Source of the DNA: Chamaesiphon sp.
GTDB taxonomy: Bacteria > Cyanobacteriota > Cyanobacteriia > Cyanobacteriales > Chamaesiphonaceae
Length of the DNA stretch: 64,000 bases
Direction of reading: 5' to 3'
Assembly: GCA_965246715.1 (NCBI GenBank)
Contig: CBDFFH010000027.1
Location: forward strand, 128,001-192,000
The position numbers and the translations under genes are program-made. Shown here piece after piece: positions 1-64,000 of the stretch. Positions within the stretch are counted from its first letter, which is position 1, and every line of letters begins with the position of its first letter. A model generated the notes under the pieces. It was not told the DNA's origin. It saw nothing but the letters and a program-made list of their open reading frames with translations, and did not search any database.

Positions 1-52
1 CAAAAAATATCCGGCGGCTAAAACTAATTTCTTACAAGGTTACGACGGCTAA
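1..52 (+). CDS. 3' end of a cupin (quercetin dioxygenase-like) gene, partial
   Basis: Reads KKYPAAKTNFLQGYDG*, nearly identical to the C-terminus of the cupin at 14389-14898 (QKYPAAKTNFLQGYED). Confidence 0.8.
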   Translation, partial: KKYPAAKTNFLQGYDG

Positions 53-95
53 ATTACCCGATCCCGGACGATCTGAGTTGTGCTTCGGTAGCTCG

Positions 96-119
96 TTGGC
101 GTAGCCTCCGCTTCGCGGA
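96..119 (-). repeat. GAT^CG-inserted double-hairpin element, 24 nt
   Basis: Minus strand AGAT[TCCGC gaa GCGGA GGC tac GCC AA]CG; intergenic. Confidence 0.85.
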
Positions 120-165
120 ATCTCTGGTGTGGGATCGCTCTTTAACTAACGAATTTGCCTCATCG

Positions 166-211
166 TTGGCGGTAGCGGAGCGTTTGCCTTAGCAATAGCC
201 TGCTACGCGGA
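166..211 (-). repeat. Double-hairpin element with a second 24-nt hairpin element nested inside (172-195)
   Basis: CG[TTGGCG (GTAGCGGAGCGTTTGCCTTAGCAA) TAGCCTGCTACGCGGA]ATCG; removing it restores CATCGATCGAT. Confidence 0.65.
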
Positions 212-550
212 ATCGATAGTAGCAAACGACAACTTCTATACTGGGGCGATGGTGAAACGCCGATGGATCTGACGACCACTGATGATATCGCCAAGTATGT
301 CGCCGAAGCCGCGAGCGACCCCAGTTTAGCCAACACCGCCTTAGAAGTCGCTGGTGATACGCTGACTGCCAAGCAATTAAAAGCCAGTTATGAAGTGGCA
401 ACGGGTCAGCACTTAGTGGAAAAACAATTGGGCAGTATCGCCGAGATGCAAGCTGAGATCGCGACCAAAAAAGCGTCAGCGAGTACAGTGGAAGAGTACG
501 TTTACGACCAGTATATGTACGGGATGCTATCGGGTAAAGGCAAGCTCGAT

Positions 551-572
551 TACCTCCGGTACACGCTGCTAA
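551..572 (+). repeat. Double-hairpin element, 22 nt (degenerate stem 2)
   Basis: CGAT[TACCTCCGGTACACGCTGCTAA]CG; removal gives GKLD-RIED, as in the paralog GKLDRIEND. Confidence 0.85.
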
Positions 573-587
573 CGGATTGAGGACGAT

Positions 588-609
588 TACCTACGGTAGG
601 CTACGCCAA
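588..609 (+). repeat. Double-hairpin element, 22 nt
   Basis: CGAT[TACC tac GGTA GGC tac GCC AA]CG; supplies the TAG stop of the GH65 gene on the minus strand. Confidence 0.9.
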
Positions 610-3507
610 CGATGGGATGGGTTTTACTAAAGCTAGTTTTAATTGGCTTTGGAGATCGATCGAGTGAACGCCAATCAAGTTTGGTAACACGATGTCAGCG
701 GCTCCAACGCGAGTAGCAGGGCCGATGCCGATCGATCGCATCCCACCCGCGATCGCCGCTGCAATCCCCACGGTGGCATCTTCTACCACCACACAGTGGG
801 AGGGTTCGAGTCCTAACTGTTTCGCAGCGTATAGAAACACGTCCGGGGCTGGCTTGGGGCGTTCGACGCTATTCCCATCGGCGATCGCATCCACCAGATT
901 TCCAATCCCTAATTTCTCGATCACAGTGCGAGCATTTTTACTCGCAGAACCGATCGCGATTTTGAGTCCTGCTTGTCGGAGTTCTGTTAATAACTCAACT
1001 GCTCCTGGAAACATATCCTCAGGTGTAATGCTTTGAATCGATTCCTGGTAGTAGCGATTTTTACGCTCCATCATTTCCTGAAGTGCAGCTTCTGAGTACT
1101 GTCTGTCGCCGACGATGTGCATCAGCGATTCTCGCCGAGCTACGCCGCGCAGGGCTTCATTTGCCTGTCTATCGAAGGGCAGTTTTTCTTCATCAGCCAG
1201 TCGTTGCCAAGCGCGATAGTGATATTCGGCAGTATCGGTCAACACCCCATCGACATCAAAGATATAGCCTTCAATTGCCGGAGCTGGAGCCGAGGCAGGC
1301 GATAAATCGAAGTCGTGCCAAGTGCCGCGCCAGTTCAGTTTGAATTTGATCCGAGTCCAAGTGGGCGGGAGCTGGGGATTCGCGACGGGGCCGTTTTCTG
1401 TCAATTGAATCCCTGCAAAGCCGAATACCACTGCTTGCCAGACACCGCCAGCAGAAGCCGCATGAATGCCGTCGGCGGTATTATCGCGACTATCTTCGAG
1501 ATCGACTAGGGCTGACTGCATAAAATTTCGATAAGCATCTACAGATTTACCCAAACGGCTGGCGAGGATCGCGTGAATGGACGGACAGAGGGATGAGCCG
1601 TATGTGCTATCGGTGCGTGGCGCGTAGTAGTCCCAATTGGTTTGGAGGATTTCAGTTGTGACTTCTGGTGTGTCTCGCAGCAAGTAGAGCAGCATCAACA
1701 CGTCGGGCTGCTTGAGTACCTGCGTCTGATTCGTTGCGTCCATGCCGAGGACAGCTTGAATCGATCGAGTACGTGGTTCGTAGTCGCTCAAATTAATATC
1801 CTTGAGTTTGAAAAAACCCTCAAATTGCTCGATTAGTCCGGTCTTGGTATCCTTGGGGATGTACATTTGGGTAGTGGTTGCCTCAATCCGCAACCCTCTT
1901 GCTGGAGTGGGATGTAGGCTACCATCCAATTCGCCGATCCGCCCTGGAAAGTGCTGCTGCAACCAGGCATAGACAGCGATCGCCTTTTCTAGATGCCACT
2001 GCACCAGCCGATTGGTGTAGGCATTATTATTCACCTGCTCGTGATATTCATCGGCTCCAATGACTCCGCAGATTTCATACCGTTCGCGTTTAGCATTCCA
2101 GTCCACTCGACTCATCCAGAACCGAGCAGTATCGAGGATGATTTCGGCTCCATAGTCGCGCATCCAGGTGTCATCGCCTGTTGCTTGCCAGTATTGCCAG
2201 ACAGCATAGGCAATGTCCGAGCTGATATGAACTTCCAGATCGCGGCTCAATAGTCGTACAGCTTCGGCATAGGGATCTTCTAAAATCGACCAGCGGGGGG
2301 TCATCTCGTCGCCAGTGGCGGCACTTTCCCAGGCAAACATCGCCCCTTGATACCCACTATTTGCTGCTTTGCGCCGCGCTCCATCCAGAGTGTGATAACG
2401 GTAGTTCAACAAGCTACGGGCGATATCGGGTTGAGTCAGGGTGAAAAAAGGCAAGATAAATATTTCGGTATCCCAAAAGACGTGCCCCCGATAGCCCAAG
2501 CCTGACAGTGTTTTGGCGGGAACGCTGACTCGACTGTTATCTGAGCAGTCACCAGTGATGTGGGGGCAGGCACTAATTAAGAGTTGAAACAGGTTGTAGC
2601 GAACTGCCAACTGAGCCTGAGTATCTCCCTCGATCTCGACATCGCTATCCTGCCAAACTTCCTTCCACGCCTGCTGATGTGCGGCGAGTAAGATCGCTTG
2701 TGATGGCAGACTCGCCAATTTAGCCTGAGCCGCTCGCACGGGTTGTTCTACATCCTGGGATGTAAATAAGGTCACAACCTTGTCCACGCCTACGGTTTGC
2801 CCTGCTGTAGCAAGAAACGTAGTCGTCAAGGTGGGATAGTCGAGCGGGTTCGTTACCTGCAACGCCGCATCGGAGCCAATCGCTGTCATTTTAGCCGCCA
2901 TGCCCAGTTCGATTTGGGTAGTGCGGGTGCGAAGCTGGAGCCAAATTCCCCGATCGATCTTGCCGCGATCTAGTTGCTCCCAATGGTCGAAGCCTTGACT
3001 GTCGGGATAGCCATTGATACTAGATTGAATCTCGATGGTGCCATCAAAATCGATCGGTGTAATCTGGCACCGCAGCCCCAATACCTCCCGATCTGCCAAA
3101 CTAACAAATCGCTCGAACTTTAAATCTACGGTATTGCCAATCGGACTCCGCCAGCGGATCGATCGACTCAGGATACCGTGCTGTAAGTCCAACTGCCGCT
3201 CGTAATGGAGGATTTCGCCTCGATCTAATCGAAACCGCTCTCCGTTGACCACGATCGTTAAGGACAGCCAATCAGGACAATTTGCTAGCTCTGTATAAAC
3301 CCCAGGCACATCGTCATATACGCCATGCACTAAGGTGGCTGGCAAGGCATGAGGATAGCCTTCCTCAAAGCTGCCCCGCGTCCCTAAGTAACCATTACCG
3401 ATCGTAAATACGGTTTCTCTGGCACGTAATTTTGCTGGGTCGAATTCAGGTTCGGTTAGTGTCCAGTCTGTGTAAATTAGGTCGAGAGGGCGGGTGAGAG
3501 TGTTCAT
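601..3507 (-). CDS. GH65 (kojibiose/trehalose phosphorylase-like) fused to C-terminal beta-phosphoglucomutase (HAD)
   Basis: TIGNGYLGTRG, GHVFWDTE, GADEYHE and KQPDVLML GH65 motifs; FDVDGVLTDT...KPAPDVF...VVEDA HAD motifs; ATG start at 3507 preferred. Confidence 0.92.
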   Translation of the reverse strand: MNTLTRPLDLIYTDWTLTEPEFDPAKLRARETVFTIGNGYLGTRGSFEEGYPHALPATLVHGVYDDVPGVYTELANCPDWLSLTIVVNGERFRLDRGEILHYERQLDLQHGILSRSIRWRSPIGNTVDLKFERFVSLADREVLGLRCQITPIDFDGTIEIQSSINGYPDSQGFDHWEQLDRGKIDRGIWLQLRTRTTQIELGMAAKMTAIGSDAALQVTNPLDYPTLTTTFLATAGQTVGVDKVVTLFTSQDVEQPVRAAQAKLASLPSQAILLAAHQQAWKEVWQDSDVEIEGDTQAQLAVRYNLFQLLISACPHITGDCSDNSRVSVPAKTLSGLGYRGHVFWDTEIFILPFFTLTQPDIARSLLNYRYHTLDGARRKAANSGYQGAMFAWESAATGDEMTPRWSILEDPYAEAVRLLSRDLEVHISSDIAYAVWQYWQATGDDTWMRDYGAEIILDTARFWMSRVDWNAKRERYEICGVIGADEYHEQVNNNAYTNRLVQWHLEKAIAVYAWLQQHFPGRIGELDGSLHPTPARGLRIEATTTQMYIPKDTKTGLIEQFEGFFKLKDINLSDYEPRTRSIQAVLGMDATNQTQVLKQPDVLMLLYLLRDTPEVTTEILQTNWDYYAPRTDSTYGSSLCPSIHAILASRLGKSVDAYRNFMQSALVDLEDSRDNTADGIHAASAGGVWQAVVFGFAGIQLTENGPVANPQLPPTWTRIKFKLNWRGTWHDFDLSPASAPAPAIEGYIFDVDGVLTDTAEYHYRAWQRLADEEKLPFDRQANEALRGVARRESLMHIVGDRQYSEAALQEMMERKNRYYQESIQSITPEDMFPGAVELLTELRQAGLKIAIGSASKNARTVIEKLGIGNLVDAIADGNSVERPKPAPDVFLYAAKQLGLEPSHCVVVEDATVGIAAAIAGGMRSIGIGPATRVGAADIVLPNLIGVHSIDLQSQLKLALVKPIPSLA

Positions 3508-3572
3508 GATGTTGAAATAATGGGACTGGAGAATAGTCGTATTTCGCAATTTGTCAAATCTGTCACGATTTT

Positions 3573-3806
3573 CTATTGACCGTTTAGGTGTTTTCGTGGT
3601 GCTAGACCGGGATTTATCGTCATCGCCAACTCTTCTAGGGATCGTTGACTTAACTCTGAATGAAATTCTTCAGGTGTAAAATCATAACCATGTGCTTTGG
3701 CGATTTGATGGTAAGACTCGATATCTACGGCTGCTTTGAGTTCCGCTATCAAAGTTGGATCTTGTTTGACTGCTTGGATGAATTCAGCTACTGTTATCTG
3801 AGCCAT
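3573..3806 (-). CDS. Nif11-like leader peptide protein
   Basis: EFIQAVKQDPTL...IAKAHGYDFTPEE...SLEEL pattern; GGAG RBS upstream. Confidence 0.8.
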   Translation of the reverse strand: MAQITVAEFIQAVKQDPTLIAELKAAVDIESYHQIAKAHGYDFTPEEFHSELSQRSLEELAMTINPGLAPRKHLNGQ

Positions 3807-3850
3807 GATGTCTCCTGTTGTGTTTTGGTTGAGTTTGTGTAATTTGCGAT

Positions 3851-3903
3851 TACCTCGCGGCGCGGCTACGCCAACGCGTTGGCGGAAGCCTGCCGTTAAG
3901 CAC
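3851..3903. repeat. Two double-hairpin elements tail-to-tail (3851-3874 +, 3879-3903 -)
   Basis: GCGAT[TACCTCGCGGCGCGGCTACGCCAA]CGCG[TTGGCGGAAGCCTGCCGTTAAGCAC]AGCG. Confidence 0.75.
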
Positions 3904-4022
3904 AGCGTGGGTTCTACCCAATCGCTTATACGGATCGTTCGATCTAGTGATGGCGATCTAAAATCTCAACGACTGTCGATCTCCACAGCCAAAGTCACTA
4001 TTTGACGACTTTGGACGATTGC

Positions 4023-4835
4023 TTAGAGTTGCGTATCCGAATCGGTAGGGCGAATTATCAATTGATTGACATTCACTCGTGGTGGTTGAGTCACTGCATA
4101 AACAACTGCTGCGGCTACATCTTCGGGCTGCAACTGTTCGATCGAGGCGACCGAATCCAGAAAGCCTTGACGCAAGCTGGGATCGCTAATGTGTGTCGCC
4201 AAATCGGTCTCAACCAGTCCCGGTTCGACAACGGTAATCCGAATCCGATCGGCTTTACTGACTTCTAGGCGTAACGCATTGCTGAAGGCTTCGACGGCAA
4301 ACTTAGAAGCGCAGTAGCCAGATGTACCAGCACCTACGAATAAACCTGCTGTTGAGGAAATGTTGACAATATGACCGCCTCCCTGCGCTTTCATCAATGG
4401 GATCGCTGCCTTACAAGCAATCATTAAGCCCAAAGTGTTAACCTCAAACATTCGCCGCCAACTGCTCACTTCTGCGGTTTCAACAGAACCCGCATCCGCA
4501 ATACCCGCACTATTGATTAAAATGTCGAGCCGTCCCCAGTGAGTGTAAGCTCGATCGATAAGTTCAAAGGTAGCTCGTTCGTCAGACAGATCGACAGGCA
4601 ACACCAATACCTCGCCGCCAGCATGAGTGATGTCATCGGAGATCGCCTGGAGACGGTCTTCTCGTCGAGCAGCAAGGACGAGTTTGGCTCCTTCTGCGGC
4701 TAGTGCTTTAGCAGTGGCACTGCCAATTCCCGATGATGCACCTGTAACTAGTGCGACCTTGCCATTGAGTTTACCGGATGTCGTTTGGGCGATTCTCCGG
4801 TGGAGAGGCTCCGCCAACGATTGAGTTGCAGTCAT
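4023..4835 (-). CDS. SDR family oxidoreductase
   Basis: TGASSGIG, NSAG and YCASK motifs. Confidence 0.93.
   Translation of the reverse strand: MTATQSLAEPLHRRIAQTTSGKLNGKVALVTGASSGIGSATAKALAAEGAKLVLAARREDRLQAISDDITHAGGEVLVLPVDLSDERATFELIDRAYTHWGRLDILINSAGIADAGSVETAEVSSWRRMFEVNTLGLMIACKAAIPLMKAQGGGHIVNISSTAGLFVGAGTSGYCASKFAVEAFSNALRLEVSKADRIRITVVEPGLVETDLATHISDPSLRQGFLDSVASIEQLQPEDVAAAVVYAVTQPPRVNVNQLIIRPTDSDTQL
4794..4817 (+). repeat. Double-hairpin element, 24 nt, in frame in the SDR N-terminus
   Basis: CGAT[TCTCC ggt GGAGA GGC tcc GCC AA]CG; adds LAEPLHRR. Confidence 0.9.
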
Positions 4836-5782
4836 ATTAAATTACTTCCTTTAATGTTTGGGTTTAGTTTGGCCGTCATGGTCAATACGTGGCGCACAAC
4901 CTCCTCTGGGCATTCTTCAGGCACGAAGTGTCCGCAATTGGGAATGACATACCGATCGACATTCTTGGCAATTGTCTTCACCATCTCGCCGACTTTGCCA
5001 CCCAATCCCTTTTCGCCGCCGAGTGCCACAACGGGCACTGTCACCTGATGACCGATTCCAGCTAGGGGTGCTGTTTGTTCGATCGTGATGAATGCCGCTC
5101 GATAGACACCCATCGCGCCGAGCACGCCCTCACGACCAGAGAAGGTACGCAGAACTTCATCTACCGTCTCTGGATCGATCGAGTTAGGATCGAAGGTGAA
5201 TCGCTCGTAAAACCAAGTTAGAAATGCCCGTTCGTGACCCACAACCAGACGTTCCGGCACATCGGGTGCAAGTGGGAGAATCCACCACCACATCGAGCCT
5301 TCTTTCATCGCTTCCGGCGTGTAGGCGATAATCTTGGTGAGGATCTCGGATAGCATTACGGGTGCCTCGACGTACAGCAGCCCTGCGATCTCCTCTGGAT
5401 GGTCGGCAGCCCAGATCAGAGCTGGCGGCGCGCCCATATCGTAAGCAACCAGCGTCAGTGGCTGCCCCGCCCCAAAGCCAATCTTCGAGACGAGGACGCG
5501 GAACTCCTCGGCGAGAGCGCGGGCATCATAACCCTCGATTCCGGCTGGCTTGTCGGAGTCCCCATAGCCACGCATATCTGGTACGAGTACTGCATATCCA
5601 TGTGCTGCTAGGAGTGGCATCACTTTCCGCCATGCGTAGCTAGTGCTCAGAAAGCCGTGCCAGAGCAGAACGGGCTGACCGTTAGGATCGCCGCCGATCT
5701 GGTAGTGAATATTGACCCCATCAATATCGATCGTCTCACTGATAAAATCTGGCATTAGAACATTCGATCGGTTGGATATCAT
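4832..5782 (-). CDS. alpha/beta hydrolase (epoxide hydrolase-like)
   Basis: HGF, DMRGYGDS, YDMG nucleophile and GHFVPEE motifs. Confidence 0.9.
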   Translation of the reverse strand: MISNRSNVLMPDFISETIDIDGVNIHYQIGGDPNGQPVLLWHGFLSTSYAWRKVMPLLAAHGYAVLVPDMRGYGDSDKPAGIEGYDARALAEEFRVLVSKIGFGAGQPLTLVAYDMGAPPALIWAADHPEEIAGLLYVEAPVMLSEILTKIIAYTPEAMKEGSMWWWILPLAPDVPERLVVGHERAFLTWFYERFTFDPNSIDPETVDEVLRTFSGREGVLGAMGVYRAAFITIEQTAPLAGIGHQVTVPVVALGGEKGLGGKVGEMVKTIAKNVDRYVIPNCGHFVPEECPEEVVRHVLTMTAKLNPNIKGSNLI

Positions 5783-6249
5783 AAAACTCCTGTGCTGAAT
5801 TCACACGTTACCGTGTGGAAAGAATATGTAATTCTGAATCTAAAAGTTGAGTTTGGCATCGAGCGATCGACCGTCAACTGATGTGAACTTGCCCTTTGCG
5901 GCATCGCCAGACAGCCATCCGCGCCGCCCACCCTCGAATACCAGTGCGGCGGGAGCAGCACTGTGTACCCGCTTCATGTCTTCGATCGCCGCTGGCCCGA
6001 CTGGATCTTTCTCGTCAACAATTGCGCCGAGCCTGATGGAGCGGACACTCTCGAAGCCTTTGGCACCGTTGAGTGCCAGCAATGTGGCCGCACCAGCCAT
6101 CCAATGACTGGCGAGCACGACGGGTAGTGTAATGACTTCCAACACTCAACTTCTTTCAGATTCTGATGGTGCTTCTTTGGGCGATAGTGAACCTGTTTCG
6201 ATGTCATTCCAGAAAATTGTTGCTTGGCATATTCAAGAGCATGGGTTAC

Positions 6250-6657
6250 TTAGCTGAGGACTTGTTCGAGTTCGATCGTATTACCGTCTGGGTCGCGAAT
6301 ACAGGCACTAAGAACCCCGCCCGCTAGCCCATCATCTGAGAATTGCCAAGGACTACTGAAGATGGGAACACCTTTGGCTTTCAACTGGGCGATCGCGTCA
6401 TCGAGATCGGGCACGGCAAAGGTTAAAATCATCTTGGCATCGCGACGATCGTAAGTTGCTGTTTCAATCGAGTCGATGTAATCTTTCAAGCGGGATCGAT
6501 TGAGAATTGTAATTTTAGTTTCGCCTGCATCAAGCTCGGCATATTCCTCAGCATCATCAGCCAAGGAGACCTTAAAGCCTAAAATATTTTGGTAGAAAAG
6601 CTTGCAATCTGTATAGTTTTCGACATTCAATCTAGTGCAGATATATTTAAGATTCAT
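6250..6657 (-). CDS. VOC/glyoxalase family protein
   Basis: FYQNILGF...FAVPDLD...IRDPDGNTIEL. Confidence 0.88.
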   Translation of the reverse strand: MNLKYICTRLNVENYTDCKLFYQNILGFKVSLADDAEEYAELDAGETKITILNRSRLKDYIDSIETATYDRRDAKMILTFAVPDLDDAIAQLKAKGVPIFSSPWQFSDDGLAGGVLSACIRDPDGNTIELEQVLS

Positions 6658-6759
6658 GTGTTTCCTCTGGATTTAATCGGTTAATACTAGCGATGGAAAT
6701 TATCGAGTAAGCTACTTAAATACCTTGATTAAAGTCTCGAACTCCGCATTGCCAGAAAG

Positions 6760-6987
6760 TCAATTCTTTATCTGAAAGTTTGACCAACTCCACACTTCAA
6801 TCTGAGGATAGTCTGTTTCAGCGATCGGGGTATCAACTGCTGCTGTGACTCTGGACAGATCTCGACTAGCGATCGTAATGTGCCAATCTTGTCCAGATCG
6901 GGCGATCGCTTCTGCACAGGCATAGCCTAGTCCACTGTTTCCGCCTGTAATAATGACCGATTTATGTGGTTTAGTTGCAGCTTGCAT
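6760..6987 (-). pseudogene. N-terminal fragment of an SDR
   Basis: VIITGGNSGLG motif, then a stop after about 75 aa. Confidence 0.75.
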
Positions 6988-7045
6988 AATATTTATCCTG
7001 TGAGTTGAGTTGGCGATCGGGAAGCGGAGATTTGAGCATTGAGGA

Positions 7046-8065
7046 TTACAGGTGTTCATCTGTAATGACAACCTTGCCCAAATGAGCACCCCCAGCTAGA
7101 TATTCAAAAGCCGCCTGCGTTCGATCGAATGAGAATTTTTTATCGATAACTGGATGAATATTATTGACAACGATCGCTCGATTCATTGCCTTAAAATCTC
7201 GCGTGCTACCCACTTCCATTGCCTTAATCGTGGCTTGTTTGGTCAAAAACTCTAGCGTATGCAGCTCGCTGGACTCACTCATCACCGCCATGATCGAGAT
7301 GTGTCCGCCCATCCGTAGGGCATTAATCGATTTTTTTAAGTTTTCACCACCGACTGTTTCCACGACCAGATCGGCTCCACCGTCGGTTAATGCTTGCACC
7401 TTGGCTGCCCAATCTGGCGTAGTTTTGTAATTAATAGTAAGGTCTGCACCCAACTGGCGAGTTCGCTCCAATTTCGTGTCGCTGCTCGACGTAATAATTA
7501 CCCGCGCACCGTGAGCTTTGGCAAATTGGAGGGCAAAAATTGATACGCCACCCGTACCATGTAGCAACACCGTATCACCTGCTTGGATATTGCCATAGTG
7601 CAGTGCATTCCAAGCGGTTAGTCCCGCGACTGGTAATGTCGCAGCTTCGATCGCCGATAGATTGGTAGGACTTTTTATCAGTTGATGAGGGCGGAAAATT
7701 TTGTACTCACTGAGCTGTCCGGGAATAGTGCCCAGCCCTGGACGAGTCGAGTCATCTGTCGTCTCAGGTGTCGGATCGCCATTTACCCATTCGGAGACAA
7801 ATGTTGTCGCAACTCGATCGCCAGCCGCAAACTCAGTCACGCCCTCACCCACGCTGTCGATCGTGCCTGCGCCATCAGCAACTGGAATATAGGGTAGCCG
7901 CAGATAAGGATTGAGTTGACCTTTGACCACGAGCAGATCTACGTAATTGAGCGCAGCAGCTTCCATACGGACGCGGATTTCGCCTGGAGCTGGACTAGGT
8001 TGAGGCTCTTCTACTAGGTGCAAGTTGTCGATTCCAAAGCGATCGCGCAGTTGAATTGTCTTCAT
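7046..8065 (-). CDS. MDR family (zinc-type alcohol dehydrogenase-like) oxidoreductase
   Basis: LNYVD, DGAG, AGLTAW, GTGGVS and GKVVI motifs. Confidence 0.92.
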   Translation of the reverse strand: MKTIQLRDRFGIDNLHLVEEPQPSPAPGEIRVRMEAAALNYVDLLVVKGQLNPYLRLPYIPVADGAGTIDSVGEGVTEFAAGDRVATTFVSEWVNGDPTPETTDDSTRPGLGTIPGQLSEYKIFRPHQLIKSPTNLSAIEAATLPVAGLTAWNALHYGNIQAGDTVLLHGTGGVSIFALQFAKAHGARVIITSSSDTKLERTRQLGADLTINYKTTPDWAAKVQALTDGGADLVVETVGGENLKKSINALRMGGHISIMAVMSESSELHTLEFLTKQATIKAMEVGSTRDFKAMNRAIVVNNIHPVIDKKFSFDRTQAAFEYLAGGAHLGKVVITDEHL

Positions 8066-8163
8066 CTCGAATATCCTCTTTCGTGAATGTTTTATCAGAT
8101 TGCGTTGTGGATCGAGAGCTAATCATGCTCTAAGTGAGGCTGAACAAAATTTGCGGCACTGAT

Positions 8164-8352
8164 TTACAGAATCTCAATGATGATTTTACCGATCGTCTGT
8201 CCGCTGTCTGAGTCTGCACGAGCATTAGCCACTTGTGGTAGTGAAAATGTTTTGGCAAGCTGGAAATGTAAGATTCCAGCTTCGATCGATGTTGCTTTGC
8301 TAATTCCCGAAGTTCCGCTCGTCAAGGCAACTTTATTTTCAAGCGTCTACAT
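8164..8352 (-). pseudogene. Chimeric relic: SDR N-terminus fused to a quinone-oxidoreductase C-terminus
   Basis: M*TLENKVALTSGTSGISKATSI joined at CGATCG (8283-8288) to EAGILHFQLAKTFSL...GQTIGKIIIE, a near copy of the 3' end of 10433-11437. Confidence 0.75.
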
Positions 8353-8435
8353 AGCTGTCTCCTGTGCAGAGGTTTCAAATCATCATTGACCCGATAAACG
8401 AAAAGCTGCATTACGCTTTGGTTTACGCAGCATAG

Positions 8436-8840
8436 TCAGGCGGACACTGCTGCCGCTTCGATGACCTTCGAGACTAATGCCGAGTCCAAGTAGGCGCGAA
8501 CTGCTACAATCTGCCCTGCTTGGAATTGGCAGATCCAGCAGTAGTCATTATTGAACTGAATACCGCTCTTGGTCGTGGCTTGAGTATAAAGTTCGACTAT
8601 CGCAGTATCTCCATCTACAAACACCTTGCGTATAAACAGCTTCAACCCGCCATCGAACAGGGGAGTAAGCCGATCGAAAGTGGCTTGCTGGAAATCGCGT
8701 TTCGACGGGTAGTTGCCTGCCAGTGGCTGTGTGCCAAGCACAGTCCACTTCACATCATCTGCAACGTAGTCAAAAAATCGCCCAGGTGTGTCGCTTGATA
8801 AGTAAGCGAAGATGCTGTGGACATTTTCATGTGTAATCAA
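8436..8840 (-). CDS. SnoaL/NTF2-like protein
   Basis: VADDVKWTVLG...YCWI...VRAYLDS; probable TTG start with a GAGGAG RBS. Confidence 0.85.
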   Translation of the reverse strand: MITHENVHSIFAYLSSDTPGRFFDYVADDVKWTVLGTQPLAGNYPSKRDFQQATFDRLTPLFDGGLKLFIRKVFVDGDTAIVELYTQATTKSGIQFNNDYCWICQFQAGQIVAVRAYLDSALVSKVIEAAAVSA

Positions 8841-8893
8841 AATTTGTGCTCCTCGATCGTAAATATTGCTAGAACTAGTGAAGGAAAAACGAT

Positions 8894-8918
8894 TCTCCGT
8901 AGAAGAGGCTCCCGCCAA
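8894..8918 (+). repeat. Double-hairpin element, 25 nt
   Basis: CGAT[TCTCC gta GAAGA GGC tccc GCC AA]CG. Confidence 0.85.
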
Positions 8919-9130
8919 CGACTCGATCTGTCATGCTCTGTTTGGATGCTTATACCCAACCCCGATCGCGCCGATAAGATTCAAAGTCGCTCAGTGCAGA
9001 AAAGTCGCGTTTCAGCACCATAAACGCATTACATAGCGCGATCGATCGTGCCTGCGCCATCAGCCTTAATGTTTTACGGAAAACCACGCTGTGGCATCGA
9101 TTTGTTCCAAATCGATCGCTATGTATTGAA

Positions 9131-10209
9131 GATAACTATTGCCACAAAATCAATAATCGGTCATTCGATCGACTCTTCTTTGCCGCTCACGCGCAACACG
9201 ATTTTGCCCAGATAATGATGTTTCATCGCGTCTTGTGCTTGTGCCGCCTCTTCCAGCGCAAATGTCTGGGCAATGTGAACTTGAAACTCACCGATGCCCA
9301 CCAATCGGTTGAGTCGATCGAGCAACATCGGGTTGGCGAATCCATTTGCCTTCTTGAGTTCCACCCCTTCTGACACTTTGGGTTCGGGCATCACGCCATC
9401 AGGAAAGGCGACGATCCCGCCCTGACGAACCAAACTCAGCGTGGATTGAACTTTGTCGCCGCCCACCAGCACCAGCGCGGTATCGAAACCATCAGGCGCA
9501 AAGGCGCGGGCGCGTTCTATAACGTCGTCGCTGTGTCCGTCCACCGCTGCATCAGCACCTAACTGCTCGACCAACTCCACGCCGTCTGTGCCCGATGCAA
9601 TGGCGAAAACATGTGCCCCCATGCGCTTGGCGAGTTGAAGCGCGGCGTGACCGACACTACCGCTCGCGCCCCACAGCATCAATTTAGTTCCATTGCCCAT
9701 CTCTAATGCCTCTAAATTACTCAGTGCCGTCGCACCAGCGCACGGCAGTCCGCCTGCCATCAGCATATCGAGACCATCGGGCAGCGGCGCGACCGTCTGT
9801 TCGGATACGACGACATATTGTGCGTAGGAACCGCCCTTGTCGTTCATGTAGCTTTGGGCGTATACACGATCGCCGACGGCAAACCGCTCGACACCGTTGC
9901 CGACAGCGGCGATGGTGCCCGCACATTCGCTGCCCAGCACTCGCGGAAAGTGGACTTCGTTAGACACCACGCCTTCGCGCTCTAGCTCGTCCCAGATGTT
10001 ACCTCCAGCGATCTCGATCCGAATCAAAACTTCGCCCGCGTCCACCGTAGGCACGGGTAAGGTGTGCAACGTCAGCTTGTCAGAGCCGCCGAACTCGTCA
10101 ACAGCCATTGCTGTCATTTGTTGGGGAATGTTTGGCATATTTTTTGTACTCTCCGAAAGTTTAAGAAAAACGCTATGTGTTGATAACTATTGCCACAAAA
10201 TCAATAATC
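9131..10209. repeat. 28-bp direct repeat (9131-9158 and 10182-10209) flanking one gene
   Basis: GATAACTATTGCCACAAAATCAATAATC occurs twice, each preceded by CGCTATGT. Confidence 0.85.
9161..10138 (-). CDS. NADP-dependent MDR oxidoreductase
   Basis: LGSECAG, GASGSVG and GKIVL motifs. Confidence 0.9.
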   Translation of the reverse strand: MPNIPQQMTAMAVDEFGGSDKLTLHTLPVPTVDAGEVLIRIEIAGGNIWDELEREGVVSNEVHFPRVLGSECAGTIAAVGNGVERFAVGDRVYAQSYMNDKGGSYAQYVVVSEQTVAPLPDGLDMLMAGGLPCAGATALSNLEALEMGNGTKLMLWGASGSVGHAALQLAKRMGAHVFAIASGTDGVELVEQLGADAAVDGHSDDVIERARAFAPDGFDTALVLVGGDKVQSTLSLVRQGGIVAFPDGVMPEPKVSEGVELKKANGFANPMLLDRLNRLVGIGEFQVHIAQTFALEEAAQAQDAMKHHYLGKIVLRVSGKEESIE

Positions 10210-10250
10210 TGTCGTTTGGAGCATAGGTAAAGAAGCTGCAATATACCGCC

Positions 10251-10408
10251 GCCCACCATCTAGGCTCCAGCCAAAGTCAAATCGAGAAAAGTAGGGTGGG
10301 CACTGCCGATCTGTAAGCTGAACACGATTTATTTGGATTTTTCTCTAATAATCTTGGTTGTTATAATTATTTGTCAAATAGATAATGTCTGAAATCTAGA
10401 TGGTGGGC
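10251..10408. repeat. Cluster of degenerate GTAG-type REP-like sequences
   Basis: 13-bp inverted repeat GCCCACCATCTAG (10251-10263 / 10396-10408) with GTAGGGTGGGCACTGCC at 10291. Confidence 0.55.
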
Positions 10409-10432
10409 ACTGCTACAAAGCTGCAAACTGAT

Positions 10433-11437
10433 TCACGCCATCTCAATGATGATTTTACCGATCGTCTGTCCGCTGTCCTGGGCTTCATGAGCATCAGCCA
10501 CTTGCTGTAGCGAAAATGTTTTGGCAATCTGGAAGTGCAAGATTCCAGCTTCGAGAGCAGTGGTAATGTCACGAATTGCGGCATCTTTGGCAGCCTGGGG
10601 CACTGTATAGACCCGAATCATCCGAATTGTAATGTTGCGGAACTCCCACGGGACGATTGGGATATTTAGCAGCTCGCCAGGATTTCCGGCATAAAGTACC
10701 ACCACACCATTAGTATTTAGAGTGGCATCAGCAATCGCCACATTTGCCGCAAAGTTGACATCGACAAGGCGATCGACTCCACATTCTTTGCCAGTTAGCT
10801 CCCGAATTCGGGCGACGACATCCTCATGCTTGTAATTGATGATGTCATCAGCACCAGCAACCTTGGCAATTTCTGCCTGTTCGGGACGGCTGACTGTCGC
10901 GATAACAGTCGCACCACCCCATTTCGACCATTGCACCGCGTAGCTACCGACCGATCCGCCGCCCCCTGTAACGAGCACGAGCCGATCTTGGACATCGCCA
11001 TCAGCAAATACCGCCCGATGAGCCGTCATCGCTGAGACACCCAAACAAGCCCCCTCGGCATAGCTAATTCGATCGGGGAGATGCACCGCTTTTCGTTCGG
11101 GCACAACGACATATTCTGCCGCTGTCCCAAACGGTTGTTCAAATTGCCCTTCATAAATCCAAACTCGTTCGCCAATTCGATTTGGATTTACGCCTTCCCC
11201 AATGCTCTCGATCGTGCCTGCGCCATCCTGGTGGGGGATAACCCGATCGAGAGATGCCGCGACTCCACCCCAGCCACTCCGCCGTTTGGTATCCGATGGA
11301 TTTACGCCAGAAGCATAAACTCTAATCCTCACCTCCCCCACACCTGGCTCTGGGACTGGGATTTGTCCAAATTGAATCACCTCATGTGCTTTACCCGGTC
11401 GATCGTACCAAGCTGCTTGCATTGTTTGTTGATTCAT
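10433..11437 (-). CDS. NADPH:quinone reductase (zeta-crystallin-like)
   Basis: GVNPSD, PHQDGAG, GTAAEY and GGGGSVG motifs. Confidence 0.92.
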   Translation of the reverse strand: MNQQTMQAAWYDRPGKAHEVIQFGQIPVPEPGVGEVRIRVYASGVNPSDTKRRSGWGGVAASLDRVIPHQDGAGTIESIGEGVNPNRIGERVWIYEGQFEQPFGTAAEYVVVPERKAVHLPDRISYAEGACLGVSAMTAHRAVFADGDVQDRLVLVTGGGGSVGSYAVQWSKWGGATVIATVSRPEQAEIAKVAGADDIINYKHEDVVARIRELTGKECGVDRLVDVNFAANVAIADATLNTNGVVVLYAGNPGELLNIPIVPWEFRNITIRMIRVYTVPQAAKDAAIRDITTALEAGILHFQIAKTFSLQQVADAHEAQDSGQTIGKIIIEMA

Positions 11438-11561
11438 CGATAGTTAATCCCTTTGCTGCTATTGGTTTGCCGGATCGTTGAAATCGATAAGTCTTAGGAT
11501 CTAGGTTTCAGACACCCGATTGCGCGTGAGTGTCCAAAACATCATTTTTGGGTGGGGCTTT

Positions 11562-12470
11562 TCATGCAGCTTCTTTACTGATGAGAAATTGCTTAACTGT
11601 CATCGGGTGAATTTGGGGATAGCGGTCATTTTCAATCCGATCGAGTTTGCCCTTGCCCGATACCATCGCGTAAATATATTGGTGGTAAACGTACTCTTCG
11701 AGTTTACTGGCTGCCGCTTTTTTGGCAGCAATCCAGGTTTTAAATTCGGTCACACTGCCCAATAGTTTTTCAGTTAATTTGGTACCTGTCGCCTCTTCAT
11801 AAGTGGCTTTCAACTGCTTGGCAGTCAGAGTATCACCCGCGACTTCCAGTGCCTTATTTGCCAAGCTAGGATCGATCGCAGCTTCGGCGACATACTTGGC
11901 GGTATCATCAGTAGTGGTGAAATTCATCGGCATTTCACCATCACCCCAGTATTGAAATGTCTGATGTTCCAGATCGAACAGCGGCATATAAGTGATGCTG
12001 TCCATAAATGCCCCATTGAGCACTAAGGTATATTCCAAACCGCTCTGCTGAAGATACTCAAGTACTTCCTTACGCTTGTCCAGATTATCATTGTCGCCGT
12101 AGTCCAACCCGCGATAGTCCGCCGAATAATCGGAGGGAATGAACCGCTTCACGCCCTGCTGTTTGGCAGCATCGATTAAGTTTTTCTGCCCTGGCACGGT
12201 TGCGTCACTATTCCCGATCGCCGATACGACCACATCGACTCCCGTACAAGGGGAGAGTAGAGTTTCAGGTTGCATCACGTCGCCTTCGACGATCGTTGCG
12301 CCCTTAACTTTCATTGCGTCGATCTTTTGGCGATTTTTTTCATTACTGTCATTAATCGAGCGTACCATTGCTCGAACATCAATGTTGCCTTTGTCGAGTA
12401 GAGCCGAAACAATCTTAGTACCCAGCATTCCTGTTGCACCAGCAACCAAAACCGTCGATTTTGTAGTCAT
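11562..12470 (-). CDS. NmrA/aromatic alcohol reductase family oxidoreductase
   Basis: GATGMLG and GVKRFIPSDYS motifs. Confidence 0.92.
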   Translation of the reverse strand: MTTKSTVLVAGATGMLGTKIVSALLDKGNIDVRAMVRSINDSNEKNRQKIDAMKVKGATIVEGDVMQPETLLSPCTGVDVVVSAIGNSDATVPGQKNLIDAAKQQGVKRFIPSDYSADYRGLDYGDNDNLDKRKEVLEYLQQSGLEYTLVLNGAFMDSITYMPLFDLEHQTFQYWGDGEMPMNFTTTDDTAKYVAEAAIDPSLANKALEVAGDTLTAKQLKATYEEATGTKLTEKLLGSVTEFKTWIAAKKAAASKLEEYVYHQYIYAMVSGKGKLDRIENDRYPQIHPMTVKQFLISKEAA

Positions 12471-12512
12471 GATTCATTCTCCTGATAAATTTTTAGGTTA
12501 TAACTAGCGACA

Positions 12513-13382
12513 CTAGATTGATGCACCAGCAAAAAAAGCGAGAAGATGTCTCGAAAGGCTATCGGGTTGTTCTTCGGCAAGCCAATGTCCAGAGTTTTCG
12601 ATGATTTGACTTTGCACATTGGCTGCGACTGCTTGCACTCCTTCAAGCAGTCCCTCGATCGGACTATTGCTTCCGGTCAAAATCAGGACTGGCATTAGCA
12701 GCTTGCTTTTTGCCAGTTCGCGGTTTTGCTGCCCATCTTTGAGCAAGGTGCGATAATACTCAAATCCGTTGTGCATTCCGTTTGGTGCGGCGTAGTGACG
12801 GACATATTCCTCAATTGCATCCGCTTCGACTCCAGTTCGATAGACGAGTGCACAGAGATACTCTCGCTCTCTTCCGGCTGTCAGCAGTTCTGGAATCTCA
12901 GGAGCCATGTGGAAGCCAAAGTGCCAAAAGCCGCCTTTAGCAACATCCATTTTATCTTCTAGCCCAAAACCAGGCAGCAAAGATTCTGCCAGTACCAATC
13001 GCTGTATAGTTTCTGGATGAATAGTCGCGTAGGCATAGGCAACCATTGCGCCAATGTCATGACCGACGAGGTGGATGTGTTCAAACCCCAAATGAGTGAC
13101 GAGCTGATGGATGACTTTGGCGATCGATCGTTTGTCATAGCCTGTTGTTGGCTCAGAAGAGTCTCCCAGTCCAGGTAAGTCAGGAGCAATAACAGTGTAA
13201 TGCTGGGCAAGTATTGGCATAATCTTGCGCCACTCATACCAGGTTTCTGGCCAGCCATGCAACAACACAATTGGCTCACCCTGTCCGCCAATAACGTAAT
13301 GTAAACGCACACCATCAAGGTTTACTGTATTGTGCGTAAATGTTTGCTCGAAATCTTCAGAGAGAGAATTCATTTTAAGCAT
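12513..13382 (-). CDS. alpha/beta hydrolase (epoxide hydrolase-like)
   Basis: HGWP, GHDIG and GHWLAEE motifs. Confidence 0.92.
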   Translation of the reverse strand: MLKMNSLSEDFEQTFTHNTVNLDGVRLHYVIGGQGEPIVLLHGWPETWYEWRKIMPILAQHYTVIAPDLPGLGDSSEPTTGYDKRSIAKVIHQLVTHLGFEHIHLVGHDIGAMVAYAYATIHPETIQRLVLAESLLPGFGLEDKMDVAKGGFWHFGFHMAPEIPELLTAGREREYLCALVYRTGVEADAIEEYVRHYAAPNGMHNGFEYYRTLLKDGQQNRELAKSKLLMPVLILTGSNSPIEGLLEGVQAVAANVQSQIIENSGHWLAEEQPDSLSRHLLAFFAGASI

Positions 13383-14280
13383 TTCCTTGGTTCATAAATT
13401 GCTTAACGCTCATGGGTTTGATGTGGGGATAGCGATCGTTCTGAAGGCGATCGAGCTTGCCTTTACCCGATACCATCGCATAATCATACTGATCCGATAT
13501 ATACTCAGCGAGTGAGCTGACGGACGCTTTTTTGGTAGCAATCCAAGCTTGCATTTCTGGGATACTGCCCAACCGTTTTTCGGCTAATTGGGTGCCCGTT
13601 GCCGCTTCATAAGTGGCTTTCAACTGCTTGGCGGTCAGAGTATCACCCGCGACTTCTAATGCTGTGTTTGCCAAGCCTGTTTCGCTCACGGCTTCGGCTA
13701 CATACTTGGCAGTATCATCAGGAGCCGTAAAATCCATCGGCATTTCACCATCGCCCCAGTATTGAAATGTCTGATGTTCTAGGTCAAACTCAGGCATATA
13801 GGGGATAAACTCCATAAACGCCCCGTTCAACACTAGGGTATATTCCAAACCACTCTGCTGGAGATGCTCAAGCACTTCTTTACGCTTGTCCAAGTTGTCG
13901 TTGTCCCCATAGTCCAGCTTGCGATAGTCCACCGAATAATCTGAAGGAATGAAGCGTTTCACCCCCTGTTGTTTGGCAGCATCAATCAAGTTTTTCTGCC
14001 CTGGAACTGTCACTTCATTGTTACCGACTGCCGATACGACTACATCGACTCCCGTACAAGGGTTCAGCAAGGTCTCAGGTTGCATCATGTCGCCTTCGAC
14101 GATCGTCGCGCCCTTGGCTTTCAATGCGTCGATCTTTTGGCGATTTTCTGGCTTGCTGTCATTAATCGAGCGTACCATTGCCCGAACATCAATGTTACCT
14201 TTGTCGAGGAGAGCCGAAACAATCTTAGTACCCAGCATTCCTGTAGCACCAGCAACTAGAACCGTCAGTTTGCTAGTCAT
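13375..14280 (-). CDS. NmrA family oxidoreductase, close paralog of 11562-12470
   Basis: Collinear with 11562-12470; start MTSKLTV at 14280. Confidence 0.92.
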   Translation of the reverse strand: MTSKLTVLVAGATGMLGTKIVSALLDKGNIDVRAMVRSINDSKPENRQKIDALKAKGATIVEGDMMQPETLLNPCTGVDVVVSAVGNNEVTVPGQKNLIDAAKQQGVKRFIPSDYSVDYRKLDYGDNDNLDKRKEVLEHLQQSGLEYTLVLNGAFMEFIPYMPEFDLEHQTFQYWGDGEMPMDFTAPDDTAKYVAEAVSETGLANTALEVAGDTLTAKQLKATYEAATGTQLAEKRLGSIPEMQAWIATKKASVSSLAEYISDQYDYAMVSGKGKLDRLQNDRYPHIKPMSVKQFMNQGNA

Positions 14281-14323
14281 GATTTTCCTTGTAAATTTTA
14301 CAGAATTTGTCATTTGTCGCGAT

Positions 14324-14347
14324 TGGTCGCAGCGGAGGCTACGCCAA
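14324..14347 (+). repeat. Double-hairpin element, 24 nt (stem 1 degenerate)
   Basis: GCGAT[TGGTCGCAGCGGA GGC tac GCC AA]CG. Confidence 0.8.
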
Positions 14348-14388
14348 CGATTCGTCGGAGCTAAACTCAAATCACCTAATGTTAGGTT

Positions 14389-14898
14389 TTAGTCTTCGTA
14401 ACCTTGTAAGAAATTAGTTTTAGCCGCAGGGTACTTTTGAATGACTTGCGCCATCGCCCGATTAGCTTGTTCTCGGTCGGGAAAAGGCATCGAAGGCGGC
14501 AATGTCCGCGCCTGGGCGGGCACAGTTGTCGCCATAATCATGTGCTCAAAACCTGCGGGTACATAGGTATTGAGTAGTCGTACCGTTTCTGAGTCGATTT
14601 GAAAAGCGTGTTTTGTGCCCCGTGGAATTGATACCAACGATCCGGCGGTGGCCTTAATCGGCTGGTCTTCAACAAAGAAGGTAGCTTCACCTTCGAGGAT
14701 ATAGAAGGTTTCATCTGCCGCCTCATGAATGTGCGGCGGTGCTGCTGGCCCCTGCGGGATCAGCTCTTCGATGCAGGAATACTCTCCGTTGGTGTCTTCA
14801 GCAGTTGCCAGCATAATCCAGAGAATGCCCTGACCCCAGTAAGCGCGACCTTGGGTATGATTGACTTCAAAAGCTTGTGGCTGATTTTGTACGTTCAT
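14389..14898 (-). CDS. Cupin (quercetin 2,3-dioxygenase-like)
   Basis: PPHIH...ETFYILEG...IPRGTKHAF. Confidence 0.9.
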   Translation of the reverse strand: MNVQNQPQAFEVNHTQGRAYWGQGILWIMLATAEDTNGEYSCIEELIPQGPAAPPHIHEAADETFYILEGEATFFVEDQPIKATAGSLVSIPRGTKHAFQIDSETVRLLNTYVPAGFEHMIMATTVPAQARTLPPSMPFPDREQANRAMAQVIQKYPAAKTNFLQGYED

Positions 14899-14962
14899 GG
14901 ATGGCTCTTTTTATGTACATTGGCGATCGAAACTAGACTTCGATCGTCCGGTGGCGGGTAGT

Positions 14963-15475
14963 TTATCCGGCGAAACCTTCCAAGTAAGTAGTTTTAGCCG
15001 CAGGATAATTCTCAACGGCTTTATCTAGTGCTCGAACAGCTTCTGTTTGGTCGGGAAAAGTCACCCCACCAGGTGGCAATGTGCGGGCTTGAGCGGGTAC
15101 CGACGTTGCCATAATCGCGTGCTCAAACCCTGCGGGTACATAGGTATTGAGTAGCCGTACCGTGTCCGAATCGATTTGAAAAGCGTGTTTTGTGCCGCGT
15201 GGAATTGCCACAAACGATCCGGCGGTGCCTTTAATCGGCTTGTCTTCTACCATGAAGGTCATTTCGCCTTCGAGGATGTAGAAGGTTTCATCTGCCAGCT
15301 CATGGATGTGAGGGCCAGGTCCCGCACCGCGTGGGATCAACTGTTCGATACAGGAATACTCTCCATTCGTATCTTCGGCAGTCGCCAGCATAATCCAGAG
15401 AATACCTACACCCCAGTAAGCGGGTGCTTCAGTCTGATTGACTTCAAAAGCTTGTGGCTGATTTTGTGCGTTCAT
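14963..15475 (-). CDS. Cupin, tandem paralog
   Basis: GPHIHE...ETFYILEG; start MNAQNQ matches the paralog. Confidence 0.9.
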   Translation of the reverse strand: MNAQNQPQAFEVNQTEAPAYWGVGILWIMLATAEDTNGEYSCIEQLIPRGAGPGPHIHELADETFYILEGEMTFMVEDKPIKGTAGSFVAIPRGTKHAFQIDSDTVRLLNTYVPAGFEHAIMATSVPAQARTLPPGGVTFPDQTEAVRALDKAVENYPAAKTTYLEGFAG

Positions 15476-15531
15476 TGATAAATCCTTGTAATTTACGCGG
15501 TTATTAAAACGATCGCCGACTAGTTCTCGAT

Positions 15532-15555
15532 TACCTCTCGGCGCGGCTCCGCCAA
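15532..15555 (+). repeat. Double-hairpin element, 24 nt
   Basis: CGAT[TACCTCTCGGCGC GGC tcc GCC AA]CG; nearly identical to 3851-3874. Confidence 0.85.
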
Positions 15556-15719
15556 CGAGCAAAGTTTACCCTGTGCCTAACGGCAGACATCCGCCACCGC
15601 GAAAGACTTGGGCTTGAGTTTGGTGCGAACCAAATAAATCTATTGTTGTAAAGATGCCAATTTGTTCGAGTCTGTGGTGCTAAAGCAATGTCAACTCGAT
15701 TTAGAACCCATCTGTCTCT

Positions 15720-15775
15720 ATCGTAATGAACTTAATTAGCGAAATTTATCACGTTCTTGCTCTCTTGAATATTTG
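15720..15775 (-). promoter_or_regulatory. Putative AraC-activated promoter
   Basis: CAAGAGAGCAAGAACGTGATA-N21-TACGAT. Confidence 0.65.
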
Positions 15776-15778
15776 GAA

Positions 15779-16546
15779 TTAGATCGACTGACCGCCAGAA
15801 ACTTCAATTCGCTGGGCATTCACCCAACGGTTTTCTTCCGAAAGCAAGGATGCGATCGCACCGCCGATATCATCAGGAACACCAACACGACCCAAAGCAG
15901 TTTGTGACGCGATGAATTTGTTGATTTCTGGATTGTCGCGGACTGAGCCGCCTGCAAAGTCCGTTTCAATCGCGCCAGGAGCAACAACGTTCACGGTGAT
16001 TTGTCTGGAGCCTAATTCCTTTGCCAGGTATCGGGTTAATACCTCAATTGCCCCCTTCGTGCTGGCATAGGCGGCATAACCAGGTAGTGTAAAGCGCGCC
16101 AGACCTGACGAAATATTGACGATCCGCCCGCCATCGGCGATTGTCGATAGTAATTTCTGGGTCAAAAAGAAAACGCCCTTAACCTGAATATTCATCAATC
16201 GGTCGAAGTCTTCCTCGGTTGTCTCGGCGAACGGTGCATAAACACCAATCCCGGCATTATTCACCAGAAAATCAAACCGATCGGTCTGCCATTTGTCTTG
16301 AAGCGACTGCTTGAGTTGCGCTACAAAACCATCAAAGGTTTTAGTGTCTGAACTATCTAGCTGTAGTGCAACGGCTTGACCACCCATTTCTTCAATGGTA
16401 GAGACGACGTTCTTTGCTTCGTCGAGACTGCTATTGTAAGTGACAATGATGCCAACTCCTTTTTTAGCAAGTGCTAAAGCAGTATTTTTGCCCAATCCTC
16501 GGCTCGATCCTGTGACCAATGCAATCTTCATCTTATCGTTAGTCAT
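15779..16546 (-). CDS. SDR family oxidoreductase
   Basis: TGSSRGLG, NNAG and YASTK motifs. Confidence 0.93.
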   Translation of the reverse strand: MTNDKMKIALVTGSSRGLGKNTALALAKKGVGIIVTYNSSLDEAKNVVSTIEEMGGQAVALQLDSSDTKTFDGFVAQLKQSLQDKWQTDRFDFLVNNAGIGVYAPFAETTEEDFDRLMNIQVKGVFFLTQKLLSTIADGGRIVNISSGLARFTLPGYAAYASTKGAIEVLTRYLAKELGSRQITVNVVAPGAIETDFAGGSVRDNPEINKFIASQTALGRVGVPDDIGGAIASLLSEENRWVNAQRIEVSGGQSI

Positions 16547-16625
16547 TGCCGTCTCCTTTGGCGATTGTATTTAGATATATCGATTGTTCGTGTGCGTGCA
16601 GTAACCGTTTTAAACCGATTTGACA

Positions 16626-17519
16626 TTAAATTTTTGAAATCACATCAAATGCACTCGTCCACTGGACATCGGGGTATCGGTCATTATCCAGCGGTTGATT
16701 TTGGACACTGAACATACTGTATAGATATTGCATTCCTTGCCAACCTGGAAACAATTCTTTTTCTCCTTCTGGGTGTGCCGCCCGCTCTTTTTTATTTGAG
16801 GCGGAAAAATCTTCCATACTGCCCATTGGGATGAGTTTAAATTCTGTCTGTTTAACTTCTTTGCCGATTGCCACCAATTCGTTCGGGCTAATTTGGAAAC
16901 TGGCAATTCGCAGAATTTTTGGAGTTGAGACATCGATCGCGGCAGCGGCAGTATAATCGGCCGTATCGTCCATCGTTGTAAAGTCGATTTTCCAATCTTG
17001 TTTATCGCCCCAATAGCCGACGCTATAATTTTTCACATCATACAGCGGCGTGTTATAGCTCAAGATTTCATTAGCAAAAGCTCCGTTTAAGATCGAAGTG
17101 ACGGCGATCGAGGATTTATCTAGATATTGATGAAACTCTTTTCTGAGATCGAAATTTCGGTTTTCACCTGTGGGAAGTTTGGTAAAGTCGGAAGAAAAAT
17201 CCGAAGGAATAAAGCGTGGGACACCTGCGGCGATCGCTGCCTCAAGCAGTTTGATTTGCGAGTCAACGATCGCATCATGCAGTCCTGATAAGGCCGAAAC
17301 TACGCACGATGCGCCTTGACAGGCTTGTTTAAGTTCCTCGGCATTCGACAGATCGATCGTCATTACTTTCGCGCCGAGTTCGGTTAGTTTAGCGATTTTT
17401 TCGGGTTCGGTACCGTTGCGGACAATGGCGCGAACTTCTGCACCCCTTTTTATCAAGGCTTTGATGATTCGTCCGCCGAGATTACCCGTTCCGCCTGCTA
17501 CTAAAATTGGTTGGTTCAT
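16626..17519 (-). CDS. NmrA family NAD(P)-binding protein
   Basis: GGTGNLG and GVPRFIPSDFS motifs; close paralog of 29079-29972. Confidence 0.92.
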   Translation of the reverse strand: MNQPILVAGGTGNLGGRIIKALIKRGAEVRAIVRNGTEPEKIAKLTELGAKVMTIDLSNAEELKQACQGASCVVSALSGLHDAIVDSQIKLLEAAIAAGVPRFIPSDFSSDFTKLPTGENRNFDLRKEFHQYLDKSSIAVTSILNGAFANEILSYNTPLYDVKNYSVGYWGDKQDWKIDFTTMDDTADYTAAAAIDVSTPKILRIASFQISPNELVAIGKEVKQTEFKLIPMGSMEDFSASNKKERAAHPEGEKELFPGWQGMQYLYSMFSVQNQPLDNDRYPDVQWTSAFDVISKI

Positions 17520-17821
17520 GATATTTTAGATATTTAAGTTTGATGCTGTGTAAACCTAGATCTCTCGCCAGCTAATCTCACGAGAAATCCAGGGTTTCAG
17601 TGTTTGCTCGGAAAATTGTCCAGACTATTGTGTCAACACTACTGTCTTAAAAATCTTGTCGTGCCAAGTCTCCTGTTGTTTATCCACGAATATTTTCTAC
17701 GATGGAGACACAGTGGTAAATACTGCCACCAAAGAGATCGATCTGCCGATCTTCCACTTCGATCGTTTCGTTGAAGTCATAGTTATCGCTGGCGATGTTG
17801 GCTGAAAGCGAATATATCTAC

Positions 17822-17889
17822 ACCCTAACGAATTTAAACACCGAAACTTATCACGTTCTTGCTGTCTTGGATGTATTGCTCAGAGTAAT
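17822..17889 (-). promoter_or_regulatory. Putative AraC-activated promoter (isolated copy of the araC 3' end)
   Basis: AGCAATACATCCAAGACAGCAAGAACGTGATA-N21-TAGGGT. Confidence 0.65.
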
Positions 17890-18190
17890 TATTTTCGGGG
17901 GAGCAAGAGCACGCTAATTCAGATTTCTGGTTGGGACAATTTGATAATAATCGGCAGGTCTGTTCCAGGATGATAGTTTTCTGCTTCAGACTCCGGTAGA
18001 TCCCAAGGCACTACTAGTCGATTACTGGCTAACATAGTTATATATGAACTAGAAAATGTCGGTATGCTTTCTGCCCTGACGATCGACCTTGTTTTTGCGA
18101 CAAAACCATGTTGTCTAGGCTGTACTCGACCCAAAATATAATTTCTTTAGATCGATCGCGGAACTCGACATCACCTTTTTATCACCTCAG

Positions 18191-19405
18191 ATGCAGTTAT
18201 CTCAAAAGCCCGGATTCCGATGGCTAGTGCTGGGTGTGGCAACGATCGCGCAAGCAACTGCCTGCTTTTTGGTGCAAGGATTGGGGGCATTATCCAGTCA
18301 TCTGCAAACCGCGCTCGAACTCAATGCTTTCGAGATTGGATTGCTGGTTTCGGCGGCCCAGATCGTTCCGGTACTGGGGTTGCTAGTTGCAGGCGAACTG
18401 CTCGATCGGTTTAACGAACGCCAGATCGTTGGCATCGGAACATTACTGGTGGCGGTGTCCCTCTGGATGGCATCGCTGGCAACCAGCTATGGCAACTTGT
18501 TAGTTTGGCTGACGCTAACTGGACTGGGTTACAGCACCGCACAGCCTGGAGGTAGTAAGTCAGTGTCAGGGTGGTTCTCAAAGCCGCAGCGGGGATTTGC
18601 AATGGGAATTCGTCAGGCTGGACTACCATTGGGAGGGTCGATCGCGGCGGCAAGCTTGCCGCTCATTGCGACAAATTATGGTTGGCAGGCAGCGTTTAAA
18701 GTCGGAGCAGGAGTCGCCTTGGCAGGGGCAGTAGTGTTTATTCTGGTTTACCGATCTCCGCCGGAGAATGCAGTTTCGGCTTCTACCTCTCAACCAAATG
18801 TGCGATCAACTTGGCGCGATCGTTTGGCACTGTTGAGATTGCCTCAGATGAGAAATATTATTTGCTCCGGTGTCTCACTGATAGCAGCTCAGTATGGAAT
18901 CGTCATTTTTCTGGCATTGTACTTGCATGAGCGATTCAGGATCTCGATCGAGACCAGCATTGTGATGCTATTTATCGCTCAAGGTGCGGGAGTAGTCGGA
19001 CGAATTGCCCTGGCCAGGTGGAGCGATCGCAGCCAACAGGGACGGTTTTTTCCAGTCTTAGTGAGCATTGTCGCGGTACTTCTAGGCTTGATGCTGCTGT
19101 TAATACCACTGACAAACTCTGTCATCGGATTGGCGGTGCTGTCGATCTGGCTGGGTTTTTTTGGGTTTGGCTGGTATGGCCCGTGGGTGACTTACGTGAG
19201 CGAATCAGCACCACCGTTGCGGGAAGGGTTTACGCTGGGTCTAGCAATGGCAATCAATCAAGTCGCAGTAATCGGCAGTCCGCCATTGCTAGGGTGGTTA
19301 CGGGATGCTACGGGCAGTTATACAGCCAGTTGGTTACTCCTTATCGTCATGCTGCTAGCTTCGTTGTTAATGGTAACGCGGCAGCATGTTCGTTACCGTC
19401 ATTAG
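18191..19405 (+). CDS. MFS transporter
   Basis: About 12 hydrophobic segments; GELLDRFNER motif A-like. Confidence 0.9.
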   Translation: MQLSQKPGFRWLVLGVATIAQATACFLVQGLGALSSHLQTALELNAFEIGLLVSAAQIVPVLGLLVAGELLDRFNERQIVGIGTLLVAVSLWMASLATSYGNLLVWLTLTGLGYSTAQPGGSKSVSGWFSKPQRGFAMGIRQAGLPLGGSIAAASLPLIATNYGWQAAFKVGAGVALAGAVVFILVYRSPPENAVSASTSQPNVRSTWRDRLALLRLPQMRNIICSGVSLIAAQYGIVIFLALYLHERFRISIETSIVMLFIAQGAGVVGRIALARWSDRSQQGRFFPVLVSIVAVLLGLMLLLIPLTNSVIGLAVLSIWLGFFGFGWYGPWVTYVSESAPPLREGFTLGLAMAINQVAVIGSPPLLGWLRDATGSYTASWLLLIVMLLASLLMVTRQHVRYRH

Positions 19406-19429
19406 TTCTATGCTTGACCTCGCCAGCCA

Positions 19430-19449
19430 GTAGGGTGGGCAGTGCCCAC
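19430..19449 (+). repeat. GTAG-type REP-like palindrome
   Basis: GTAG GGTGGGCA G TGCCCAC. Confidence 0.65.
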
Positions 19450-19510
19450 GAGCAAATTCTGACGGAGCAATGATTTCAGATTGTTATTGCGATCGCTATT
19501 CATTCACTCG

Positions 19511-19532
19511 TTGGCATCGCCTACCGAAGGTA
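19511..19532 (-). repeat. Double-hairpin element, 22 nt
   Basis: Minus strand GCGAT[TACC ttc GGTA GGC gat GCC AA]CG. Confidence 0.88.
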
Positions 19533-19559
19533 ATCGCAATAGCTGAGATTGATACTCGC

Positions 19560-19672
19560 TCGATGCTCTATTGAGAAGATTCTCTAACTGTTTTAATACT
19601 TCAATAACATCGTCAAAATTAGGTGCGGTGCCAAGCATTATCCCTTGCATCGATCGATAATCTCGCTCCAAT
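19560..19672 (-). pseudogene. C-terminal remnant of an AbiEii-like nucleotidyltransferase
   Basis: LERDYRSMQGIMLGTAPNFDDVIEVLKQLENLLN resembles AbiEii C-termini (from memory). Confidence 0.5.
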
Positions 19673-19809
19673 AGACCTCCTGCGAAAGTCCGAGTTCGAT
19701 CGGCACAACCTATAATTATCAACACGTTTAGCTAATCTTCTATTGTTAGCTAACAATGCTCGAAATGCTTGGTATTAAAGGATAGTTAAAACACTTTCGC
19801 AGGAGGTCT
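19673..19809. mobile_element. MITE, about 137 bp
   Basis: Perfect terminal inverted repeat AGACCTCCTGCGAAAGT / ACTTTCGCAGGAGGTCT; AAT on both flanks (or TA with a 1-bp shorter element); no transposase. Confidence 0.85.
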
Positions 19810-19919
19810 AATGATTTTAATAAATCATCATATGACACGATGTAGTAGCTGGAAAGTCATCGATAAGGTTTGGTCAGATAACTTTGCCATCGATTTAAAA
19901 TGAGTATTCTGGAATACCT

Positions 19920-20960
19920 TTAAGTATTCGGAGCAGTTAACCAGTTGTGTTGATAAAGATGGTTCCAAGCAGTGCGAAGGTGGCTAACCTTGAAGATATT
20001 CCGTTTGCGTTCGCTCCACTCTTGAACTAACTCGATCGCTCGATCGCAGTCAATTGCCGCTTGCGGATCTTCTTTTGCGACCCAGTGGACTGTTGCCAGC
20101 ATTTCCATTCCGTAGGGCGTTTCAAAGCCAACAATCAGGTTACTAACACGCTCTAAATGTGAATGAGATTCTTCACAACCCAAGAGAAATGCCTGCGCTT
20201 CTTCTCTTCCTGCGGGTAAAACAGCGATTTGAGAGTTTTGGGATCGATCTCCGTAACCTTTGATAAAATGTCCTTCAATTGCTTGCAGTACATGATTCAG
20301 GTTGTCAGCATAAGGCCCATACCGATCTTTTTGATAACGTAGTTTTAAGGGTTCACCTGCTTCTTGTAGGAAGTAAGCAAGTTTCTGAATCTCTAATTTG
20401 GAGAGACTGTAACCTGGAACACCGTATAAATCCAATAATCGAACGAATAAAGCACGAGGGCGGGTCATATTCGCCTTTTTAGTGCCAGCTTTCATCTTGT
20501 CCGCAGGTACGCCGCTAGGCTCGAAAATGATTACTTTAACTTCTGGTAAATTCTCAAACGCTTTGACGATCAGTGGCTTAACATCATTCCAATCCAGTCC
20601 ACCGTTACCACAACCAAGAGGTGGAATGGCGATAGATTCTATGCCCAGCCGTTGAACATCTGTTGCTAATGCTTCCAGTCCAGACTGAATATCATCAATT
20701 CTCGATTTTTCTTTCCAGTGACGTTTGGTAGGGAAGTTGATCGCATAGCGGGGGAAAAGCTTACCCGTTGAGACGATGAACATCTCTCCTGGCTTGACTT
20801 CCTTTGCTGTGCAAGCCTTTTTGTACTCTTTGAAAACTTCAGGAAAGACCTGTTTGAACTGCAAAGCAATACCTTTACCCATTACGCCAACACAATTAAC
20901 CGTGTTAACAAGGGCTACAGCATTCTCATCAAGGATGTTGCCTTGCTTAAATTCAATCAT
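19920..20960 (-). CDS. darG: DarG macrodomain antitoxin (DNA ADP-ribosyl glycohydrolase)
   Basis: VNTVNCVGVMGKGIA, NFPTKRHW, PPLGCGNGGL, then a DarG C-terminal domain (KLAYFLQ...YGPY...MEMLATVHW). Confidence 0.92.
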   Translation of the reverse strand: MIEFKQGNILDENAVALVNTVNCVGVMGKGIALQFKQVFPEVFKEYKKACTAKEVKPGEMFIVSTGKLFPRYAINFPTKRHWKEKSRIDDIQSGLEALATDVQRLGIESIAIPPLGCGNGGLDWNDVKPLIVKAFENLPEVKVIIFEPSGVPADKMKAGTKKANMTRPRALFVRLLDLYGVPGYSLSKLEIQKLAYFLQEAGEPLKLRYQKDRYGPYADNLNHVLQAIEGHFIKGYGDRSQNSQIAVLPAGREEAQAFLLGCEESHSHLERVSNLIVGFETPYGMEMLATVHWVAKEDPQAAIDCDRAIELVQEWSERKRNIFKVSHLRTAWNHLYQHNWLTAPNT

Positions 20961-21011
20961 GATTATCACCTTGTTCGTACAAAAGTACTAATACAAATAT
21001 TTTATCAATTA

Positions 21012-21641
21012 TTAGTAATACCAACTAGAGTAAACCTTCACAGGGGGGCAGTAGTTAACATTTTGCAACAATTCTTCAACTTTTCCTTTCATTTGGGGGT
21101 TGATTACACCAATCTCTCGAATCAGATGCCACGGACAAATTTGATGAACCAGAAATTCAGCTTGTCTCCTACACTTACGGTTAGGGTCATCTTCTGTATC
21201 AAACCAGTACCTCGATTGCATCAAGTTCCAGTCAATTACATCATCTAAGGCATTCAGATCGTTGTAAAAAGAGGAGTATCCCATAATGGCATGACCATCG
21301 GTAAATGCAAACTCGATCTCTGTCAATGAGATGGATTCAGCCTCACAAACAAAATAGATGACTGGATTTTGACCGTCTTGATAACCTGCAACATTGCCCA
21401 TTTTAATGGTGTAGAGCATTGGAGATCGTGGGGCAAAGTAGAAAGGTACATAGTCGTGCAACACTCCCTTTGCACCGCAGGGAACCTGAATAGTAGCTCT
21501 TCTATCTTGAATGCTTTGATGGGCTATATCTGCATAATTAATCTGTTGCCGATCGAGTGTATTCTTAGCCATCAACCCCCCCGCATCAATAATCGATTGT
21601 AGGTTTCGGAGATGCGTTATGTGATAGATAGAGGTAGGCAT
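21012..21641 (-). CDS. darT: DarT DNA ADP-ribosyltransferase toxin (DUF4433)
   Basis: YHITHLRNL, DYVPFYFAPRSPMLY, FTDGHA and RQAEFLV motifs. Confidence 0.92.
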   Translation of the reverse strand: MPTSIYHITHLRNLQSIIDAGGLMAKNTLDRQQINYADIAHQSIQDRRATIQVPCGAKGVLHDYVPFYFAPRSPMLYTIKMGNVAGYQDGQNPVIYFVCEAESISLTEIEFAFTDGHAIMGYSSFYNDLNALDDVIDWNLMQSRYWFDTEDDPNRKCRRQAEFLVHQICPWHLIREIGVINPQMKGKVEELLQNVNYCPPVKVYSSWYY

Positions 21642-21687
21642 CAGAATTTTGGCTACTATGACAGGTTTTAGATTAGCAACTTATAAA

Positions 21688-21720
21688 TGTTGAGTTTCGC
21701 TAATGCTCTACCCAACCTAC
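21688..21720 (-). repeat. GTAG-type REP-like element
   Basis: GTAGGTTGGGTAGAGCATTAGCGAAACTCAACA. Confidence 0.55.
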
Positions 21721-22051
21721 AACTTTTTTGTCCTGATTCACCGCTTAGCAACTCCCCGTGAGTAGTCGCCAGAGCTAACTCTCCTTGCACCAAATCGGCC
21801 TCTAAAGCTGATAATTCTTCAGCTTTGCGCTATAACTCCTCTAGCTCTGGGCTAAGTGAGATGACTAATCGATCGCTCATAACTAGATCCAAGACTCCGA
21901 AACATAGAATTAAGGTATGTGCGATATACCCAAACTTAGTATGCCCAAAATCTAGATCTGTAGTTCAATTAAGATGAATCCCGACAATCTACAAATATTG
22001 CAATCGGGAGCCTTTTGCCCACTTATTGCCGATCGACAGTTTACGCTCGAT

Positions 22052-22073
22052 TACCTCCAGTACGCTACGCGAA
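22052..22073 (+). repeat. Double-hairpin element, 22 nt, with a compensatory stem 2
   Basis: CGAT[TACC tcc AGTA CGC tac GCG AA]CG. Confidence 0.85.
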
Positions 22074-22110
22074 CGCATATATGGTGCTTAATCTAAGGCT
22101 GAAGCATGGC

Positions 22111-22162
22111 TTGACAATTAAGCAAATGCTAAAGTATCCTTTAGTTAAGCATTTGCTTAATT
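22111..22162 (+). promoter_or_regulatory. Promoter with two ArsR-type operator palindromes
   Basis: TTGACA-N18-TATCCT overlapped by AATTAAGCAAATGCTAAA, followed by TTAAGCATTTGCTTAATT. Confidence 0.75.
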
Positions 22163-22168
22163 ATCTCT

Positions 22169-22492
22169 ATGAGTCGATCGACTGCCAGTACCGACATTTT
22201 TCAAGCGATCGCCGATCCCACTCGGCGGGCGATTCTGGATCGTTTGCAGTGTGGCGAGCAGCCTGTCAAGCACCTTGCGGAACCCTTCGCAATGTCTTTA
22301 CCTGCCATTTCGCAACACTTGCAAGTCTTATCCGCAGCGGGATTAGTCATCCAGCACCGCCGGGGACGACAGCGCATCTACCGACTCAATCCAGCATCCC
22401 TCAAGCCAGTATCAGACTGGTTAAGTCAGTACGAACAGTTTTGGACGGCAAAACTGGATGCTTTAGGAGAGTATCTGGAGGAACAACTATGA
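22169..22492 (+). CDS. ArsR/SmtB family regulator
   Basis: FQAIADPTRRAIL...PAISQHLQVL...GRQRIYRL. Confidence 0.93.
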   Translation: MSRSTASTDIFQAIADPTRRAILDRLQCGEQPVKHLAEPFAMSLPAISQHLQVLSAAGLVIQHRRGRQRIYRLNPASLKPVSDWLSQYEQFWTAKLDALGEYLEEQL

Positions 22493-23442
22493 ACCAGGAG
22501 ATGGAGCTGGAAACATTTTATCCCCATCCACCGGAGCGCGTGTGGCAGGCATTGACCGATCGCCGTGCTTTGAGTGTCTGGATGATGAACAACGATTTTG
22601 AAGCTTGCTTGGGGCATCAGTTTCGGTTTGAAAGTTGTCCGCTACCAGGTTTAAAAGTCACAATTTACTGCCAAGTGTTAGAAGTGGAAGCACCAAAACG
22701 CCTAGTTTATAGCTGGAAAGAGCATCCCTCGGATATAGCGTCACGAGTAATCTGGACATTATTTCCAGTCGAAGGCGGCACCCAAGTCCGACTTCAGCAT
22801 CGAGGTACAGGTGCTGTGTCAATTCCTGTATTTGGGCGGCCAATCGCCGATCGATCTCGTAGGGAGATTGACTCTCAATTCACATCTGGGACAGCGATCG
22901 CACATCCCTTCCAGACAGCCGCTTCTACCTCAAAAGACGGCTTACATCGATATTCGGGATTCCCGAACTACCAAATCAACTGGCATTACTGGTTGCACCA
23001 AAAATTACCTGGAGTATTAACTATGAGTTCAAATCAACAGCTTCTGCAAAGTTTATACGCAGCCTTCAATAACCGCGAGCTGGAAACAATCATCTCGGTG
23101 ATGCACCCAGAGGTGAAATGGGCGAACGGGGTAGAAGGCGGTTTCGTCTATGGACGCGACGCGGTGCGCGAATACTGGACTAATCAATATAAAGTTATTC
23201 AAGTGCAGCTTGAAACCTTAAAGTTTGAGACGGATGAAAAGAATCGCAATGTCGTTACCGTTCATCAAATCGTCAGAGATTTACAAGGCAATCTGCTTGC
23301 GGATATGACAGTTAAGCAAATCTTTACCATTGAGAATGATGCGTTGGCACAGCCCCTCTGCAAGAGGATCGTGCTTTATGAAATTGGCGAAACTGAAACC
23401 ATCCAAGAGATGATTCAACAGACGAAAGCTGCCAACGATTGA
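22489..23442 (+). CDS. SRPBCC (AHSA1-like) protein read in frame into a SnoaL-like domain (second ATG with RBS at 23023)
   Basis: PPERVWQALTD...RLVYSW...GGTQVRLQH, then LYAAFNNRE...GRDAVREYW; ATGA overlap with arsR. Confidence 0.8.
   Translation: MNQEMELETFYPHPPERVWQALTDRRALSVWMMNNDFEACLGHQFRFESCPLPGLKVTIYCQVLEVEAPKRLVYSWKEHPSDIASRVIWTLFPVEGGTQVRLQHRGTGAVSIPVFGRPIADRSRREIDSQFTSGTAIAHPFQTAASTSKDGLHRYSGFPNYQINWHYWLHQKLPGVLTMSSNQQLLQSLYAAFNNRELETIISVMHPEVKWANGVEGGFVYGRDAVREYWTNQYKVIQVQLETLKFETDEKNRNVVTVHQIVRDLQGNLLADMTVKQIFTIENDALAQPLCKRIVLYEIGETETIQEMIQQTKAAND
23344..23367 (-). repeat. Double-hairpin element, 24 nt, in frame in the SnoaL domain
   Basis: Minus strand CGAT[CCTCT tgc AGAGG GGC tgt GCC AA]CG; adds LAQPLCKR. 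Confidence 0.9.
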
Positions 23443-23463
23443 GCAAAGCCCACACTTCGCGAA
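23440..23463 (+). repeat. Double-hairpin element, 24 nt, degenerate; supplies the TGA stop
   Basis: CGAT[TGAGC aaa GCCCA CAC ttc GCG AA]CG. Confidence 0.75.
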
Positions 23464-23481
23464 CGATGATGTTTCGGCGAT

Positions 23482-23503
23482 TACCTCCGGTAGGCTTCGC
23501 CAA
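23482..23503 (+). repeat. Double-hairpin element, 22 nt
   Basis: GCGAT[TACC tcc GGTA GGC ttc GCC AA]CG. Confidence 0.9.
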
Positions 23504-23729
23504 CGATCGAGCAGGGATCGATCGAAGCCATAGAAGTCTGTCCACTTCCAGCGTCCGGCTCTGGTGCCTAAAGTCCGCGCTCCAGCGATCAAAGGCACGA
23601 CAACATCTATAGAACCCATTTAAGATCTTTTTAGGCGAGGGCTGTTGTCGTTACAATTTTATTTACAGATAATATCCCGATTTAGGGTGATATCAAGAAA
23701 CTTTCTGGATATCATCCCGATTTCCAGGA

Positions 23730-23766
23730 AATAGGCGGAAAGTTTCCATATAATAAGTAGTCAGGC
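23730..23766 (+). other. attI-like site (core mutated GTT>GTC)
   Basis: AATAGGCGGAAAGTTTCCATATAATAAGTA-GTCAGGC resembles the attI at 40537-40572; GTCAGGC complements the downstream inverse core GCCTAAC at 6 of 7 positions. Confidence 0.65.
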
Positions 23767-23816
23767 TAACAAAAACACCCGTCCGCGCGACTACCTACTG
23801 ATAATGGAGCCAAGAA

Positions 23817-24029
23817 ATGACGACTGAGCCAAATGTGAAGGGGCCTGCTGCTTATTTTCCGTCAATTGAGAAGAAATACGAAAAGCCAATGAGCTACTGG
23901 TTCGCGCTCGTAGATGAACAGAGCGGTCTAAAACACATGGAAATCGTGAACTGGCTAAAGTCCGAGCATGGAATGGGGCATGGCTACGCAAACGCAGTAG
24001 TTGCTTACCACCTTGCCAAGAAGTCATAA
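23817..24029 (+). CDS. DUF4287 family protein (gene cassette)
   Basis: KGPAAYFPSIEKKY...KHMEIVNWLKSEHGMGHGYANA. Confidence 0.85.
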   Translation: MTTEPNVKGPAAYFPSIEKKYEKPMSYWFALVDEQSGLKHMEIVNWLKSEHGMGHGYANAVVAYHLAKKS

Positions 24030-24043
24030 CATGGTGCGGATTT

Positions 24044-24101
24044 GCCTAACTCTTCTTTGCCGCCGAACGCTTTCGACGGCGGCTGACCTCTGACGTTAGA
24101 C
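24044..24101 (+). other. attC site, 58 bp
   Basis: GCCTAAC ... GCCGCCGAA-cgct-TTCGACGGC ... GTTAGAC (RYYYAAC / GTTRRRY with an inner stem). Confidence 0.8.
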
Positions 24102-24471
24102 AGACAGATGTTCAGTAGCTTTTAACTTTCACTGTTTGTTCCTATAACTAATTCAAGTTTGAGATCGCGCATTGCTCAAGAGATCTCAAATAGGTTCTAT
24201 ATATTTAGCTTTGTCAGATGAGGGTGGGCAAATTACTGGTAAGTACTGGTCTAATTCCAAAATCGATCGACCTTCAGAACTTTCAACAGATATGGATTTG
24301 GCCGAACAATTAGTAGCTAAGTGTCATGAGCCAACCAAAATCTAAACACCAAAACCGATCGCGTTCTTGCTGTCTTGGATGTATTGCTTCGGAGTAATGG
24401 ACACCAGCCGCTTGAAGTGCGAACCAAAGTGGCTTTGACTCACAAATCCAGTTTCAATAGCTACACTCTCG

Positions 24472-24496
24472 TTGGCGAAGCCTCTCCTTCAGGAGA
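24472..24496 (-). repeat. Double-hairpin element, 25 nt
   Basis: Minus strand CGAT[TCTCC tgaa GGAGA GGC ttc GCC AA]CG; the paralog has an empty TCGATCGA. Confidence 0.92.
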
Positions 24497-24592
24497 ATCG
24501 ATTTCTTTTTTCTAAGTAGACGTTTTGCCTGTAAAATTCGCAATTGAATTTGATAAGCGTGCGGCGGCATTCCAAAAGTTCTGCTAAAAGAT

Positions 24593-24614
24593 TACCTCCG
24601 GTAGGCTATGCCAA
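24593..24614 (+). repeat. Double-hairpin element, 22 nt
   Basis: AGAT[TACC tcc GGTA GGC tat GCC AA]CG. Confidence 0.92.
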
Positions 24615-25183
24615 CGGTTGAGATGAAAGGAACTCAAATTCGCCACCTGTGCCAATTGCTCTAACGATATTTCTCGATTGTAATTATCTTCTAGATAGTC
24701 ACGAACGTGATGGACAGGCTGAATTTCCGTTTCTAAATTGGCGAGATCCGGTGGTTTTTCTGAATAGCGGAGAATTAATTGTGCTAACAAATCTAGGGTC
24801 AATGTTTGTTGTTCGAGACCAGAGGTAGATCGTTCGATGGCTTGATGAACTCGAACGAATTGGGTATTAAAGTCGCCGTCATGGACTAATGGCAGTGGGA
24901 AAAGTGGCAGATCTGTCTCGCGTCCCGCAACTTCTGTCGCCACTTGTTGAAGTAAATCTATACCCACCCGTAGCCCGCGAAAAGTGCCGCTCCGCTCGCT
25001 AGGAGCATCGACTTGATGCAATTCACCTGGCTGTGTCACAACTAAGGTTTCTGAGGACACGCTGTGGATCGTGCCTCGGTAGTTTAACTGCCAGCCGTTA
25101 CCCTGTCTAAGGTTAAGCTCCAGTTCTTCATGAAAATGGCGGGGCAATGAAAAGCTTTTACAAGTATTCTGAAAGAATTCGAT

Positions 25184-25205
25184 TACCTCCGGTAGGCTAC
25201 GCCAA
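25184..25205 (+). repeat. Double-hairpin element, 22 nt
   Basis: CGAT[TACCTCCGGTAGGCTACGCCAA]CG; the paralog has an empty site at 26534-26539. Confidence 0.93.
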
Positions 25206-25294
25206 CGATGGCAGGTATCGCGATCGCCAAAGTTTAGGACGTAATAGATCTTCTTTCATCGGCAGATTTGCTTTCATAAATAGATTTAAGGAAC

Positions 25295-25669
25295 TCAAGT
25301 TTGTGCCAGCACAAGTGACTTGTTAAACTGCCGCAGGGGTTCAATTTTGACTGGCAGTTTCTCTCCTAACCACAGAGCATAATCTGTATGGTCTGCCACT
25401 GCATCTCCCGTATTAGGGTGAATGAGAATATCTAAGTTTTCGCGGTGCAGCATTAGCCAAGGCACGACCTTATCGAACTGATCTAAGGCAAAAGCAGCCT
25501 GGTACATCGACTTTGGATGAGGGCCGATCGGTCGATCGTGCCAGCTTCCCAACTGCACTTCAAAGCGATCGCCTAATCCATACCGCACACGCTCTGCCAT
25601 CTCGCGGGTCGTGAGGTCGTAATAAATATGGGCATGAAAGCTGGTAATTTCAGCGGTGTGTTCCAGCAT
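25295..25669 (-). CDS. DOPA 4,5-dioxygenase family protein
   Basis: FHAHIYY, PIGPHP, LIHPNTG...DHT and ALWLG motifs. Confidence 0.92.
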   Translation of the reverse strand: MLEHTAEITSFHAHIYYDLTTREMAERVRYGLGDRFEVQLGSWHDRPIGPHPKSMYQAAFALDQFDKVVPWLMLHRENLDILIHPNTGDAVADHTDYALWLGEKLPVKIEPLRQFNKSLVLAQT

Positions 25670-25730
25670 GTATTTTAATTTTGCCGATTTTGGATGTTAT
25701 GACTTTCTGGTTAAGAACGAACGTGCCTAT

Positions 25731-25790
25731 AACCTAACAAATCTAAACACTGAAACTTATCATGTTCTTGCTGTCTCGAACGTATTGCAT
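25731..25790 (-). promoter_or_regulatory. Putative AraC-activated promoter embedded in the araC 3' end
   Basis: CGAGACAGCAAGAACATGATA-N21-TAGGTT. Confidence 0.65.
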
Positions 25791-26591
25791 CGGCGTAACG
25801 AAAACGAGCCGCTTGAAGTGCGTTCCAAAGTGGCTTTGACTCGCAAATCCGGTGGCAATGGCTACTTTTTCGATCGATAGCTCCTGTCTGAGTAGCCTTT
25901 TTGCTTGCAATATTCGCACTTGAATTTGATAAGCGTGCGGTGGCATTCCAAATATTTGGCGAAACGAGCGATTGAGATGAAACGAACTCAAATCGGCAAT
26001 CTGTGCTAGTTGCTCTAGCGAGATCTCTCGACTGTAATGGTCTTCGAGATACGATCGAACGCGCTCGATGGGCTGACGTTCTTGTCCTAATCTAACCAGA
26101 CAAGGTGGATTGTCAGCACAGCGCAGAATCAATCGTGCTACCAAATCCTGGATCGTAGTTTGTTGTTCGAGTTGAGAACCCGATTGCGATATGGATTGAT
26201 GAACTCGCACGATTTGGTGAGTGAGATCGCGGTCGTGGACTAACGGCTTCGGAAAAAATGGCACCGCTGTTTTGTGTCCAGCAATTTCTAGAGCAACTTG
26301 TTGAAGTAAATCTAGATCGATCCGTAGCCCTCGAAATGTACAGTCTCGCTCGCTCATCCAATTAGCATGATGGACTTCGCCAGGTTGTGTCACTACTAAG
26401 GTATCTGACGGAACGCTATACATCGCGCCGCGATAGTTAAACTGCCACCCGTCACCTTGTCTAATGACAAGCTCCAGTTCCTCATGAAAATGGCGGGGCA
26501 ATGAAGCGGCTTTAGAAACACTATGCACCAACTCGATCGATGGCAGGTAGTGCGATCTCCAAACTCTAATGTGTGAGTGATTTACTTTCAT
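25743..26591 (-). CDS. AraC family transcriptional regulator (intact)
   Basis: PRHFHEE ligand-binding domain; GMPPHAY and GFASQSHF HTH motifs. Confidence 0.94.
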   Translation of the reverse strand: MKVNHSHIRVWRSHYLPSIELVHSVSKAASLPRHFHEELELVIRQGDGWQFNYRGAMYSVPSDTLVVTQPGEVHHANWMSERDCTFRGLRIDLDLLQQVALEIAGHKTAVPFFPKPLVHDRDLTHQIVRVHQSISQSGSQLEQQTTIQDLVARLILRCADNPPCLVRLGQERQPIERVRSYLEDHYSREISLEQLAQIADLSSFHLNRSFRQIFGMPPHAYQIQVRILQAKRLLRQELSIEKVAIATGFASQSHFGTHFKRLVFVTPMQYVRDSKNMISFSV

Positions 26592-26696
26592 AGGTGATGT
26601 TTCTAGTCGGATCGCTCGTCAGTGCCAGGGCGGACTGCTGCGACATCGCGGTAATTTACAGAGGATGCTGTCGCTGGCTTGGAGTAGGGCAGGGTT

Positions 26697-28142
26697 TTAC
26701 TCGACAATTTGAGCTTTTGCCCCTCGGCAGTCTGTTTCCCTCACTACAAATAAGGCAACCAGTAGTCCGACGATCGCGAAACCAACACTACCGATCTCTG
26801 CGGCTCCAAATCCTGCGGTCAATGCGATTCGCCCCGCATCTGCCACTCCATCCAACTGAGCGAGCCTTGCCTGCGTTCGAGCCGTTGAGACGGCAATCAG
26901 GATGGCGAGTCCCAACGCCGCTCCAATCTGCTGTGAGGTGTTGAGTAATCCAGATGCCATCCCTTGTTCGCGATCGCTAATGCCCGCCGTCGCCGCGATC
27001 GTCACCGAAACCAGAGTCATCACGAAGCCCAAGCCAATGATGACCGTACCGGGCAACAAATCCCGCACGAAGTTGCCCTGCACCGGAATGCGGCTCAGGT
27101 GTAAGAGTCCGACTACTACCAGCGTTATGCTGCCTGTCAGCGTCGTTTTGATGCCAAATCGGGTCGCACTTTGGGACGCGATCGGGGCAGCAACCATCGA
27201 GGCGATCGCATGGGGCAAAAATGCCAGTCCGGTTTGCAGAGCCGAATAGTGCAGCACCTGCTGCATGTACAGGGTCAAAATGAAAATCGTCGAGCCGATT
27301 GCGGCGTTCATGAGTAGTCCAATCAGATTTGCCCCAGTTAATGTTTGCAAGCGAAAGATATCCAGTGACACGAGCGGATCTTGAGCATGTGCCTCAATCC
27401 AAACAAATGCTGCCAGTAGTACCAGCGCGATCGCAAATAAAATCAACGTTGGCGCAGAACTCCAGCCCGATCCACTCGCTTGCTCTAACGCGTAAACCAG
27501 CACCACCAGTCCAGATGTCACCGTCACTGCCCCCAGGAGATCGATTTTATGGCCGCTCGATCGCGCTTGGCTTTCTGGCAGCAGGATTGGTGTGAAGAAA
27601 AGGGTCAACAAGCCGAGTGGCACATTCACAAACATCACCCATCGCCAGCTCAAGGCATCCGTAAGAATGCCACCGAGTAATACACCCACCGCAAACCCAC
27701 CCGCCGAGATCGCCCCCCAAACACTCAAAGCACGATTCCGAGCTGCTCCCTCAGCAAAAGTGGTAGTCAGAATCGAGAGGGCTGCTGGAGAAACGATCGC
27801 CGCTCCCAGTCCTTGCACGGCACGAGCCACAACCAGGATCGCTTGAGACTGAGCTAGACCCCCGATTAAAGAAGCGATTGTAAACAGTCCCAACCCGATC
27901 GTCAAGACGCGTCGCCGCCCAAACAAATCTGCCGCTCTACCGCCCAGCAGCAAAAAGCCGCCAAACGCGAGTGAATAAGCACTGACTATCCACTGTAAAT
28001 TTTGCTGCGAGAAGCCCAAATCACGCTGGATGGAGTGGAGTGCCACGTTGACGATCGAGAAGTCGAGTACCATCATGAACCGAGCCGCACAGAGCAGCAG
28101 CAGGATCGGCCACGAGCGAGAGTTCGGTGTAGTTTGAGTCAT
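26697..28142 (-). CDS. DHA2 (EmrB/QacA-like) MFS efflux transporter
   Basis: LDFSIVNVAL, GGRAADLFGRRR and WRWVMFVNVP motifs. Confidence 0.93.
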   Translation of the reverse strand: MTQTTPNSRSWPILLLLCAARFMMVLDFSIVNVALHSIQRDLGFSQQNLQWIVSAYSLAFGGFLLLGGRAADLFGRRRVLTIGLGLFTIASLIGGLAQSQAILVVARAVQGLGAAIVSPAALSILTTTFAEGAARNRALSVWGAISAGGFAVGVLLGGILTDALSWRWVMFVNVPLGLLTLFFTPILLPESQARSSGHKIDLLGAVTVTSGLVVLVYALEQASGSGWSSAPTLILFAIALVLLAAFVWIEAHAQDPLVSLDIFRLQTLTGANLIGLLMNAAIGSTIFILTLYMQQVLHYSALQTGLAFLPHAIASMVAAPIASQSATRFGIKTTLTGSITLVVVGLLHLSRIPVQGNFVRDLLPGTVIIGLGFVMTLVSVTIAATAGISDREQGMASGLLNTSQQIGAALGLAILIAVSTARTQARLAQLDGVADAGRIALTAGFGAAEIGSVGFAIVGLLVALFVVRETDCRGAKAQIVE

Positions 28143-28256
28143 TTGAGATTACTAATTTGGCAACTCCTCGGAACGTTGATTTACAAAGCATGAACGGTCG
28201 AATTTAGAACTCGAAATCTCAAGCCTGGTTGGAGGTTCGGGCGATCGAAATCTCAG

Positions 28257-28997
28257 TTACATGTTTGCGCCGCCATTGGCACAAATATCTTGTCCGGTTA
28301 ACCACCGCCCTTCTTCGCTTACCAAAAATGCCACCACGGCTGCGATGTCTTGGGGCGTTCCGACGCGATTGAAGGGAGAACTGGCAGCGGCTCGCTGCTG
28401 CACTTCTGGCGGCAAATTGCCAAACATTCCAGGAATTGTGGGACCAGGCGTGACGGTATTGACGGTAATGCCGCGAGATCCAACTTCCTTTGCCATCACG
28501 ACGGTAAACAGCTTGATGGCTGCCTTACTCGCTGTATAAAGTGCCATCCCCGATTCAGGATAAAAGGTGGTCGAAGAGGAAATATTAACGATTCTGCCAC
28601 CGTCATTCATGTGTTTAGAGGCTTCCTGCAACGCAAACAAAACGCCGCGAACATTCAGGTCAAATACTTTGTCGTACTCGTCTTCAGTCACATCCGAGAT
28701 CGCGCCCATAAAACTCATGCCAGCATTGTTAACCAGAATATCGATGCGACCAAAGTGCTGCATCGTCTCAGCGAACAGACGGCGAATATCCGCCACCTGA
28801 CTCAGACTGGCTTGGATTGCCACGCTCTTACTACCCGCTGCGGCAATCGCCTCTACAACTTCATTGGCTTCCCGTTCACTGCCAGAATAGTTGATGACCA
28901 CCGTTGCCCCGTCGCGTCCCAACTGTTCCGCAATGCCTCGCCCGATGCCGCGCGACGAGCCAGTCACGATCGCCACTTTTCCAGTTAAAGGTGCCAT
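28257..28997 (-). CDS. SDR family oxidoreductase
   Basis: TGSSRGIG, NNAG and YTASK motifs. Confidence 0.93.
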   Translation of the reverse strand: MAPLTGKVAIVTGSSRGIGRGIAEQLGRDGATVVINYSGSEREANEVVEAIAAAGSKSVAIQASLSQVADIRRLFAETMQHFGRIDILVNNAGMSFMGAISDVTEDEYDKVFDLNVRGVLFALQEASKHMNDGGRIVNISSSTTFYPESGMALYTASKAAIKLFTVVMAKEVGSRGITVNTVTPGPTIPGMFGNLPPEVQQRAAASSPFNRVGTPQDIAAVVAFLVSEEGRWLTGQDICANGGANM

Positions 28998-29078
28998 AAA
29001 TGATTGTCCTCTATGTTAATTATTCAGCCGCTTGCACGAACGGCGATCGATCGGATGATTGACAAAGATCGCCAGAAA

Positions 29079-29972
29079 TTAAATTTTTGAAAGCACATCA
29101 ATCGCGCTCGTCCACCGGACATCGGGATAGCGGTCATTATCCAGGGGTGTATTCTGGACGCTGAACATACTGTATAAATACTGCTTGAGTTGCCAGCTAG
29201 AATATACTTCTTTTTCTCCTTCTGGGTGAGCAGCGCGATCTTGTTTATTTAAGGTAGAGAAATCTACCAGACTGCCCATTGGAATGAGCTTGAATTCTGT
29301 CTTTTTAACTTCTTTGCCGATTGCCACCAATTCGTTCGGGCTAATTTGGAAACTGGCAATTCGCAGAATTTTTGGAGTTGAGACATCGATCGCGGCAGCG
29401 GCAGTATAATCTGCCGTATTATCCATCGTTGTAAAGTCGATTTTCCAGTCGGGATTATCGCCCCAATAGCCGACGCTGTGATTTTTTACATCATAAAGCG
29501 GCGTGTTAGAGTTCAAAATTTCATTGGCAAAAGCTCCGTTCAAGATCGAAGTGGCTGCGATCGAGGATTTGTCTAGATATTGATGAAACTCTTTTCGGAG
29601 ATCGAAATTTCGATTTTCACCTGTGGGCAGTTTGGTAAAGTCAGAAGCAAAATCCGAGGGAATAAAGCGCGGTACACCTGCTGAGATTGCTGCATCCAGC
29701 AGTTTGATTTGCGAGTCAACAATTGTCTCGTGCAGTCCTGCCAAAGCCGAAACCACACACGATGTGCCTTGACAGGCTTGTTTGAGTTCCTCGACATCCG
29801 ACAGATCGACAGTAATTACTTTCGCACCGAGTGCGGTTAGTTTGGGGATTTTTTCCGGTTCGCTACCGTTGCGGACGATGGCGCGAACTTCTGCCCCTCT
29901 GGCTATCAATGCTTTAATGATTCGTCCGCCGAGATTACCCGTTCCACCTGCTACTAAAATTGGCTGATTCAT
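29079..29972 (-). CDS. NmrA family NAD(P)-binding protein
   Basis: Collinear paralog of 16626-17519. Confidence 0.92.
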   Translation of the reverse strand: MNQPILVAGGTGNLGGRIIKALIARGAEVRAIVRNGSEPEKIPKLTALGAKVITVDLSDVEELKQACQGTSCVVSALAGLHETIVDSQIKLLDAAISAGVPRFIPSDFASDFTKLPTGENRNFDLRKEFHQYLDKSSIAATSILNGAFANEILNSNTPLYDVKNHSVGYWGDNPDWKIDFTTMDNTADYTAAAAIDVSTPKILRIASFQISPNELVAIGKEVKKTEFKLIPMGSLVDFSTLNKQDRAAHPEGEKEVYSSWQLKQYLYSMFSVQNTPLDNDRYPDVRWTSAIDVLSKI

Positions 29973-30020
29973 GATGTTTTGCACGTTTAAGTTTAAGGCT
30001 ATATAATCGAACCTGTCTTC

Positions 30021-30085
30021 AGCTTAATGAACTTAATCGGCGAAATCTATCACGTTCTTGCTGTCTTGAATATATTGCTTAGGAG
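30021..30085 (-). promoter_or_regulatory. Putative AraC-activated promoter in the 3' end of the araC pseudogene
   Basis: CAAGACAGCAAGAACGTGATA-N21-TAAGCT. Confidence 0.65.
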
Positions 30086-30325
30086 TGATACAAATCAGTC
30101 GCTTGAAATGTAAACCAAAGTGGCTTTGCGAGTCAAAGCCAGTTTCTGAGACGACTCGATCGATCGACCAGTCTTGACTGAGGAAACGTTTTGGTCGGTG
30201 AGATCGCGATCGTGGACTAACGGCAGCGGGAAAAATGGCAGATCTGTTTCGCGTCCAGCAACTTCGATCGCCACTTGTTGAAGTAAATCTAAACCGATCC
30301 GCAGTCCTCTAAAAGTGTAATCTCG

Positions 30326-30349
30326 TTGGCGGAGGCTCTTGCCTGAAGA
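30326..30349 (-). repeat. Double-hairpin element, 24 nt, degenerate, in frame
   Basis: TCTTC agg CAAGA GCC tcc GCC AA-CG; 8 extra codons relative to both paralogs. Confidence 0.75.
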
Positions 30350-30541
30350 GTTATCAGTCGAATCCGCCTGATGTGCTTCGCCCTGTTGTGTTATCACTAA
30401 TGTATTTGCTGGCACGTTGTGAGTCGTGCCTCTGTAATTAAACTGCCAGCCGTTACCCTGCTTGATATTTAGCTCCAGTTCTTCGTGAAAATGACGGGGC
30501 AATGAATGAGCACTTTGACCAGCACTATGCAATAACTCGAT

Positions 30542-30563
30542 TACCTCCGGTAGGCTACGCCAA
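30542..30563 (+). repeat. Double-hairpin element, 22 nt
   Basis: Identical to 25184-25205 and at the homologous codon. Confidence 0.93.
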
Positions 30564-30983
30564 CGAGGGTAGATAATGCGATCGCCAGATTCGAGTACGT
30601 GACTGCTGTGCTTTCATCGGTTATTTTAGGTACTAGTGGGAGGGCAAGGGGAACGCATCAAAATGGGATCTATTTCGATCGAATTTACCCATAAAGATTT
30701 ACCTGCTTTTCGATCTCGATCGCAAATTTAATTAGGGTACTGCGAATTGCAATATGATAATTAGCTATATTTGTGCGTATCTTGTGTCATTAAAACTCTT
30801 GATACTTATCTGTAATTTGTAAAACTACAATCTAACTGTAAACCAAGTTAGATCTAAAATCACTCTGTCGAAAGTACTGGTTTTATATTTACAAGCAAAC
30901 ATAAAACTAAACACACAAATTATTGCAGATGGCCAAAAATATTTATTGAAACCCCGCCAAAAATTTAGGAAACTCCTGTCGTG

Positions 30984-31706
30984 TTATCCGCGAGATTGAG
31001 GAATAGGATTGCGTCTGGTGTACCAAGCGTGCATCAGCAGATTTTGAAAGAATAGTACAGGTGAGTCGAATCCTCCTACTGCAATAATTGAGGCAACTTC
31101 TGACGGTGGTAGCACAGCCACATCGCGACCATAGGCGGCACTAATTTTAGCCCGAACCATTTCAATTGGCATCCCAGCAGATGCCATTATCCGCAGCCAA
31201 ATATCCAGAAGTTCTGGATAGGTTAAAGCAGATCGATCGTAAGCAAGATCGGCATTAATCATATACCCCTGAGAGCGCAGTCTTACAGCAATCTGATGAA
31301 AAAAGTTGCGCCGTTCCTCTGGTTGTAATAAGAACTGAGACACAAACAGGCAAGTTGCTGCATCAAATGTGTCCGATCCAGGTAGTGAATCAAGATAACC
31401 TTCGTAAAAAGTACAGCGGGAAGTGATGCCAATATCTTCGACCCGCTGGCGACAAATATCCAGCATCGGTGCCGCAGGCTCTACCAATGTGAACCGCCAT
31501 TGAGGAAAGGCTTGGGCAAGATCGATTACTTCTGAACCAGTGCCGACACCAACGCAGAGGATCTGGGCATCGCTTGGAAGTTCGGACAATATCCTACGCA
31601 TGAGAAAATTCAGTGCATCGCGTGTCGGCGCAAACACGGCATTCCCTTTGTCATAGGAAGAAGCCATTTGCCGATCGAACACAATAGCTGATTCTTGATT
31701 TGTCAT
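30984..31706 (-). CDS. Class I SAM-dependent methyltransferase (CmoA-like)
   Basis: ILCVGVGTGSE, VEPAAPML and FDAAT motifs; ATG at 31706. Confidence 0.88.
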   Translation of the reverse strand: MTNQESAIVFDRQMASSYDKGNAVFAPTRDALNFLMRRILSELPSDAQILCVGVGTGSEVIDLAQAFPQWRFTLVEPAAPMLDICRQRVEDIGITSRCTFYEGYLDSLPGSDTFDAATCLFVSQFLLQPEERRNFFHQIAVRLRSQGYMINADLAYDRSALTYPELLDIWLRIMASAGMPIEMVRAKISAAYGRDVAVLPPSEVASIIAVGGFDSPVLFFQNLLMHAWYTRRNPIPQSRG

Positions 31707-31797
31707 AATAAAACTAATAGTCAATCTAGTTTTACCATAGCGACTAGATCGACTATGGGCTACCAAATTATTGCTCAGTTTGTCAAAAACTTGCCCA

Positions 31798-31917
31798 TCA
31801 ACCTTTCCGATACATGTTAGGTGTGCCTGTAGTAAATCGACAAAACGTGGCGGCAAAGTGGCTTTGACTCGCAAATCCAAGCTGATAACTAATATCGCTA
31901 ATGGGTAATTGCGTCAT
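31798..31917 (-). pseudogene. C-terminal HTH remnant of another AraC regulator
   Basis: TQLPISDISYQLGFASQSHFAATFCRFTTGTPNMYRKG*. Confidence 0.7.
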
Positions 31918-32061
31918 AGGGCACTGGTCTGTTAAAGAGGGAGAGATGAAAAGCTGCGCTGAGTCAAGAGTTCATGGATAGAAAATGGGCGAAGAGAGTA
32001 ACCCATCGCCATTGAAGGAGTGACACATTTGCCAAGACCCCAATGCGGTTTAACCCAGATT

Positions 32062-32095
32062 TTGCCAGAAATTCAAAATAAGGAATTTCTGGCAA
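32062..32095. terminator. Hairpin downstream of the integrase
   Basis: TTGCCAGAAATTC-N8-GAATTTCTGGCAA. Confidence 0.55.
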
Positions 32096-32125
32096 GGTAA
32101 GCATAGCTCATATTACTTAATAGAG

Positions 32126-32249
32126 TTGACAAACCAGTCATAACAGGCTAAAAGTAAGACAAGCCCATAAAATAGCCCACGTAGTTATTTTAAATGGCTG
32201 TAAGCCTTGTATGACAAGGCTTGTGACTCTATTAGCACTACTTTGGGGT
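32126..32249 (+). repeat. att arm plus core, left copy of the inverted repeat
   Basis: Ungapped 124-bp match (102/124 by hand) to the reverse complement of 33562-33685; ends in CACTACTTTGGGGT. Confidence 0.9.
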
Positions 32250-33382
32250 TGTAGATGGCTTGTTCCAATATCAACAAACAAACATTCACTGCCGATCGCG
32301 TGAGCGTAAGTAGATAACATCATGCGCTTATCATGTCCAGTCTGTTCTGCCAGTGCGATGTAATTAGCACCGTTATGAAGCGCATGAGAGATGGCAGTGT
32401 GTCGAAGATTGTATGGTGAGCGATATTCGATCTGGCAGCTTTCAAGTATGGTTTTCCATGCTCTTCTTCTAAACGTATGGTCATTGATGGGCAAACCTTT
32501 GGGGCTGGGAAATACCAGATCGTCCGGCTGTGGCGATAGTCGATTGAATCTGGCTACCAACATCGCTCTCACATTCGGCGGTAACTGGATAGTGCGATGC
32601 TTTCCCGTTTTGGTGCCCTTTTGGTTTTGATGGCCGCGAGAGATGGATTCCCCGATCCATACTGTGCTGTAGTCCGAACCTAGATGCTGCCATCGCAACC
32701 CTGCAACTTCGCCAAATCTGCAAGCAGTAGAGGCGAGAAAGATGATGAACTCAGTGTAGTGAGAGTAATATGGATCGATCGCGAACGCTGAGATAATCGC
32801 TTGGAGTTCGGCAATAGTGAAGGGTTTCTTCTGTTGCCGATTTGGGGCTTTGTGACCCCTGGTAATCGTAGTGGTTAAACAACACTCCCAGGGATTAGAT
32901 TCGGCAACGTGGTACTTTCCCTTAGCCCAATCCCAGCAAGCTTTTAAATAGTACAGATATGATTTGACTGTCTTACTTGATGCCGATTCCAACCATTTAG
33001 TGACCAGATCCTTTGCTACAGGCTCAGTCACTTTCTCGGCAGGTTTATCACCGAGTAACCGATCGAGTTTGGACAGGATCGCTTTAAGTCTTAGCCCCGA
33101 TCCGTGAGTTATTCCCCGCTCTTGTTGATGGAAGGGAATATATTTCTCAAATAGTTCGACTGCACTAATAGCCGTGGGATCGTTCCCAAGCTTGCGAGGT
33201 TTGTATCTGAATAGTGTAGTATCGAAGTTTCCGTAGTTGATGTCTTTCTCGATCTGTGCCATCTTCATCTTGGCAGCAGACATCCCCACCGGATTATTGT
33301 GTTTGGGCAGACTGAAGCTATAGGGCTTGCCATCGTGCGAAAACCTGATAAGTAGGCTATTGCCGCGTTTTTCAATGTGCAT
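32138..33382 (-). CDS. Tyrosine recombinase/phage-type integrase with an N-terminal arm-binding domain
   Basis: TACRFGE (R), TKTGK (K), YNLRHT, TGH...Y; the C-terminal ~40 aa run through the att copy and may be non-native. Confidence 0.92.
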   Translation of the reverse strand: MHIEKRGNSLLIRFSHDGKPYSFSLPKHNNPVGMSAAKMKMAQIEKDINYGNFDTTLFRYKPRKLGNDPTAISAVELFEKYIPFHQQERGITHGSGLRLKAILSKLDRLLGDKPAEKVTEPVAKDLVTKWLESASSKTVKSYLYYLKACWDWAKGKYHVAESNPWECCLTTTITRGHKAPNRQQKKPFTIAELQAIISAFAIDPYYSHYTEFIIFLASTACRFGEVAGLRWQHLGSDYSTVWIGESISRGHQNQKGTKTGKHRTIQLPPNVRAMLVARFNRLSPQPDDLVFPSPKGLPINDHTFRRRAWKTILESCQIEYRSPYNLRHTAISHALHNGANYIALAEQTGHDKRMMLSTYAHAIGSECLFVDIGTSHLQPQSSANRVTSLVIQGLQPFKITTWAILWACLTFSLL

Positions 33383-33526
33383 AAAAACAGTGGGTGAAAT
33401 GGTGGGCGACGTACCAGCCAAACCACGCAAAACAGCACATTATTTTGAGTGCATAGACACGAAAAAGCGGCTGTTAAGAAATGGTTGGTTTCCTAAAAGC
33501 TTTGCCAGCAATATGTTTCAATCAAA

Positions 33527-33575
33527 TCGGAACGAGAGGATTTGAACCTCCGACCCCTACTACCCCAAAGTAGTG
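33527..33575 (-). other. 3' half of tRNA-Pro(GGG), att-site duplication
   Basis: CTACT-TTGGGGT-AGTAG anticodon arm, GGAGG-TTCAAAT-CCTCT T-arm and CGTTCCGA end; no D-arm or 5' acceptor strand upstream. Confidence 0.88.
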
Positions 33576-33685
33576 TAGCTAAAGATATAAGCCTTATCTT
33601 CCAAGACTTCCAGCCATTAAAAATAACTACATGGGCTATTTTATGGGCTAGTCTCATTTTCAGCCTGTTATAGTTGGTTTGTCAA
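33562..33685 (-). repeat. att arm plus core, right copy
   Basis: Contains tandem TAGCCCA arm-type repeats 12 bp apart; a similar pair lies at 33389-33408. Confidence 0.9.
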
Positions 33686-33698
33686 GTTTATTCACACA

Positions 33699-33740
33699 GC
33701 GATAATCGATCGATAGAGCAACAAACCGATCGATTATCGC
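33699..33740. terminator. Hairpin outside the right att arm
   Basis: GCGATAATCGATCG-N14-CGATCGATTATCGC. Confidence 0.5.
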
Positions 33741-33906
33741 CAGCTATCTGTCAAATTCGATCCGCTTTCTCGGTTCGTTCTGTTTTTGCTTTTTCCTGGT
33801 AGCGAAGCTTCTCTGGATCGAGCGTTCCCAGTCGATTGCGACCGACATTAACCGTGTCGTCTAATGGCGATCGTGTTCGGTAAAGATAGACGAGAAGACT
33901 CACAAC

Positions 33907-33961
33907 ACTTGACATCTCTTACATTACTTTAGATAATAAAGATAACTTGACATCTCTTACA
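33907..33961 (+). promoter_or_regulatory. sigma70 promoter with a 17-bp direct-repeat operator
   Basis: TTGACA-N17-GATAAT; ACTTGACATCTCTTACA at 33907-33923 and 33945-33961. Confidence 0.8.
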
Positions 33962-33972
33962 AGGAGATTTTT

Positions 33973-34542
33973 ATGGTTGTTACTCTCGATCCGCAAACAG
34001 CGCAACACCTCGAAGCTTATCAAGCTCTCAGTTCTACCGAGCGCGAACTTGTGACCCAAGCCCTCGAACGAGTTGCCAGTAAAGAAACATCAGATCCCGC
34101 GATCGAGACTCTAGCAGAATCGATCGCTGGCAGATCCTTTACCCGCACCGAACGCATCCAACTAGAAATAGAAACCCTCAGCAGACATTTCCAGCACCGC
34201 CGCCAACTGCTCGATACAGCTATTAGTGCTAGCCATGTGGCACAGATCTTGGGCACTTCTCGCCAAACCCCTCACGATCGGGTTGGCAGTCAATCCCTAA
34301 TCGCTATTAAAGAAAACGGTAAATTCTGCTTTCCAGTTTGGCAGTTCGACCCGACAGGATCGGATGGGGTTATCGATGGCTTGCCAGATATCCTCAAGGC
34401 TTTGCAAGTATCCGACTATAGCAAGCTCAATTGGCTGACTCGCCCCAACCCCTATTTAGACAACCTCACCCCAATTGAGGCTCTGAAGCAGGGAGAAAAA
34501 GAGCGTGTCTTAGCCGAAGCTAAGGCGGTAGGAGCGATCTGA
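33973..34542 (+). CDS. Putative antitoxin (HTH plus Xre/MbcA/ParS-like C-terminus)
   Basis: VAQILGTSRQT, FPVWQF and WLTRPNPYLDNLTPIEAL motifs; stop overlaps the RES start. Confidence 0.8.
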   Translation: MVVTLDPQTAQHLEAYQALSSTERELVTQALERVASKETSDPAIETLAESIAGRSFTRTERIQLEIETLSRHFQHRRQLLDTAISASHVAQILGTSRQTPHDRVGSQSLIAIKENGKFCFPVWQFDPTGSDGVIDGLPDILKALQVSDYSKLNWLTRPNPYLDNLTPIEALKQGEKERVLAEAKAVGAI

Positions 34543-35171
34543 TGGTTCGGATCGCTCTGCCACCTCCCTCAAAACCTCCTTCCCCCTCGTTCCGTACCCT
34601 TGCGGCTGGTACTAGCATCCTGCGGATTTTCGATCCTACCCGCTACGGCACTACCGCTCTAACTTTCCGTTATTACGGGCCGATCGGTCGATTCGACCAC
34701 CAACGTCCCTTGCCTAAAGGTGGATGTACTGAGGATTTAAAACGCGGTATCTCCTACGCTGGGTTGACTCTCTCTTGCTGTCTGGTTGAGTGTTTTGGCG
34801 ATAGCGGAGTTATCGAACTCAAAGGACAACAAATCGGTCGCATCCAGATCGAGCGCGAGCTTAACCTTCTAGACTTGAGAGGGAATGGAGCGATGAGGGC
34901 TGGCTCCGTCGCGGCTTTGGCTAAAATTGCCGATCGGCAGATCTCTCAAGAATGGTCGCGCTACTTTTACGAACGAACGGAATTGTATGGGCTAATAGAT
35001 GGTATTAGCTACTTCAACGCTCACAATGATGAGGAAGCATTTGCTTTGTACGAACGAGCGCAATCTGCCTTGGTTTGCCCAGATTCTCAAATTCTATCCT
35101 TAAATCATTCCAGTCTTCGTCCTGCCATTCAACAAGCATCTCTTGCCAACCATTTGGACTTTCTACCGTAA
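34542..35171 (+). CDS. RES domain toxin (NAD+ phosphorylase family)
   Basis: GRFDH, CLVECFG, LLDLRG, DGISY and ALYER motifs. Confidence 0.85.
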   Translation: MVRIALPPPSKPPSPSFRTLAAGTSILRIFDPTRYGTTALTFRYYGPIGRFDHQRPLPKGGCTEDLKRGISYAGLTLSCCLVECFGDSGVIELKGQQIGRIQIERELNLLDLRGNGAMRAGSVAALAKIADRQISQEWSRYFYERTELYGLIDGISYFNAHNDEEAFALYERAQSALVCPDSQILSLNHSSLRPAIQQASLANHLDFLP

Positions 35172-35222
35172 CGAGCGAATTAGCATCGATCGGATGGCGT
35201 GGTATTCATGTCCTTTGACAAG

Positions 35223-35326
35223 TACTAGTATTTTTGTTCTATAATAAGTTGGAAATCTAATTGCTTGCGATCGAGATGAATACGTTTACCCTCCATAACG
35301 CGAAATCCCAGTTCTCCAAATTATAG
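35223..35326 (+). pseudogene. Promoter plus first 16 codons of a Phd/YefM antitoxin; near copy of 53139-53240
   Basis: MNTFTLHNAKSQFSKL*. Confidence 0.8.
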
Positions 35327-35410
35327 TTATTAGCAGTAATTAGATCGGTTTGGCTCGAACGATCGATCTTCACTCAATCGGTTAGCTGAATCCTCAGTTC
35401 ACCTAAATTT

Positions 35411-37588
35411 ATGCGAAATCTGTTGATTGTTGAATCTGCTGGCAAAATCAAAAAGCTTAGGAGTATCCTCGGCTCTGACTGGGATGTCAAGGCATCGATC
35501 GGGCATATTCGCCAACTTGCTAACGATGGGGATGGTGCGTTAGGCTTCGACCTGGGTGCAGATACGATCGACTGTCGCTACATTCCCCGCGACGAAAGAG
35601 CCAAACAAACGATTGCCGGACTCATTGCCGCAGCCAAGCAAGCGGATCGAGTCTTCATCGCCTCAGATCCAGATCGAGAAGGTGAAGTAATTGGCTGGCA
35701 TATCGCCCAGGTATTGAAACTCAAACAGCCCCAGCGGGTTGTCTATCAGGAGATTACTGAGTCCGCAGTCAAAAAAGCGATCGCCAGCCCTCGCTCCCTC
35801 GATATGGCTCTAGTAGAGGCGGGTAGGTGTCGCGATTGTCTAGATAAATTGGTCGGCTACAAAGGCTCGCCCCTCATCTGGCGACTCAATAACGGGGCGA
35901 AAAGCGTCGGTCGTGTACAGTCCGCCACCCTGCACCTAGTCTGCCAACGAGAACGAGAAATTCAATCCTTCATACCACAAGATTATTGGTCGGTATTTGT
36001 AGACTATGCCGAAGGATTCAGAGCCTTTTACAACGGAACTGCTCAAGTTGTCTCACCAATAGCAGAGGAGGAAACTAGCGACGATGCTGGAGCTTCCGAA
36101 AAAGTCGCTGAATCGACGCGGGTATTGAGTCAGGCTGAAGCCGAAAGATTGGTGGAAATTGGAAAATCTCACCCCCATCAAGTTAAGACGATCGAAGGTA
36201 AACTCGCGCCCAAAAAGCCTCCCGCTCCATTCATCACCTCGTCACTGCAACAAGCCGCAGGTTCGCGCTTAAAGTTCAGCCCCGAACATACGATGTCAGT
36301 CGCCCAGAAACTCTACGAGGCTGGGTTGATTACCTACATGCGGACTGATTCGGTCGAACTCAGTCAGGACTTTTGCACCGCTGCACGGGAATGGCTGCTC
36401 GCTCACGATAAAGATAATGTACCTACAAAAGTTGCCAAACAGCGCAGTTCCAAAGACGCTCAGGAAGCCCACGAAGCGGTTAGACCGACCGATCTAACAA
36501 AAGCTTCAAGCGACCTCAAACAGCAGCTTTCCGAAGATGAATTCGCATTATACGTGATGATTTGGATGCGATCGATCGCGTCTCAGTGCAAACCCGCACA
36601 GATTCGCAAAACCACGATCGTCACTCAGTCTGGTGAGATTCAGTGGCAAGCCAGAGGGCAAATGCTGGAATTTGCAGGCTATGCCAAATATTGGAAGGAT
36701 ATCAGCGGCGATGCCGTATTGCCTAGCTTGCAACCCCAGCAACCGCTTACCGCAGCAAACGTCAGTCACGAGCAGAAGCAAACCCAACCACCGCCACGCT
36801 ATTCCGAGCCAAAACTCGTCCAACTGATGGAACGTAAGGGTATCGGTCGTCCTTCTACTTACGCGCCTACTATTGCCACGCTCAAGCAACGTAATTATGT
36901 CGAACTAGTTAAGAGTAAAGTGCAGCCGACGACTGTTGGTTTGCAAGTGGATGATTTTCTGATGCAAGCTTTACCAGAGTTGATTCAATCGGAATTTACG
37001 GCGGGGATGGAAACCCAACTCGATGCAATTTCCAAGGGGCAGCAAGAATGGCAAAGTTATCTAATTGAGTGGAACCGGAGCTATTTCGCGCCAGCGTTGA
37101 GTAAAGCTACTAAGAATCTACCAGAACAGGATTATGGATCGTTCCAGGGTAAGGAGCTGGAGAAATCGCGCTCGAAATGTCCGACTTGTAGCAAGCCAAT
37201 GTCTAAAGTACCGACCAAGAAGGTGAAGAAGGGCTATTTTCTCAAGTGTGAGGATGGCTGTAAAGATACTGAGGGCAAAGGGTTAGTAATGTTTTGGTCG
37301 GATCGATCGAATGAATGGCAAATTCCGCAACCTAAAACCGAGCAGTCATCTCCAGCGAAACTTACCGAACATCCTTGTCCAGTTTGCCAGAAGCCGCTGG
37401 AAGAATACAGCTACACGAAGGATGGACAAGCCAAGTCGATGTTACGGTGTTCGGATGCAGCAGCTCGAACCAAGCCCAAACACAAGGATGTCGCTTATTT
37501 TAGGGGGAAAGAGGGGGTGTGGTGGAGTCCAAAATTGGGTAATCTCGGTGCGGATGCTGCTAGATCGAGCCAGGTAAAAGCACCATAG
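35411..37588 (+). CDS. topA: Type IA DNA topoisomerase (mobile-element type)
   Basis: LIVES, DPDREGE, GRVQS, ITYMRTDS, QEAHEAVRPT, GIGRPSTY motifs and Zn-ribbon CxxC. Confidence 0.93.
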   Translation: MRNLLIVESAGKIKKLRSILGSDWDVKASIGHIRQLANDGDGALGFDLGADTIDCRYIPRDERAKQTIAGLIAAAKQADRVFIASDPDREGEVIGWHIAQVLKLKQPQRVVYQEITESAVKKAIASPRSLDMALVEAGRCRDCLDKLVGYKGSPLIWRLNNGAKSVGRVQSATLHLVCQREREIQSFIPQDYWSVFVDYAEGFRAFYNGTAQVVSPIAEEETSDDAGASEKVAESTRVLSQAEAERLVEIGKSHPHQVKTIEGKLAPKKPPAPFITSSLQQAAGSRLKFSPEHTMSVAQKLYEAGLITYMRTDSVELSQDFCTAAREWLLAHDKDNVPTKVAKQRSSKDAQEAHEAVRPTDLTKASSDLKQQLSEDEFALYVMIWMRSIASQCKPAQIRKTTIVTQSGEIQWQARGQMLEFAGYAKYWKDISGDAVLPSLQPQQPLTAANVSHEQKQTQPPPRYSEPKLVQLMERKGIGRPSTYAPTIATLKQRNYVELVKSKVQPTTVGLQVDDFLMQALPELIQSEFTAGMETQLDAISKGQQEWQSYLIEWNRSYFAPALSKATKNLPEQDYGSFQGKELEKSRSKCPTCSKPMSKVPTKKVKKGYFLKCEDGCKDTEGKGLVMFWSDRSNEWQIPQPKTEQSSPAKLTEHPCPVCQKPLEEYSYTKDGQAKSMLRCSDAAARTKPKHKDVAYFRGKEGVWWSPKLGNLGADAARSSQVKAP

Positions 37589-37680
37589 TTCGATCGCAAT
37601 TATTAAGATCGAGCATATAACCAAAAGTAAAATGTTATCTCTCTAACAAAATACTATTGCGGAAACAATGGGAGCAAATT

Positions 37681-38061
37681 ATGATAGTTACTCAAGCTCA
37701 AATCATCGAACTAGAAGAGCGACTCAGACAAGCAATGCTGCATTCTGATGTTGCCGAACTAGATGATTTAATCGCCCCCGAACTGCTGTTTACAAATCAT
37801 CTGGGGCAAATTCTTAGTAAACAGGAAGATCTTGATGCTCACCGTTCTGGGAAACTTAATCTTACCGAAATTACACCATCAGATCGACAGATTCAACTCA
37901 ATCATGGGTTTGCAGTTGTTTCTGTTTTAATGCACATATTAGGCAGCTATGAATGTACCCCAGTCGAGCAAGATATTCGATTTACCCGTGTTTGGGCGAT
38001 CTCTACTAGTGGCTCGATTCAAATTATCGCAGGTCACACTAGTGCGATTCCGCCACACTGA
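37681..38061 (+). CDS. DUF4440/NTF2-like protein
   Basis: LEERLRQAML...RFTRVW. Confidence 0.85.
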   Translation: MIVTQAQIIELEERLRQAMLHSDVAELDDLIAPELLFTNHLGQILSKQEDLDAHRSGKLNLTEITPSDRQIQLNHGFAVVSVLMHILGSYECTPVEQDIRFTRVWAISTSGSIQIIAGHTSAIPPH

Positions 38062-38078
38062 TATTAGAATGAGGTGAT

Positions 38079-38501
38079 ATGCCAAAATCGACGATCGAGT
38101 ATTGGAACCCATTGCATCAAGCACATAAAACCCTGTGGAAATCGATCGCAGGGCTTGAAGAAATGGTAGAAGAACTGACTCTCAGCATAGATATTGAAAC
38201 TGGTGAATACACCCGCTTGACTCGGTTTTATCCTGGTGCTGATACGACTAGTTTCGGTGCCAAAAGTCATGCTTATCCTGAAGAGATTTTAATTGTCAGC
38301 GGTCGTCTTTACGATCTAGCTTTCGACATGTGGCTAGAGACTGGACATTATGCCAGTAGACCACCTGGAGAGATTCACGGGCCATTCAAAACCGATCTTG
38401 GTTGTGTAGTTTTTGGAGATATCTTTTCCAGATCGAGTCCAGGAATAGCGAGTGAAAGTTCAGTATCAAAATTAAGTTTGGTCGATCGATCGAATGTATA
38501 A
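38079..38501 (+). CDS. ChrR-like cupin; probable +1 indel at 38410-38414 (true stop about 38448)
   Basis: HAYPEE...YASRPPGEIHGPF; removing one T gives VVLEISFPDRVQE*. Confidence 0.8.
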   Translation: MPKSTIEYWNPLHQAHKTLWKSIAGLEEMVEELTLSIDIETGEYTRLTRFYPGADTTSFGAKSHAYPEEILIVSGRLYDLAFDMWLETGHYASRPPGEIHGPFKTDLGCVVFGDIFSRSSPGIASESSVSKLSLVDRSNV

Positions 38502-38548
38502 GCATTAATATCGATGTGATGTCGTTGGGCTTTGCCCTGCCTTTGGCA

Positions 38549-38633
38549 ATCGAACAGCCAAGATAAGCGGCGGCACGAGTTTTTGAGTCATAAATAGAGT
38601 TTTGGAGCCGTCCGCTGCAAGCCCTGATTATGC
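38549..38633 (-). other. attC site 3 (degenerate)
   Basis: GCATAAT-CAGGGCTTGCAGCGGACGGC...GCCGCCGCTTATCTTGGCT-GTTCGAT. Confidence 0.65.
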
Positions 38634-38683
38634 CTCGTTGCTTCCAGAGATAACTGAAAGATCCACATTTCCTATTTTTAAAT

Positions 38684-39037
38684 TCATGACTCGTATCCCA
38701 AGGTTAGCAAGACCACATCTTCCAATTGAGCTATTATTTCGGGACTCAGTTGTCCTAGTGTACGAATTAAACGAGTTTTATCGAGCACTCTCATCTGAAA
38801 ACATAGGGCAACAGAATCTTGGCTGAGTCCACCATTACCTTGTTCGATGAGTAAACATATTGGCAAGGCGGCTCGGCGTTGGTTGGTGGTAAGGGGAATG
38901 GCAATGATCGTGGTGGAGAACTTGGAAACAAGGTCATTTTGGAAAATGATGACGGGGCGAATGCCCGCTTGTTCGGAACCTTGAGTTGGATTGAGGTCGG
39001 CTAGCCAGACTTCACCCCGTTTAAGAGGATGAGTCAT
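38684..39037 (-). CDS. mazF: PemK/MazF family toxin
   Basis: RGEVWLADLNPTQGSEQAGIRPVII...DS...QMRVLDK. Confidence 0.93.
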   Translation of the reverse strand: MTHPLKRGEVWLADLNPTQGSEQAGIRPVIIFQNDLVSKFSTTIIAIPLTTNQRRAALPICLLIEQGNGGLSQDSVALCFQMRVLDKTRLIRTLGQLSPEIIAQLEDVVLLTLGYES

Positions 39038-39289
39038 AATTGGTCTTCCTGATGGAGCATTACTGCATAGTCATTCATGCCTACTTCGGCAAAGGTGCGA
39101 TCTTCAGTCAGCAAACTCCGTAAACAGGTCAGCCAGTTGCATTGGATCGAGGACAACCCGATTACGACGCTGATTACGAAACTTTAAGAAAGCAATAAAA
39201 TCAGCCACTTGCTGGATTTGATTGTGAGTCAGTCGATCTAAGTCTTGTTTGAGGGCTTCAGTGCTTACAGGCATAGGAAGAAAAAACAT
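39034..39289 (-). pseudogene. Putative antitoxin (DUF2281-like) with a +1 frameshift at 39106
   Basis: QVADFIAFLK...FAD, then out of frame EDRTFAEVGMNDY...EDQL*, overlapping the toxin ATG. Confidence 0.7.
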
Positions 39290-39319
39290 TCACTGTCTCC
39301 TCCATTATAGTAAGAGATC

Positions 39320-39408
39320 GCGAAACGCCCCCGTTCACCCGCCACTAGTAACCTTTCATTCTCAACTAACTACCTTAATACGGTCGGTGTGCAACGGGAT
39401 TGTTAGAC
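39320..39408 (-). other. attC site 2
   Basis: GTCTAAC (contains the gene stop) AATCCCGTTGCACACCG...GCGGGTGAACGGGGGC GTTTCGC. Confidence 0.8.
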
Positions 39409-40362
39409 CTTCAATATGTTTGTTGCTATTTGCTGCGCCACGTCTTGATTTTGCCAGTAGCTCCCATGAGCACTGCCCCCATTTGCTAAAGCCAAGAAAG
39501 TTTGTCGAACAGGAGGTAGTTGCGCGATGAATTCCCAAAAACCAGAACCACGAGTGAGAACATCTTCTACTTGAACATAATTCTCAGAGCCAACAATTAA
39601 TTTATTGATTACTTTTTCTAGTGGCCAAGCAATTGGATCGCCAGGATGAATGAAATTGAGCCAAGGCAGCCTATTATCTCCCTGTGCAAGATTCTTCAAT
39701 AAATTCTCTAAGCCTGGGCTTAAATCATGAGTACTCTCATGATTTTCATTTTTGCCACTAATAGTAATCAGGCTAAACAAAGCAATTGGAGAACCCATAG
39801 TTTGAATGCTAGCCAGTCGAATACCTTGCCCAGGATCTTCCCCTATTCCATAAAGTCGATCTCGGATAGATTTTACACTTTGATAGCCAGAAATTTTTGG
39901 ATCATCCCAACGACTAGCAAACAAAATATCGAAGAGTATTACTGTTCCCCAACTGTGAGTTACTAAATGTAAGCGATCTTCTCCTAGCTTGTAGTCCTTT
40001 AAACCTTTAAAGATCTGTTCTTTGAGTTGATCTGCTGCCATAGAGCCAATCAGACGACTGATGTAAAGACCTGCATCTCCCACAAATTGCAATAGTTGAC
40101 TCTTGCGAAAATCTTGAAACCAAACTTGGCTCCACTTGGAAGAGCCTTTCAAACTTGACAGTAGTTCTGTTAAAGCTGCCCGATTAACATTACCCCAGTA
40201 AAGAGGCACTTTAATACAGTTACGATGGGAAGATTTCTGCTGAACTACCTCAACGATCAACTTAAACAGCTTGTCAGCATAGGTATAAATCTGTTTCTCT
40301 TCATTTTCCTGTGATTCCCGTACATTTACACCATGCAGAAATAGCACATAATCTTTTGACAT
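39403..40362 (-). CDS. alpha/beta-hydrolase-fold hypothetical protein (gene cassette)
   Basis: LFLHG, THSWG, TMGSP, HPGDPIAWP and AHGSYW motifs; low GC. Confidence 0.75.
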   Translation of the reverse strand: MSKDYVLFLHGVNVRESQENEEKQIYTYADKLFKLIVEVVQQKSSHRNCIKVPLYWGNVNRAALTELLSSLKGSSKWSQVWFQDFRKSQLLQFVGDAGLYISRLIGSMAADQLKEQIFKGLKDYKLGEDRLHLVTHSWGTVILFDILFASRWDDPKISGYQSVKSIRDRLYGIGEDPGQGIRLASIQTMGSPIALFSLITISGKNENHESTHDLSPGLENLLKNLAQGDNRLPWLNFIHPGDPIAWPLEKVINKLIVGSENYVQVEDVLTRGSGFWEFIAQLPPVRQTFLALANGGSAHGSYWQNQDVAQQIATNILKV

Positions 40363-40393
40363 AGCTAAATATACCTCTTTATAAATCTAAGCA

Positions 40394-40481
40394 GGCTAAC
40401 GATCGAGCTGAACCGCAACGCCGTCTTGCGCCGCCGTGCGGTTAGCGATAGGCGTTGTCGGTTCCAGCGACCTTGTTATCC
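40394..40481 (-). other. attC site 1
   Basis: GGATAAC AAGGTCGCTGGAACCGACAACGCC...GGCGTTGCGGTTCAGCTCGATC GTTAGCC. Confidence 0.82.
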
Positions 40482-40543
40482 CGCAGCGTTCCAGAGATTT
40501 TAACATATACTAAAAAATTATATGTTACGCTGTCGGCGATAAC
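40401..40543 (-). other. ORF-less first cassette
   Basis: About 55 bp between the attI core GTTATCG and the inverse core GGATAAC; contains TAACATATA-N9-TATATGTTA. Confidence 0.7.
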
Positions 40544-40572
40544 TATTATTAGGCGGAAAGTTTCCGCCTATT
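40537..40572 (-). other. attI site
   Basis: AATAGGCGGAAACTTTCCGCCTAATAATA-GTTATCG, 150 bp upstream of the divergent intI. Confidence 0.7.
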
Positions 40573-40693
40573 CAGCCAAATTCGGGTAGATAGACTGAAA
40601 AATTCAGCATATTCCCCATATAAAAGCAGAATGTTTCTGCCGATCATCATATTTAAGGTGGATCTGCTGAATTTTTCAACATATTGTAATATT

Positions 40694-41050
40694 ATGCAAA
40701 ATCCCCCGAAGAAGCTTCCAGACCAAGTTAGAGACGCAATCCGTCTCTAACATTATTCCTACCGCACAGAAGAAACCTACGTGCAATGGATTGTTCGATA
40801 CATTTTATTTCATAACAAGCGTCATCCCAAAGATATGGGAGTCCCAGACATAAAGGAATTTTTGACTCATCTGGCAGTCGAAGGCAACGTCGCAGCCGCT
40901 ACCCAAAATCAGAACTTCTCAACGCAATTTTATTTCTGTACCGCCAAGGTTTGCAAGCAGGAACTAGATAGTCGCATTAATGCCATCCGTGCCAAACGCC
41001 CACAGCAAATTCCGAGCGTTCTCTCTCCCGACGAAACTGATGATTTATAG
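40694..41050 (+). pseudogene. intI: Integron integrase, N-terminal fragment
   Basis: KKLPDQVRDAIRL*HYSYRTEETYVQWI...HNKRHP...FLTHLAVEGNVAAATQNQ; internal stop, frameshifts, catalytic domain absent. Confidence 0.9.
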
Positions 41051-41226
41051 CCACGTTCTGAATCGTGGAGGGCGAGGTGTTGTGAGTCCACTCGTCGATC
41101 GTTAATCACTGCTCAACGACCGATAAATTTAAGTTTGGCTCGATCGCTCGTTTCCCACAGATGAGGCAACCGAGCGACATTGGCAACAGCATCCCCGCTT
41201 TTAGCCGTTCAACTATTTTGCCGTGT

Positions 41227-42141
41227 TTACGGGTGACTTTCTCGTTCCTTATTTTTTCTTCGATCGATTTTTTTCGACGTGCTTGCTTTTGCATCTTCAC
41301 CTGAGATTTCTTTTTGGTTGGCATGGCTATTTTCTGAGGGGATAAACCTAAATTCTCTCGCACCAAAAGGGTTACTGATTGACTCTTTTCGTTTTTTATC
41401 TTGAAAACAATTCCACCATTCCATCTCCGAAATCGTATCTTCAATCGATGTATAATGCTTGCGATCGCGTAGTTCATTCAATGATGCCTCTTGTCCGAGG
41501 TTGATATAGTAATCGACATCCTCCCGATCGAAGAAAAAACTCTCCACCAAATTCTCATCAAAAGCTCGATCGATCTGCTGCTTGAGTTCGAGCGGAGCGA
41601 TGAAGGCACTCTCCATGACTAATTTAGTCCAAATATAGGAATATTCTCGTTCGAGTCTGGTTGAAAAAAGTTCCTCAAAATACTTAATTACAACTTCTCG
41701 ATCGATCGTCTCTCGAACGACCAAAATAATTAACGAACTGAGCGCAGAACTTCTCACATATTCATTCGCTTGCCGATTTTCGATTAGTTGCTGGATCGGT
41801 TCGATATTGCCGTCGCAAACACTAGCAAGAATTCTGCCTAAATCCTCCGTGACTAGATCTCCTGTAACGTCCATTGAGATCTCTCCAGGCACCGAGAAAA
41901 ACTCGACGATCGGCTGATAAGCTTGAGATTCCCTAAATTGTGCCAGTAAATACATGGCATAAATATGTAGGAAATAGTTAGGGCGTTCTGCCAACTCCTC
42001 AAGCTTAGATTTCCATTCCCTTAGTGTCGCTAATAATATCGGGGTAATTGCCGTCCGCTCGGCGATCGCTCGTTCTAAAGCTAGACGAGGAAATGTGCCA
42101 GTATAGTTCTCTAGTTCGGCGATGATTTCTGTTAATTCCAT
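41227..42141 (-). CDS. DUF1186 domain protein
   Basis: YAMYLLAQFRE...GDLVTEDLGRILASV...EYVRS...EMEWW; the C-terminus may carry indels. Confidence 0.8.
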   Translation of the reverse strand: MELTEIIAELENYTGTFPRLALERAIAERTAITPILLATLREWKSKLEELAERPNYFLHIYAMYLLAQFRESQAYQPIVEFFSVPGEISMDVTGDLVTEDLGRILASVCDGNIEPIQQLIENRQANEYVRSSALSSLIILVVRETIDREVVIKYFEELFSTRLEREYSYIWTKLVMESAFIAPLELKQQIDRAFDENLVESFFFDREDVDYYINLGQEASLNELRDRKHYTSIEDTISEMEWWNCFQDKKRKESISNPFGAREFRFIPSENSHANQKEISGEDAKASTSKKIDRRKNKERESHP

Positions 42142-42268
42142 GATGCCAAGTTTTTGACCGATCTTAGCCTACCCGATCGCATCCTTGCTAGGATTAGCAG
42201 ATGCATGATTCAGATTGTTAAGATCGATCTGCTGGGTTCGTTTCTGTATCTCCTAATCCTTTACAAAC

Positions 42269-43793
42269 TCACCGACGACGATTCAATCGCTGGATGATGA
42301 AAGCTGCGATGAGGCTGGCAGCAACGCCCCAAAGTAATCCATAAAACGGTGCAGTGGCAGCAATACTTTCCTTACTTTGACCTGGTTCTGGCGGCTGGGC
42401 ACCGATCGTGCTAGTGGCAACTTGGGTAACAGATAAACCGACACCAACGATGGCAATCATTTCACTGTTGAAGCGAGCGAGTTTAGTCTGCTCGACGCTG
42501 CTTTCTGCTTGCTCGACGCTGCTTTTTGCTTGTACGATTTTCACGGTGTTATCGATCGCCTGAAAGAGTTTTTCGAGATAGGTCAGGCGGGGAGCTAAGA
42601 ACGCATCATCGGCGGCAATTTGCCGAGCGTAGCGATTGGCATGATTATCGCCGTTGAATTCTTTGAGAAATTTCAGGTCGCTATTTGGGTAGCGAGCAGT
42701 CATTGATTTTAATCGATCGCGGTAATTATCGCAGTTTGTGGCGATCGTCCGTCCCTGGTCGGCTAAATCGATCGATCCTTCGGTATAGGTTTTAAATTGT
42801 TGGAGAGTGTGGAGGGAACTGGTTTGCAATTCATCGAGTTGGTGTTTGACGATCTGGCTACTAGCAGACTTGGACGATCTGAGACGATTGGGATTGAATC
42901 AGAGTGGACAGCGCAGATTCGGTACGATCGCCGATTTGGTGGATCTTAACGACTTCCGATGTGAGATTGGCGGCGATCGATTGGCTTTGGGCGTAAGCTG
43001 CCCAAATTTTGTGCCGATAGTGGAATAGACGCAGCCAGTCTCCGTATGTGGCGGCGATGCGAGCGTTGAGGGCGATCTGGTCGCTCTCAGTATGGGGAAA
43101 GAGCCAAATTAACACATGCTGGCTGGAACCGATCGCGTCAGTCGCATCGTTAATAGCTCTGGGATACCTCCACAGTTCGTATAGATCCCCGCCTAATAAT
43201 TTTCCGCATCCGAGATAGTCGGTATCCCAGTCCCACTTATTATTGGGGTCGGTATTGGGAAAGGTTTGGTCGTAGCAGATTCGCGCGATCGCTTCTGAAT
43301 CTAGATCGGGATTGGTGAGAGTCGCCCGCAGCACCCAAGTTTGTCCGAGGGTAAACGTGCCACCGTGCAGGCGTTTGACAATCTCTTGATGACGATCGCC
43401 AAAGGGATTTGTGGCTAAATCTTGCGGATCGAAGTTGTCTTTACCACCCTGACGATCGCCAGAATAATCGACTAATAGAGCATAGGTATCGTCTAGTTGC
43501 ACGGGATAGTAATAACCATCTGCCGGATCGCCAAATGGTTCGATCTGCTGGGGGTGCAACTCGGTGAAGTGGCTATTAGCAAGTTCGCGAGAGCGAAAAT
43601 GAGCGAGATCTTTATCTACCCGATCGCCATAAATTTTCCGATAGAAGTTCTTCGCCCGATGCTCTGTGGGAGCGGCTGTGCCCACGATCGGGGGCGTGAC
43701 TCCAGCACTAGAGCTAGATTCTGACTCGCCTAAACCTTGCAACAGATCGTAGAGGTAGAGATTGACGGTCGGGTAGATAATTGATTCACTCAT
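42269..43793 (-). CDS. About 500-aa protein with a C-terminal coiled coil and two TM helices (CorA/CATRA-like), split by +1 at 42866
   Basis: ORFs 42861-43793 and 42269-42829 join if one base is removed. Confidence 0.65.
43661..43684 (+). repeat. Double-hairpin element, 24 nt, in frame
   Basis: CGAT[GCTCT gtg GGAGC GGC tgt GCC CA]CG. Confidence 0.8.
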
Positions 43794-44166
43794 GGTCGTG
43801 TGGCGGTCTGTTGCCAGAAGTATTGTGGCAATGTTTGAGCGGCTTTAATGGGATCGTTAGCTCTAACGACGGAGTTAAAGTGGTTGAAAATTTCTTTACT
43901 ATGTTCGGTTTGAATTGTGGTGGGGGTGCGCTGCGATTTGGGTTGGCGAGCAGTTGTTTCTCGATCGCGTTGACGCTCTCTCGCAGGGGTTGGTAGTCGA
44001 GTTCGTCGAGGAAGTCTTGAATCGCGTCGGTGAGTTGGGCGGGGGGAATTTGTCCGAGTTGTTGGAGTTGGGCGGTAATGGCTGGGGGGAGGGGTTCGGT
44101 TTGGTGAGCGAGGGCGGTAATTAGGGAGATGAGGATCTCGTCTTCTGGGGTGATGATGTCTAACAC
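43786..44166 (-). CDS. Small hypothetical protein coupled to the TM protein
   Basis: 126-aa ORF overlapping the next start; helical N-terminus. Confidence 0.6.
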   Translation of the reverse strand: MLDIITPEDEILISLITALAHQTEPLPPAITAQLQQLGQIPPAQLTDAIQDFLDELDYQPLRESVNAIEKQLLANPNRSAPPPQFKPNIVKKFSTTLTPSLELTIPLKPLKHCHNTSGNRPPHDHE

Positions 44167-44280
44167 GATCTTAAACCTCGCGAATGGAGTCTATTTTTTT
44201 ATTCTAGAATATTTGTAGTGAGTTGCTTGGTGCAATAGTTTTCAGCGGATCGCAACATCAAAATTCAGGGAGTTTACCCC

Positions 44281-47200
44281 ATGAACGAACAGCGGCAACA
44301 GGATTATTTTGAATTAGTAAATGCTTTGTTGTCATGTGAAAGTGGCAAAGAAACGAGGTATTAGCCAGCCAGCCAGAATTGGTGGATGAGGGGCTGGTAA
44401 CAACGCTCTTAGCTTACGCCCAAATGTTGGAGCAAAACAATGACCCCAAAGCCATACCTACCAGGCAATGGCTGACAAACTTTGCTAACCAACTCGCCCA
44501 AGTATTGGGACTAAATAGCCCACCTCCGCCTGAAGAATCGGACTCTAGACTCAATTTCCTGATGAGTGTTCTTCAGGCTGTTGCTGATATTCAAGGTGCT
44601 GATAGTCAAGGAAATCCCCGAATAGTAGACTTCCTATTGCGAGCTAATCTTTCCTTGCTGGATGAAGCACTTATCCCCATCCTAACCACATGGTATCGTC
44701 AATCTAGGCTTACCGAGGTAGATGAGGATGGTAAAAATTTTCTTGCAGAAGTTGTGTTTGTATTTGCCAATCTAATTCGACAATTTCCCTTGGGAAGTCG
44801 GTTAATCAATCTGGAAATCGCCATCGCCTGTTATCACTTGGCTCTGGAGGTATATACCCGCGCTGCCTATTCCGCAGCTTGGGCAAGAACGCAATTGAAT
44901 CTGGCTATTGCTTATACAGCTCGAATTCGGGGTGAGCGGGCGGAGAATCTGGAAATTGCTATCGCCTATTATCGCTCGGCTTTGGAGGTATTTACCCGCG
45001 CTGCCTATCCCGAAGATTGGGCAGCTACTCAGAATAGTCTGGCTATTGCTTATACAGATCGAATTCGGGGCGAGCGGGCAGCTAACCTGGAGGAAGCGAT
45101 CGCTTATTCTCGCTTGGCTTTGGAGGTAAGAACTCGCGCTGCCTATCCCGAAGATTGGGCAGCTACTCAGAATAATCTGGCTAATGCTTATCAGACTCGA
45201 ATTCGGGGCGAGCGGGCAGCTAACCTGGAGGAAGCGATCGCTTGTTATCGCTTGGCTTTGGAGGTAAGAACTCGCGCTGCCTATCCCCAATATTGGGCAA
45301 GAACGCAAATGAATCTGGCTATTGCTTATACAGATCGGATTCGGGGCGAGCGGGCAGCTAATTTGGAGGAAGCGATCGCCTGTTATCGCTTGGCTCTGGA
45401 GGTAAGAACCCGCACTGCTTATCCCGAAGATTGGGCAATAACACAAATAAATCTGGCTAATGCTTATAGAGAGAGAATTCGGGGCGAATGGGCGGCGAAT
45501 TTGGAGGAAGCGATCGCCTGTCATCGCTTAGCTCTGGAGGTATTTACCCGCACTGCTTATCCCGATATGTGGGCAAGGACGCAAATGAATCTGGCTAATG
45601 CTTATCAGTCTCGAATTAGGGGCGAGCGGGCAGCGAATCTGGAGGAAGCGATCGCCTGTCATCGCTTGGCTCTAGAGGTATTTACCCACGCTGCCTATCC
45701 CGAACAGTGGGCAAGGACGCAAATGAATCTGGCTAATGCTTATCAGTCTCGAATTAGGGGCGAGCGGGCAGCGAATCTGGAGGAAGCGATTGCCTGTTAT
45801 CGCTTGGCTCTGGAGGTAAGAACCCGCGCAGCTTATCCCGAAATGTGGTCAAGGACTCAAAATAATCTAGGGATGACATTAATCGATCGAGAGCGTTTTC
45901 CAGAGGCGATCGAGTGTTTTCAGTCCGCCCTAGAAATCTACACTCCGCAATCATTCCCGATCGATTGTTTCCGAACAGCCCGCAACCTTGGCAATCTCTT
46001 ATTTAACCAGGGTAATTGGCAACAGGCGATCGATGCCTACGATCTAGCAATTCAATCCGTCGAAACCTCCTGTAGTTGGTCAACCAGCGAAGACGAACGC
46101 CAGCGTGTGATCGGCGAAGCTATCACCGTCTACCAAAACACCATTCAGGCATACATCAACCTCGGACAAATCGACAAAGCCATTACCACCAGCGAACGCG
46201 CCCGCAGTCGTCAACTCGTTGACTTCATGCAAACCAACGATCTTTATGCCGATGGCGAAATCCCTCCCGAAGTGCGAGAACTCCTCGCTAAATATCAAGA
46301 CATCAACAACCACATCCGAGATTACCAAAACACCAACTCCAGCAATAACCCCGAACAGCCCGAACCAAATCGAGCCAGCCGCAATAGTGAAACCTTCGCC
46401 GCCGATACCGCTGCGATTCTCGCCCTCACCGCTGAAAAAGACCGCATCTGGCAACAGATCCGCAAAAAAGACCACGAACTCGCCGGACAAATCCAAGTAG
46501 CCCCGATCGATCTCCCAACGATCCAATCCCTCATCTCCACCCCCCACACCGCCATCCTCAGCTTCTACACCACCGACAACGACACCCACATCTTCATCAT
46601 TGCCCGCAACAGCGAACCCCAAATCCACACCTGCCAGAACTTCCAAGAATGGCTGGGGAAAACATGGTCGGGTAACTACTCTATTAGCAAAAACATCGAT
46701 CGATTCAATGCGGAAATCAAGCAAGCCAAACCAGACGCTCTACCAGGGATAGAGGCTGAATTAGCTGAATATATTGCCAAACTTAAAACTGATGGACTCT
46801 GGAGTGAAAAAAGCTGGCGAGATCTGATGCCAGATACTTCGATCGAGATTTCCCAGCGATTGGAATTAGACGCACTAGTTGCCAAACTCCCCAACATCAC
46901 CGAACTAATTATCATCCCCCACCTCTACCTCCACCAAATCCCCTTTGCCGTACTGCCCCTAGTTGGTGGCTACCTCGGCGATCGCTTCACCATCCGCTAC
47001 GCTCCCAGTTGCCAAATCCTCAAATACTGCACCGATCGAACCGCGATCGTCTCACCCCAATACGGTACGATCGAAGATGCCGATGGCACACTCCCTGGAG
47101 CCGGATTTGAAGGTCATCAAATCGCCGAACTCTTCCAAATTCAGCCAGCATATCGACTGCGCGGTAAAACCCAAGCCTCCATTCAAAACTACCAACGACT

Positions 47201-47840
47201 CCTCACCCAAGTCACCAACATCCACTCCAGCCACCACGCATCCTTCAACCTCTCCAACCCCCTCGAATCCCACCTCAAACTCGCCGATGGAGTAGTCAGC
47301 CTCGGCGATCTCCTCACCAACCGCTATCCCCACCTCAACGAAGTCTTCCTCTCCTGCTGCGAAACCAACCTCGGTACTACCAACTTCACCGACGATCTCC
47401 TCACCCTCGCTACCGCCTTCCTCTGTTCTGGTGCCCGCAGTATCATCAGCACCCTGTGGAAAGTAGACGATCTCGCTACCTGTATCTTCTCAGTCCTATA
47501 TTATCGACTCCGGCGCGATGGACTCGATCGATCCACTGCCATCCAACAAGCCCAATTTCAACTCCGCAACCTCCACAAAGAGCAAATCAAGCCTTTCCAA
47601 TCTGAATTTAAAAACTATTACAATGCTCTAAAAGCAAAAAAAGAGCTACTCGAAGTTTGTGCATTATCTAACGAAGATGTACCTCAATCGATCGATCTTA
47701 ATTGCGAAGAAATAGAACAAATACTAGAAGGAACAACATTTTTTCGGATGAGCCTTCGGAGTCTTCTAAACGGCACAGAAGAATACCCTTTCGCCGATCC
47801 TTACTACTGGGCAGGTTTTATCTGTCAAGGTTTAGCTTGA
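44281..47840 (+). CDS. TPR-repeat CHAT (caspase-like) protease; -1 indel near 44355
   Basis: ERARSR, IPHLYLHQIPF, HSSHHA, FLSCCET, STLWKVDD and PYYWAGF motifs; the N-terminus MNEQRQQDY starts at 44281 in another frame. Confidence 0.9.
44808..45880 (+). repeat. About nine 120-bp (40-aa) tandem TPR repeats
   Basis: NLEEAIACYRLALEV.TRAAYP..WA.TQ.NLA.AY..RIRGERAA repeated with high DNA identity. Confidence 0.92.
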
Positions 47841-47889
47841 TACTTTCCTAGATGTATCGATCGAGATCCATTATTTGTTTCACCGCATA

Positions 47890-49019
47890 GTGTCTACACC
47901 CAAACCAGTCGAGTCAAATGATTCTTCAGTTGCACCCCAGGTTTCACTGACTGGAGTGGTAGAGCGGATTACCTTTCATTCAGAAGAAAGTGGCTACACC
48001 GTCGCTCGCCTCCAATCACCCCGCGCTCGCGAGTTAACCACGATCGTTGGTAACTTCGCGAATATTCAAGCTGGACAGACCCTCCAACTTCAGGGGACTT
48101 GGAAAGAGCATCTTCAATACGGGCAACAGTTTCAGGTTGTTAAATACAGCGAAACTAAACCCGCAACCCTGACAGGGATTGAGAAGTATTTAGGTAGCGG
48201 TTTGATTAAGGGAGTCGGCCCCGTTACTGCCAAACGGATTGTGGCGCATTTCGCGCTAGATACTTTAGAAATTATCGAACAAGATAGCGATCGACTGATT
48301 GAAGTTCCAGGCATTGGTAAGAAACGAGTCAAGATGATTCAAAAAGCCTGGGTGGAACAGAAGGCGATTAAAGAGGTAATGCTGTTCCTCCAAAGTCATG
48401 GGGTTTCGACGACTTATGCAGTGAAAATCTTCAAACAGTATGGGGATAAATCGATCTATATTGTCACGAATAATCCCTATCAACTATCGGAAGATATCTT
48501 TGGGATCGGGTTTATTACCGCCGATACGATCGCCCGAAATTTAGGCGTAGATCCTGCTTCGACATTTCGCTATCGAGCGGGTATCAAACACGTTTTGGGT
48601 GAAGCTGCTGAAGATGGGCATTGTTTTTTGCCTCAGCCGGAATTATTAACAGCGGCAACGACTAAACTCATGACTCAAGAACATACCTCGACGGATAATG
48701 CGGTACTGGAAGTGTTGAAAGCAATGAGCGTGGAACAGGATTTAATCCTGGAAACAGTTGAGAAAGTTCCGTTATATTTCCAACCTAGCTTCTTCTACAT
48801 CAAACAGAATCTCGCCATTTCCATCCTCAAGCTCCTCGAACAGCCTCAATCGGTAGATTTACCCCGCGTCCGCAGTTGGATCGATCGATTTACCCAAAGT
48901 CAGGGCATCAGTCTTTCGCCCGAACAACAGTAAGCGGTAGAGATGGCGGCAACTCAACGGGTAATGATTCTCACTGGTGGCCCAGGTTGTGGGAAGACGT
49001 TTTGTACGCGCACGATCGC
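47890..49019 (+). pseudogene. recD2: RecD2-like helicase, truncated
   Basis: GVVERITF, YGQQF, YLGSGLIKGVG and NPY..GIGF motifs; TAA at 48931, then GGPGCGKT; ends at CGATCGC. Confidence 0.9.
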
Positions 49020-49142
49020 GGCTGCTCCGGCATCTTCTAGCCGTTTGATATTATCTAAATCTTCAGACAGGGGGGCGGCGGCTCCGACTACTAAAGGCGA
49101 TCGCAATTCTAATCCAAGATAAGTTGTAGTTAAGTTCATCAT
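49012..49142 (-). pseudogene. N-terminal fragment of a dihydroorotate dehydrogenase-like protein
   Basis: [18 protein letters not shown]...[18 protein letters not shown]. Confidence 0.8.
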
Positions 49143-49279
49143 TTTTCCTCCTCCGAGCAATCGTGGATATATTTCTGGAAAAATCGACAGCGGATGGAAA
49201 TCGGGATCTTGAGAATATCTCCGGTAAGCTCCACGAACGATCGACAAATTATGTTCGATTGGCAAAGTTTACTGTTCTA

Positions 49280-50569
49280 TTATCTTAGAGCGAGAATAGA
49301 TTTTGAAACATATTTGACAGGTTTCTTTGTTTTTGTAACCCGACCATCTTCTATCGCTTTTTTCAACCAATTTTGTAATTGGCTGGGATTAACATCGAGT
49401 TTTTCTGCTAGAGATTTTGCATCAACTGGTTGCTGCAAATAAGATAAGATAAATGGCAATGCAGCTTCATAGATGTTAGTGGGTGATTTAGTTTCCTCGG
49501 TATCCTTATCTTTAGTTCTATCGGTATCATTATCTACCGCTTCAAATCCTCCTATCGATTGTAATTGAGTAGCAATATTATCTAAAGATAAAGAACATTG
49601 AACAGCCTCAAGTGGTACAGATTGTGTACTGATAATTTCTTGCAATCTTTGTTCTAAATGATGATGCCAAGGTGCTGGAGGAAATTCTCTAGCTCCTAGT
49701 TTAAGTAACTGCTTATTTCCTTGAGATATTTTCCCCTCTGTTTTCACGAATACTGGTATACCCTTTTCTAGCTTCAGAGCTTCCACTGCACCCGCCCAAG
49801 TACCACCTTTATTGTAGTCTGAACTTACAACTAAAGCATAATCAGCTAGGGCATAAATATATTTATTTCGCCCCATTGCATTACCCACATTAAATCCTGC
49901 TTGAGGATCGACAGCGGATACCAAAGTGAGTCTTTGTTCTTGAATTGCCGATCGATATTTAGCCGAAACAGCAGATTTAGCTAAACTATCAGCTAATATT
50001 CCCACCACAGTCCCCCCTGCGTCTATAGCTGCTAGCATCGCGGCTGTATCCACACCTCTGGCACCACCTGACACAATTTGGATACCATTTCCCGCACAAT
50101 TATCGGCAACTCTTTTTGTGTATTCAATGTCATCTTCATCCACGTTACGGGAACCAACAACAGCTAATCCACCTTGAGATAACAACTTTATATCTCCCAC
50201 TCCGTATAAAATTGCTGGAGCATTAGCTCCTAGTTGTTGTTTTAATCTCGCTGGATAATGACAATCTCCTCTCCCGACAATCCATAACCCTTGACTAGTC
50301 CATTTCTCAACCGCCAGAGCCAACATCATCCCTCTTGCCAATAGAGATTCTAGGCGATCGCGATCTAGTAATTCACAAGTTCGGAGTAATTCTTGTCCGT
50401 TTAATTCTAATAGATCTGCCGGACGTAACTTGCGATCGATCAACCACTGAGTTAAGGAATTATATTCCCCTAAACTCAAAGGTTGGGAATAAGAATCGCT
50501 ACTATTGCCAAATCTCGCACAAAGTAGCAAAATAGCCTGAGTATCTGGAGTGAGATGGTGGCTAGACAT
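49280..50569 (-). CDS. DprA/Smf-domain protein (RqlI-like)
   Basis: YPARL, AVVGSR, VSGGARGVD, MGRNKYIY and GGTWAG motifs. Confidence 0.9.
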   Translation of the reverse strand: MSSHHLTPDTQAILLLCARFGNSSDSYSQPLSLGEYNSLTQWLIDRKLRPADLLELNGQELLRTCELLDRDRLESLLARGMMLALAVEKWTSQGLWIVGRGDCHYPARLKQQLGANAPAILYGVGDIKLLSQGGLAVVGSRNVDEDDIEYTKRVADNCAGNGIQIVSGGARGVDTAAMLAAIDAGGTVVGILADSLAKSAVSAKYRSAIQEQRLTLVSAVDPQAGFNVGNAMGRNKYIYALADYALVVSSDYNKGGTWAGAVEALKLEKGIPVFVKTEGKISQGNKQLLKLGAREFPPAPWHHHLEQRLQEIISTQSVPLEAVQCSLSLDNIATQLQSIGGFEAVDNDTDRTKDKDTEETKSPTNIYEAALPFILSYLQQPVDAKSLAEKLDVNPSQLQNWLKKAIEDGRVTKTKKPVKYVSKSILALR

Positions 50570-50573
50570 GATT

Positions 50574-52658
50574 TTAATCGGCAGAATTGAGAGAGTTGAG
50601 GGCTAATGCGAGGGGAAATACTCGATCGCTACCTGCTTGTCTGAGTAAAGCGGCGATAACGGTAAAAGTCCAACCAGAATCTACCATGTCATCGATTAAA
50701 AACACTGCTCCTGAGGGCAATTCAGATCGATCGATCTCAAATACTCCATCTAAATTATGAGCCTGTTGATAACTGTTACCCATATTTTTCTGCGGTTGAT
50801 TCTCCTGCACTTTTCTCACGACTGGATAGAAGGGGATCTGCAAACCTTCAGCTAACCGCCGAGCAAAGTCAGGTACTAGATTAGGACGTTTGAGCGAAGG
50901 AACGCAAGTCACCCAAGTAGGAAAGGGATCTGGCTGCCATCGTTGAATCATCTCAATTGTAGCTCGAACTAGGTCATCGTTAAAGGACTCATCCTTGTAC
51001 TTACCTTGTTTTACCAGTTGACCCCAGCCTTCATCACCCCATAGAGATAAAGCTTTTCCACGTTCTGCACGTAATTCTGGTTTAATATTACCTGAAAAGC
51101 CATAACTTGCTAATGCACCTGCACTCCATTGTTTCCGAGGTTCGACAATGCGATCGCTACGTTTGAGATATTGAATGGCTTGGTTTAATAAAGTCGGTGA
51201 ATATTTGGTAGGGACTAAATCGCGATCGAGGCACACAGCACATTTAGCACAAGCTTGAGAATTTGGATCGTCTAACGCTGTGGATAAAAAGGTCATCAAA
51301 CATTGTGAACTCGCCATATAATTCTGCATTTGCTGCTGTTCTTGACGACGAATTTCTGTTAGTTGGTCGATCTTGACTCGATCGAGTTGGTACTCAACTG
51401 GGGTAGCATACCATTTGCTATCCAATTTCGTTACTGGGGATGGTGATTCTAAGGATAGGAATTTTAATATTTTCCTGATTCTTCCTAATGATAGATTTGT
51501 CTTAGATTCCAAAGAAACATCAGATAATCCATTTTCTATTTTCAATGCTTCTATTACTTGCAAAACATGACCTTGAAGAGGGAAAGCATTTTCAATGAAA
51601 TAGTTGGCAATTTCGTCATCTTCAGAGCCACTTAACAAAATACCATAGGCTCGATCGACTGCCCTACCCGCTCTACCAACCTGTTGATAATAATGCACGA
51701 CAGAACCCGGTCTTTGGTAGTGAATTACGAAACCTAAATCTGGCTTGTCGAAACCCATGCCTAATGCAGTTGTAGCAACTAGGACTTTAATTTCATTATT
51801 GAGTAATCGATCTTCTAACTCTATTCTTAACTCTGGATCTAACTGGCTATGATAGGCTGCTGCATTAATGTTATGCTGTCTCAACCACTCAGCTACGCGA
51901 TCGGCATCTCTAACCGTTAATGCGTAAACAATCCCACTACCTGGCAAATTAGGTAAACGTTCGGCTAACCAAGCCATTCTTGCTGCTGGAGATGGGATGG
52001 AGATATTTTGTAATTGGAGACTTTCACGAGTTAACTTGCCTCTAACCGTCCGTAGGCTAGCACCTAATTGATCTTCGATATCTCTGACCACTCGATTATT
52101 AGCTGTAGCTGTAGTTGCTAGTACGGGAATAGTTGGTGGTAAAGCTTGCAAAATTCTCACAATTCGGCGGTAATCTGGTCGAAAATCATGTCCCCAATCA
52201 GAAATGCAGTGAGCCTCATCAACCACGAATAATCCTATATTTTGAGAGATTGGTGCTAGTATATCTTCTCTAAATTTTTCATTTGCTAGGCGTTCTGGCG
52301 AGATTAATAAAATATCTACAGTACCAGACAAAACTTTTGACTTAACAGATTCCCACTCATCGGTATTACTAGAATTAATTGTCTCCGCTCTAACTCCCAT
52401 TTTCTCTGCTATGTTAATTTGGTTTCGCATTAAAGAAAGAAGCGGAGAAATGAGTAAAGTAATTCCCGCGCCTTTCTCTCTTAACAGTTTAGTAGCGAGG
52501 AAATAAACGATGCTTTTACCCCAACCTGTACGTTGAACCACTAATAATCGAGATTTATTCTCTACTAATGCAGAAATCGATTCCCATTGTCCATCTCGGA
52601 ATTTAGCTGTGGGAGCGTTCAGAGATTGACGCAAAAGTTGTAATGCGTGATTTTGCAT
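50574..52658 (-). CDS. RecQ-like helicase with a C-terminal phosphoribosyltransferase domain (RqlH-like)
   Basis: TGWGKS, DEAHCISDWGHDFRPDY and QQVGRAGR motifs; LIDDMVDSGWT PRPP motif. Confidence 0.92.
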   Translation of the reverse strand: MQNHALQLLRQSLNAPTAKFRDGQWESISALVENKSRLLVVQRTGWGKSIVYFLATKLLREKGAGITLLISPLLSLMRNQINIAEKMGVRAETINSSNTDEWESVKSKVLSGTVDILLISPERLANEKFREDILAPISQNIGLFVVDEAHCISDWGHDFRPDYRRIVRILQALPPTIPVLATTATANNRVVRDIEDQLGASLRTVRGKLTRESLQLQNISIPSPAARMAWLAERLPNLPGSGIVYALTVRDADRVAEWLRQHNINAAAYHSQLDPELRIELEDRLLNNEIKVLVATTALGMGFDKPDLGFVIHYQRPGSVVHYYQQVGRAGRAVDRAYGILLSGSEDDEIANYFIENAFPLQGHVLQVIEALKIENGLSDVSLESKTNLSLGRIRKILKFLSLESPSPVTKLDSKWYATPVEYQLDRVKIDQLTEIRRQEQQQMQNYMASSQCLMTFLSTALDDPNSQACAKCAVCLDRDLVPTKYSPTLLNQAIQYLKRSDRIVEPRKQWSAGALASYGFSGNIKPELRAERGKALSLWGDEGWGQLVKQGKYKDESFNDDLVRATIEMIQRWQPDPFPTWVTCVPSLKRPNLVPDFARRLAEGLQIPFYPVVRKVQENQPQKNMGNSYQQAHNLDGVFEIDRSELPSGAVFLIDDMVDSGWTFTVIAALLRQAGSDRVFPLALALNSLNSAD

Positions 52659-53191
52659 CTAATTTAGTCGATCGACGATCGATGGAATAATGTAATTAAT
52701 ACCTGATGTATTCTTGTATTATTCCCCAATCTCTTTCTAAAATCCAATCCCGCTCGCATGTATAGCGGCTCATTACGAAAAAACTTTGCAACAGATTAAT
52801 ACGATCCGCTATATTAAATGACACGACAATTGGCGGGGAGACAGCGATCGGCTCTGGGGTCAAATATGCTGTCATTGGACAAACGACAGCATCGATCGAC
52901 ACAACTGAAGCCCTGGCTAGTTATAGATCTCACGATCGATCGGTAGCTGTCGCGACAACCTCCGATCGATCGAAATAACAGAGTGGTTTAATAGTGTGAC
53001 GGAAAACTGTCAAGCACGGTTTTGTAGACGAGCGGCTGTCGTGAGATGGTCGCTTAGTTTAACTCTAATAGGGGTTGAAACAGAGTGCGTATCCTAATGC
53101 AGTTCCTAAGACTCTCGATGTCCATATCTTTAACAAAATACTAGTATTTTTGTTCTATAATAAGTTTGAAATCTAATTTCTTGCGATCGTG

Positions 53192-53411
53192 ATGGATACA
53201 TTTACAATCTATAACGCCAAATCCCAGTTCTCCAAATTATTATCCCGCGTGGAGCTAGGGGAAGAGATAATCATCTGCCAATCGAGGGATCGCGGTGGCT
53301 AGGTTAGTACCTGTGGAAAATAAGCGATCGCGCAGTCGCAGTATGGGTGTCGATCGCGGCTTATATTTTATCCCCTCCAGTTTCAAAAACCCGCTGCCCC
53401 CTCATTTATAA
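53192..53411 (+). pseudogene. Phd/YefM antitoxin with +1 at 53276
   Basis: YNAKSQFSKLLSRVELGEEIII / ANRGIAVARLVP...GVDRG. Confidence 0.8.
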
Positions 53412-53463
53412 ACCCGACTTTCCTAGTATTTCAGCCAAACAAGAGTAAGGAACTAGATCGCGA

Positions 53464-53928
53464 GTGAAAATACTAATCGATGCCCAGTGTTTTTTGTGGT
53501 GGTTTGTCGAACCAGATCGCTTGAGTGCTCCAACGATCGCCGCAATCTCTGACGAAACTAACTCACTCTGGTTTTCGGTCGCCAGCGTGTGCGAGCTGAC
53601 GATTAAGGTGTCACTGGGAACGTTATCGCTGCCCGAACCGATCGATTCGTATCTTGCCAGTCGGATGAAAAAGTTGCGGGCACAATTTTTGGATATTCGA
53701 GCGGATCAGGTATTGAAGCTAGCAACATTGCCGCTAGATCGATTCGATCTGATCCTGCTGGCTCAAGCACGAGTCGAAGGCATGACCCTCGTTACTGCTA
53801 ATCCAGATCTGGCCGATCGTGATGTGGAAATCCTCCTCAACGACTCGGACGAATGCAGCACGAATAGAATATCCGTGAGTCAAAGAGCCAGAGCAGAATT
53901 AGCGTCAGGCAAAAGTCTAAATCGATAG
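53464..53928 (+). CDS. VapC/PIN toxin, probably degenerate
   Basis: ILIDAQCFLWW...SVASVCE; the usual HHRDPFDR is reduced to DRFDL. Confidence 0.7.
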   Translation: MKILIDAQCFLWWFVEPDRLSAPTIAAISDETNSLWFSVASVCELTIKVSLGTLSLPEPIDSYLASRMKKLRAQFLDIRADQVLKLATLPLDRFDLILLAQARVEGMTLVTANPDLADRDVEILLNDSDECSTNRISVSQRARAELASGKSLNR

Positions 53929-54021
53929 TCGGGTACCGTCGCTATTAATTTAAGGAAACTTGACAGAGATTGCGAGAGCCGACGATCGAACTCAATATCG
54001 ATCGCCAATGCTTACACCTCG

Positions 54022-54070
54022 AATGGAGTAGTTATTCAGCAATTTAGTTGAATAACTACTCCATTTTTTT
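54022..54070 (+). terminator. Intrinsic terminator
   Basis: AATGGAGTAGTTATTCAGC-N6-GTTGAATAACTACTCCATT followed by a T-run. Confidence 0.8.
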
Positions 54071-54356
54071 GTCGATTGTAAAGTTTTGTTCACTGTTGGA
54101 TTTACTCTTGATTATTTTCAGCAATCGTCTATAATCTCATGCGGATAAAAGAGGAGGTGAATTTAACCTGACCAGCTAATCAAGTCAAGTTTATTCTACT
54201 CGATATATACCTGTTATTATTCACTTTGCTGTCAACTGAATCTCAGATCGATGGCGATCGTGGTCTTTTTTTATGCAAAAGTTGTTGCTGTTCGATCGGC
54301 AATTGCTCAAACGAATCGAGTCAAAACTTATATTCCTGAAAATATAGAGTGTCATC

Positions 54357-54783
54357 ATGAACTACGCTCACTTCACTAAGCAAACCTAGAAATAAAATTT
54401 CTTGGAAGTATATACAATATGCCTTGATTTCCTGTTTCTCGCCAATTATTTGGGGATGGAACTTAGCTCCTAAAGCTGATGCTGCCCCAATCTATGATGC
54501 TTTCGTAACAGTATCGACTACTAAAATTACCACAATAATGGCTGGATTCCCAGTTGCAGGGCCACTATTTACGACTCTGTTTACTGCAATTGTCAATCTA
54601 ATTCCCTGGGCTGTACTGCTGATGGTCGGTGGTATTGTCATCTGGCAAGCTTATTTGGGATACCAGGAATACGATCGAGAAAACTTTTCTGGGATAGTTA
54701 AACCGATGTTAAATATCATCGTCCTGGTAATTCTCGTCATTGCGACAGATAGAATTATCAACTTTATATTTACTGGTGCTTAA
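54357..54783 (+). CDS. VirB2/pilin-like membrane protein (ATG at 54357 is one base out of frame)
   Basis: Signal-like ADA-A followed by hydrophobic helices; first gene before the virB3/virB4-like genes. Confidence 0.55.
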
Positions 54784-54827
54784 TCGAGATAAATATCTAA
54801 TAGCTGTGACAGCTTTTACCTAATTAT

Positions 54828-55196
54828 ATGGAAAGAAAAACGCGAATCGAAGTCAATAGAGCATTGAGGCGCAGAGCGAAGATGATGGGCATTCCTCGCG
54901 ATGTCGCAATAGTTTTGGCACTAATCGTGGTTTTCTGTCTGTTTCTAGGCTACTTGAAGGTTCCTGGCAATATCGTTACAGCAATTTTCGTTACTTTATT
55001 TTTCACAGCCATACTTTCCCTAAAAGATGGAATGGCAGACGTACTAGCCAGAAACAGGGAACCAAAAAATTACACTAGAGGGTGCTTAAATTATCGATCG
55101 CCACTCTCAGACTTAACTCCTCAGTTGATAGCTCGTTTAATTAAAAAAAGTAACGACTATAAATTAATCTCAGTGTTAGGTTTTCGTCTGTTTTAA
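54828..55196 (+). CDS. VirB3-like membrane protein
   Basis: VNRALRRRAKMMGIP plus two TM helices, directly before the ATPase. Confidence 0.6.
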   Translation: MERKTRIEVNRALRRRAKMMGIPRDVAIVLALIVVFCLFLGYLKVPGNIVTAIFVTLFFTAILSLKDGMADVLARNREPKNYTRGCLNYRSPLSDLTPQLIARLIKKSNDYKLISVLGFRLF

Positions 55197-55219
55197 ATCC
55201 TTTAATTTATTTATCAGTT

Positions 55220-58011
55220 ATGAAAAATAAGGAAAGCAGTAAATCCCAAAAACAAAAGCGAGAACTCAGAAAAATAAAGCATAAAGGTTTGGGCAAAAAA
55301 AAGAAGCTGCTCTACCCGCTGGAAACCTCCACACATTTACAAAGTATCATCAACTATACCTTGCCAAATGGTACTCAAGTTGGTGCTTTATTGATGAACG
55401 CCAGCGATAAAGTAGACCTTCCAGAATATAAACTGCGATTTATTTGGGAATGCCCAGGCATTCACGATGATTTTGGTGAAGTAGCAGCTAAATCTATCGT
55501 TAACTCGATCGCATCTCTAGGACACGAATTACCGATCGGCGAGAAGTTGCGTGTTGAATTTCAATCATTCTGCGATCGTACCGATCGCCTGAATGAATTA
55601 ATCGCCCAATTTGAAACAGCATCGCCTCAATCTCAGCCATTAATTGCTGAGGAAATGCTGATTTTACAGAATCTCGACATTAGCGGTCAACGTCGCCCTC
55701 ATAAAGTATTTTTGATGGGCACTTTTACCCCTAACTTAGGAGCGCGAGAGCAAAAGCTCATCGAGAAAATCATTAAATTTAGTACTCTCTGGTATCAAAG
55801 ATTGTCGGGTTCGATCGAGGAAGTTCGCCAACAAACGATCGATGCGATTCTACTAAATGCCTACGAGCAGGGCTTTTTTGAGTGGTCTAATTTATTTAGA
55901 GATAAACTTCAGCTCAAAGCCACTCCCCTGTCTGGTGAAGGAGTATGGCAGCATTGCTGGCAGGAACTCAATCGGTTTAACGATCGCGCCGAACAGATAG
56001 AACCAGAGCCAGCACCACAACTAATCGAATTCAATCTGCAAAAAGGCACCATTGGCGAAAACGTGCGGACGCGGCTGCATCCAACTAGCGTAATGATGCG
56101 CTATCCGTCTGCCGTTCCCTCTTCCAACCGCGATCACATCAAAGTCGATCGTCAATACGTCGGTAGTCTGCTACTCAAACTTCAACCCAAAGTCTTTGAA
56201 GAAGCGGGTAATGAGTCGTATCAAGAAGTTCAACTGCATTATCTATCGAATTTAATGGCAATCGGCTCGGCTTACGATTATCGAATCGTGCTGGAGCTAT
56301 CGCGTCCAGAAGAGTTCGGCGTTCGTTACAACAACCAGCAACTCATCCGCCAGAATCATTACCGCAAGAAAGAAACAGAGGAAAAAGGACAAGTTGACGT
56401 TTTGGCAGACGAGGAGCTGAAAGAAGCCCTTGAAACCGAGCGGATGTTAATCGGTGGCGATACGAGTGTCGAATTTTCGCTCTGTATGTTTGTCTACAGA
56501 GAAACTTTAGAGCAGATGCACTTTGCCGCGCGTGACTTCTGCTCGCATTTTCGCTCGCCAGCAATTGTATTACTCGAAGTAGATACTTCTGATTCGCTGT
56601 GGGTATCATCGCTACCATTTTATGCAAAATCGATGCTGGTGGATGTCCGCGACAGGCGCGATCGCGAACGCCCTGAAATCGTCGCTGCTTACTTTCCATT
56701 GGTAACGACAGTTAACGCTCACAAATCTGGAATCGAATTTATTGCGAATAAAGGAGGTTCGCCCGTTTATTTCGATCCCTTCACCCACATGGGACACACT
56801 GCCATTTGGGGTAAAACTCGATCGGGTAAAACCTTACTCGCAGCGTTCAATATTCATAAAGCACTCAGTCAAGAAATTCCGGTGACGATTCTAGATCAGC
56901 CGCCGACAAAGGAAGCTAGTTCGTTCAAGGCTTTTACCGAACACATGAACGGGGCGTATATCGATGTGTTTAACGACTCGATTAATTTCTTTGAGACTCC
57001 GCTCATTGCTGAAGATATCGACACAGAGACTCGCGAGGACATGAAAAGGCAGAATGAAGAGTTTATCCTTCAAATTCTGACTTCAATGGTGTTGGGATGG
57101 AAGGGCGAACTGAAGGGCGTAAGTAGCAGTAAGGTCATTTCGATGCTGACAACCGCTCTGAAAAACTTCTTCAAAGACGAGCGGATTTTGATCCGATACG
57201 AACGAGCGATAAACGGGGGGATTGGCTCTATCGCTTGGCAGGATTATCCGATCCTGTCAGACTTCAAGAGGTTTTGCACGATCGAACGAATAAATCTTCC
57301 AGAGGCAACCTGCTGACGATATCGAGACTCTTGGCACAATTCAATTGCAGCTACAACGGTGGATCGATGGCTCCTACGGTAAGACTATAAATTCTCCCAG
57401 TTCCGTAAAACTCGATAGTCCGTTAATGACGATCGCGATGCGCGGGGTCAGTAACAACGATGATGCTGCTGTATTCGGCACGATTATGTACGCAGCGGCA
57501 ATGCGGCGAGCGATTGCCGCTGCCAGTGGAAAAGGTTCGTTGCTATTTATCGACGAAGCCTCGATTACCTTCGATCTCGATCCGCTCTCACTCTGCGTCG
57601 GGCGGGTTGCAGCAAACGGACTCAAAGCCGGAATGCGCCTGATGATTGCGGCACAGGAGCCGAGTAGCGTCTTTAATAGCGCGGGTGGGAAGAAAATTAA
57701 GGACGCACTTTCATATCACCTCATCGGCAGAATTGGTGACAGTCTCTCCGAGTATTGCAATCCCGACTTGCTTGGAGTCCCCGAAGCATTGGCATGTGAA
57801 TAATGCCAGAAAAGATTTTGAGCCAGATAAAGCCACTTGCTCTAGCCAGTGGTTGCTCAAAATAGACGATCTGTTTACTCCCGCGCGGATCTATCTCCCG
57901 CCCTCGTTGGTGGCTCTCACAGCTAACAATATCGACGAGCAGCAAGAGCGCAAAGCTCGCGCCGCAGCCACTAACGGTCGGATCGACGAATTAACCCTGA
58001 TTACTAATTGA
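55220..58011 (+). CDS. virB4: VirB4-like conjugation ATPase, split by +1 indels at about 57311 and 57795
   Basis: HTAIWGKTRSGKT Walker A; LFIDEA Walker B and AAQ in the second piece; SQWLL...LTANNIDEQ tail in the third. Confidence 0.8.
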
Positions 58012-58021
58012 GAGGAAGATT

Positions 58022-59013
58022 ATGATGAAACATATCCTTTATTACTGACGATCGTAGGCAATATCATCTTGCTAGTTGCATCGATCTCTGGAGCCAATGC
58101 TGCAACCTTGCAACCGCCAGTGACAATTCCAGATTCGATCGCTCCTAGCGATACACCCACGGCAAATCCCACCGACCCAACAGCAAATCCTACATTCAAC
58201 CCCAGCGGCATTCAGTCGATCTTATCGAGCAATGGCAATTTATCTACTGTCTTTAGTGGCATCGTTAGTGCATTTCCAGGGCTAGATCCGAATATTGCCT
58301 CAGCTCTAACAACTGCATCGAAATATGCACCGATCGCACAAAGCGTACTAGCAGGTCAGCAACCCACGCCAGCACAAATCGGACAAGTTGCGGCAGGGAT
58401 GAATGGCGGTACTGGGATCGGGATTAATTTTGGTGCCTGGGGACTAGATGCAGCGGGTAATATTCAACCATTAAATCCCGATGGCAGCGTCAAAACCGAC
58501 GATCCGACAGGCAAAATGATTGCTTATCAGGCGAGTAACCTCCTCAACGGCAAAGGTTTAGACACCAAAGCTGTCATCGCTCAATTGGATTTAGCTAAAT
58601 CTAAGTCTGGAGCCAGTGTTGCCGAAGCCAATCGCCAAAACACCAACAAAGCAGTTTCCTCAATTATGAGTGCGACTGGCGATGCTAATAATTCCACATT
58701 GGCGACTGGTGCCGCTCAAGCCGATCTTAGTGCCAAAGCGGGTAGCAGTTTTAACCGGATGGGCGCGATGAACAATATGCTCTCCCAAAGTCTGATTATG
58801 GGTGCCACTGCAAATACCATCGGGCTGGCTAATTTATCTCAAGGAGAAAATCAAGCCAAGCACAACGCTCTGGTACAACAGCGGAGTATCGCTGAGGACG
58901 AGCAAAAACGAGTTGAAGCAGACATGGATTCCCTCAAAACGACTTATCTTGAAGCTAACAAAATCAAAGCTCGCGCTCGGTTGTGCGCTTCAAGTAATAT
59001 TTGCTGGATCTAA
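58022..59013 (+). CDS. Secreted T4SS-cluster protein (VirB5-like position); -1 indel near 58030
   Basis: Adding one A gives the signal peptide MMKTYPLLLT...ANA; GAGG RBS upstream. Confidence 0.55.
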
Positions 59014-59039
59014 TTCATAGTGTTCGATTCGATCGAACG

Positions 59040-59080
59040 TCGATTTAAGATATTTGCTACGTGTAAATATCTTAAATCGA
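59040..59080. terminator. Long intergenic hairpin in the tra cluster
   Basis: TCGATTTAAGATATTT-N9-AAATATCTTAAATCGA. Confidence 0.6.
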
Positions 59081-59114
59081 TAGACAGTCTTTTATTACAG
59101 GGAGCAGAGCTATT

Positions 59115-60230
59115 TTGTTTGCCGATATTCTTCACACTACAATCCTAGCCTCAACCGATCCTGCTGTAATTGCGAGTGAGTACGAACAAGCACTCTTTAA
59201 AATAATTAGCATTCTCATCACTGGTAATGCAGCATCGTTTACAGATACTTTTTGGATGGCAATAGTAGAACCATGTAAGGTTATTGCCGGAGTTGGAGTA
59301 TTGTTTTGGCTAGTGCCAATTATCCCCGACTTATCTTTCGACAACCTTAAAAATCATCTGCTGAGGATTTTAACACTACTGCTCATCACATTTATGTTCG
59401 TAGGAAATGCTTATGGAGCGCGGGTGTTTGCGATCGGTAACTATGCCCTGATTAGAGGTATCGATAGTTCGATCGCCACCAATACAAAATTGCTAGGAAG
59501 TGTCAATGCCGAACTTGCGGGGATCAAAACCGACAATGAAACTGTTAAGGCGATTAGTAATCAAATGCAAGTCTGCATCAAGTTACCGAAGACTATCGCC
59601 GATCCCGATCCCGCCAAGCCAGGAAATGTCATTCCAAATCCAGCATACGTCCAGTGTACTAAAGATGTAAAGACGATGGTTGTCGCAGCTAAACTATCGG
59701 TGGCGAATCCCGAACTTGTCACAGAATTAGCCGATACAGAAGCCAAAATGAATAGTCTCGTCGATTCGTATGACTATAACAGCGTCTGGAATCAATTTGT
59801 TAAATTTGCAAATGACCCAGATAAATGGTTGCGCGATTGGTTGGTTGGTGCAATCTTAGATGGCTGGTCTGTGATGATTGGTGAAATAGCTGATGAAGGT
59901 TTCATCCTGTCAATTTTGGCTTTACCAATTCCACTTGCATTCTCATTTTTGAATACCAAACCACTTGAAATTTGGTTTGCTTCATTGTGGGGATTAGGTA
60001 TTTTCAAGTTCTCATTAACTATCTTGGGTGCAATGATGGGTTTTATCAACGCAAATACATCAGGAAGCCAGCCAGCCTATAGCTTACAACTAGGCTATGC
60101 GATCGGCGCACCGATAATTGCTGGAGTAATTGCCAAGGGTGGCGGAGCGGGTATCTACGCACTAATGGCTCAACTTACAACCGATCTAATCGGACTTGTA
60201 GCACCATCCAAGATGATTCCTAAAAAATAA
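59115..60230 (+). CDS. VirB6-like polytopic membrane protein
   Basis: Multiple TM segments; ALPIPLAFS...GAPIIAGVIAKGGG. Confidence 0.6.
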   Translation: MFADILHTTILASTDPAVIASEYEQALFKIISILITGNAASFTDTFWMAIVEPCKVIAGVGVLFWLVPIIPDLSFDNLKNHLLRILTLLLITFMFVGNAYGARVFAIGNYALIRGIDSSIATNTKLLGSVNAELAGIKTDNETVKAISNQMQVCIKLPKTIADPDPAKPGNVIPNPAYVQCTKDVKTMVVAAKLSVANPELVTELADTEAKMNSLVDSYDYNSVWNQFVKFANDPDKWLRDWLVGAILDGWSVMIGEIADEGFILSILALPIPLAFSFLNTKPLEIWFASLWGLGIFKFSLTILGAMMGFINANTSGSQPAYSLQLGYAIGAPIIAGVIAKGGGAGIYALMAQLTTDLIGLVAPSKMIPKK

Positions 60231-60271
60231 TTATAGTTTCTGCCATCGGATTGTCACTCTATTGTAAAACA

Positions 60272-61090
60272 ATGAAAGTCAGACAAATATCAAACTTTGT
60301 TCCACAACAAGATGAACATTCATCGGTAATAGTTCTCCACGATTCGAGAGATAATGCACCAGAGGAATATATTGTAGATAATTCGGAAGTAATCAGCTCA
60401 AAAAACATTATTACTGGGTGGAAGATCGCCACAATCGGCTTACTCTTTGTCAATGTTTTTTTTGGAGTAGCTATTATCGGCATGTTATTTGCTGCCATCT
60501 CGCGATCGATGCCAACTTTCATTACTCGTGGTAATGGTGAAACCGAAAATCTGGAATTTTTCACGGGAACCGATCGGTCGCCAACGCTGATTAAGTTCTT
60601 CGCTCAAAAAACCATGAGTGGTATTTATACTTGGCGAAACACGCTACCAGAAAAGGGGAATATTCCCGATCCTGGTATCGCTGTCGAAGGCGGAAGAAAA
60701 ATTCCAACTACTGCATATCGCTATACTCTTGCCTTAGAACCAGAATTTGCTAATAGTTATCGCAAACAATTAGGCGAACTCCAATCGATCGTGCGAGGAA
60801 GTGGCAATAGTTCGGTGCAAACTGCATACATTATCGAGCAAGTTAGCGAACCAGAATCTTTAGGCTCTGGGAAATGGAAGGTCAAAGTTGCTGGCACTCA
60901 ATTAATTGTCAATAGTAGCAACGAGCAACCGACAAAGCTAAACATTAATGTCGAGATGACCGTTCGAGCGGTGCCACCACCGCTATTATCGGAAGTCACT
61001 CGCAAGTATGAAGATATCGGCATTGCTAAAGCCGCTCAGATCGCTCGTGCTGAGGGGCTAGAAGTTATCTCAATTACAAATATTAAATAA
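60272..61090 (+). CDS. VirB8-like bitopic protein
   Basis: Single TM helix, then DRSPTLIKFF...YTW...GKWKV. Confidence 0.55.
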   Translation: MKVRQISNFVPQQDEHSSVIVLHDSRDNAPEEYIVDNSEVISSKNIITGWKIATIGLLFVNVFFGVAIIGMLFAAISRSMPTFITRGNGETENLEFFTGTDRSPTLIKFFAQKTMSGIYTWRNTLPEKGNIPDPGIAVEGGRKIPTTAYRYTLALEPEFANSYRKQLGELQSIVRGSGNSSVQTAYIIEQVSEPESLGSGKWKVKVAGTQLIVNSSNEQPTKLNINVEMTVRAVPPPLLSEVTRKYEDIGIAKAAQIARAEGLEVISITNIK

Positions 61091-61122
61091 GATTAATCTC
61101 ACAAAATCCAAGGAATATTTAT

Positions 61123-63315
61123 ATGTCAAATCAAAAGTTAGTACTTGAAGAAGTGTCTCAAAGAATGGGAATCGAGCTGCCAAAATCTGGCGATTTATCC
61201 CAAGAATCTCAAACTAAACCTGCTAGTGCGGCAGACCTAGAAGAAGACTCGCAGCCGCCAGAGAAAAATCCAAAACTTCAGATCTTATTAATAGGATTGG
61301 CACTATTTAGTACTTTAGGTGTTGGAACTATGCTCTTACTGTGGGGTCTAGGCAGTGCCACAAATCAGCAAGTTACCAAAAAACCGGATTCTCTAGATAA
61401 TAGCGAACAAGCTGTTAAATCGACTTCCGAACAGCAAAAAGAAGTTGCCGATTTGAAAACTAAGCTGGTGATGGAACAGCAAAAAGCCGATGCAGCACGA
61501 GTCGCTGGAGAGCGAGCGAAAGCTTCACCGCCAAGTCCAGCCCCAACTCCTAGCTCTCCTCCATTGGCAACTCCTCCGGCTGCGACCATAGCAAATAAAC
61601 CGATCGACAAAATGCAGTCTTCAGACCGAGATAAGGCTCTACTAGCTTCTCTGCAACAACAGAAACAGCAGGAACTAACCCAGCTAACATCCCTGCGTCA
61701 GTCGCGGCAACAGGAAACATCCCAACTGGCATCACTGCGCCAATCTCTCCAGCAAGAGAGATCCCAGTTATTAGCAGCTCGATCCGAAACAGCCAACGAG
61801 CGACAAAAGCAAGCTACACTCCGCAGTCAGCGAAATGGAAACTTAGCAAAGACTTTTACGCCACAACCCGCAAGAGTCGTCCAGAGAAACACGATTGTTG
61901 CCAAAACTCAGCCATCCACAATACCCCAAACTGTCGCCCCAAAAAAACCAATCGTTGCTAAAGCTCAAACACCCAAGATTATCCAGCCCACAGTTACCGC
62001 TAATCGGCCTACAGTCCCCCAACAACCCAGGCTTGATTGGGAGCAAGCATCGAGCCTAGCTAATTATGGTGGTATTTCTACTCCTAACGATGCACCCACC
62101 AAGCAAAATCAACCACTCACGCTTGCTGGAGGCAATGCCATGTCACCGATTCTCCGTTTACCAGTCGGGGAGGTAGTCTCAGGGAAACTGGTTACACCGT
62201 TTTACACATCGATCGGCAATGGGGAAGGGATATCTCAAAATTCTACTAAAGCCCTAGCAACAGTGACGATCGACAAAGCGATCGAGGTTGGCTCCGGTTG
62301 GCACTTACCAGTCGGTACGGCGATCGAATTTGAGTTACAGATTGCCGATAACGGGATGATTCAGGCAATATCGAAAAAAGTTACTTACGGCAATACTCAG
62401 ATCGATATTCCTGCTGGAGCCTTTGCAATTACTGGTAACGACAACCAGCCTCTATTCGCTCAAATCAAAGAGGTTAATGGATCGCAGCTTGCCGCAGCCG
62501 ACACCCGCGCCGCTATCTTCGGAGGCGCGGCTGAAATTGGTAACGTTCTAATTAACAGCGGCAATAGCAGTTCTGTGAGCGTCGGAGTCGGCACGACGAT
62601 CGCCACTCAAAATAACGGTAGTCCCAATATTTTAGGTGCCGTATTTAAAGGTGCGTTTAGCCCGCAAGCTCAAGCTGAAGTCAACCGCGCAAACAGTCTG
62701 GCTAACAAATTACAGAAAATGAGCAAAGTGGGCTACTTGCTGCCTGGTACGCCCATGCGCGTATATGTCGCTCAAGCTGCAACATTCCAAATCCCGATCG
62801 ATAACAACAACACACCTCAAACTTCGAGTTCAACCCAAAATTATCCACCCACCCCAGCAGCAAAAGTCGCTCGTTTGGACGCTTCAGCCACTTCTTTAAT
62901 TGTAGAAACACCACCAAATCCGATGTCTACTCAATCTGTCATTAATTCCAGCGGCTCGGATGTCGTTGCACCCAGTCCTTTCTATTCTGCTCCAATTCAG
63001 CCAGCAACCTCTCAGCCTCCAGCCCTCACCAACCCTATTTACAGCACTACCCCAGCTCAACCAACTTCTCAGCCTCCAGCGATCGACCGTAATTACACTA
63101 CCGCTCCAACTGAGCTTCCAAAAACTCCAACCCAGCCAGCAACCCCTCCGCCTCCAAGCACCAGTCCCGATTTCACGACTACTCCAACTCAACCCCCAGG
63201 AACTCCAGATCTGCCAGTAATTTCACAACCGCCAATTCTCAACCCCAATTATCCGTCCGCGCCAACTCAACCCATGACAGTACAGACTACCCAAGGTGAT
63301 TATGTTATTAAATAA
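61123..63315 (+). CDS. VirB10/TrbI-like protein with a Pro/Thr-rich tail
   Basis: TM helix, coiled coil, GKLVTP...LPVGT...LLPGTPMRVYV. Confidence 0.65.
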   Translation: MSNQKLVLEEVSQRMGIELPKSGDLSQESQTKPASAADLEEDSQPPEKNPKLQILLIGLALFSTLGVGTMLLLWGLGSATNQQVTKKPDSLDNSEQAVKSTSEQQKEVADLKTKLVMEQQKADAARVAGERAKASPPSPAPTPSSPPLATPPAATIANKPIDKMQSSDRDKALLASLQQQKQQELTQLTSLRQSRQQETSQLASLRQSLQQERSQLLAARSETANERQKQATLRSQRNGNLAKTFTPQPARVVQRNTIVAKTQPSTIPQTVAPKKPIVAKAQTPKIIQPTVTANRPTVPQQPRLDWEQASSLANYGGISTPNDAPTKQNQPLTLAGGNAMSPILRLPVGEVVSGKLVTPFYTSIGNGEGISQNSTKALATVTIDKAIEVGSGWHLPVGTAIEFELQIADNGMIQAISKKVTYGNTQIDIPAGAFAITGNDNQPLFAQIKEVNGSQLAAADTRAAIFGGAAEIGNVLINSGNSSSVSVGVGTTIATQNNGSPNILGAVFKGAFSPQAQAEVNRANSLANKLQKMSKVGYLLPGTPMRVYVAQAATFQIPIDNNNTPQTSSSTQNYPPTPAAKVARLDASATSLIVETPPNPMSTQSVINSSGSDVVAPSPFYSAPIQPATSQPPALTNPIYSTTPAQPTSQPPAIDRNYTTAPTELPKTPTQPATPPPPSTSPDFTTTPTQPPGTPDLPVISQPPILNPNYPSAPTQPMTVQTTQGDYVIK

Positions 63316-63832
63316 AATTCCACTTTTAGTACTACTTTCATTTCTACTTTCTAGTCTTCCTGCTAGGGCTGGTACGGTGTCGCTACAAAGAGAACGTGTA
63401 ATTGCCAATGTATCGGAAAACACCGGACAGCTACTCGATTGGTCGGCAACCGATCGCCGAATCGAGCGGATATTTTTTGACAATCCCGAACGTTTCCGCG
63501 ATTCATTTGTAATTACTACCGATGGTTGCACTAACAATAAATGTGTCAATGCTTCTCTGTTAAATATTAGTGCCCGTCCTAGCGGTCGTTATGTGGATGG
63601 TTCGCTCAAAGTGATCCTCAACGATCGTTCGGGCAGAAAGCGTGTTTTGACGGTGAATGTAGTCAAAGTCAAGCAGGTTGATGATAGCGTGATGACATTT
63701 TCACCTGTTGCAATTCTCAGCCAACCAAGCTATCGCTCCTCCGTTGGAGGGGCTACGCCAACGACAGGATTTTACAACAGAGAGCGAGTTGGTTATCCTA
63801 GCTCCAATCGCAAAAGTAGTAATAAACTCTAA
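63296..63832 (+). CDS. Secreted hypothetical protein of the tra cluster
   Basis: Signal peptide ending ARA; IERIFFDNP. Confidence 0.6.
   Translation: MIMLLNKIPLLVLLSFLLSSLPARAGTVSLQRERVIANVSENTGQLLDWSATDRRIERIFFDNPERFRDSFVITTDGCTNNKCVNASLLNISARPSGRYVDGSLKVILNDRSGRKRVLTVNVVKVKQVDDSVMTFSPVAILSQPSYRSSVGGATPTTGFYNRERVGYPSSNRKSSNKL
63738..63761 (+). repeat. Double-hairpin element, 24 nt, in frame
   Basis: CGCT[CCTCC gtt GGAGG GGC tac GCC AA]CG. Confidence 0.85.
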
Positions 63833-63837
63833 TCCAA

Positions 63838-63987
63838 ATGAACCGAAGAAATTGGCGAGAGATCCAACTCTTTACTCTTCAAGCGATCGTAATAATCACA
63901 TTCATGGGTGCTTTATTTGGAGTAATGTCTGGGCTGTATGGGGGACTGCGCTACTTCAAACCTAATTATCAACAACAAGCTAAATAA
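63838..63987 (+). CDS. 49-aa single-TM protein
   Basis: MNRRNWREIQLFTLQAIVIITFMGALFGV...; abuts the next ATG at 63988. Confidence 0.5.
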   Translation: MNRRNWREIQLFTLQAIVIITFMGALFGVMSGLYGGLRYFKPNYQQQAK

Positions 63988-64000
63988 ATGATGCAAAGTC

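Follow-up and report, generated by a model that had tools for sequence, protein, structure and literature searches.

The window analysed here is a stretch of 64,000 nt from a Chamaesiphon sp. (positions 128001-192000 of contig C27 in G000, a 55-contig draft assembly that is rich in near-identical copies of conjugative elements, ICEs). It contains a gene for a tyrosine integrase with an arm-binding domain (32138..33382, minus strand; Pfam PF12167 and PF00589), which is enclosed by two inverted arms and a displaced half of a tRNA gene. The integrase probably starts at the ATG at 33382 and not at the TTG at 33430, in agreement with the starts of its homologues, and the product then has 414 aa. 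As claimed in the preliminary description, the open reading frame runs through the left core, to a stop codon at 32138, and residues 380-414 are encoded by the inverted core and arm. The protein is 98% identical to an integrase of G015 (381 aa) and 95% identical to that on contig C9 of the same genome (379 aa), and its closest named relatives are found in Chamaesiphon genomes. The catalytic motifs, at residues 220, 257, 324, 348 and 358, are present up to Tyr359; the first His position reads Y-x-x-R, as it does in the paralogues. Comparison with the C-termini of homologues places the 35-residue tail beyond all catalytic residues and finds it to be non-conserved.

Arms, half-tRNA and flanking elements

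A gapless alignment of 32126-32249 with 33562-33685 in reverse complement shows identity at 102 of 124 positions; with a repeat finder the pair grows to 136 nt (82% identity). The runner-up to the left arm elsewhere on the reverse strand of C27 reaches 59/124 in ungapped comparison (mean 31.5, sd 4.8). Both arms terminate in CACTACTTTGGGGT, a match to the anticodon arm of tRNA-Pro(GGG) (C9:16761-16834), and both carry a tandem AGCCCA repeat with a period of 12. The gapless inverted arms of 124 bp, the tRNA-Pro core and the AGCCCA repeats had all been described before, and all three hold.

The left arm proper (32126..32235, plus strand) is 95% identical to the attR arm of a complete ICE in G020 and, together with the motif census, this marks it as the putative attR-side (P) arm of a sister element, ICE C. 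Its tandem repeat, CCCATAAAATAGCCC at 32164-32178, is of type Y. The left arm is identical to an arm on contig C5 at 102/110 positions and to the right arm at 88/110. The right arm (33576..33685, minus strand) has a type Y repeat at 33633-33647 and would be the attR-side arm of another sister element, ICE B; it is 98% identical to an arm on contig C204 of G005, a terminal attR arm that is followed by a half-tRNA and has no integrase. Judged by these identities, each arm in the window appears to be an attR end from a family of tRNA-targeting conjugative elements in the genus.

Just beyond the right arm there is a near-perfect, CGATCG-rich palindrome (33697-33741), which is present in G005:C204 too. 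An element of 118 bp (35207-35324) occurs in five copies on C27, each near a VirB3 or topoisomerase gene, and also in G005:C204; it is possibly regulatory, or else a hot spot of recombination.

At the right junction a single strand carries the arm, core, tRNA half, P' arm and integrase. The displaced 3' half of tRNA-Pro(GGG) (33527..33575, minus strand) includes the 17-bp core (17/17) and is present at the right site only; ARAGORN found no whole tRNA within the window. It is followed by the P' arm of the integrase's own element (33383..33526, minus strand), which has the type X repeat CCCACCATTTCACCCAC at 33390-33406 and is 97% identical to the P' arm after the intact tRNA-Pro on C9. A 5+7+5 core on the anticodon stem-loop and a half-tRNA are thus found on the same strand as the next integrase. 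This layout recurs within the genus, at C5, C37 and C36 of G000 and in G020 among others, and the right junction reads as that of a tandem array, in which the arm of ICE B is followed by the tRNA-Pro 3' half and then by a third element, A, represented by its P' arm and integrase.

The sole intact tRNA-Pro(GGG) of G000 is on contig C9. Contig ends and reference order gave no overlap that would link C27 to the tRNA-Pro attL there, and C27:1-1.9 kb has the opposite orientation. A gene for a rolling-circle Rep_1 protein (L050:17107-17790, on C9 of G000) lies immediately upstream of the intact tRNA-Pro, whereas the upstream flank of tRNA-Pro in G015 and G020 matches C21:72-74 kb of G000 instead, suggesting that this flank has been rearranged in G000.

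C27 consists for the most part of ICE DNA. The body of ICE B (33973..64000, plus strand) comprises an Xre/RES toxin-antitoxin pair, a topoisomerase gene, a piece of RecD2, cargo and a VirB3/VirB4 conjugation cluster, and continues on C27 to VirD4. The SDR, NmrA, AraC, MFS and DarT genes on the other side (1..32125, minus strand) would all be cargo of ICE C, whose conjugation clusters are further left on C27 (at 3.5-24.7 kb, with a fragment at 116-124 kb) and mirror those of ICE B in orientation. Part of this cargo is a DarTG-like pair (19920-21641), in which a gene for the toxin DarT is next to a macrodomain gene. VirB3, VirB4-like and VirD4 genes flank the locus on both sides on C27, with VirB4 matches that are below curated cut-offs.

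The complete ICE in G020 is 95 kb long and extends from a tRNA-Val attL at 1,425,763 through integrase, primase, relaxase, VirD4, T4SS and topoisomerase genes to an arm with a tRNA-Val half at 1,520,861. This arm, the one resembling the left arm of the window, closes an ICE whose own integrase is at the far end, and is thus the attR end of the 95-kb element. The attL is accompanied by a type Y integrase and the attR arm is also of type Y; next come a type X P' arm and an integrase stub, as at the right junction of the window. The ICE B backbone is collinear with the G020 element, onto which C27 161.7-204 kb maps backwards and C27 3.5-24.8 kb forwards, indicating that two sister ICEs face each other. 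A matching attL with a restored tRNA is present for the left-arm type in G020; the intact tRNA-Pro of G000 lies outside C27. Primase and relaxase are each found just twice in G000, always on C9 behind intact tRNAs, which means that the body of element A is missing; deletion is the simplest account. Elsewhere in G000, a 46-kb element at tRNA-Val (C5:85093-131079) has a matched attL and attR of type V, followed by a tandem integrase of type W.

Arm-repeat types

Elements of this family carry a 12-bp tandem repeat in the attR arm and again just before the integrase start. At least six types of this repeat were distinguished (loci L088-L116), each occurring with one sequence type of the integrase N-terminal domain, and the types cross tRNA targets (Pro, Val, Thr and Ala). 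A tree of the N-terminal domains of 28 family integrases, from which matches starting after residue 25 or lacking a nearby ATG were omitted, clusters by repeat type and not by tRNA target; the type X clade (11 rows) has a support of 88/83, and the type Z clade (3 rows) is the only one that is starred. One integrase, L091 (G005:C223:4632-5762), is a natural chimera with an N-terminal domain that is 97% identical to that of the type Y integrase L099 and a catalytic region that is 97% identical to that of the type X integrase in the window. Tandem integrases thus seem to swap arm-binding and catalytic modules.

The repeat types of attL and attR agree in four pairs (G020 Val, G000 C5 Val, G005 Pro and G015 Pro). 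The pairing fails for the tRNA-Pro elements of G000, with three X-type P' arms and three Y-type arms, and is ambiguous in G001. The Pro sites of G000 (C9:16640, C5:216814, C5:217056, C27:160164, 161406 and 161647) comprise three type X integrases and three type Y arms; there is no type X Pro arm in G000, and a type Y Pro-targeting integrase was not found there, the best N-terminal match (63-72%) being an integrase of tRNA-Thr. This mismatch would result either from hybrids or from cross-recognition. In the window itself both arms are of type Y and the enclosed integrase is of type X, and the correlation between repeats and domains suggests that this integrase may be unable to use type Y arms. 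Among 21 junctions of an arm with a half-tRNA, both repeat types could be assigned in 11, and all 11 are mixed, which fits tandem arrays of different elements and not attP sites.

Left junction and its origin

The left recombination site (32236..32254, plus strand) has the 17-bp sequence CTACT-TTGGGGT-TGTAG (5+7+5) at 32238-32254, with 16/17 bases of the tRNA-Pro attB. These 16 matching bases are followed by the integrase tail, and the tRNA 3' half is absent. The crossover falls inside the shared GGT (32247-32249) or directly at its end. Fused to the integrase tail are the surviving 14 nt of a second integrase (32247..32260, minus strand, coding for ...AIYNH...), recognised by identity with relatives, which would be the B' half of a pseudo-att site. 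The same 14 nt are found downstream of the C9 integrase, where the remnant sits past the stop codon, and in G015, G021, G012, G005 and G011. In the allele of G015, G021 and G012 a short deletion has fused the integrase to the remnant, uninterrupted. This empty allele reads ...CCCTAAATTGGTGGT|TGTAGATGGC and that of the window ...CACTACTTTGGGGT|TGTAGATGGC, so that the two diverge precisely at the GGT closing the 7-nt anticodon loop. The G015 integrase gene, 97.5% identical to that of the window in nucleotides, has an intact tRNA-Pro upstream and primase/relaxase homology downstream. A pattern search across 39 family genomes located 7 copies of the pseudo-att site in 6 genomes; 6 of the 7 are empty, and only that in the window is filled. 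Two matches of 8 nt to the inverted core, behind L094 and L095, are due to chance.

The empty pseudo-site matches attB at 10-11 of 17 positions, and there are 7,619 positions in G000 (both strands) with at least 11/17, so that sequence alone does not account for its use. At the equivalent position 18 intact integrases match at 6-10/17, and the pseudo-site is thus no general feature of the coding sequence.

Assembled contigs of seven metagenome runs, in which rare variants are lost, bear on the junction and its orientation. In run X15, which may be the source sample of G000, an 88-nt contig with no differences to 32216-32303 spans the left junction with 34 and 54 bases. Empty alleles of the pseudo-site occur in runs X15, X18 and X19. 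A contig of run X2 has a different arm at 32247 of the same site and keeps the spacer of the pseudo-site instead of that of the tRNA; its loose end is identical over 29 nt to the type X arm of G015:C1 (one contig of 943 nt, depth 7, 30 loose bases). That a single site shows two different arms and two outcomes for the spacer favours the action of an integrase. The pseudo-site appears to have been used recurrently, with a second case that consists of this one X2 contig of depth 7. A joint of 32151 with 34300 on opposite strands, away from the cores and with 36 bases on one side, was seen in run X17.

The exact filled junction has no match in GTDB genomes or JGI metagenomes (its own genome was possibly left out of these), and no plasmid match was found. 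The tail pattern is absent from the metagenome contigs searched and occurs in 2 viral contigs, neither with an integrase match. A short copy of a piece of the inverted tRNA-Pro core, CCAAAGTAGTGCGC, is found some 180-220 bases downstream of the 3' end of tRNA-Pro at L080:10224 and L081:10346, in a different element type of G018 and G021.

We suggest, with a probability of roughly 0.78, that the arms are the attR-type ends of two sister tRNA-Pro ICEs, oriented towards each other with the integrase of a third element between them, and that the left end was joined by an integrase crossover at a weak pseudo-attB. The breakpoint at the end of the 7-nt loop, the second arm type and the empty relatives support joining at a secondary site, and with it the earlier proposal that a sister element joined the 3' end of the integrase gene there, in the opposite orientation. 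In such an event a lambda-type integrase would have crossed the arm-core of the sister element with the pseudo-site in the integrase tail. The left junction could have arisen by insertion of an incoming circle, by inversion in a tandem array, or by a deletion that ran from an inverted, resident sister end to the pseudo-site. Recombination with a resident sister end is slightly preferred to the insertion of a circle, and on that route the body of element A would have been deleted or inverted. The integrase of element A would thereby have lost its own body and gained a read-through tail of 35 residues beyond its catalytic residues. All three routes predict a reciprocal hybrid, in which the left half of the pseudo-site is joined to the core and a tRNA half. 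This junction, the partner att expected elsewhere, is absent from the 55-contig assembly, where it could be hidden in draft gaps, or it has been deleted; only three tRNA-Pro 3' halves are present in G000, on C9, C5 and C27.

The preliminary description had also offered a self-contained invertible cassette. Lambda-type integrases invert, rather than excise, the DNA between inverted attL-like and attR-like sites, and with an attL-like site on the right and an attR-like site on the left the excision reaction might flip the 1.3-kb segment. The two sites have identical 7-nt spacers, the left one at 16/17 of attB; the catalytic motifs of the integrase are present; no whole tRNA would be broken by flipping; and the arm seen at the same site in run X2 bears the integrase's own repeat type. 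In addition, a sigma-70-like match (33685-33656) aims from the right arm at the integrase gene, with none called in the left arm, but it is not above chance (5 such matches were found, 3.4 +/- 2.0 expected). Against an active cassette, the enclosed integrase differs in repeat type from both arms. The flipped right arm would continue in the same frame to a tail of equal length, past the catalytic Tyr359 and the conserved C-terminus. The arms themselves are generic ICE ends, and the layout is limited to one of the 7 copies of the site and to the window's integrase among the 28 of the family, the only ones covered. Flipping would produce two joints, one of 32126-32249 with the tRNA half and one of 33562-33685 with TGTAGATGG. 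No joint of either kind, with 32250-33561 inverted, is listed in the contigs of the seven runs, which lose rare variants, and the 88-nt contig of X15 crosses the crossover unbroken. Nothing found here directly supports a cassette, and we consider active inversion unlikely. Equally doubtful is the broader proposal that the ICE family bears an inverted pseudo-att site behind its own integrase and repeatedly captures attR arms there, so that excision becomes flipping of the integrase gene and locks the elements and their cargo in place. If the cassette did flip, it would represent an ICE trapped by its own excision reaction, its integrase toggling between two arms.

The left junction might instead have formed independently of an integrase, by illegitimate recombination at the GGT(A/T)GTAG microhomology. 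The att match of the pseudo-site is of a kind abundant in the genome, and the region is rich in deletions and IS-linked breaks. However, the break coincides exactly with the edge of the spacer in an att core, and a second, independent arm with another spacer outcome at the same site makes such an origin very unlikely.

The order of arm, core, half-tRNA, P' arm and integrase is also that of an attP, and the right site could in principle be the true attP of a single element, plasmid-like or integrated elsewhere, with the left arm as an inverted duplication of its arm. This is highly improbable given that arm and P' repeats differ in type while the four attL/attR pairs of relatives agree, that the left arm is nearer to the C5 arm than to the right arm, and that the equal layout in G020 is a tandem junction. 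Misassembly of the left junction, conceivable in a draft full of near-identical ICE copies, can practically be dismissed, since the sequences on either side of the break have only 3 bases in common there and the X15 contig represents an independent assembly of reads, possibly from the source sample.

The facing sister ends, with their crossover at the pseudo-site, thus remain the preferred reading, and the locus is probably the scar of a rearrangement and not an evolved on/off switch.

Relation to known systems and significance

The fim and hin systems are phase-variation switches that work by inversion. In programmed inversions the recombinase is encoded close to the invertible segment or within it (PMC9881135), and the locus resembles them in that inverted repeats flank a recombinase gene and one overlaps its 3' end. 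Unlike such switches, it was not seen in a second orientation, relatives do not conserve its layout, its repeats are ICE ends of a generic kind, and an alternative functional allele is not evident.

Islander describes islands of the anticodon class of tRNA sites and their tandem arrays, whose members each come with a tRNA fragment and an integrase of their own (PMC4383910). The right junction agrees with this class in its tyrosine integrase, crossover in the anticodon loop and displaced tRNA 3' fragment. In contrast to what Islander accepts, since it rejects fragments in the wrong orientation, the second core of the window is inverted, at the 3' end of an integrase gene and thus at a non-tRNA site. 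In ICEBs1 a 17-bp attB within a tRNA gene has 5-bp inverted repeats and a 7-bp spacer, mismatched secondary sites are used, and the ends inherit different spacers (PMC3715440). The window shares the 5+7+5 geometry and the secondary-site ends with different spacers. It differs in that its secondary site lies inside DNA of the ICE family itself, 1.3 kb from an att end and in the remnant of an integrase gene, that the site was used despite a primary tRNA in the genome, and that no reciprocal end was found. SGI1 and SXT/R391 are known to accumulate in tandem at one att site, to use secondary sites and to give rise to hybrids from such arrays (PMC2297512, PMC5812530). Those elements are proteobacterial and are comparable in their tandem arrays and use of secondary sites, whereas the present family is cyanobacterial, with a MOBF relaxase, VirB4 and VirD4, several tRNA targets and interchangeable arm types. 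Arm-binding domains of integrases have been treated elsewhere (PMC8138268).

Tandem ICE arrays and secondary-site recombination are both of known kinds. The cyanobacterial ICE family is apparently undescribed: judged from titles and the beginnings of abstracts, with limited coverage of subscription journals, no paper was found on it or on an inverted att arm behind an element's own integrase.

As most likely read, the locus is a natural example of tandem ICE arrays scrambling themselves. On this reading a weak att look-alike in the tail of the family's own integrase, with at least two captures by different arms, helps to explain the 200 kb of broken, mirror-image ICE pieces in this genome. Finally, the N-terminal domain of the integrase and a legible 12-bp tandem arm repeat go together whatever the tRNA target, providing natural pairs of arm site and arm domain for tests of specificity.
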